Assembly: GCA_905331295.1 (NCBI GenBank)
Contig: CAJNYD010000459.1
Span: forward strand, 124,001 to 188,000
From: Rotaria socialis
Taxonomy: Eukaryota
Direction: 5' to 3'
DNA: 64,000 nucleotides
The notes under the pieces are model-generated. The model was not told the DNA's origin. It saw only the letters and a program-made list of their open reading frames with translations, and searched no databases. Of the stretch, positions 1-64,000 are shown piece by piece (position 1 is the first letter of the stretch; each line of letters begins with the position of its first letter). Both the position numbers and the translations under genes were made by a program.

Positions 1-189
1 CCACATACTATCCACGAGGATATTTTTATGTATGTCACATGTAATCAGCGTGCTATCGGATGGGTGATCCGAGACAAAGCAGCCGTTAGTAACTTATCCA
101 ATGTTATTCTATGGATGATGGCGCCGAGGTTTGAACACACTATCTTGTGGATATGTGCCGAACATCTTAACCATCCAGCCATAGCGGCT
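1..189 (-). mobile_element. tRNA-headed SINE-like element, 5' part (runs off the window start)
   Basis: Reverse complement aligns closely with 16035-16223; the head has a Pol III A-box-like (TGGCTGGATGGT) and B-box-like (GTTCAAACC) motif. Confidence 0.75.
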
Positions 190-1390
190 TAAGAAAATAA
201 GCAAATATATGGGGTGATAGAGATTTTTAAGACAGGGTCCGCGGAACCACTTAGCAACTTTACTAGGAGTCGGCCGCAGGTAAAATTTTGATTTTCGATT
301 TAACTATTTTAAATCGAAAGTCTAGTCAAACCATAAATGAATCCAAAATATTAGGTCTTTCTGATGTGCCGGAGAAAAATGTCAGCGCTAGCAAGTTATA
401 CACCACTTACATTTGGTAAAAAAAGTGAAGTTTTTAGGGTGTCAGCAGTATTTTATACTTTCCTCCGCGTTCGCTCATTCGTTTGACTTCGGGAATGTCT
501 CAAAAGATAGAGAAATGCTTTCTCTACAAAACGCAGTGGTTAATTTATTTATCCAACACCACATATCAGTAGATACTACCAATATACAGACAAAAATTTC
601 GATTGGTTAAAATGAGGATTTTTCAGTATTTTGACAATACCCACGCTGAATTATGTCATCCCAAATTAATTTGCATATTTTCTGAAAGCCCTTTGAATTG
701 TGCATCTCCTCTGGTATTGCTTTTTCAGATAAAAGTTGAGCGAAAATAGCTAATCTACACGACAAATGTTGACATTGGATAGTTTCTCTGTTCAATCGGA
801 TGCAAGATTAGCTGAGTATATTCTGTATGATTGCCCAAATGCAAAATTTGATTTCAGATTCGTGATTGGCATGAAAATTTGATCATAAAAATATCATTTG
901 CTTGAATACATAGTTATTTCAGATAAGAACACCTACAGCGTAGCAACAATTTGAAGCATTTTTTCGGAATACTTTCTGGTATGTCTCTCTAATCACTAAG
1001 TCAGAGATCTAAAAATAAGAATTTTGCTTTACTTAGAATCTCTGAACACTTAGCTCGAAAATCTGCTTTTTACTTTTCTCGGTTCATACTTTACCGTTGA
1101 GCAAATTGAACTTTTCTTGATGCTGTCGAAAATCGATATAAATATGTTAAAATTGCTATTATTTATGGATGTGGGTGTCAGAAGAAGTCTCCTAATCACA
1201 CCACACCCACACCCTGCGTAGATTAAGAAATCCAACGAGAAAATAAAACGTTAAATTCCATTATCTCCGTATTGTTATTCATATTTCGTATCTTTTGGAA
1301 TTTGCTCTTGGAAGTTTGTTTAAGATAACATATGCTAATAAAAACCTTCTCAAGAATTATTACCAGTCACTTTTATTTCAAGTTAATATT

Positions 1391-2853
1391 ATCTGGTTTT
1401 ATTCCCTCGACTGGAAGGAGGGTCATATGAAATAAAATGCGTTTGTTTGTTATCTTGCTTGCTTGGGGTTAAAAAAACATATATCAGAGATTTGCTTATT
1501 TTCAGAGTTTTCCCTGTTTTGACGGCATTTTGCCATAGGTTATCGAGGGCCCTGAATCCAAATCCGAAGCCCACTTCTTTGGCCGAGGTTTCATTGGTCG
1601 GGAAGTGACCAATCAGAAATGATTCTTCTCATTTAAGGCTTTTGGCCGTTTTCATCGAACTTTGCCATAGGTTATCGAGGGCCCTGAATCCGAAGCCCAC
1701 TTCTTTGGCTCAGGTTTCATTGGTCAGGAACTGACCAATCGAAAACGAACTTTGTTATTTTAAGGCTTTTCAAGGTTCTGATTGAACTTTGTTATTCCCT
1801 AGACTGAAGGGAGGGTCATAGGCACGCAAATGAGTGTGTCTGTCTGTCGATGTATCAATGGCAGGTTGAAGGTCAAGGAATAGATAAAAATGTTAATAGA
1901 ATTTCTCGGTAGCTGCATTCAGTCAATCAGATGTTTTTGGGGTATTGGCTCTCAACGAATAAAATTTTGCGATGGCTTTTCTAGGTAGGGGAACGTCTTT
2001 TCGGAGTAAAGGATGACATTCTATGAAGGTTGACGTTAGGGAATCGGCGTCAGGAAATCTGAATCTGAAGTGCTTTTTTTTTGTTTTGAATTTTGAGTGT
2101 TGATTGCTGGGGTGAAGTAAATTAGGGATGTAACAATCACAATGCTTCCAATGCCGACGAAGACGAATGACTCGGTTCAGTGTCGGTATTGTTTCATAAG
2201 TAATTGAACGGTTTCCTCAAGCAAGCGAGGGGTTTCCAGAACTTTCATTGAAATGAATCGTGCGTTAGAAATATAGATTTAGAGTTAGTAGATTTTAAAT
2301 TTCGGTGGGGATTTTATGAATGAAAGAGCTTTTATGGAAAATATTGACTTACGCTGGGCTGAAGGCAGAATGTTACTTGGAAAGCTGAATAAATTTGTAG
2401 AGGAATAGTACGCAGATATGTGCAGTTTCTGTTATTGAGAACTTACGTGACGAACAAGCGGTTCACTGAACACTTCAGACGCCATAGCGCTCTACACTAA
2501 AGCAGAGATGACTTTGGTGCATCGATTTATTTTGTTACAGTTCTGTCTACGATATGAGTGAATGGTAGTATCCTAGTGTTGTCAATGTTTCAATGAGTGC
2601 TTATCGTAGTGTCGTTGGCTATGGTGAACTTTATTGTAGAGGATCTCGCTGATTTGTAAATTTAAACCGCACGTCCCTATGAAAACGGTGATTTCGAAAA
2701 CATTGAAAAAAGTTATTTTATCTATTGATAGTATGAATAGAACCCTGCTACTTCCGGTTTTCAATTGAGGATAGTTTTCACTGGTGATCTAGTTTAAAAA
2801 GAGCAGCAGCTAGCCGTGAGTGGTCCCCCGAAGGGGTGCCAACGAACGACTAG
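1391..2853 (+). mobile_element. Putative non-autonomous Helitron/Helentron (HINE/DINE-like) remnant
   Basis: Motif TTATTCCCT.GACTG.AGG..GGGTCATA at ~1399 and ~1792, the second followed by a GTCT microsatellite; ~120-bp tandem duplication (1530-1650 vs 1661-1770); hairpin CCCC-GAA-GGGG followed by CTAG at 2850-2853. Boundaries are uncertain. Confidence 0.4.
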
Positions 2854-4013
2854 CTGCTGGCAAAGCAGGCTTATGATAGTTTTCGAGAATTATAGAGCAT
2901 TTTCACACTATTGTCTCGTTTATGTTTTGTTTCTTGATTCTTTCTGCAAATCGAATATACTGTCTTTTCGAACCCTGTGGATATTGCTGTACTTTTGTGA
3001 GTCATACAGATTTACTTCTGGCATTACTGATAGATAATCAGTTTAGTTGAATGACCAGTATGGCAATCAGTATCCAAGGATACGCATGACTTTCCACACG
3101 CCGGCACAGATTTTTATATTAATATTCGCTCTCAACACAACCCGATACATGCGTCAGTTGCTAACTTATGAATGGAGTGTGTAACACCAAAACTTTCGAA
3201 ACAGTCAAATATTCAGTCGAGGGTTAAGCGAGTCACGCAGACGAGCGTTACTTGTACTATATAAAACGAAATAAAGAATTCGAAAGATTAGGCACACATT
3301 TTTAAATACTTCACGAAAATTCATACTTGCTTGTTTGAAAGCAATTTAGAAATCGCCACCCCCTCTCGAAAATCCTGGATCCGCCGCTGGCAGTATGAGG
3401 CTGTGTGCCTACTACTTTGCTATACTAACACTAAAGAAAAGAGTTTCTTGTACTTCGCAATTTTTCTGTGGTGATAAAATAGAAAACTTTTACTTCTATT
3501 TCATATTTTTTTATATTGATATCATAACTAACAGTTAGTTGTATATATTACTTCATTATATTAAAAATATAGAGAATCCCATTTATAGATTTTTACTTTC
3601 ATATATTAACGATATCAAAAATATGAACTTTCACTTCTTATTCGCTCTATTGATAGTGTAGAAAATCTTAATTTTCATATATATATATATATATTTGCTA
3701 TATTGATAATAAGGACGGTATTAATGTTTACTTCTTATTTTTCAGCTTTAGCAATGTGAAAATGGCAACTTTTTATTCGCTATGATGGAAAAAAGAAGAA
3801 AGGATAAATGTCGAAGAAAATGATGAAAAATATCGAAAGGGAAAATAGCGACAGAAAAAATGTCGCAAGGAAAAATAGCGAAAGGAAAAGAAAGTCGCAA
3901 GAGGCCGCTATAATGGAATGAGTAAACATTTGTCTTTTGATTGGCTCCTATCATTTAACGTACTCATAATTCAATCGAAGACATAATAATTGGTTTTCAT
4001 TATTTTAGATAGA

Positions 4014-4171
4014 ATGACTACTCTACCTCATACAATTTCATTCGTTATGTCTCAAAAGAGGAAAAAATGCTGAATATCGACAATTTCATCTTTAAATTGA
4101 ATAAAACGACAAGTACAAAAAAGTATTATCGATGTGTAGATCCACATTGTACGGTGACAGTACATACAGAT
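4014..4171 (+). pseudogene. FLYWCH-type zinc-finger fragment, probably the N-terminus of a MULE transposase, truncated at the hAT TIR
   Basis: Translates, with one frameshift near 4060, as MTTLPHTISFVMSQK..MLNIDNFIFKLNKTTSTKKYYRCVDPHCTVTVHTD; preceded by ~15-bp GAAAAATA(G/T)CGA repeats at 3800-3900. Confidence 0.6.
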
Positions 4172-7100
4172 TAGGGGTGGCACTTTATCTTTACTTTACC
4201 GGGTAAAGTAGAATGTGTATACTTTACTTTACTCAGTAAAGTAAAGTAGTTGACTTTACTTTACCGGGTAAAGTAAAGTAGATCTACTTTACCCGAATAG
4301 TAAAGTAAAGTAAAGTAAAGTAAAGTAGTGAAAATTCCAAATTAATTTTTGATTTTTATCTCGCCGTTGGCGCATCGACAACTTCGCAAAAAATTAATCG
4401 ATACTTAAAATTTTGTCTTTATTGTTAATTTGAGAATAAAAATTGAACAATTTGTAAAATAGATAGTTTGCATATACACATAAACTCGAAGTTTATCTTG
4501 ATTCTATATGCTAGAGAGAATATGTTTTATCGGTATTTTTGAATAAGGCTGAATTGTGGTGGTGAAAAGTGAGTATTAATAAAACTTACTGTGCATTCTC
4601 GTTGTTCGCCAACGTAAGTATAAAATATTAAAAGTAATATCATAGGCATGAGATTTTCTATGATTTTTAAAAGAGAAGTATCTGAAAACCTCGATCAGTA
4701 CACTAAATAGCTATGCATCGAGAAGTTCTTGAATATCCTTGTGCATTTACTTTAACTGATGAATAGGCTTACTGATGTAATACCCTAAGACTGACAATAG
4801 TACTCATATACTCAAAATAATGATAAAGAACTGATTAACTGTAGAAATAAAGCATATGTTGTAGAGGAAATTAAAATCGTTCGTGAATTTTAATTTGCTC
4901 TTGGAGAATTAAAAATTTAAGTTGTTCTAGGGCAATTTAAGATTGACCTAGAGTTTTTATTTCCCCTTCAACATATACTACATATATTATAACGACATTC
5001 TAGTGTCACAAAGCAAAGGTATAAGTGATGATATGTTGAGAATAATTTTGAAAGCCATTCCTTGACTAAGATAATTTTTTCATACAAGCTTGAACCTATT
5101 TTATTTTGAGAAATCAATCATATAAAACCAGTAAAAAGGTCTTATTATTTTACATTTGATTCTTCTAATTCCTAATTTACACAATTTTCTAGAAAAATAC
5201 TGACAGACAAAAAAAAACAAAAAAGGTGAAAAGATAAATGTTTGCTTATTCACGTAAAACCATTGAATATCTCAAAGCTGTTGATGAAAGTGATGATCGG
5301 GCTTTGCGTTGCAAGTATCCTGCAATGCTAAATGCCGACTCACTGGGAACACTTGTTGCAGGTATACAATTGTATTTTTTAACAAACTGTGACAGTTGAG
5401 GAAGAAGCATTTCGTGCTGACACCAGTATTCACTGAATTTAGAACTTGAACCGGCCGTAGACATATAATGACACAGCTCTTCTTTAAATGATAACTGCTT
5501 TTTGATGGAATTTGTTGTTACGTTGGATGCTGAAGGCCTTTTTCACATGCGAAAAAATTCATCCAAAGTTAATTTTTCTTGAGGTGTTGTACTATTTTGA
5601 GTACGTTGGTGCCCTAATGGTGTTGATGTTGACATTGACATCGTCGTTGTTACTGAAGTATCAATTTGTAATCGATCAAATGATTGGGTAACATCAAATT
5701 CTGATAAAAGTGTTCTTTCAGATTCACCAATATCTTCATCAGTTAAATATTGATAAGATGTTGGATCTAAGAAAGCTGCAATCTAACAAAATAAATAAAA
5801 TAAATAAATATTGAATTTCTTTGCATAAAGAAATTGTCAAACTTATGGAGCTATCTAATATACATATTCGAAGATCTGATGTGCAATAAAATATTGCTCT
5901 TATGTTTAGTCTATTTTTTAGAAAAAAATACAAATAAAATATGATAGATCACATGAATCGTATTTCTTTTTTCAAGAAACATGGTTCGTAAAACAAGTTC
6001 TAAATTACTCGTTTTTCTGATGATTTTTTTGCAAAATATTATTTAAGAAGATTATCGAACTATATAGAGTAGGAATAAGCACCTTTGCTAGATATAATGA
6101 CTAACATTATAATAGAAGCGTCACAAGCTGTGGCGAATTTTATGCATGTTTGCCCACAGACTACATTTATTGCGCCTCTATATAATACACTAACTATGTG
6201 CCTTTTAACATTTCAGAAAGACTAAGTAAGAATGTGCTGTAGAAATGTGTTAAACAATTCAGAAGAAAACAATCGCCAGAGGATTCGTAAAATCAGCTAT
6301 ACTGAGTTTTACATTTTAAGTAAGCGCGAGGACTTTACTAAGAGATTTTCTCGAATACAAAAAATTTTTTCGAGTTAACAATAAAGTATACAATTATATT
6401 AACTTATATTATCCTAGCTCAAAAAGTGCTTTTTTCTAAAAATTATTGATGTCTTTCAAAAAATCGATAACTTTAATAAATGTAAATCAGTTATACATAC
6501 TAAAGTTGCACGTTTTTGGTCCCAACTAATTTCTTGCTCAAAATAGTAGCTAAATTTAGCTAGTAACAACTGTTTCAACGAATTTTCTAATGGTTGATCA
6601 TCTTTGCTTTTTGTTAAAAAATTTTTCAATCCTGTTGAAACTGAATAAGCAATAGACAGGGTTGGATATTTTGATCCTGAAAGCAGTGTTGTTGCACGAT
6701 AAAATGGAAATAAAACATTTTTTAATGCTGCCAATATGGACCAATCAAATCGAGAAAATGATAACTGTTGAAGTTTTTCATATTGCTTTTTTTTCAAGCC
6801 AATTTCAATACTAGGTAATACTGTGATATCAGTAATAATAGAACTTAATGCAATGAACCGTGATATCATGGTATAAGTTGTATTCCATCGAATACGGAAG
6901 TGCAAAACAGCATTGTTTAGTTTAACTGGTTTAAGGTTTTGTTCATGTGCAGATCGAACGATTTCTATATTCTTTAATCGTATTTGATTTCGAATATAAC
7001 GATAAAGTACACTTGATTTTCGAATAAATCTAACTAATCTTCTAACACGTTGTAATAAATTGTAAACGATTAACGATAAATCACTGGGGTTAGCAGTAAT

Positions 7101-7650
7101 ACCAATAGTTGTTTGTTCATCATTTTGGCGTTGTTTGCTACCATTTAGTGGTGATAAATCTTCATCGTCGTCTTCAAATTCATCATTATCACTAATATCC
7201 GATGCATTTTCATCAGATAATATATCGGAAGTACTATCATCCTTTGAAAAATCATGTTGATCAGAAATATCACTATCATAATCATCGTCACTAACATCTT
7301 CATGTACTTCTTCATTATCATCAACACTTATTGCTTCATCATCATCATCATCGTCACTATCAGTTTGTTTTGAATCAGTTGTATTTGATGAAGATTTAAA
7401 TCTGTGAAAAAGAAAAAAGTTTGAATACATTTAGATTTTACGATTTACTATCAATATTTTTGTTAGATTTTTTTATCCATGAGAGATAAATCTAGTATGA
7501 GGAAGCTGTAATACAAACTACGACCATTCAAACGTCTAGGCACATTCGCAAAAAATAGGACGTATTACTTAATTGCTATTAATAGAATGATCGATAGAGA
7601 TTTTTACTAGAAAAGCAGCACATATGACAAACAAAAGTTGTTTGAGACAC

Positions 7651-7945
7651 TGTAACGATTAAATGCAGAGAGCGTCCAAATTCCATCCGGGGGTGTAATG
7701 CTCTCGTTCGAGTGTAACCTATACATAAGATTTGGTCTTATGGTGCCATTTATTCTCATCACACCTATTGCCTCTATCTTTCTGTCCTTTACATTTGTCT
7801 TTATCTATCCTTCTTCTTCGTTCTCTCAAATGGTTGAGTATTTAAGCGTGTGCTTTATATGTAATCGATGCGATTTATGATTTGAAGAGTTAAGTAAAGT
7901 GTAATACCATCAACACAGGCATCTCTTCTATCTAAAATCGTCACA
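7651..7945. mobile_element. Solo LTR-like insertion (295 bp) in hAT intron 2
   Basis: TGTAACGATT...AATCGTCACA termini (9/10 inverted match); flanked by 5-bp direct repeat GACAC (7646-7650, 7946-7950). Confidence 0.75.
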
Positions 7946-10422
7946 GACACTATCTAAAAATCCTTGGCGAAAAGTAAAGACTCATGATGAAATTCGAGAA
8001 GAATTTTCGCAGATAGTGGAGCACAGATTTGCAATATATCTGACTGATTTAATTACACACATTTTATGGAAGTTAACTTATTTTTTCTCTAGGTAAATAA
8101 TCAAAGGTTAAACATTTTTATTTCAATTAAATCGATGAAATATATATGACAGTTATTATTATGTCCGCCTATTAAATACCAGATAAATATGAAAAAAAAT
8201 ACAATATCCTACACTCCAGAGCTTCTTAGAACAGCACAAAAATTACTCTTTGATAAATGTTTTGTAAATACCACTCTCAACCTTTTATTTCACCTACTTT
8301 TCTTTCATCCTCATCTGTTACAACATTGAAAGCTCAATTTGACAAAAGAAATTCATGGATTCTTTCGCTTGTGAGTAGTCTGATATTAAATGCACGTGAA
8401 GGGCTGCAATAGAATAATCGTAATATTTTATATTATTTCTCTTCAAGCTTTAAATATATTTCAGCTTTATTTGCTGGAACTTTACTTTATTTATTTATGT
8501 AACCTTAATATAAAACTGAACTGCTAGCTTACTTTTTTGATTTTGTTTTATTAAATAACCATAAGGCATTTTTCACAACCAAATTCAGATTGTGTGCTGC
8601 ACACGATAATCGCATACCAAATGTAGTACCTAATGTAGCGGACTTAATATCAGAACCACCGTCAGTTGTTATTGAAGACACTTTCAATTTTAAATTCATT
8701 TTTCGAAGTTCATTATCAATAAATGATCTAAATTTTTGACCAGTGTGTTTATCATCAAATCGTCGAAATGATAAAATGAAGGATTCATTAACATATGATG
8801 ATGTTAGGATGTGGCAAGTCAAGCAAATGAAAAATTCATTATTTGGACTTTTCCATACATCGGTTGTTAAGCTAATGTGTAATACAGATGACAGTTGTTT
8901 TTTGATAAATGCTCGACGTTGTTGATATAAAATTCCTAGACGTTTTCGAACTGTTTTTCTATTAGGACCTTGATAACCATATTTGATGACCGATAAAAAT
9001 TTTTTCATTCCTGATTTTTGAAAATGATTGAATGGAAGACTATCTTGAACAATAGCTTCAATAGCAGCTTCATCAAGTTTTTTCTTTTCATCAATAGATA
9101 TTAATTTCGATTTTGGCTGTATTTGGTTTTTTTGAGATGGATAAAGAAATTCGATCATTTGATGCATCTTACCCAAATGACTTCGCAAATTAGTATCCGA
9201 AGTTTCATTCATTTTACTAAAAACCTAGGAATCAAATCATACTATTAATATTCAAACATAAAAAAAGGTTTTTCTAAAACGTATTATGAATTATCTGGTA
9301 ATATCTTTTTTTCAACACAATATTTTAAAATATTTAATGAATTAGACGTCTCAGAATGACTATGATTTTATCTACAAAAGGAACGACAACGACGAATTAT
9401 AATAATCTCTATTGCAGCAAAATTCCATTCAAAGTGAGATTTATAGAACCCTATTGAAAAAGTACCACAAGACAATTTTCATAGTCATTACTAGAATTTT
9501 AATCTTCCTTATAAAGATATTATAATTTTGTATGAGTTTCTATTCGTATTAATTTACTAGCTTTAGACTTCTTACAAATAGAAACCGACAGAACATAAAG
9601 TACTATCTTTTCAATGATGTTTTTTCATAGCTTACAGAAAAGTATATTTTGGTAAAGAAATTTTCCGCATTGGTCTACAATTATTATATGATTGGTTATA
9701 GATTAAAATAAATTTAGAGAAGTAGTTGAATCTATTTATGACGTAAAAAATATTTATATTCTAAAAAAGTTACATCTGCGACATGGACGTGAGATGATGG
9801 AGAAGTTTCGAAACGAATATTTTTTATTCTATGCTCTAAAACAAGAACTAATGATGTTTTAATAATTGATACAAACACATAGGCTTTATGAATGTTAAGC
9901 ATAAGTGCATACATATGAGAAACTTCGTAGATTCTAACCTTTTTGTCATCAATATGGTATTATGCTTTTTTTCTTCAGAAAAAAAGTTGAAAAATATGCG
10001 AAATAAGAAGTTCATTATCATGCGCTTTTCAACATGATAAGAAACAGTTATTTGACTTTAGACATATTCTAAAAAAATAAAAGTGCATTAAACACAACAC
10101 GTTGACTTATTTTTTGAAGAATCTTCACCTTAAGGTAAGTTAACAGCCCGAATTCTAAATTCGATGGAACTATCTTCATGATTGTTAGGTAAAGCCAAAT
10201 TTTTGATAGTTATGTATGTGTAATGAAATCGATGTAGAAGAAGACCATTCAATAGATAGCAAAAATACTACATCAAATGAAATGTTTTTACTGCCGAAAA
10301 ACTCTTTTCTATTGACTATGATAAATTTTTATTCACAGTAATCTATGATGGTTTTATTGCTTCTCCTGTTTGTGTCATTTTTTGAGATTTTCTCATTATT
10401 TGCATGATTGAATATTATGGAG

Positions 10423-10647
10423 TGTTACGACCGAAGTGTTCCCCTTCGATCGTAAGACGGAACAAACGAATAATGCACACTCCTTTCTAGTACAGTGGTT
10501 AATACGTCTGCCCGGAAAGCAGGAGGTGCATGGTTCGATTCCATGCGAAGGGGGATTATCCTTTTGTTCCGTTCTGTTGTCATACCATCACGTTGCTGTC
10601 TCGCTGATAACTGAGTATAATAATGTGAGCGAGAAGAAGACATAACA
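10423..10647 (+). mobile_element. Solo LTR-like insertion (225 bp) containing a tRNA-like sequence, in hAT intron 1
   Basis: TGTTA...TAACA termini; 5-bp TSD TGGAG (10418-10422, 10648-10652); internal cloverleaf. Confidence 0.8.
10481..10554 (+). tRNA. tRNA-like sequence (pseudo-tRNA; nominal anticodon GGA, C at position 33)
   Basis: Acceptor TCCTTTC/GAAGGGG, D arm GTA-CAGTGGTTAA-TAC, anticodon arm TCTGC-CCGGAAA-GCAGG, T arm CATGG-TTCGATT-CCATG; short variable loop, which does not fit a real Ser tRNA. Confidence 0.6.
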
Positions 10648-13600
10648 TGGAGTACAGTTCTCCGTTAAATGATGTGTTGAGGCTATCAAATAGGTCGAAT
10701 CTAAAATAGTTGAATGTTTCTTGCTATGTCTATGAGAAAATTGACTCTTCTTAAGCTGAAATTCACTGATATTTTTAATTCTTGTATATCGCTCCTACAT
10801 TTACATTCCAGAGTAAGTTGATCTATCGTATCGAGCATGATCTGTCCTTTCAGAAGGTGCCTTACGTCATATTATCGCTACTTCTCACATTCACTTACTA
10901 CCCATACAGTTGGTGTAGGTATACTCACCGTGAAAAAATTGTTAGCTCTTGTTTAAACAGAATAAGAAAAATAGGGTTCTGAAAGTTTTCTTCATCAATT
11001 TGAGTTACTTCTAGACCTAATTATCTAGTCTGTATTCTTTACTTTACAATCTTTCTCAAACGATGTTTCTTTCTTATTTGAAGTATTCACTAGGACGTTT
11101 GTTCCTTCTTATACTAATTTATTTTCATAAACAGTTATATTGTTAAAAAATTAATTAAAATGCAAAAATAAAATTAGTTACAAGGCGAACAGCTTACTTT
11201 ATTTGAATTTTTACACAAAATACATTTAAAAGAACCATCTGGTTGTCTTGTAAAATAATTAAAAATATCACATTTTGTTGCTGTTGTTGTTCGCTTTACT
11301 TCATGTGTTTCATCAACAGTTTCAATACTACAGTTTAACAATTGATCTGTTTCATTTTGATTTACTGGATGATTATTTACGATTGGATCTGAAATTATTT
11401 CAACGTCATCAAATGATACTGTTGTTCTTTCTGTGGTATCTTGATCCATAGAATCACTTGGTTCATCCGATCGATTCGTGTCATTGTTTCGAGATAAAGT
11501 CGATTTTTTCTTTGCTTTTGAGGAATTTGATGGAGTTTTGGCAGAATTACTTCTTCTTAAAATGGGTTTTACAATTTTTCTATTCAGAGTAGGACTTGTT
11601 GTTGTTGATTTTGAACTAGCATTAACATGATGAAGATTCTTATTTGTATTTGACACTGGAGTTTGAATTGTTATTGTTGATGAAGTGCTGGATCTTAAAT
11701 CACGCTGTGGAATGAAGTTTGTTGTTGATTGTGTGTTCGAATCCATTTTTCATATTATCATATTGCATTCATTTATATCGAAATAAACAGTATTGTTCTC
11801 GTGTTGTTCAACGCATAATAAGAAAAAAAATTCACAACGTAAACACCACAACGATTTTCTCACGCTTATTACTCGACCGTTAGATACACGACAGCTATAC
11901 GAAGAGGGCGAACAACAATATGAATGCGTGCTTCAAGCACGTAATTTATTTTCACCCTGATTTTTTTCATTATCCGTGTGAGGAAAATAGTGCCTTGAAT
12001 TGAATAATGTTCAACGATTTTAATTTAACATTTGTGTGTATGATTTAGGGAGATTTGTTTAAGTTTTCCTTACTTACTTTCTTACAAGATGTGCTTAGAC
12101 TTATATGACTAAGAGTTGAACAGAAAAACTTTTTATCAATAGCAAGATAGCAGCTTTTTTTATTAAATAGAGTAAAATGATTGCATGAATTATATTAAAT
12201 TAAAAACAAAAAAATAACTGATTATTCAATGTAATCTTTGTCATATCAACTCAAGTGATTCTAAGGACATGAAAAACACTCATATCGCTCCTTTTCTTAA
12301 GTACTTCTAGAGATATGTCAACGAAGAAAGTGTGATGAGTGTCATGAAAAAGTGAGTTCTGGAAAATTGCACATCAAAATTTTTGAAAGACGGGTACTCA
12401 TACTGAACTTGTTTTTAGTTTTAACATATTTTTTTAAATAAAATACGATTTGAACCGAAAAAATGTTTTGTAAAACTTTGACAGACTAGCACTTACATAC
12501 GACACACAATCATTATGTCATTGAATATTTAAAACAATACACAAAATATATTAGTGAATCAAAAGATTCCAACTGGAATCATGTGTGAAGTCGATAACAA
12601 CGAAGAAGTAAGACTGAGAAATAAAATCGTAAAAAATATCTATTGCGTTCTAAAAGAGTCCTAAAATTTTATCATAATCAATTCAGCTTATTTACTCGAA
12701 ACATGTTAAAAAGATTCATATCCAAGAGATAATAAAATTCGATGTCTTGCATGAAATAACTTATTTTTACTTCAGAAAAAAATATCAAAAATGAAAAGGC
12801 ATAATTTAAGTATCAATACTAATATTGTAGCTGATTATAAATTAGAGGTTGATCAAATAATTTTCAAAATTTTCTACTTTGTCATGTACGTGTTGATGAA
12901 GCTGAATCTGTTTCGCTTTATTGTGACTTGTATTGGTAATGGTAAAGTAAAATGAAATATCATTTCTTCTTTCGTTTATCCTCTTTTACTTAATATTTCA
13001 ATGTTTTTGACAAAGAAGCTCGAAATTTTCTTTTCTGAACATGTAAACATTTATTCAGCTACTTCTGTTTGAGCAATCATTTAAGTGCAGATTAATTGTG
13101 AATATTCGTATTCTGTGAAAAGCAGTTTGATGATGAAATATCAATATATATGCACAATTTTATTGTATTCAGTTTTATATATGTTCTATACTCCGCCATT
13201 AGTTAAAAAAATATTTTGAATGATTATTCATATCGCTAAACATTATCTATTGTTGATAGTAAGCTAAGAAATTAATCATAAGCTTCCCCTGAATATATGA
13301 CTCTACTTTACTTTACTTTACTTTACTTTACTATTCGAGTAAAGAAGATGTACTTTACTTTACTTTTTCAAAGTAAAATAAAGATAAAGTGCCACCCCTA
13401 TTAGCGACTAAGATCCCATATTAAGCTCTGGAAGAAAATACCATCATACTGTTCAATACATAACGATAATTCTTCCATTGACTTATTCCATATACGACTG
13501 CGAAACCGATATTGTATATGATAATCATGTTCCGTCGATACTAATTTTCGTCTTTCAATGTTGTTAATGCTGTTAGAGCGATCAACTTTAAAGTGATCAA

Positions 13601-15322
13601 TAATTTCATCAAACAGGGCATATTTATTATTGTTATTATTGTAACGGTATTTACCGTTACGGCTTACTTTGTGTACTTTATCCTCTTCGCTGTACCCTAT
13701 GTTTGTGCATTGACCTGATGAATTCTCATTGTTCTATTGCGCGACCATTCCCTCTTTGTCTATATCCGCCCAAGCATGATTACTCTCGCGTATATAAGGG
13801 AATGTAACTAAAGGAAATGCACGACTAGAGATGTGCAGATGACACAATACACCATCATGCCGACGAGCATAGGCGGCACTCTCTATGTTCGCCACAGTTA
13901 TGCCTATTAAAAATTAGTTCATCAAGTTTCAATAATCGATCAATACCATACAACAAACAAGCAAGATCTTTATAGATCCCTCTGCATATCGAATCTCCAA
14001 TGATTAGTACTTTTTTCCCTTTCGATACTGTTCGTACCTATTCAGAGGTAACATCAGTTGCTGCCATTTTAAAAAAATTTAAACAAAATACAAATTAAAA
14101 TTATTTGAAAATGCTTTGTTTATTTACTATTTTTTAATCTGATAAAATATAACTTTAATTGAAAAGGGATAAGAAAAAATACTGATCGTATCATTTTTGA
14201 AGCAGCTCATAATTTTTACATGTACTTTTGGAGACACATATACTTTTATAGGAACAAAAATATGAGAGTAATAATTATCTACTTACCTGATAAAACAACA
14301 GGGCTGTTGGCCACGGTAAAGCAAAATCTTTTCTGTGTTTCTCCTCTTCTGCACGTAGGGCCCACCCTGTCCGAAGAGGATAGACAAACTCGGAAAATCC
14401 GAAATCATGCAAATTTATTATTTTAAAATACGAGAAAAATACACTAAACACATAATTCGTTGCAACTGATGATTTTTTTATAGAACATATATGCATAAAA
14501 GCACATCTTACTTATGTGAAAAGTATTGTAGATGCTTTATTATCTACTATAGGTCTTATTTATCAACGAAAAAAAAAATTTTTTTAAACTTCATTTTGAA
14601 AATGAAATTTTGGTAGTCAGCAGTGTGAACTATTTTTCACCCAAAACCTAATTTTTTTTAAAATTGCTTTCAACCATTTTGTAGAGGAGGATCGATTCTA
14701 CAATACTCTGTAAAATTTATTCTGGGCACTCATTAAATGGCTGAGCGAGAGCTAAAATATTGAAGAAAATTGAAATTTTTTTTTTCGAAAAATAATGAGT
14801 CATCAAAATTGTTTAGTAGATAATCCTGGATTGGTTCGTTTAAAATAGGAAATGCGAATAGCTCATTTTGTTCAGAGATCAACGGTACATCTATTGATAT
14901 ATGATACGAAATTTTTCATCGATTGGTTGTTGTATAAAAAAACGCTCAAATATAAAAGATGATCGCTGAAAATTTTCTGAAAACTTTTTGACGGTGCTTC
15001 AAAGTCGCTCCTAGTCAACTTTTCGACCGTTCAACCAAATACGCTAAAAATTTGAATTGAGGGGTTTAAGACCATGCTGAACATGATGAGAATATAAAAT
15101 CTGAAAACTAAATTTTGACGTGTGCTTCGATTCCTTGACGGCCTCATGGGTGCTCTCTTAGGGCCCCTCAAAAATCGATTTCAGCCCAGGAAATTTCAAA
15201 TGAGATGAAACTTTCAGAATATGTTGACGCTAGAAAGGGAAGACTACCATAAAATTTTCAGCCCGAAATCCTTAGGTTTCAGGGGGATATAAGTCAAACA
15301 AGGGTCCAAAATGACTCATTTG

Positions 15323-15641
15323 GCATCCCAAATTTCTCGGTCCTGGTTCGTTCAATATATCAATATTTTTTTTGTTGGAAAGAGCATCTCAACACTCAGG
15401 GCACACAGAAGCCGCTTTTTCGAATTAGTCCCTGTTTAAGCGCAAAAAAAGGGATCAAAATTTCAATGACTGAAAAAGACATCAAAAAATGGTAACCAAA
15501 TCAAATAACTGCCTATATATTGACCAAACAAAGGCTTAATTTAAAAAAGCGGCTTCCATGTACCCTGCGTCTTGAGATGCTCTTTCTAACAAAAAAAATA
15601 TTGATATATTGCACGAACCGTGAAGGGGAAATTTGGGATGC
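15323..15641. repeat. Imperfect inverted repeat with ~100-bp arms, probably part of a DNA transposon remnant
   Basis: GCATCCCAAATTT...GAAGCCGCTTTTT (15323-15420) pairs with AAAAAAGCGGCTTC...AAATTTGGGATGC (15543-15641). Confidence 0.7.
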
Positions 15642-15762
15642 ACTTTTGAGAAAATGGAAACTGAGAAAAAGCCGAAAATCTTTTTGATTTTTTCTAAAAA
15701 CAGCTTTTTTTCCTCATAGAGGGTGACGAAAATGAATTAGTACAACTTCGCCGAATTTTATT

Positions 15763-16565
15763 TTCGCCGACTCCAACTTCGCCGAATAAAAATCTTGACC
15801 GAAAAATATCGAATCAAATTTGATCCATTCTAGATATAGAATTTTATCCTAACTAACTACTTTAATAGTAACTTGATTAATTAACCCCATCTGACTTGGT
15901 AAGCATCTGAGTTGCTAAGGGGTGTGGGGTATCAACACAGATGGTTACCAAGTCAGTTGGTTACCAAGTCAGTTGGTTACCAAGTCAGTTGGTTACCAAC
16001 TCAGACGGTTACCAACTCAGATGGTTAGCAACTCAGCCGCTATGGCTGAATGATTAAGATGTTCGGCACATATCTACAAGATAGTGTGTTCAAACCTCGG
16101 CGCCATCATCCATAGAATAACCGTAGACAAGTTACTAACGGCTGTTTTGTCTCGGACCACCCATCCGATAGCACGCTGATTACATATGACATACATAAAA
16201 ATATCCTCATGGATAGTATGTGGTTAGTCAGTATGCATGGGAAGCTTAAGTAATTAAGCGGAAGGAACTCTGAGTCAGGCCGGCCTTCTGTCCAGAGCTG
16301 CAGCTAGTAATAGTTGTAGGAAAAATATCGGGCTCTTGAAATTGTCTCCGGACAGCACCCTATACTGAAAGGTAGCCGCAAGGCAAGGGTTTCTTTCTTT
16401 CTTTCTTTCTAGCAACTCAGATGGTTACCAAGTCAGATGGGGTTATTTTAATCAAGTCACTATTAAAGTAGTTAGTTAGGATAAAACTCTATATCTAGGA
16501 TGGATCAAATTTGATTCGATATTTTTCGGTCAAGATTTTTATTCGGCGAAGTTGGAGTCGGCGAA
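15763..16565. mobile_element. Palindromic foldback/MITE element with ~155-bp arms and an internal 16-bp tandem repeat (GGTTACCAAGTCAGTT), interrupted by a SINE
   Basis: 15763-15917 is a near-perfect reverse complement of 16410-16565. Confidence 0.8.
16035..16410 (+). mobile_element. Full-length tRNA-headed SINE-like element with a (TTTC)n tail
   Basis: A-box-like TGGCTGAATGATT and B-box GTTCAAACC; (TTTC)n tail; TAGCAACTC(AG) duplicated on both sides; second copy at 1-189. Confidence 0.8.
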
Positions 16566-16933
16566 AAAAAGATTCAGGGAAGCTGGAATTTACCGACGAA
16601 AATCTTGGAAATTTTTCGGAAAAACGGAACAATGTTGAATGCTTCAATGTTGGAGAAATTGCACTGAAATGTACGCCTCGTGAATTTTTTGTTTCTATAG
16701 ATTTTTCTTGACCTCAGTAGCTGCCGATGAGCCTAAATTTGAGACAATCAGAGATTCTGTATTCGTTTTCCTGCTGATGAAACATTCATCAGTCATGGAA
16801 ATTTTGAATTGGCTATCGATGCATTCCTCGCCTCGCAATAACTTGATTTTGCTATGTATTGCCTCTGTGAAAGATGTAATTGTAAATAATCCAAAGATAA
16901 CATTAATCAGGCCACACATAATAGAGTCACAAG

Positions 16934-17380
16934 TAGGGGTGGCACTTTATCTTTACTTAACTTTGAAAAAGTAAAGTAAAGTAAAGTAAAGTAAAGTAAA
17001 GTAAAGTGACTTGTATTAAGTTAGGCTTATTGTTCATTTTCTAGGCCAGCATCAAGCTCTGATAACGCTGCAGCATACAAAAGTGTTCATCTATGAAAAA
17101 TGTGACCTTTTCATCATTACTGTACTTTATTTTCCACTTTTTTTATGAATAAATCGTTCCAAAAATACTTTCATATGCTGCAGCGTTATTAGTGCATGAT
17201 ACTGGGCTAAAAAATGGGCAACAAACTCAACTTTATTTAATTCACTTTACTTTACTTTACTTTACTTTACTTTACTTTACTTTACTTTTCGGGTAAAGTT
17301 GACTTACTTTACTTTACCGGGTAAAGTAAAGTAGCGAATTTTACTTTAACCGGTAAAGTAAAGATAAAGTGCCACCCCTA
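16934..17380 (+). mobile_element. Non-autonomous hAT element (MITE, 447 bp) of the same family as 4172-13400
   Basis: 25-bp TIRs TAGGGGTGGCACTTTATCTTTACTT; perfect 8-bp TSD GTCACAAG; (GTAAA)n subterminal arrays; internal imperfect palindrome. Confidence 0.93.
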
Positions 17381-18022
17381 GTCACAAGTAGTGACTCCAT
17401 TATTTTCAATGAGGGGGTTGATACTGAAGAGATTTCACGAAATATATAAGATATTTTAAATAAATATTGACACAATACCAATACTCCAACTCACCTCGGT
17501 TCATAAAAATAGTCCTTGATATCTTAACATCAGGTTTGGATCTAGCAATAAGTATTTTCATAGCCAATATTTTGAAAAAGTATGCAAAATCTCGAAAATA
17601 CTAGACAAAAAAATTCGAAATAGTATAGACTGCGTCGGTCTGCAAAAAGATTGTGTTGATCCGCCGGTATAACGGTCGGCCAAGAATCCTAGACCGGCTG
17701 ATTGCCGGTACCGGTTACAGCTCTGACCCACACCCACCCACAAAGCTACGCACGCACACGAACACGGATCGTGATCCACACCCACTGTCATCGTCCCCCA
17801 CCCCCTATTCTAAAATTGTTTTCTGCAATGTATTGTATGGATGTCATTTGTCTGTGTGATGCCTATTTCTTCGATTAAAAAGGTTTGTTCGAATTAAACA
17901 ATTAGAGTGAGGAATATTTCGAAATATTTTGAAAATTATCCTGCTTATTTATGAATTGAAAAAATGAGCTTAGAATGTACAAACTAAAGTTATGTCATGT
18001 TAAATTTGGAGAAAGAAGAAGG

Positions 18023-19717
18023 TTAATAGGTTGCTGGTTGAGAAGAAGCGCTGCGAATCTCGATGGGTTTCGTGAGAATGGCCACCACTTCAGCATAGAT
18101 TTCAAGCATGCCTTTATCATCGCCCCTCAAATCGATTTCATTCCGGAATTTAAGGAGTGATTCTTTGTTTTTCTCGAGTAGATCAACGCCCATGTTAATC
18201 TGTCGCATTTCTTTCACGTTGTTACCCAGGTCCGTTAAGAGTACCTGAAGCGTACCTTCCATGATAACATGTTCTCCTGCGAATTCAGTCTTTTTGGCGC
18301 GGAGATCCGTAACTTCTCGACGAGCTGACTCATGATTCGATTTTGCTTCATTATCTTCGAGAATGACTTTAATTTCGCGTTCTTCCGCTCGATAGGTAGA
18401 AGCCGGTCTGGGCACATTGTCATTGTAAGAAAAGCTAGTGTTATGATTTATTGCGTGGCCGTACTGATTTCCTCCGTTGTCGTGCTGATTTGCTCTGTGA
18501 TCGTAATAATTTGCTCTGTGATCGTAATAATTTGCTCTGTGATCGTAATAATTTGCTCTGTGATCGTAATAATTTGCTCTGTGATCGTAATGATTTGCTC
18601 TGTGACCGTAATGATTTGCTCTGTTGCCGTGCTGGTTTGTTCTGTAATTTTGTTGATTTGCTCCGTGCTTGCGTTGCTGTTTTTCGCTGTTTGGTTGTTG
18701 AAGCGAAGATCCATAATGCGGGTTATAGAACGAGAAAAGCGATGGAGGTGGCTCCACTTGCATCCATTTTGTGACTGTGATGCTTGCTTCTTTCTCCCAC
18801 GTTTTGTTGGCTGACATTGTCGCTCTTGCTCTGCCCAAACTTTCTTCTACAACATATTGTTGACGATCGATTTGGAGCATCTGTATAATGCTTGTAATCG
18901 TATCGTGAATGCATTGTTGAATGTAGCTCTGTTTTATCGCACCAACTACGAAAGCGTTGGTCGACACATTCTCAAAATGAAGGAGTACCCGTTCAAGGTT
19001 TTTCAGAGTTTCCACACTTTCAACGAAATCTCGACGCAAGTTTCGTATGGTCTTGCTTGTGCCAGTTTTCCGATCCCAGCGAAAAAGACTATTTTGCATG
19101 TAAAATACAGTCTTGCGATTCACCTTGAGCAAGTCGTAGAGTACTTCGGATTTGAGATTGGAAGTAGTATCATCACAGTTAGTCAACACAGCGCACATGT
19201 TCTTCATCAAGTCATTGGGCCAGACCTCATGAAGCAGCTGCATGAAGTGTTGAAAAGATGTGCCCAGACGAGAAGTAGAACCGTTGACGACGATAATAAT
19301 ACCATTTAAGTAGGCGACGTCTTGTACTGCCTTTGCGATGTGATAAACGTTGGAATCATCTTTGGAGACACCTTCTGTATCGTTGAAGCCAGGCGTATCA
19401 ATGAGTTGAATGACGAATGTATGCGGTTGTGCTTCTCGTTCACTAAACTCGAGAGTGTGAGTAGTGCAACACAAGGTTTGACTTTTTGTTTGATCTTCAA
19501 TGTCTCGTTCTGTTGATTTTTCTTCACCCAAAATTTTCGTTCGTCGATCCTCCCAATACTTGCAAGGAATAGCAATTTGAACACTGTTTTGCGATCCATT
19601 GAACGCGGAGTCTGGATCATGTGTTCCGTAGCAATAGTTGTAAAAAGCATTGATGAATGAAGACTTGCCTGCACCCGTATCACCGAGAACGATGAAGCGT
19701 TTCACAACTGATGTCAT
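18023..19717 (-). CDS. Intronless TRAFAC-class septin/AIG1(GIMAP)-like GTPase, 564 aa, with a C-terminal coiled coil interrupted by an N/Q/H/Y-rich repeat
   Basis: G1 GDTGAGKS, G2 SQT, G3 DTPG, G4-like TNCD; ATG at 19717 preferred because a TATA box lies at 19789-19782; paralogous to 20178-21662. Confidence 0.88.
   Translation of the reverse strand: MTSVVKRFIVLGDTGAGKSSFINAFYNYCYGTHDPDSAFNGSQNSVQIAIPCKYWEDRRTKILGEEKSTERDIEDQTKSQTLCCTTHTLEFSEREAQPHTFVIQLIDTPGFNDTEGVSKDDSNVYHIAKAVQDVAYLNGIIIVVNGSTSRLGTSFQHFMQLLHEVWPNDLMKNMCAVLTNCDDTTSNLKSEVLYDLLKVNRKTVFYMQNSLFRWDRKTGTSKTIRNLRRDFVESVETLKNLERVLLHFENVSTNAFVVGAIKQSYIQQCIHDTITSIIQMLQIDRQQYVVEESLGRARATMSANKTWEKEASITVTKWMQVEPPPSLFSFYNPHYGSSLQQPNSEKQQRKHGANQQNYRTNQHGNRANHYGHRANHYDHRANYYDHRANYYDHRANYYDHRANYYDHRANQHDNGGNQYGHAINHNTSFSYNDNVPRPASTYRAEEREIKVILEDNEAKSNHESARREVTDLRAKKTEFAGEHVIMEGTLQVLLTDLGNNVKEMRQINMGVDLLEKNKESLLKFRNEIDLRGDDKGMLEIYAEVVAILTKPIEIRSASSQPATY
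18457..18670 (-). repeat. 21-bp coding tandem repeat encoding (RANYYDH)n and variants
   Basis: Plus-strand unit TTTGCTCTGTGATCGTAATAA; 4 identical units flanked by diverged units. Confidence 0.95.
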
Positions 19718-20177
19718 ATTTCTGTTCGCGAGGGGAAGAGATGTAGCAGAGAATATATTGGCAGCAATTCTTGTGTTTCGCTTTTTATAGATAAAAAACT
19801 TGTTGGAAATTTTCATCACGTTATGTAATGACTACAGGTGACTATGTCTGTTGACAAAGTGATCAGTAGCATGGGAACTTCGTTGAAATTAAGTTGACAG
19901 GTTTTTTCCTTCTTTGAAAATTAGGATGATATTGCTATCTTCTGTTGACATAGAATGAATATGATACACGCAAAGACGATGTTTTTCAGCGAATATGGTC
20001 TATGACGAAACTTTCTTTCGTCTGTAACGTGCTACGACGCTACTTGAAACCTGCTATCTTGGATTGGCGCTATCACAAATGAGGGAAAATTTATGAAGAA
20101 ATACTATAAAAGACTTTTATAACATTATCTTTCTTCATCTCGTGTTATATACTTTCTGCAACGTAAAGTACATATCG
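19718..20177. promoter_or_regulatory. Putative bidirectional promoter of the GTPase pair
   Basis: TATAAAA boxes starting 72 bp (minus strand, 19789) and 73 bp (plus strand, 20105) upstream of the respective ATGs, each preceded by GAAAATTT. Confidence 0.65.
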
Positions 20178-21662
20178 ATGTCTTCCCCTTTTCGAAATCA
20201 AAACACGACCCACCCTGATGTGGTCTTAGTGTTCATCGGCGAAAGTGGTTCAGGCAAATCTACGTGCATCAACTACTTCGCAAATTTTTTTGCTGGCACA
20301 GGATACAATCAGCAGTCTGGGTTTTCAAATGTTCATGTCGTCATTCCGAACAATCTCTTTCCTCGAGCCATCGCAGGGTACGCAAGTAGCGAGCGAAACA
20401 TTCTTGATAATACGAAAAGTCAAACCACAAAGTGTAGCGAGTACGATTTTGTATGGCTGGCGAAAGAAAGTCTGAACATCAAAGTTGTGGATACCCCCGG
20501 TTTCAACGACACGGACGACACACGAGACGAAACAAACATTCAAATGATCATCAAAACATTTGCAAAGCTGCCTTTCATCAGTGCGGTTATCATTACGATC
20601 AATGGAACGGTTGCTCGCTTGTCAACATCCATCAAAGCCACATTGAGTCAGCTTCGAGGCTCACTTCCTGACAGCATTTTTGCAAATCTCTTCTTCATCT
20701 TCACTAACTGCGAAGAAACGACGCGTAACTTTAAACTACAACTGATATCTGAGTACAAACCGGAGCCTCAGCGAACATTTCACATGCAAAACTCGCTTTT
20801 CAGCGCTGCTAGTATTGCTGATATCGATAGTGACCCGAAAAAGAAACGTCGAGCCGAAAGCAACTGGCAAGATTCGATCGAAGCGATGACCGATCTGATG
20901 GCCGAAGTCGAGCGAACAGTAACAACATCCACCAAGGTCTTTGCTGATATGCGTATCAAACGCGAGCAATTGTCCGCCAATAAAGCGAATCTATTGGATA
21001 AACAAAAATCTTTACTTTCAGCCATGCACAAGCTCACTCTCGAGCAAGAGCGTCTAAGAAATGCAAAGTCAGATCAATCTGATAATTCAAAATACACGGA
21101 AAATCAAACGATCGAAAAGATTGAAATTGAAAAAAAGAACTACTACAGCACGATCTGTACGGAACATGGCAAGGTGCAAGTGTGCCACGAACATTGTGGT
21201 CTTGGTTATAAGCCTGAGCTCAACTTTGCACATTTTAAAAATTGTGCAGCTGCCGATAGCACTGGAAACAACTGTCGTACATGTCACTGTGGTATGAATC
21301 AGCATTTACATACCTACGAGATTCCAGTTTCGCGCATGGTCACAATTGAGCAGATCGTCCAGTCCAAGAAGGCGGCCTATGATCTAGCTTCGCGGCAAGT
21401 AAGTACAAGTCAACTGCAATTGCTTCAACTAAATGCTACTTACACTGCGCTGCAAAATGACGCCAACGGATGTAAAGATGGCATTCTCAGTTCTATCAAA
21501 GAGCTGAAACAGATTTGCTCTCATTACAATTTTGTCGAAGAAATGGCAACCACCATACAAAAGTTAAGACAGGAAGCAAAGATAGCCCAGGATCTGAAAG
21601 CTAAGACCGAATTCAACAATACGGCAGAAGCTATTGAAAATCTTATCAAGCAAGTGGCATAG
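20178..21662 (+). CDS. Intronless TRAFAC-class septin/AIG1(GIMAP)-like GTPase, 494 aa, with a coiled coil interrupted by a Cys/His-rich module
   Basis: G1 GESGSGKS, G2 SQT, G3 DTPG, G4-like TNCE, FHMQNSLF shared with its partner; CTEH..CHEHC..C..CRTCHC..HLH insert; AATAAA ~55 bp after the stop. Confidence 0.9.
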   Translation: MSSPFRNQNTTHPDVVLVFIGESGSGKSTCINYFANFFAGTGYNQQSGFSNVHVVIPNNLFPRAIAGYASSERNILDNTKSQTTKCSEYDFVWLAKESLNIKVVDTPGFNDTDDTRDETNIQMIIKTFAKLPFISAVIITINGTVARLSTSIKATLSQLRGSLPDSIFANLFFIFTNCEETTRNFKLQLISEYKPEPQRTFHMQNSLFSAASIADIDSDPKKKRRAESNWQDSIEAMTDLMAEVERTVTTSTKVFADMRIKREQLSANKANLLDKQKSLLSAMHKLTLEQERLRNAKSDQSDNSKYTENQTIEKIEIEKKNYYSTICTEHGKVQVCHEHCGLGYKPELNFAHFKNCAAADSTGNNCRTCHCGMNQHLHTYEIPVSRMVTIEQIVQSKKAAYDLASRQVSTSQLQLLQLNATYTALQNDANGCKDGILSSIKELKQICSHYNFVEEMATTIQKLRQEAKIAQDLKAKTEFNNTAEAIENLIKQVA

Positions 21663-21979
21663 CGAAATCAGATGCTTGCGTTCCTCTTCTTGTCAACTTG
21701 CTTTCTTCTCTCATCAATAAACGAGATGCTTGTAAATGTATCATTTTCTTTTATAATAAAAAATGACCACCGAATGTGGTATCATACGAAAGTCTTACTC
21801 TATCTCATTCACACGCTGCATTCGAAATATCACTCCCGTTACGTAGTATAGTAGAAGAAAATATCTCGAACTTACAGCGACGTAACCAGGACTTTTAGAC
21901 CATTGGGCAAACTTCTATTAAGTCAAAAAAAAACATGGGCAAAATTGGCATTTTATTGATAGGCCAAAATTTTTTAACG

Positions 21980-22296
21980 CCCAGGTCGAGCAATCCGACA
22001 GTAGACACCTATCGGAACACATCCGATCCGACTGGAATCCAATAGAATTTTATCGGATCCTGCCAGATCTTACAGAATTATTGTTGGATTCCGGGTCGAG
22101 GAATCGATGTTGGATCCTCAGTGTCGGATTCCTATGAATTCCAAGGAAAAACCGTTGTATGTCATCGGAAGTTCATAGGATTCCGACACTGAGGATCCGA
22201 CATCGATTCCTCGACCCGGAATCCAGTAGAATTGTATCGGATTGTAGGATATTTCCAGGCTCCTATCGGATCCGATGTCGGATCAGTCGACCTGGG
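21980..22296. mobile_element. Palindromic MITE with CCCAGGTCGA termini
   Basis: CCCAGGTCGA...TCGACCTGGG ends; long internal inverted repeat at ~22086-22225; a related end occurs at 61116. Confidence 0.75.
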
Positions 22297-23444
22297 ATAC
22301 TCGTGAAATTCTCTGTGTATCTTTAATGTTCGTGTACTCAAGTGAGTACTCACATAAGTTAACTTTCTGAAATTCACTCGTATACGATAGTCTGAGTACT
22401 CAAAGTAGTACTCGATTCTGTGTTTTCGATAAAACACCAATGCATTAGCATGTAAAAAGTTGAATAACATTGTATAAAAACAAAACGTAATGAAATTAAT
22501 TAAAAAATCTTAACGAAATCTTTTGTGGATATATTGATTCCATCCTTCATATTTAGTAGATTATTCATTTTTTTTTTATATAACGATTGGATATATCAAA
22601 TCAATTACATTTCATTTTGTAAACAGAGATACATACATATATACATACTAATTTTCTACTGTTCAATTTTCGAATAAAACAAAGTATGTATTTTCAATGT
22701 GTATAAACAATAATCTGATAGCTTTTAATTTCTAAATTTCAGATTAAATTTTATTTCAGATTCGTTAAGCTTTTTTCTGGTTACTAAATAGCATGCATGG
22801 TTCATGTCATGAAGTTTCTTTTTTTTTATAAGGATAGCTTTAACATTAAACTACTTTACATACACGAATCGAATCATAAAACTATTTAATAATTTTAAAA
22901 TTAATTTTTCGTGCTATTGAGTGCTCTATCGTAACAAATTTTAGTATTCTTTTTTCTGTAGTTTTTTTGTATCTGTGAATTCATAGTGATCAAATATCCT
23001 TTTCGAAAACATTGAGCACTCATTTGTCTTGAATGATATTTTATTGTCTTCTATATGTGTTAAGTGTTGCTTTTTGAAACATAGTATTTATTTATGTAAT
23101 TTATAGATAATAAAATACTAAAGTATCTTAGCATTATAAATCATTTCATTGTACTAATATACCATTGTTGTTAGGTTAACGAAGTAGAATGCATATAATA
23201 TAAAAAATAGTGAACTAAGTAAAGATGCATGAGTAAATCTTGGAAAAATCTATCAGAGTACTCGGAAAATGTGTGGGTAGTTCTCATAGAAAACTCAGTT
23301 TTGCTAGGCGAGTACTCAGTAGTCGTACTCAACCAGTCAAAATCTAGCTCGAGTACTATTGATGAGTACTCAAACCCCATGGGTACTTGTAACATTTGCT
23401 AGCGTGAGCACTTTTTGAGTACTACCCTATGAGTACCTTCACTA
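22297..23444. mobile_element. Degenerate DNA-transposon remnant with clustered GAGTACTC subterminal motifs
   Basis: GAGTACTC/GTACTC clusters at 22330-22415 and 23255-23435 around an AT-rich core; right end GAGTACCTTCACTA. Confidence 0.45.
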
Positions 23445-26400
23445 GGAGCAGGTAATAGATGAAGCTATTAAAACTAAATCAAAATTTACAATTAAATTGT
23501 GTTGCGAAAAGATATGAGTTATCATTGAATGTGATGGAATTGTTTTAGCAGATGTTTGTGACCCTTGCATTGATCAATTGAATTGTAACGATGTAAAACT
23601 ACAAGAATGAAATACTATTGTTTCATGCATCAATCGTAATTTTGTGTGATCTTTGTTTTAACGCTTGAATTGATTCTTTGATAACTATTAGTGGCAGCAA
23701 ATTAAAATTAAAATCACCCGCAGATTACAATTTACTATTAAAAGTTTTTGATACTAATTAAAATCAAAATTAAACCTACACCTAATCGTATTAGTGCTAT
23801 TGAATTATGGTTGACATGTGGTGGAGATTTATATAATATGTCAAATAATAATTGGTTTATTGCGTATGTACGTTATAAGAACATTGAACTAGACATTTTT
23901 ATATGACCTAGTTAGATTAAGAAGAAAGAATTCTATTGTTCACAGAAACTAAAATTGACATTAGGATCATAATCATAAACTCTCAACCTGATTCAAGTTT
24001 TATTTGAAGAGAATAAATTGTCGATTTTTAATTTTTCTGATTTTTTTTTCTAAGCAATACAAATAATTTGTTTGGCATAGAGTTTTTTAATCGGATAAAA
24101 CCTAGATATATAGCTTTTCGTCTTTCAAATGAAAATATTAATAATTCAATAGAGGATAGAATATTAGTGCTATAAAAACATTACAATTTTTAACATTCTT
24201 CGATTTTTCTTATCTATTTATGTGGTATTTCCTTTATATCTCTATCAGTTCTATATTCTTGCCCTAGTTCTACAATCGTTTGTCTCTTAAATTTTTGTCA
24301 ATAATGATCCCATTATTCATTGTCAATACATAAATATTTCTATGACAGATAGATATCAATTGCAATATTAAAAAAAGGAACAATAAATCGTGTTGTCAAG
24401 TCAAGAGTGAAACCTCATTAAAATGTTACTTCATATGAGACGACTCTCAGCTTTGAAATAGTAATTATGATACACTCAAAACTTTTTTGGAGTAGATTTT
24501 TAAAGAAATGTCAATATTTTTGTCATTTTTTTATTTTTTTTTCATGAACCATTTTATTAAGCAAATAATTTTCTATTTAATTTACATTCAATCAAAAAAG
24601 TATCGCTGCAGGTCTTAATTGGTAGTGTGCTTAGTTCTTAGACATTTATGTCTGAAAAAATTGGATTTAATCTTTTCTGTCCTATCAAGATTTTAATAAT
24701 CAATAACGCAAGAGATTGAATGGAAATGTTTATGTCGAAGAATGTAAGAGTTCAGAACTCATAGAAAAAGTTTTTACTTCTGTAAAACCCTATTGATTCT
24801 GACTCATAAATACGAGTAATTTATAGTCAACTAAAGCTATGGAAGGTGCTTCAAATAGCAGCTACATTTAGTAGATGACGACATATCGTATTTATCTTCC
24901 TATTTGATTTTACTAGGATCAGCCCCGATGAAACCTTAGATTTCTTTGCTCTCCAATATTTCTATTCAAGCATTATTCTCTGAAGATAAATAAAATTTAG
25001 TTTATTTATTTTAAACAACAATCAACGAACAAAATAATAAAGAAAATAAGATTAAAAAAAAGCATCGATTACTAAACGAATGAGATTAAGTACCAGACAC
25101 TGTTCATTATTATAAACTAAATATATTTTGTTTTTACTTTAAAAATTATTTTATATTTGCAATCTAGAGTAAAAATATTATATGAACTGCCACTTATGAT
25201 GAAAATTATGTTCAAGGTAATCCTCGAGAGTATGCTACACTCGAACTAAGACATCTTGGTGATCAAGTAATAATCGTTTTCATAGTTGATTTTATATTCT
25301 AGAAATAAATTTAAATAAGCCAGATTTGTACCTGCTTTAGCGTTTGACAATGCAGTTGATAAAATATTGTTAGACGATTTTGATAAATTCAAGAAAAATT
25401 TCTTTTAAATTTAATCTAAATTTTATTATTTCTATTTATAGCTTATTGGATTTTCGTAGTGAACTTTCTGGTGGTAAAATTGAAACAATTAAACTTAATC
25501 ATAGCATTTAACGAGCCACAAATCGAATGATTCAAAGCCGGGTCAGCACAAAATGCTATGCGTAATTATTTCGCTTTAAAAAAAAAGAAAAATAAATGCT
25601 CGATAAAGCAATAGCTTAATACATTGCTCATAAACTATAAAATATATTTACATTGATAGTAGATAAGCTAATAAAAATATAATTCTTCATTTTGAATCAA
25701 AAGAAAATTTTCACATGCACGATATTTATTCACTACATTAGATTTGTAATATCGACGAAGCAAAACCTAAACAAATATTGTCTAATAATATTAGAAAAAG
25801 ATATTATGGAAACTCGACAATGTATTTATCCAGCTATATAAATATATCTTTGTGTTGTAAATTAAGCCTGCATGTTTTGGATTGATGACCCGCTGAGAAC
25901 ACTCATAATATTGTAAGTGTCGTCTAAGAAAGAGAACAGATCGGTCGCGCTTTTTGCACAATTACGAAAACTCAACTATTTCCATTAGAGCACTTCTCGA
26001 ATACCCTCAACATGTAATATCTATTCTGATATCAAAAAGAAAACATACATCTGTGGAACATATATTTGCAGTTGATTGTATATTTCTTATCGATCTCATT
26101 TATAGAATCTAGACTTTTTCTTTTTGTTATTGATATGATTGCATATAATTGTTCAATACACTTTTCTCAAATGATTAATTGAGTATTACGGAAATAAATT
26201 TTCTCGAAGAAAATGCCAAAGGTAACTTTCAATTTGAGGCCAATCAACAATATTATTATAGAAATAGCATTTTTCTTCTCTTTAGTTCCCATATAACATG
26301 CATTTATAATGTAGGTATACTGTATTCAACTATATGAAAATGCATACCATTATTGTCTAATTACATATATTATTAAGACATAATAATGGGTATTAATCTG

Positions 26401-29400
26401 ACGGTATTATATAGATAATACAACATCAAGCTCGTTTTTCCTGTTTTTCTTAAGCAAAAGAATTTTTTTCTTGTTTTCTTATCTCTTACGAACCTGAAGT
26501 CATTTCCTGTGTTTTTAAACTTCAGCATCACATTGCTTCTTTATTATAATTAAAACATCGTTTTCAAATCTAAAAGTGCTATTATGCTAATAATATATTT
26601 AACTATGCCATTTCAAATATTAAATATTAACTGCCTTTTATGACTCATTTTTCCTTTCGGCATTATTCAAGTATGTTGTTCGTAGTAAATATCAGAAGTA
26701 CCGCGAAGTAAACATTAACTCTAATATACACATAGGGAATAGTTTTTTAAGATATCATTTATCATGTTGATATTCATTTATACATACATTGTATTTATCT
26801 GTCGAAAGCAACTAAATTCATCATATATTTGTCTTTATAATCAACTCATTATCGAGAATTTCTTTAGTTTAATGATTAATACCTTTCTTTGTTTGCTATT
26901 AAATATGTTGCTTTCGCAATTGCACATCAACTGGAAACAACAACAACGAAATCTTATTAATTCTTAATCTTATCTCAACACATGAAAAAAAGACATATTT
27001 ACTGTAATAACTCTCTTTACCACCTGGTGATGACATTTTTTTATGTTTATCCATCTATGCACTTGGAAGATGAGCACCAGCAATTTATATAACGACATTG
27101 ACATTTCATAAAAATGGGAATGTCAGCACGTTAATCAATATATATATATATATGCATGAGTAACAAAAAGTCCTTTCTTTTCAATAGTACGAATAAGAAC
27201 GAGCGAGCAAGCACAAAACAAATATATATTCGTATGATTTCTGAAATCAAAGGATATTCTATTATTACAAAAAAGAAAAATATATCATTCATGCATGATA
27301 TAACATAGTATGCATCATCAAAAACAAGTTGATTTACGCTTGAGAAGATGCTATGTAAAATACTAAAATGCTTGATTTCTTCGTGTAAATAAATGAAACA
27401 AAACCAGCCATATGTGACAAGAATAAAATATTCTCTAAAGTTACAGTCCCGTAGCAAAGAAAAATACTGTTATCTTTACCGAAATCAGTAGATCAAATCT
27501 CTTTCGAGTTAAAACCAAAAAATATTTCATCCGTTAAAATAGTTTATCTCGTTATAGTATTGCAAAAAAAGAGATTTTTTTTTCGTATTTGATAGTACGT
27601 ATGCAAATGTTATTGTACTTCTTCTAAGCAATAATCTGGTAATTTATTGATTATTTTTGTCTGAACATATCGATATGTCAATATTAATAATAGAGAGCAA
27701 GAGAGAAAAACGATCAAATTCTTCTTGTCCTACTCCATACTTATATTTCTCGATCAGTTGACCTTGTTGAGCTTCATAACGCAAAACAAAAGTGGTGTTT
27801 CGATTACCGACAGGATATCTGAAAAAAACATAGATATTTCGTAATTTTTCTTTTTAATAAAAGGCATATCAAGATCGTCCTTCATCATTAATGCTTCATT
27901 TTATTTGTTTTTTGTATTTTTCAAATAATTAGATCCTATTTATAATCGTTATTCTATAGAATCATAGTGACTGAGAATATGAGAGACACAAACCACATGT
28001 TAGGAGAGATCCAAACTATGTATATGTATCGTATATATATATATATCGGTTCTACTGTCTATTTTTTCGTCGATCGATAAAATCAAAGCGTATGTGAGTA
28101 TATACAATACATATTCCAGACTTAGCAAGTCTTACTATCGTCAATTAGTCGATTATGTATATATGAATATATTATATTATATCGAAGTTTTTCTCGTGAT
28201 AAATTGATATTTTTTTAGAATATAGAGATGACAAGTGGAAAAAAAGAGTGCTATCGTGTTTTACCATTATAATAAAAATACTACTACTACTAATAATAAT
28301 AATAGAATACATCCGCTTGCGGAACATACAAAGAAAGAAAATTGACATAGATTAACTGCAATGATCGACTCCTGACTTTGTTCAATGGATGCATGAAATA
28401 ATGTTCTATATTTCTCGTCTTCTTTTGCTCTTTCTGCTTTTTCTTCTTCGTTACTCTAAGATCAGCTTATGTTTTTTCCCTTTTCTTTTTCTCGTAATTT
28501 ATAGCAAAAGAGGAGATGCACAAATGTCTGTTACTATGTTGTTTCAGTATCACCATCGGCACATTCTGGAGACGATAATTACATATACATCGTCGGCTAG
28601 ACGATAGAACGCATCTTAAGTTAAGACTAACTGAAGATAGATGATATACATTGTTATTTCTCAGCATAAACGTGAGAAAACTACCCATGTATCATTTTTG
28701 TTTCTTCTATATTTTTGTTTAGAACGTCGTAAGTTTTTTTTCTCTTCTCGTTCTTGTTCTTATGGTGCGACGAAAAAAAAATACCAAATATTAGTTATAG
28801 TCAACATTACCACTATAATAAAAAAAAAAAGAAAGCATAACTATCACACACGTTTTCTTTTTTCGCTACCGAACAATATTTTATGTTTGGATCTATCAAC
28901 CGCTTTGCGTATTTGAGGAGAGTTAATCGAGAGCATATTACCGATTCATTTTTGTTTCATGTGGTAAGAGTCGTAGAAAATCTGAAGGTTTATTTTCATT
29001 GCCATCATTATTGTTAGCATTATTTATTGTTGATAAAGTGATGAAAACGCGAGGACAATCGCTGGAGAATTCACTTTTGATGGTCGTATCTAGTTGATTA
29101 GTAATTTACATAATAATAGAAGAAACACTCAGCGCGGAAAATATTTTAATAAGAACTAATTTATTGTGAAACAAAATTACAGTTATTATTGATTTAGAAG
29201 ATTTTGAATCATACTTGGCATTGGGTATCTTCTAAATTGGTTATAACTTTCTATGTTTTTTTGCTTTAAAAAATAATCTCGTCATACAGAAAATATTCTT
29301 TAGCGGGATATTTATTTGTTAATATAGACATTTAGCTTTTTTCGTCTCGATCAATAGTCAAGCGACGGGAATAAACGAATACCTTGTGCTCTATCAAGCT

Positions 29401-29707
29401 CTTATCAATCATAAAGAGAAGAAGAAAAAGAAGAAGTAGTAGTAGTAGAAGGAGAGAAGAAGAACGAACGAACAACGAGTAGGAGGAGAAGAAGAACAAC
29501 AAGAGAGGGGAGAAAGGCCAAGAAAAAAGGAAAAATATCGATTCTTTCTTTTTTCCTTTTGTTCTATTATAATTGTTGCATGCACACTACATAGTCGTTA
29601 TTCACTAGGGTCTATCATCTATTAGGAAAGACAAATCGTTCGTTTTTCTTTTCTTTTATTGTCTTTATTTGTTGTAGGTAAGTAACTAGACGTCAGTTGA
29701 TGATACT

Positions 29708-32700
29708 ATGGAGTCAAATTTGACGTCGAGTTTCCTGAAAATTAGTGATACAGTAGCATTATATGCTGAAGGCACTGTTTGTGGATTTATTAGCACACTT
29801 GGGTATGATAAGCTATTGTTTTTTTATTCGAATATTTACATATGACATCAATAGGCTTGTCGATGATCGATGTGTTGTACAACCTGACGCCGGTGATTTA
29901 CAAAAACCGCCAAAGAAGTTTCGAGGTTAAAATAAAGAAACAATTCAAACGACCCTATTGACCTTGCTTCGGAAATTATCATTTTCTTTAGATTGTCTAT
30001 TCCGTATTTGTCCGAGTCATCGATATAGTGCTCAAACTCAATATTGGAATGCATTAAAAAGTCCAAATAGTGTACGAGATTTAAAAAAATTACAACTTGC
30101 TGCTGATACAGAAAAACGTCAAAATGAAGAAGAAAGTCGAAAACAGACTGGTACTATCATAAAATATGGCGATACTGTCGTACAATTACTTCATATAAAG
30201 AGTAATAAATATTTAACCGTGAACAAACGTTTACCAGCATTTTTGGAAAAAAATGCCATGCGCGTATCTCTCGATAATAGTGGTACTGAAGGTTCATGGT
30301 TTCAAATCGAACCTTATTATAAACTACGAGCTAAAGGCGAACGTGTTAGTATATTTGTTCTTTGATATGATTAATATTTGTTGTCAAGCAACGAGTATGA
30401 TTTATAGGTTGTAGTAGGTGATAAAGTCGTGTTGATGCCGTACAGTGGTGGGCAACCGTTGCATGTCAGCGAACTAGAACTACCGGATCATCCTGGCTCC
30501 AAAGAAGTATGTGCACATAAATACAGAAAAGAAAAACAAATTATTTTTCTTTTTGAACCACATCGAGCATGATATCATATTTTCCTTTTTGAAAATTTCA
30601 AAGGCTAGAGAGAATTAAAATGTCAACAAAAAACGAAAAGTAAAAATTATTCTCTTCTAGTGCTGCAGTGTTATTAATCTTCACACGGTATTGAGACAGC
30701 AAAAAGAAACGAAATGATTTGTTTAGCTTGAAGTGGAATGAAATTATTATTTCTATTTTGGCATGTGTTATGTGATTGTTTTTTTTTCTCTATTATTTAG
30801 GTCAATTGTCATTCGTATCCTTCCGTATGTTTGATGTGTATTTGTAGACACACGTATCATGTTGACCAGAGAGAAAACTTTCTTTTTTTTCTTTTACTTT
30901 GCCGATTTAATAATAAAAAGTTGCTTTTTTCTTTCGTTCTAAACAATATTTCAGTAGAAGTAGATCTTCATCTATAGCTATCTGTGTAGTAGTGTAACTT
31001 ATTGAGAAGCTTCTTTTTAAAAGTCATTTGGCGAGTAACGGGAGTACTTATGGCTTTATTTATATTTTTATTAAAGAAACGTATAATTAAACATGGACTG
31101 ACTATAGCAATGAGAGTGCAGTCTATGTGACTAATAATAGCATGCCATGTTTTGGGTTTCGCTTGCATGAATATGAAAACAGTTTAGTTTATAATATATT
31201 CATGAAGATCTACTTCGAAAAGTAAAGTAAGATGATCAGTTTTAAAAACTAAGACAGTCAACTTATAAAATATAAAATTCTTATTTTAATGATTCTGCAT
31301 GTAGTACAATACCCCGCCGCTTTGAATATGAATATGTATATTAGGGACGAGTTAAAAATTGTTCTAATTGAAAAATATTTTAAAATAGGTAAATTCTCAT
31401 CTTCAAACAAGTTGGAAAATCGTTTTATTTATGTCATGTCGCGAAGCTACAAATGAAGTACTCAAAAGTGTAAGATTGATTTTCAAAAGAAAATTTTAAT
31501 TCTAAAATTAGAAAAATAAATATAATTCTATGTTGTTTCTTTTTTCACTGATTAAGGGTGATATTGTTCGTTTATTTCATGCTGAACAAGAAAAATTTCT
31601 CACATGTGATAATTACCGGAAAAAAAGTGTCGTGTTTTTACGCGCCACTGGTCGCGCATCAGCAACGTCGGCAACATCATCGAATGCCTTATGGGAAATC
31701 GAAGTCGTTCAACAAGATCCGTGTCGTGGTGGTATCGGTCAATGGAGTTCATTATTTCGTTTTAAACATTTGGCGACAGGACAATATTTAGCAGCTGAAG
31801 TCGATAATGATCAAACATTTGATGCAACACGACAAAAGTTACGTGGTCCACCAGGTACACCTGTTTTTGCTCTTGTTCCTATTCCGCATGGTTACGATAT
31901 ATCATCGATATTTGAACTCGATCCAACAACAATAACACGTAATGAAGAAGCTGTACCATGGGGCTCATATGTACGTTTACAACACATATGCACGAGTACA
32001 TGGGTACATTCGACGAATATTAAATTAGATCCCGATGATGATAATGTACGATTTAAAATTGGTTGTGCATTAACTAAAGAAGATCGAGAAGCATTTCAAA
32101 TAGTACATGTTACACCAGATGAAGTACGAGATTTAGATTTTGCTAATGATGCTGCACAACATCTGGATATAACTGTATCGAAATGGGAAAAACATGGACT
32201 TGCGAATGTAAATGCAAATGATCGAAAGTAAGTAAAATAAAAACTTTATTTTAGGTTGTCTTAAAACTATTACATATTCAAGTAGCCGTACACCAATTAT
32301 AAAGGATTAGTCGGAATGATTCGAAGCTACCAAATAGACAATTATGTAAGATAAAAGAAATTAGAAATGTTATGAAAGATTGTCCAGCAAATTATATATC
32401 AGACTAAATTGATTTATATATTTATGGAATATTAAATTTGAAGAGTCGACTTATTGAATTCAATTTTTAATTATGACAATACTACATATTGAATAGTATC
32501 AATACTAAAAATTTTAGATCTCACGCGACTATAAAACACCAGTAGGTTTTATAATCGGTATCAGACTTGGTTAAAGCATCCTTATCTTCTTATCTAGTGC
32601 AGATTGTTTGTATGGTAAAACAGACCGATTAGAGTTTTTGAAATCTCTCAAGTGTATAGATTAGCATTATGGATGATTCTAATCAAACTTTTTCACTTCG

Positions 32701-35700
32701 TTTAATATAACGAAATGATAACATGAGCGTCGCATACAATAAGAAAATAAAAATAGCGACAAAACCGTGAAAAATATTTTTTTCGGAAAGAAAAATCTTG
32801 AATGCGGATAATTTTTTCATTATATCAATACTATTTCACTTAGTTGGAAGAAAAAAAGTTGAATCACCATAGTAAATAACAATATATGAATATTGTCAGA
32901 ACAGTAAGCTACAAAACTCTATCAAGTATAAGGGGTTTTCGTCATAACGGACAAATATATTTTCCTAGTTGAGAGTTAGCTTTAGCAATAATATAAACGA
33001 AAAACTAGGCATCATATGATTTGCGGTTCAAGCAAATTTTTCTGTCAGTCAATGACAGTCTTCCAACACAGAATTGACAGTCGTTTCAAACATTTGTTGA
33101 GGGAATCAAAGAACTTAGTCAGAGTGCATTCGTATGATAAGGTTATGCGTCAAGATTTGATATCTTCAACATAAGGGTTAGATCGGTAACTTCGAGCTTT
33201 ATATAAACATAAGTTATCCGACAAAAACAAAAAACAAGTCCAATGTCAATGAAAAAAACAAGATGCCAATTTTGTTTTAGTTGACTTTCTGATTTGAAAT
33301 TGATTATTTTAGGCAAGTAATATCACTGTTAACTGATATCGTATACTTCCTTGCCTGCCAAGAAAACAATGGTACTGATCCATTTGATGTACAAATCTTA
33401 AAACCAAATCGCGAACGACAAAAATTAATACGTGAACAGAACATTCTAAAACAAGTAAAAATTTAATTAAAATTTAAAAACATTTCATCGAGAAAAGTAC
33501 ATTTTCCGTTAAACTAGTTGTTTCGTATTCTTCGAGTATTAAAACCTCGTCTAGAACAAGAACGTTCAAATGTAAATGCAGCAAATCTTGCACATGCACG
33601 TTCAGATTCTCACTTTCATCAATATCAAGTTCAAACATCATCAAGTAATGATTCATATCCAATATCACAACAGCAAGAGGCTGATGTACGATATTCAACA
33701 GTATTTTATCAAATTAAAAGTATATGTCGTCATTGCTATCGTACACTTAAACATTGTCAACAGGAATATAGAAAAAATCAGGTAGAATATGAATGATTTT
33801 TGTTTGTGTTATTAAATTTTTAAATAAAATATTTGACTTATATAGGAGACAATTGCAAAAGAATTTTCTTTTATGCAATCTCAAATCGGCTTTGATATTC
33901 TGGCTGAAGATACAATCACAGCTCTACTTCATAATAATAAAAAACTATTAGAAAAACATATTACTGAAAAAGAAATTGATACTTTCGTCAAATTGTTAAG
34001 AGAAAAACGAGATTGCAAGTAATGTTTTCTGCGTTTCTTTTCCATTTTGCAATAAGAAATTTTCATGATTTTTTGTTTTTCTAAAGGTTTCTTGAATATT
34101 TATCGGATTTATGTGTATCAAGTAATCAAGCTATAGCACGAACACAAGAAATGATATGTAAATCTGTATTAGAAAAAAATTCTGATATTTTAATACGAAC
34201 AAAGTTTGTTTTGCTTAAATTGGCTCACTTGAAAAGATTACTTTTCTTTCTTTCTTATTAATTAGGCTTGAAGTGAAAGGATGTGTTGAAGATATGATAT
34301 TAGATGATAATACCGGTCCACCGATAGGCTTTTCCAATCAAAATATTTTACGTGAAGTCATATTGACGTGGGATGGGAAATCGGAATCAATTGAATTTAT
34401 GGCTGGCGTAGTGCGAGATCAACCAGCACATCCCAGGCGAGAAGAATTTCGCAATATTTTGGAATATTATAGGTAAATACATCAAGAAAATAAAAAAAAT
34501 CTAATAACAACAGTTACATTCTATTGATGATTGAATACAGAAACGAAGAATTGGTCATTTTTTCTTCTGATAAAAAAGGAAAAAGAAAAACGATTGAAGA
34601 AACAACATAATCTATATTGAATAACATAAAAGAATATTAAGATAAAGCAAAAGAAGCATACTGAATACTTAATCAGTATGAAGTACGTTTTTTGAATTGA
34701 TAATGAGTAATTTTCATCATGAAGAAAAATACTGAAATATTGACAGTGACATAACCGAAACTCAATTCAATGCAACATGAATATATTCTTTATCAATTAC
34801 ATCTAGAGATCAGAAGTATTGATAGCAATCTTCTAAAGAAAACAACTAACATTTAATTCCCATCGAATAGCCCGGTACCTGCTTTGGCTGTTTTATTCAG
34901 ACATAAAATCTAGCAAATAGATTTCTTTCTCTTTTATCTTGGCATATTCTAATGATTTAGCTAATACAGCTTGCACTGAGTCAAAATTTTTTAAAGTGAA
35001 AACAAAGATCTTTCAGTATACCAGATAAATCAATCAATACCAATATGAATGTATTCATATATTCGACGATGCCAGTACGAATTTTTCTCATGATCAATAT
35101 ACTAAAAGTTGTTTCGTTTGTTAGAAAAATAAATGTTTCGAAACATATAATAGTTCAACATCATTCATGGTCATCACTCTGTTTTTGTTTCTTAGATATC
35201 AACTCAATTTATTTTCGCACATGTGCTTCGATCGACAGTATTTAGCTATAGATAATTTATCATTAGAATTATCAATTGAATTAATATTAACGTAAGTTCA
35301 TTATAGAAAGTGAAAAACATTCTTTTCCTTTTGTAATAATTTCGTAATTATATTTGAATTCAGATGTACAAAGAGTGAAAATCTTCCAGCTGATTTACGT
35401 GCAGGATTTTGTCGTTTAATGATACATATGCATGTCAATCGTGATCCACAAGAAGAAGTAACACGTATTAAATATGCTCGATTATGGAATCAAGTTAAAC
35501 CTGCTATTTCATTGAACGAGTAAATTTTTTTTGCCTATAGATTACTATTAATTTTCATTTGTTTATTGAAAACATATTTTCTCTTAGATATGATCAAACA
35601 ATTAGTGGTTCGCTTGAGCCAACAGAGAAAAATGAAAATCGACCAAAATTCGAAGCAACAATGAAGTTCGTTGAAGATTATCTTAAAACTGTGGTTGAAC

Positions 35701-38700
35701 AACCAAACTCTTTTGCTGATCGTGAACAAAATAAATTAACGCACGAAGTAAAATAAATAAAATTCTTTTTGTCTACAGAGAAATTATATCTTCATTTTAT
35801 ATATTTTTTTCTTAAGGTTGTCAATTTAGCTCGTCGTTTAATATTTTTTGGTTTTTATAGTTTCGAAGATTTACTTAAATTAACACAAACATTACTCGGT
35901 ATTCTTGATACAAGTAAAGTTTTATCATCAACTGATCGTCATTCGAATCCTGAACAAGGTTATATTATATTGAAAAATTCAATTATTAGAATTTACTTTT
36001 CTTTTTCTTTCAAAATATCATTTTTAGTAGTAGCTATTGTAGCAAATGCAAAATCACAAAAATATGATCATGTTCTTCCAACAACAGCTCCGTTCAATGT
36101 TAATGATGCTGTCGCTGATCAACAATCAGATGTACTTGATAATTTAGCTTATGAAACAAAAATGAATGTTATTGCTATTCTTGAATTCATTCTTGATATT
36201 CGTCTTGATTTTCGTATTTCACGTCTCATATCAATATTTAAAAAAAAATATGATCGTCTTGGTAGACCATTTGACAGTTTCTTTGTTCTCAAAAGGACAT
36301 GTATTTTCTTTCCATTATTTAGAACCATCAACTCATGGAATTGCAGCAGACTTGCAAACAGCTGATATTGAATGTATATTTGATTCTAATTTAGTATCAA
36401 TAACTGAACCGAACCTGGATTTGGATGATACGAAAGGAAAAACGTTTCTTAAAGTTTTACTTAATTTAATAATGCATGACTATCAACCATTAGTATCACG
36501 TGCGTTATCTTTATTATTTCGTCATTTTAATCAGCGGAAAGAAACATTACAACATTTAAATCAAGTTCAATTACTTGTTAGTGAAACAGACATTAAAAAT
36601 TATAAACAAATTAAAATCGATCTTGATCAATTACGATTATTTGTTGAAAAATCTGAATTATGGGTTTATAAAAAAGGAAAAGACGGACTATTATCAGCGT
36701 CTAGTGTCAACGACGGTACTCTTGATCAAGACGATAGAAAAGATGAAGAATTTGAAATCAAGGTAATATGAAAATTATACTATCATTTAGAAATTGAAGT
36801 AAAATGAAAATAATCAAAAAACAAAACAACAGTGTGCAGAGATTTTATAGAGAAATAAGTTAGACACATACTAATTTGTTAGAATTGATCATAAACAATA
36901 TACTCGAGTCAAATTTAATATAGAAATTTCAATAAATGAATAAATAAATAAATATGTATATAGCTATGATTTGTTCAGGTATCACTGTTGAACAAAATCG
37001 AGTTAATATTTATTTTGCATTGTATAAACATTACTAAGTATTGTTGAATTTCTATGACTAAGTGGAGACATTGTTCAGCATGTGTCAACAAAGTAAGAGA
37101 TGTCAAACTAAGTACGATCAGTCATGGAGAGATCCTATACAAGTCACTAGCGGTTATTAGTTTCTTAACTACTCATATGATGGCATACTAAAGATGTTGT
37201 GACTTAAACCAATTCTTGCGTTCCGTTAGTTTGTATGAGCAGCTCAAAAACAAAACTCTGCATCAGGCATGTTACAGTTGGTATTCATTGTAGGAGAGAG
37301 GCTGCAGGCTATTGCACCTAGAAAAAAAAGTAGTTGATAGGAGAGAGTGTGGAAATGTTATTTTAATAATCAATGAATTTTTTAATAATTATTTGATTTA
37401 TATTGTTCATCAAAGAAATTAGCTACATCATCCGGTTTAAGCGATGCTGAATTCGATTTAAATGGTCCAAATGTTAGTGAAGAATCTGCATATCGATATA
37501 CATCAATATTCCAGGTTAGTAAATAAGCACCAAGACACATTTGAAACAGATTTTACTATTACTAAACATGGGACAAATCATTTCTTTTTGCTTGTTTTTT
37601 ATTCGATTTCTTTCGGTGGTTGATGGGCTTTAAATACACATAGATAGAAAGACCTTTTAATTCATATCGCTGTGTATCTGTCTATTTTCCTAGGGTATAC
37701 ATAAATTCATTGACACGGTAATTGGGATATATATATATGTATATATTTATCTACACATATCTATAAACATTTTTACATTATCATTATTATTATTCAATTG
37801 TATTGCATATTCGTTCTTCTTCTTTCAATTTCACTTGTCTTGTCATTCTGAGCCTGAATATGCTTCTTGTCGTTTCGAAATGAAAACTAAAACATGATTT
37901 AGTGCATGATTAAGAAGAATAAAAATCTAAAAATAATTTTAAAATTCGATCGTTTTTTGTCTCTGGCATGTTTCGTTCGATTTCAAAAGAAAATTTAAAA
38001 ACTAATTCTTTCTTATAGTGCAATAAGCATGTTTTTATTGATTGATTGGCTTGTGAAACTAATGTAATTTGTTTGAATTCGAAAAGATTCGTTTAATCTT
38101 GACTTGAATAGATGTATAAATATGATTTATTGAATATTTAGATTCTTCGTCGTATGATGAAATTATGTGTCGTTGAGGGTGCTGATGGTAATATGTATGC
38201 TCGAGAAAATGAACAACGTTTATTAAGAAATATGGATGTACATGTAGTTGTACTTGATTTATTAAAAATTCCATATGATAAAGTAAAAAAAAGAAGATAA
38301 AGAATAAAATATAGATTTTTATTTTTTTGGAAATTTTTTACAGGTTGAAGATACTCGAATGAATCATATTATGAAATTAGCACATAATCTTTTACAATAT
38401 TTTTGTTTTAATAATCCAACAAATCAAGCAAAATTATATGAACTCTATTTTAATGATTATCAGCAAATATCTGAAGTAAACAGTCAGCTAGCAAAAGTAT
38501 TGTATTTTAATTTTTCACCTTTAGGAACAAGAAGTTGAAACGTGTTGTTATATTTTTATGAATAATGTTCAATTATGTAGAACAATAACTGAAAAACATG
38601 TCCAACATTTTGTCCATTTAATTGAATTGCATGGAAGAAAAGTTTTATATATCAAATTTTTGCAAACGGTTGTTAAAGCTGAAAATCAATATATTAGAAA

Positions 38701-53229: not shown

Positions 53230-56200
53230 GGATAGTTTTAGTTGGATTCAGTCTAAAATAGAAAATATGCCGGACTTATATTACATAGTTAGACTTGAAA
53301 GTTAGTAATATATGAATCAACGGGAAATATCTACTACATCATTGATATCGAAAACTAAAATGATAAGGTGACTATCTGTGAACGAGTGAAAATAAAAAAA
53401 TTAATTTCCTCGGATTGCAGTTGCAGTAGAAAGAACTCGCCATAAACAGTAAGCAAACGAAACTGCTGTAGTAGAAAATAAGGAAAAACTAGGTGGGGTA
53501 TTTACTAGAAAAAAAACAGTTCAAAAATAGTATTTATTTATTTATTTTTGATAGGTAATGGTCATCTAAACTACAATGAGCATGGTAAATTGATCAATTT
53601 AGAATAAAGTTACATAGAAATTCTATTCACCAGTGTTGCTGGTCAACTTATGGAATTATAAATTCTTTTTTGTCAACAAAATTTCAAGTTAACAAATAAC
53701 TCACTTTGACTTTTTCATGGTGTATACGGAATAGTTACAGAGGAACTTAAATTCTTTTTATGTTTCTTGTGCAATCTTACTCAACTGATGTCATCGAGGA
53801 AGAAAAAGAAATTCTTCAGTTGTGATTGTTTCGTTTTTATTGAATACGTATATTGAGATATTTGCGAGAATAGATTTGAGTAATATATGACCAACACGGT
53901 AGGTATTTATGACGTCAACGATTTTATCATTTTACTTGAAATTTGATCAGCAAAAAAAAAGAAAAAAGAGGGATTATAAAAGAAAACCATCGCAACACTA
54001 GAGTTATGCGATAATCGCGCAAGTAAATATGGTTAGTTGAGCAAAGCTCCTTGAAAAATAATCTATTAGTCAGGAATATTAACGTGTCAATTTATCTTGA
54101 GAAGATAATATTTTGTTTCTATTACTAGTATTAAACAAATAATATGACTTTTATTGTTGATTTTACTACAAATATCTGTTTATTACTCTAGAATTATATC
54201 ATGATTTTTTATTTATATAATATTCAATTACAGTAAATCATTGAGAATCTCATGAATTTTAGTGGACGCATGATAGATATGGTTTTTCTCTTCTTGTCGT
54301 CATTCAAAGGTGTAACTGATGCATTCATCTGTAGCAAAAAAAAACTCTATGTCTGTCTGTAATAGTTTCTATTTTCTTTTTGAATTAAATGCTGAGTCAT
54401 GTATAGTGTAAAAACACAAGGCAAACAAATATCAAAACAGAGAAAGACAAAAGGCGCACACACTTTTAAATAACCTCTGTCTTGTCATGTTTCGTGTATT
54501 TATATTCTCGTTGTAAATTAACGTTCGAAATAAAATTCATACCTTTTAAAAAATATGAACTTGGAAACTGTATAACAAATAATAAAATTCTTGAAAAATG
54601 TATTTAATCTTTATTGAAAATAAACAATGTTGATTTCTTTTTGTGGAGAAATCGACTTACGTTTTTGTCATTTATTGGTCAATACCTTTTTCGCATGTTG
54701 AAAAGAAAACAATTATATCTTTAAATAGATTTTAATTATGATACGTACTTTTATTACGGGTATGGAAAGCAACTGATTATCGCAAAGAACATCGGAAATG
54801 GTATGTAGAGGAAAACAGTGAAATACAGTCAATGAGTCCGAAAAACAACTAAAAATATGCTATTAACATACGGATATACTACTAAAAAAATGAATGATTT
54901 GAAAAAACAAAAACAAAGAGATTTTTCTGTATCCTGGTTTTCCTAGATATACGTTTTAGAAGTCTAAAGCATATGAGTCCATATTTATATATTATATAGT
55001 TATTATTCCATTAATGATATTGCCCCCGCATAGCTATTTTTTTAGATATGACTTTCCTAATGAGTTGGTAATCAAAAACAGAAAACATCAAATAGGAAAG
55101 TCCTTTAACATTTACGTCCTGTCCTAACATCATTTTAAAGCAATTTATGTATGATTACCGTTTTTCCTCATGCTAGAATTCTCGTAGAAAAAAAAAGGTT
55201 TATGAGTCTATACATCCAATATGCTCGTGCGACTGGTGCTTACCGACTTGGTGATATAGAATTCACTATAATAAATAAGATTTATGATTTTGAAGTCTTT
55301 CTCTAATAACACATAAAAACGACAACGTGATGTTTATTGCCGCGTATGCAGTTTAAAACGATCAAAACAAAAAACGGAGACACATGAGAATTTCATATTA
55401 AATAGTGTCATCATAGTGATTAACTAAATAAATTTAAATAGAAATAGTCCACGTTCATTGGATATATTTTGATAAAAAAAACATCATAAAATCAGATCTC
55501 ATATATAAAATATCTACAGTCAATAAAAAACACTGTTACCGATCAGAAAACAAACGATGATTTATTAGCGGTATCCAACACTTTTTTTGACTTTTATTAA
55601 GAGTAGAGCAGATTCGGCAAAACAAGATATGAGAAATAATCACTGAGTTATTAAAAAATGATTTCACCCTTGTGCGCATCTATATAAACCCTGTTTGTGA
55701 ATACTTGATATCTAATACTTGATATTAAGGATCATATTTAATAAATAATATATATATATAATTAATAGAAAATGTGATATTTTTATGATGAAAAACGTGT
55801 TCGATGAATATTTTTAAGAATACATATTCGTTTTCCCCTAGCTAAATTAACTAGTATAGTTAATGTAATATACAGCTTATCAAGCGTTTATGCTAGTCAA
55901 CACATTGAATTTGTCCTAAAGGAAAATTTCTCGAAGTATTTTCAGAATTATATCCCACGCACTTATTCCAATCTAGAATTATTTAATGATTCTTCTCTAT
56001 TCAAACTGCCCAACGTTATTCGTTCATAGGATACAAAAGGTTTTTACTCTGACCTAAATAGATAGTTTATTATCAGAATAATCTTTTTATCTTAGTTGAG
56101 ACTAAAGCTAACTGCGTTTATTTAAAAAATATCATAGATGAAACTAATCTTTCGTCTTAGTAAATAATACATTACGTTAACTATTTGACGTAGATAGGTG

Positions 56201-59200
56201 TAGCTTAACGGTAACAAAAAAAGGAGGGGGCTTTCGTCTCGTTTTACATGCTGTGACTACGATGTACGAAGAATGAAATCTATCGGCCTAATAATAAACT
56301 AAGCCCATAATTAAAAGACATTGTAAGATTATATCGAAATTAAACTGATTTATAACGTGTCTAATCGAAGCAGCCTCAATATTACGTACTTTAGAGAATA
56401 TTTAAATACAAAAGAATATAAAATTGCATACCATTCTCAATCTTACCAATCCTATTCTGCGATAGATTTGCAAGCTCTGTCATTATACCGATGAAACATT
56501 GAATCTCAAGTGTACGATTCATCTTATCCAAGTAAATGATTCAAAAAAAAAGATTGCATTTGAAGAAAGAAACCAAGAGGAGAAAAGATTGCGGAATTAA
56601 ATCAAACGGACTATTAGCAATGCACCTTAAGCCTGTTCAATGTGCCGACTATTTTCATGCATGAATTATTCGAAAATGATCAATATAAACATTTGTCTAA
56701 ATACACATCTGCTGTTAATAAAAGTCAAAACATACTAATTTATATTTATTTAAAACACACATATACAGATAGAAAAGTAATTAGATGTATCGAAAAAGCA
56801 TATGATATCTTGCAAAAATCCAATGCTGATAATCATATACTATGTCTGAAACAGAATGCTTTGATTGTGTCAGAATATTTTACGATTTATCAGCATGAAG
56901 GCTGTCTAGAAAATCTAAAGTTTAATGAATCTCTAGGACCTAGTTAAAATGTTCATAGAGAATGATGAATTTTTCTCACGTGCCAACATATGTAATTGCA
57001 TACTACGAGATCGAAGAGTTTCAAAGCCCAATAACTAAATCGCTATTCAACAAGAAATCTATTCATTTCCACAAAAATACTTCGCACAGACAGCGAGACG
57101 TTCACCTATTGCTTAAAAACTCGAAATATTGTAGTGTCTTGTATGCAAAACTTAGCAAATTTAATTATTAAAAGAATATTTTTTATCGAGTTTCAGATTT
57201 CTAAATTAAAAATTTCTTATCGGTCTCAAAGACCTTACTCTAGTTATTATCAATGGGACGCACGAAAGTGTTCGTCTTTCATCCTTAATTTCAATCATGC
57301 TATTGAAAATAATCAGCTGACTAGATGAACATTGATCTATATAAAGATGAATCATACTGATAGCAGAACCAGAGCAACTGACTTTTATATTGAGATTATT
57401 AAATCATATTTCTTCATCATTGCAACAAATATGATAATTTTGTAAAACAATTGATAGGAAGACAACTCTTTCATATATCTTTCAAATGATTTTATAGTTG
57501 TGAATAGCAGACTCCGACTGTTTTCATCAAGTGTGGTTTATAATAAATGTTATTGGGCTTGGGATTCGTAGGCGTATAGTGGAATAAATATGAAAGTCAT
57601 AATTACAAATTTCCGTGGAAATAGCTAAAAAAAAGTTATTATCGTCATCGTTGGCATTAACTTTGAGCGTTTTTGTATCTAAAAATAGTATCTCACAAAA
57701 ATGTTGCATAGCACTTTTATTGCATGTACCATTAATTTTTAATGTATCTATGTAAAATTTAAATATACCCTAGAGCTTTTTGCAACTGTAAACATGAACT
57801 CATTCAATCGAGTATTGATATTTCAGAATTTTCTGCATTAACAAGGTTCAAATCGATAGTTTTCTTTTCTGTATTTCGTTAAAATTCCGCTTCTACATTT
57901 TTTCAAATAATAATATTTAAATAAAAAAGAAAATTTGTCTGATAATTTTATGCTTTTCAAACTGCATTTCGAATTTATATTCACAATAAAGCATGCGCAA
58001 GTATATTTCCAGATATCTTGTTCGTATCAGGGTTGACATATTTCAAAAGAAAACTTGCGTTTACTTCTATCAGCGTAGTTTAACAAATGCAATCGTACTC
58101 AGCTGTTGAAATCAAAATCTTTTCACGCTTTTACATGTGTTCAACAGATAAGACGCTAACTTTTACCTACGGTGAACTTCGCTAAAAAGGGAATTTTCCC
58201 GAATTAAAAATCAAATGATCAAAAGTGTTACGTTTTCACCCGCACACTCAATTTTTATTTTTATGTCGAAATTAATTTAAACGAGTTATTTCCTTTGTCA
58301 CGTCAGATATTGAACATAAAATAAAAAAGTAGCACATCAACACCATGTATGATAAAGCGAAGATTATAAAGGTGCACATTTCTACATAATCTGAATCGTT
58401 CAGAGACTAAAAACAGCATACAGCAAATGATATTTGTCGTAACTGAATCGAATTTCAATGAACATTAGATAAAATTGTTTAGGATCTTGTTGGTAAGTTA
58501 CTTTTTCTTTGCGTTATTATACGATGCTGAAATCTATAGAAAAATGTTACAATATATATTTCTGAATCGTGACATTGACGAAACTGCTATACCTTCTATT
58601 TAAAAGTCAAAAGTTTGCATATTATATGTATAAAACAAAAGAAAAAAAGTGGTTTTCGGAGGCGTTCATTTTTTATGTCGTTCCCAATTCCTGCGGGAAG
58701 TGGCACGGAACAAATCGTTCCAACATGACACTAAAATATACAATATTGAATAATAGTTATGTTATGTTGTTTTCTAACAGCAAAAGTAACAAAATAGCTA
58801 GTGGAACCAGAACATGATAAGATATGTCATTCGCATATTTCTGCATAGAGCAATCGTTCATCCGATTGATAATTTAGTCCGATTTTTATTTTAACAAATA
58901 CATTCCAGTCCTAAGTAGACCAATGTTTTACTCTGAATCAAATGTTGAGTCAATTAATAATTTTAAGAGATCATTGTTTGATCTCGTTTACGTTAGCAAG
59001 AAATAGTTGATCAATTATTTGATAAATATAATATATTCTACTCAATGCATTTTCCCTCCGTACCTGTCGTCAGCTAAAAATTGATACGGTGAACTATGAC
59101 ATTCACGATAATTAAAAAATCTTTTCTGATTATAATTTCTCTTTTTCTAGACCAATATTTTTCTACAAATTAGTTCAGTCGTCCATTCGAAGGCATGAAT

Positions 59201-60128
59201 ACAAAGATAGTTCATCGTTTTGATATGTACAGTTCTCATTTCATTAGCTAATATTACTGTTTTTATTCTGGCACGAAACAACCTCGAAATTATCAATATG
59301 AATTTAGAACTATTACTGTATATTATGATTAGCAAAAAAAACACCCTTATTCATATAAATTAAGGTTTCATTTATATGTATAAGTTTCAGCTTGACATGT
59401 ACTCAAGTCCAAATGCACCAGAACATTTTATAAGAGTTGAATAAAAATTTCTACCCGATATATTTTGCTTGATGAAGTTCGTTCCGGTTCACGAAACAAG
59501 AAACTTTTTATACATCAAAAAATTTTATTTTTACTCGAAAGACTGCAATATCTATCCTAAATATCTTTGATTTATTCCCGAGAGAAAAACAACACAAATA
59601 TTCGGCGTGCAACTTTTTGGCTTTTTTATCATTTAGTATCATAGATCGAAGCGATGCTTACTAATATTCCAGATGAAATTTTTATTAGAGATATATTGAA
59701 ATTTTAGTCCAGCGTCTTCTCTGATAAACATGCTAAAATGATGTGTTCAAGTCTACACGACAGAACATATCAAATTCAGGCAACAATGACGAAAAAATTT
59801 TGCTAGTCTCGTTCGTATGAATCTACTGATTTTAAACCAAATCGAAATTCTACTGAGTTGTCTGAAAACATTTTTGGTTTTTGAATAACCTTAAAATTTT
59901 TTTAGTGCTTCTCATTTGAAGAAATTCAAGTATCTATCTAAGCCACACGTATGATTCAGCGATAGAATGTTTAAATCATCGAAGCACTAATATTTATGCA
60001 AGATTAAAAAAAAATAACAAAGACATAAAAATCTAAAACAATCGATTTCTTCCTCGTTTTTTTTTATTTGAATTTCTTCTTCTAAGTTGTTTTACCGAAA
60101 GGTTTACAACAAAACAATATTTTTTATT

Positions 60129-60452
60129 TTATTTCGCGGTTGTAGCTGGTGCAGTGGTTGTTGTTGTGCCTGCTGCTTGACGATGAGCTTTACGTGATTT
60201 AGCTAATGTACCTTCACGGAAACCATTTCGAAATCGACGAAAGACTTTCTTCAAATGTTTCATTCGGCCGGTGCCTGTTGTTTTTCGACGACGAGCTTTA
60301 TCACTCCATTGAAATTTACGGATTTTAGCTGATGGATAACCGCAAGCAGAACATTGTTTTTTTTGTAAATGGTACGATGAACGTCCACATCGACGACATA
60401 ATGTATGAGTCTTGCAGTTGCGTTTACCAAACGATTGTGTACCCTTCGTCAT
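60129..60452 (-). CDS. RPL37: 60S ribosomal protein L37 (eL37)
   Basis: [44 protein letters not shown]; Thr/Ala-rich C-terminal tail. Confidence 0.97.
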
Positions 60453-60932
60453 TGTTCCGACGAAGAAATTCTAATTTCTAAAACGGAAAATTTCATTTTT
60501 TTGTAAACAAAAAATAGATCACATCGAAAAGTAACTAGCAGTTGATATGCATATGAAATACATTGTTAAAAAAAACAACAACTATTCGTTTCATCCATGT
60601 TTATTCGCATTGCGTGGAAAATCTGATGATTGGATGTTATAATGACTCGATTAACTAGAGTTTTTATGGAAATTATATCATATTAAAAGTTCAAAAGTAT
60701 GCTTATTTATGAGATTCATATTGATAATTAGTAGTAGTTATTCGAATAATATTTATAATTCAGTAAAAACATTCGATTGATGGTGACATCTATCCAACTG
60801 GACAGCGCGTAGTATTTTTTTTATATTTGGAAAACCTTTTGAGTAAAAGATACGAACCATTAAAGAGAAACAAGATAACAGACTCGCTTGAATTCATTTG
60901 ATTTTTATGACACCTTAATAATATTGTAGCAT

Positions 60933-61116
60933 TCCGCCCGGAAATTACCGGATTTTTTCCTATGGATTCCAGTCAGTTTCCTGTGCTTTCCGGCTGGAAG
61001 ATGACCAGAATACATCGGGAAAAAAATCTGCCAATTTCCGACCGGAATACTGCTTCCACAAAATCAACGGAACTAACCGGAACCGGCCGTTTCCATGCCG
61101 GACTCTTCGACCTGGG
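60933..61116. mobile_element. Partial MITE related to the CCCAGGTCGA family
   Basis: CCGG-rich segment ending TTCGACCTGGG; the other terminus is not visible. Confidence 0.5.
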
Positions 61117-61472
61117 TATGGTTACACTCTTCATAACTTCTCTAATTTAGCTACTATTAGTATTACTATCTACAGAAGTACATTCTCCGCTATAATGTAA
61201 CAGAGAATTTAAGAGAAAATGAACCATAAAAATTCTTGCATCCTTTGAATTTAGTACTTGTGCATGCAAAATAAAAATAACTGTGTTCGAAACAATATGT
61301 TATTTCGTAGTTCGAACAAAAACATTGTTTCGTGTCGAAGAATTGCTGTTACTATTGCATTCCTGTTATAGTTATTCCGAATTTTTGTTTTCTTTGTTGA
61401 TTCGCAACTTTTTGTGACAAATGGTTTCTCAAGTTAACAACGAAAAATGTTGTTCATTATGCTTTTATTTTG

Positions 61473-64000
61473 CTAATTATATGACTGATCCATATTTCTA
61501 TGAATTATTCGCCAACTTATAGTCGTATCATCTGTGTAGCCATGGGTTCCTCCACTCTTTCGATTTGTTTTTAACGTAAATAACAATTCTTGGACACGAC
61601 TTTCAATTGTAGCTAAATAGAAAAGAATATTTCGATCATTGATTGATTCGTTCGGCGATAGAATAATATTTCGATCACAGTTAAGTTCAAGAAATAAATT
61701 ATTGATCAATTGATAAGCAGTGTCTAATATTATGCGAAGATTTTGTTTAGCTGTGTGAAGTGATTGAACATTCGTATTAGCTTTATTTACAGAATACTGA
61801 AAAAGGAAAATCTTCGTTTAATTGTAATGGCATATTAAAGAAAAAATATGGTTAACTCACTTCTAATGTTGCAAATATATCTTTGATAACAATTGTATCA
61901 ATATTATCATTCAAGAATAGATTTGAAATATATTTTCGTTTATTATCAAGATCTTCATGAAGATGATCAAGCTATTTTCAAGTGTAAAGATCTGTTATAC
62001 TCGTTTTTTTAAAATTTAAGTGTTATTTACTTCGTTAACTAATTCTACAAAATATTCAAAAAGTGTAAATACTTGTTCTTGTTCGCCAATAAAAGTTTCA
62101 ACAGCTCGACTAAGTACTTTTTCTTTGAAAAAATCTTGATCAAAACCAATACGAAATAAATGCCGAAATTCATTGGCTGTATAAGCACTTTTTACTCCTT
62201 GAGCACCTATTGATAATGATCGTTAAGTTCAGAGCAAAAAAAAGATAAATCAGCTTAGTTTATTACGTTTGCCAGAGAATAGTTCATTCAATCGAGTTTG
62301 TTCTTGGCGTACATTGGATTTTTTTACAATAAAATTTTTCGATGCATAATTACTTTCAGATAATCGATCAAGTTCGCGAATATCATTTAGTAATTTCTTT
62401 TCATCACGTTCATGTTGATCGCGTATAGCTCGCATACGTGCAAGCATATTTCGTCTAAAATTTCATTCATATATATCTAGCATAGATTTTCCAAGAAAGT
62501 AGTAAATAGTTATGTCAGGTTGTGATTTTTCTGACTTCTGTTGAACGAGATTAATTGTGAATAGAGCACCTGTCATTATATCCGTTTTGTAGATTACTTC
62601 AACATAACAGATCTCAGACACGTCTTTGCATTACTTATAAGAGATGAATCAATTCCCTCAATGTCATCAGCAGTACGACTTGAGCTATTTTGAGATATCT
62701 TAAAATCTTCAATGAAATTTGTATCGCCACAATATATTCGTAAATATCCCATGCAGTGACGTTTCAGACTCATCCAGAGACAAAACGTTTTGTTTAGAAT
62801 GTGAAATATGATGCATGTAATTGGAAGATAGCCTACGAACTGATCCCAATGATAACCTGTAGGAAATAATCAATATTAGTATTCTTTGCAATTTAAATCA
62901 GTAACTAAAATAATACAAATGCTACTGTAAGGAAAGTTACAAGCGTATACTCCATTTCATTTTCCTCGGGTGTTAGATTGACAAATCTTTTTTCCTCTTG
63001 ATGCTGTACGATTCATTTTTAAAAGTAAAGATAAAATCATTGTTTTAAAATTAGCGTATCTTAATTTAGTTAATGACTAAACACACTCTAGATGGAATAT
63101 GGCACTTGAATCTTCATTTTTTTTACTCAGTTAAGGAAAACTGTTGCACGAGCAAATCTGTCTAATCTCATAAAAATCGTCATACCTATTAGCAAAACTT
63201 TCTGAACACTCGTGAGTTAATCGACGCGATTCATCAGTTGCATTTTGCAAGGCAATACGAAGTCGATTATATTCTTCAATCATTTCACGACGTTCATCTA
63301 ACATAAGTTTAATATTAATACGTAATTCAGCATTATTTGCACAAATTTTGCTTAATTCAAGATTCATCTAAACAATTAATATTATTTCTTGATGATCGAA
63401 AACAAAACAGATTACAGACGCGATGCAACTGATTTTCAGCTTGACTTAACTTTGTTTTATTATTATATTGTTCAGTATCATCTTGCTTATTATGCATTTT
63501 TCTAGTTCGCTCTGAATCTTTTTCTATTTCTTTTATCTAAAAGAAATATCGATGTCGTTATTTTTCTCGTAAGTCGTATTTCCAAATCTGAATATTACTT
63601 TAGTACAAAGAGAATCAATAGTTTTTTCAAGATTTTTATTATCTGCTTCGATATATTGTATATGACTCCAAACTTGTTTATAGTCTTTGGGTGGTTTTTC
63701 TTGTTGTATCAAACTCTGACGTAAAAGTAATTCATTTTTTGAACATTTTTCTATATTAAGTAGTTTTCTGAAAATTATCGAAATAATTATTATTTCGTTT
63801 TCTTTTTTTTCAACAGATGTAAAAAGAAAACCTAGTTTACTCTTGTATAACTATTGAATTATGCGTACGATGTAAAAATCGTTTTATGCGCATTTCTAAA
63901 CGTCGATGAAGACTTTTCAATTTAGTTTCTTCAGCTGTTAGGGCAGTTATTCGACTTGAAAATTCCATTAATTTCATCGGATCACTGTTCTGAAAGAATG
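61473..64000 (-). CDS. Coiled-coil protein of the CCDC63/ODAD1 (CCDC114) outer-dynein-arm docking family; 5' end beyond the window, multi-exon
   Basis: Exons read ENQLHR-MNLELSKICANNAELRINIK..ECSESFANR, MLARMRAIRDQHERDEKKLLNDIRELDRL, INDRNILFYLATIESRVQELL, matching my recollection of this family. Confidence 0.7.

What the first reader, a model, noticed from the sequence alone, without database searches (positions are those of the whole stretch)
18400..21311. The same coiled-coil slot holds a Cys/His metal-binding module in one GTPase and a prion-like heptapeptide repeat in the other
Seen: after the G domain both proteins run helix - short beta-like segment - INSERT - beta-like segment - helix. 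In the plus-strand protein the insert (21138-21311) is C-x2-H..C-H-x-H-C..C..C-x2-C-H-C..H-x-H. In the minus-strand protein (~18400-18755) it is replaced by PPP..QQ..(RANYYDH)n..GGNQYGH, rich in N/Q/Y/H/G. Inference: the insert sits at the tip of an antiparallel coiled coil (like the Rad50 zinc hook) and is a swappable sensing or polymerising module; the repeat could form an amyloid/beta-solenoid or a His/Tyr metal-binding array.
Basis: partly seen in the sequence, partly recalled or inferred. Interest (0 to 1): 0.75.

Follow-up and report, generated by a model that had tools for sequence, protein, structure and literature searches.

The report
Paired rotifer GTPases with divergent tips
Two related GTP-binding proteins are encoded head-to-head in this rotifer and their relatives appear to stay paired across bdelloid rotifers; one keeps an ancient, likely zinc-binding tip and the other likely lost it and carries a fast-changing loop predicted to be floppy, and the two likely work as a two-part switch, possibly on membranes or in defence, while the 'prion-like' repeat is just one lineage's version of that loop.

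Summary
Two intronless GIMAP/Toc34/septin-like GTPase genes of a Rotaria socialis-like bdelloid lie head-to-head, 460 bp apart. Models and profile alignment put both inserts between the same two strands and stalk helices. In gene A the slot holds a family-wide Cys/His module (matches Pfam DUF8206; 11 near-invariant C/H, one alternating C/H, so likely multi-zinc). It is not a Rad50-type hook. In gene B the slot is low-confidence in the model, 98-387 aa, with no invariant column in 27 relatives. The RANYYDH heptad is a 21-nt minisatellite; related heptads occur in only 2 of 27, so amyloid is unlikely to be the family function. A tree suggests B lost the module, rather than swapped it. An RNA run covers both genes and the repeat, with no splice joint. 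The larger finding: A and B stay paired in 22 of 26 assessable B clusters, their trees are congruent, and an orthologous pair gave weak support for binding (0.51 vs control 0.02). Best reading: a heteromeric GTPase pair with dynamin-like anatomy, a conserved tip on A and a hypervariable tip on B. Function is untested. New variant of a known kind.

The parts
18023..19717 (-). Gene B: intronless paraseptin-like GTPase, 564 aa, disordered-tip member of the pair
   Evidence: ORF; one residue from a named Rotaria socialis protein; covered in pieces by RNA run X9
18980..19708 (-). B GTPase domain: G1 GDTGAGKSS, G2 SQT, G3 DTPG, conserved Arg in NGSTSRL, G4-like TNCDD
   Evidence: best folds GIMAP7/GIMAP2 and Toc33/34
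18755..18961 (-). B outgoing stalk helix (253-303) and first tip strand (308-321)
   Evidence: AlphaFold2; coordinates
18398..18754 (-). B tip insert, predicted disordered, hypervariable across the B subfamily
   Evidence: pLDDT<50 for 326-436; no invariant column; 98-387 aa in 27 relatives
18444..18638 (-). 21-nt coding minisatellite giving the heptads (RANYYDH x4 plus diverged units)
   Evidence: TRF 9.3 copies; four identical units 18506-18589
18197..18397 (-). B second tip strand (441-454) and returning stalk helix (456-507)
   Evidence: coordinates
19718..20177 (.). 460-bp gap between the two start codons; likely shared bidirectional promoter (inferred)
   Evidence: no contig of RNA run X9 lies on 19765-20368 (absence of cover is only a hint)
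20178..21662 (+). Gene A: intronless paraseptin-like GTPase, 494 aa, Cys/His-tip member of the pair
   Evidence: covered from 20461 to 21606 by RNA run X9
20220..20927 (+). A GTPase domain: G1 GESGSGKST, G2 SQT, G3 DTPG, Arg147 in NGTVARL, G4-like TNCEE
20835..21158 (+). A long helix (220-302) and first tip strand (307-327)
   Evidence: coordinates
21156..21311 (+). Cys/His module (DUF8206-like), likely binding several Zn ions
   Evidence: 12 C/H positions conserved in 35-36 of 36 A homologues; 11 in the wide family; Atlas structure match to PF26633, TM 0.59
21303..21656 (+). A second tip strand (376-393), returning helix (395-446) and two C-terminal helices

Best explanation
The two head-to-head genes encode paralogous GIMAP/Toc34/septin-like GTPases that likely work together as a GTP-dependent heteromer, each with a predicted long helical stalk whose tip holds a conserved, likely zinc-binding module in A and a hypervariable, predicted-disordered loop in B. 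Shown: same slot, module conservation, loop variability, transcription of both genes, intact-looking G motifs. Inferred from the tree: an ancestral module-bearing gene duplicated, B lost the module, and the vacant loop grew freely; the heptad is a recent minisatellite expansion within it. Inferred by analogy: G domains meet and tune each other's hydrolysis as GIMAPs do; A's module engages a conserved target, most likely a membrane as the stalk tips of dynamin-like proteins do; B's loop is a flexible, low-constraint spacer or specificity element. The biological role is most likely membrane remodelling or cell-autonomous defence and is untested.
For: Slot homology. Module: 69-72 aa in 42 A slots vs 98-387 aa in 27 B slots; position 330 is C in 86 and H in 27 of 114 modules. 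Pairing: 16 A/B pairs share contig length; neighbouring accessions in Adineta vaga, A. ricciae, A. steineri, Didymodactylos and R. socialis; 22 of 26 B clusters on contigs long enough for two genes. Congruent trees, Mantel rho 0.67, 0 of 5000 shuffles. A, B and their unnamed close relatives form one clade (SH-aLRT 98) among module-bearing proteins. Complex of orthologous pair P0005+P0051: weak support, 0.51 vs best control 0.02; runs agree in at least 29% of contacts; partner pLDDT 67; mark reached by 51 of 78 solved and 2 of 108 mismatched pairs, but at 0.60 or under by only 5 of 78 solved and all 4 passing mismatches. Precedents: GIMAP heterodimers, paired bacterial dynamin-like proteins with variable lipid-binding tips.
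Against: The complex pass is weak, gave no interface, was for an orthologous pair (not the window's own), and close cousins can pass by likeness. Linked genes share a tree whether or not their products bind, so the congruence does not show binding. Orientation was seen only in this window. At least one A (P0035) had no partner in the look-ups, and 4 B clusters on long contigs were not looked up. No membrane-binding, Zn-binding or infection data exist; neither protein has a clear transmembrane segment (maximum 19-residue hydropathy 1.82 and 1.3), and A's module has about zero net charge. Structural matches cover mainly the G domain; mitofusin-2 aligns over the stalk only loosely (Z 13.0, rmsd 9.6 A).
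Confidence: 0.5

Rival explanations
1. The genes are kept together only by a shared bidirectional promoter after an inverted duplication; A and B act separately, each as a homo-oligomer, and B's loop is a near-neutral linker.
For: Head-to-head with 460 bp between starts; residual inverted DNA likeness between the two G domains (I12); most of the wider family was found as single module-bearing proteins (gene context not available); B evolves faster overall (mean identity 43% vs 59%).
Against: Pairing persists through at least three paralogous pair lineages and several genera; the complex model passed its mark, weakly; B keeps its G motifs and both tip strands.
Confidence: 0.22
2. Sensor/executor defence pair: B's loop is a bait or specificity determinant under pathogen-driven selection, and its engagement releases A, whose module acts on a membrane or target.
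For: Allelic or close-copy differences are enriched in B's slot (54 of 734 vs 113 of 2200 sites, p 0.027), not in A's (14 of 348 vs 101 of 2601); family members fuse to stonustoxin-like MACPF domains; bacterial members lie beside a second GTPase and a defence-type reverse transcriptase or dynamins; best PADLOC hit for A is LeoBC, weak (E 2.7e-4); GIMAP5/6 are antiviral.
Against: The enrichment is modest and fits relaxed constraint equally; no dN/dS was possible; B has no PADLOC hit; the infection RNA-seq paper never names such GTPases in its main text and its gene ids could not be mapped.
Confidence: 0.2
3. One reading: the heptad repeat is a functional amyloid/beta-solenoid or His/Tyr metal array that replaces the zinc module as a polymerising or sensing device.
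For: The window's insert is 43% N+Q+Y+G and 12% His; one close relative (P0050) carries related GANQYGY heptads in the same register; the repeat is transcribed.
Against: Only 3 of 27 B inserts are periodic, 2 with heptads; units are identical at DNA level, as in a recent slippage; one R. socialis allele changes three repeat residues; AlphaFold2 gives no structure.
Confidence: 0.08

Closest known systems
GIMAP / AIG1 GTPases (GIMAP7, GIMAP2, GIMAP6) and Toc33/34
   Same: Top structural matches for both G domains (GIMAP7 E 7e-9 for A, 3e-6 for B; Z 14-15); AIG1 Pfam hit just over cut-off; A's Arg147 aligns with the Arg in GIMAP7 LGRYT (its role as catalytic finger is recalled). GIMAPs regulate each other by hetero-dimerisation (PMC9111091, PMC8201404, passages).
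   Different: GIMAPs end in short helices or a membrane anchor; these proteins have a long out-and-back stalk with a strand pair and a tip insert. Identity is only 13-18%.
DUF8206 (PF26633) 'G domain-containing' / 'septin-type G domain' proteins of arthropods, nematodes, fungi, fish, molluscs, incl. stonustoxin-MACPF fusions
   Same: Same G domain plus Cys/His module in the same slot; 5122 clusters at 50% identity match the A profile at E up to 0.001.
   Different: Family has no described function (0 papers name DUF8206). The module-less B partner and the fixed pairing were found only in the rotifer-containing clade here.
Paired bacterial dynamin-like proteins (Campylobacter DLP1/DLP2, LeoA/LeoBC = Eleos), mitofusins
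   Same: Gene pair of paralogous GTPases; G domain + helical stalk + variable tip element (PMC6104087, passages); weak LeoBC profile hit; loose mitofusin-2 and Fzo1 matches over the stalk.
   Different: G domain is closer to GIMAP/Toc than to dynamin; Dynamin_N is below cut-off; no neck/trunk four-helix bundles were shown; tip is a Cys/His module, not a hydrophobic paddle, in A.
Rad50 zinc hook (recalled)
   Same: Metal-ligand motif at the turn between two long helices.
   Different: The hook is one CxxC per chain sharing a Zn between chains (recalled); this module has 11-12 conserved ligands in about 52 residues, and the N-terminal domain is a GTPase, not an ABC ATPase.
Double-GTPase (DO-GTPase) conflict systems of bacteria
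   Same: Two paralogous TRAFAC GTPases, often with zinc ribbons, proposed dimers (PMC7159879, passages).
   Different: Defined by a Walker B glutamate, N-terminal zinc ribbons and a GAP1 partner; here G3 is DTPG, the metal module is C-terminal, and no GAP1 is evident.

Membership tests
AIG1/GIMAP/Toc34/septin-like (paraseptin) GTPase clade | P-loop G1, G2 Thr, G3 DxxG in a TRAFAC fold closest to GIMAP/Toc | tested here: met
   Motifs conserved in both families; Foldseek and VIA top hits GIMAP7, Toc33
AIG1/GIMAP/Toc34/septin-like (paraseptin) GTPase clade | Conserved Arg after the strand following G3 (dimer interface) | tested here: met
   RL motif in the top variants of both alignments, aligned to GIMAP7 LGRYT; its catalytic role is recalled
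AIG1/GIMAP/Toc34/septin-like (paraseptin) GTPase clade | GTP-dependent dimerisation through the G interface | tested here: inconclusive
   Weak complex pass without nucleotide and without interface
GIMAP family proper | AIG1 domain followed by short helices or anchor, vertebrate/plant-type architecture | tested here: not met
   Long stalk plus tip insert in both models; AIG1 score only 27-29 bits vs cut-off 27
DUF8206-containing GTPases | Cys/His module between the stalk helices (gene A) | tested here: met
   Atlas structural match of residues 317-383 to PF26633, meets its bar for a name; same pattern in PF26633-labelled proteins. The local Pfam copy gave no PF26633 hit even for labelled proteins, so no direct HMM score
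DUF8206-containing GTPases | Cys/His module between the stalk helices (gene B) | tested here: not met
   0 of 27 B slots match the pattern; B still groups with A in the tree
Dynamin-like proteins / Eleos | Dynamin_N or LeoA/LeoBC profile over curated cut-off and full length | tested here: not met
   Dynamin_N 26.7 and 12.2 bits vs 27; LeoBC E 2.7e-4 over 72 of 601 positions for A, none for B
Dynamin-like proteins / Eleos | Membrane binding and remodelling through the stalk tip | not testable with these tools
   Needs liposome assays
Rad50 zinc hook | Single CxxC at the coiled-coil apex | tested here: not met
   11-12 conserved C/H
Functional amyloid / prion-like domain | Conserved N/Q/Y/G-rich composition or motif across orthologues | tested here: not met
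   N+Q+Y+G over 35% in 3 of 27 inserts; N+Q 24% at most
Functional amyloid / prion-like domain | Fibril formation; PLAAC/ArchCandy score | not testable with these tools
   Programs and assays not available

The most novel reading that the evidence does not exclude
An undescribed paired immune GTPase system of rotifers that works like paired NLRs: B's hypervariable stalk-tip loop is a pathogen bait or specificity element, A's zinc module is the conserved membrane-engaging executor, and the family is a eukaryote-wide, dynamin-shaped branch of GIMAP-like GTPases whose tip slot accepts different modules (multi-zinc, CxxC ribbon, hydrophobic hairpin, disordered loop) and which reaches into bacterial dynamin/defence loci and pore-forming-domain fusions.
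Probability: 0.2. Interest if true: 0.78.

Novelty: new variant of a known kind. Interest (0 to 1): 0.5.

Why it matters
A family of thousands of unannotated animal, fungal, protist and some bacterial proteins, often mislabelled septin or AIG1, has no described function. The rotifer pair gives it a testable architecture: two small, soluble-looking, intronless genes, one with a conserved tip and one with a free tip. If they form a heteromer acting on membranes or in defence, this links GIMAP-type switches to dynamin-type anatomy and adds a candidate immune system for bdelloids. The specific 'prion-like repeat replaces zinc hook' idea is much weaker.

Tried and rejected
No whole genome is held for this window, so synteny of other copies could not be read from DNA. 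The metagenome scan returned one locus, a spurious P-loop match in an unrelated ORF. The viral scan found no relative. PDB sequence search of the module gave only chance hits, E 0.25 or worse; the module was not folded and searched alone, so its fold novelty is open. NCBIfam gave nothing meaningful. The sigma-70 promoter scan does not apply to a eukaryote and matched chance. RNA run X12 laid no contig, and X10-X12 hold next to none of the words: no evidence either way. No contig spans the whole repeat, so repeat number is supported only by equal 564-aa lengths of three cluster members. All 7 differences in run X9 are non-synonymous, but depth is 4-7 and 7 of 7 is not far from chance; not used. 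Nowell et al. 2024 (PMC11258130): main text has no GTPase mention; supplements list up-regulated GTP-binding genes including an adjacent pair of ids, but ids could not be tied to sequences; Supplementary Data 1 was too large to read and files 9, 11, 16 were not searched, and these may bear on the defence reading. The GIMAP2 structure paper PMC2996681 was not held. Paper searches: DUF8206 0 hits; bdelloid+GTPase+AIG1 2 general reviews; searches listed nothing that describes this family or pair (listings only, apart from the papers named). Earlier findings of this scan: none. Overlapping alternative-frame ORFs over the repeat (18332-18814, 18448-18714, 18451-18774) are by-products of a stop-free minisatellite and were not pursued.
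Full report
Setting. The window is eukaryotic, about 30% GC, with an intron-rich IP3-receptor gene. The minus-strand protein differs by one residue from a protein named Rotaria socialis, so this is a bdelloid rotifer. The two ORFs, B (19717-18023, minus) and A (20178-21662, plus), are intronless, head-to-head, 460 bp apart and 27% identical over the G domain and first helix.

Observation. AlphaFold2 models from family alignments give the same order of elements: G domain, long helix, strand, insert, strand, long helix, two short helices. A is confident throughout (mean pLDDT 85.7); in B residues 326-436 fall below 50. A profile comparison aligns both flanks (probability 100%). Run X9 is RNA: it shows GT..AG joints in the IP3-receptor gene that the DNA run lacks. 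It covers both ORFs in pieces, including the repeat from both sides, with no joint listed.

The A insert. In 36 bdelloid-type A proteins twelve Cys/His positions are present in 35-36 rows. In 114 modules from the wider family eleven of them are near-invariant, and position 330 is Cys in 86 and His in 27; such interchange points to metal ligands rather than disulfides (established knowledge), enough for about three Zn ions (inference). The Atlas matches residues 317-383 to DUF8206, TM 0.59, and whole-protein look-alikes are DUF8206, AIG1 and 'septin-type' proteins of arthropods, nematodes, fungi and fish. The A profile finds 5122 clusters at E up to 0.001. Of the 148 new representatives, 124 had a callable slot (24 were fragments or lacked a flank) and 113 of these hold five or more Cys. 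Of the other 11, two hold a hydrophobic Gly/Ala-rich stretch, two a CxxC..CxxC ribbon (DnaJ-like, recalled), one only three residues, one a partial module, and five look like longer helices or mis-set borders. So the module is the family norm, and the slot does tolerate other fillers. It is not a Rad50 hook.

The B insert. In 27 B proteins with a callable slot (of 30 found; three are truncated or fused) it is 98-387 aa against 69-72 aa in 42 A slots. It has no invariant column, is mostly Ser-rich and polar, and ranges in net charge from -19 to +10. Three of 27 are periodic; two have heptads (the window's, and P0050 with GANQYGY units). Four units in the window are identical at DNA level. This is a recent minisatellite expansion in a permissive loop. 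A quick G-domain tree of 70 rows puts bdelloid A, bdelloid B, three unnamed B-like proteins (two with a callable slot, of 27 and 34 aa) and two unnamed A-like proteins in one clade (SH-aLRT 98) nested among module-bearing proteins (midpoint root, no clade test). The simplest history is duplication, loss of the module in B, then loop growth.

The pair. Of 30 B clusters, four lie on contigs under 2.9 kb, too short for both genes. Of the other 26, one is the window's own, 16 share their longest-contig length with an A hit, and five more were tied by accession or contig length: 22 of 26, with four not looked up. A. vaga accessions are consecutive (UJR07862/3), as are CAM2707925/6 in R. socialis; others differ by 7-21, which I read as neighbours. 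One shared contig is only 4242 bp. R. socialis has at least four pairs, one degenerate. Trees of 17 pairs share three main groups and nested pairs; Mantel rho 0.67, 0 of 5000 shuffles (the B tree is the quick version, and linkage alone can give this). B evolves faster (median end branch 0.51 vs 0.22). Orientation is known only for this window.

Binding. An orthologous pair with a shorter loop (P0005 + P0051) scored 0.51 against a best control of 0.02: weak support; runs agree in at least 29% of contacts, partner pLDDT 67; the mark was reached by 51 of 78 solved and 2 of 108 mismatched pairs, but scores of 0.60 or under came from only 5 of 78 solved complexes and all 4 passing mismatches, and likeness to solved GIMAP or septin dimers may contribute.

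Mechanism. Both G domains match GIMAP7 and Toc33/34 best and keep G1-G4 and the interface Arg. GIMAPs switch each other on or off by hetero-dimerisation (PMC9111091 and PMC8201404, passages). Bacterial dynamin-like proteins mostly come as gene pairs, form heteromers, and carry a variable lipid-binding element at the trunk tip (PMC6104087, passages). I therefore favour a GTP-dependent A:B heteromer in which A's module binds a conserved target, probably membrane, and B's loop is a flexible, weakly constrained element (0.5). Rivals: co-regulated but independent proteins (0.22); a sensor/executor defence pair (0.2); a functional amyloid or metal array (0.08). Defence hints are circumstantial: stonustoxin-like MACPF fusions, bacterial members in tandem with a second family GTPase beside a defence-type reverse transcriptase (L006) or fused to and followed by dynamin-type GTPases (L007), a weak LeoBC hit, antiviral GIMAPs (bioRxiv 2022.12.12.520048, passages), and more variation in B's slot than core (p 0.027).

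Novelty. The searches named under Tried and rejected found no paper on DUF8206 or on this pair; PMC3417536, PMC8195603, PMC7159879 and PMC12107551 were seen as passages and treat AIG/GIMAP-like, double-GTPase or stonustoxin proteins without this architecture. The library lacks most subscription papers. Verdict: a real, undescribed variant of a known kind; the conserved asymmetric pair is the interesting part, the repeat is not. Interest 0.5.

Noticed in passing
L006:3496-7189: Bacteroidetes MAG: a full Cys/His GTPase directly followed by a second protein ending in a family G domain without stalk, next to a reverse transcriptase matching PADLOC RT_UG37. An independent two-GTPase arrangement in a defence-like context.
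   Followed up: partly
L007:4372-9902: Pseudanabaena MAG: dynamin-type GTPase fused N-terminally to the Cys/His GTPase, followed by a second dynamin-type gene.
   Followed up: partly
L002 and L003 (one contig): Contig in a bacterial MAG that looks eukaryotic (AT-rich, gene-sparse); holds three family genes, one with two extra GTPase-less copies of the module-plus-helix unit at its N-terminus. Probably misbinned.
   Followed up: partly
L004:3901-7542: Stonustoxin-like MACPF + thioredoxin-like + FN3 + family GTPase with the module, in a Nitrospirales MAG; probably misbinned animal DNA.
   Followed up: partly
P0046, P0047, P0048 (unnamed): B-like proteins with a long N-terminal extension; two have a very short slot (34 and 27 aa), the third is truncated; sister to bdelloid B.
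   Followed up: partly
P0043 / P0078 (R. socialis): Degenerate pair: A truncated before the module, B's G-domain start joined to LamG/pentaxin lectin domains; may be a gene-model artefact or a lectin fusion.
   Followed up: no
P0031 (unnamed): An A protein with a C-terminal GAQQNTAGAPWNTN-type repeat, so repeat expansions also occur outside the slot.
   Followed up: no
window 15743-16585, 16934-17380, 22085-22225: Inverted-repeat elements flank the pair (138-nt, 28-nt and 54-nt arms); MITE-like (inferred).
   Followed up: no
window 6456-11749: Minus-strand ORF pieces resembling an hAT-type transposase (recalled; no Pfam hit at 1e-4).
   Followed up: no
window 29931-45346 and 49888-51471: IP3-receptor gene (MIR and Ins145_P3_rec hits, spliced in RNA runs) and a GH18 chitinase-like gene.
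   Followed up: partly
window 18000-22000: The pair is intronless and 41-43% GC against about 30% for the window; with the patchy family range this could hint at old gene transfer, not tested.
   Followed up: no
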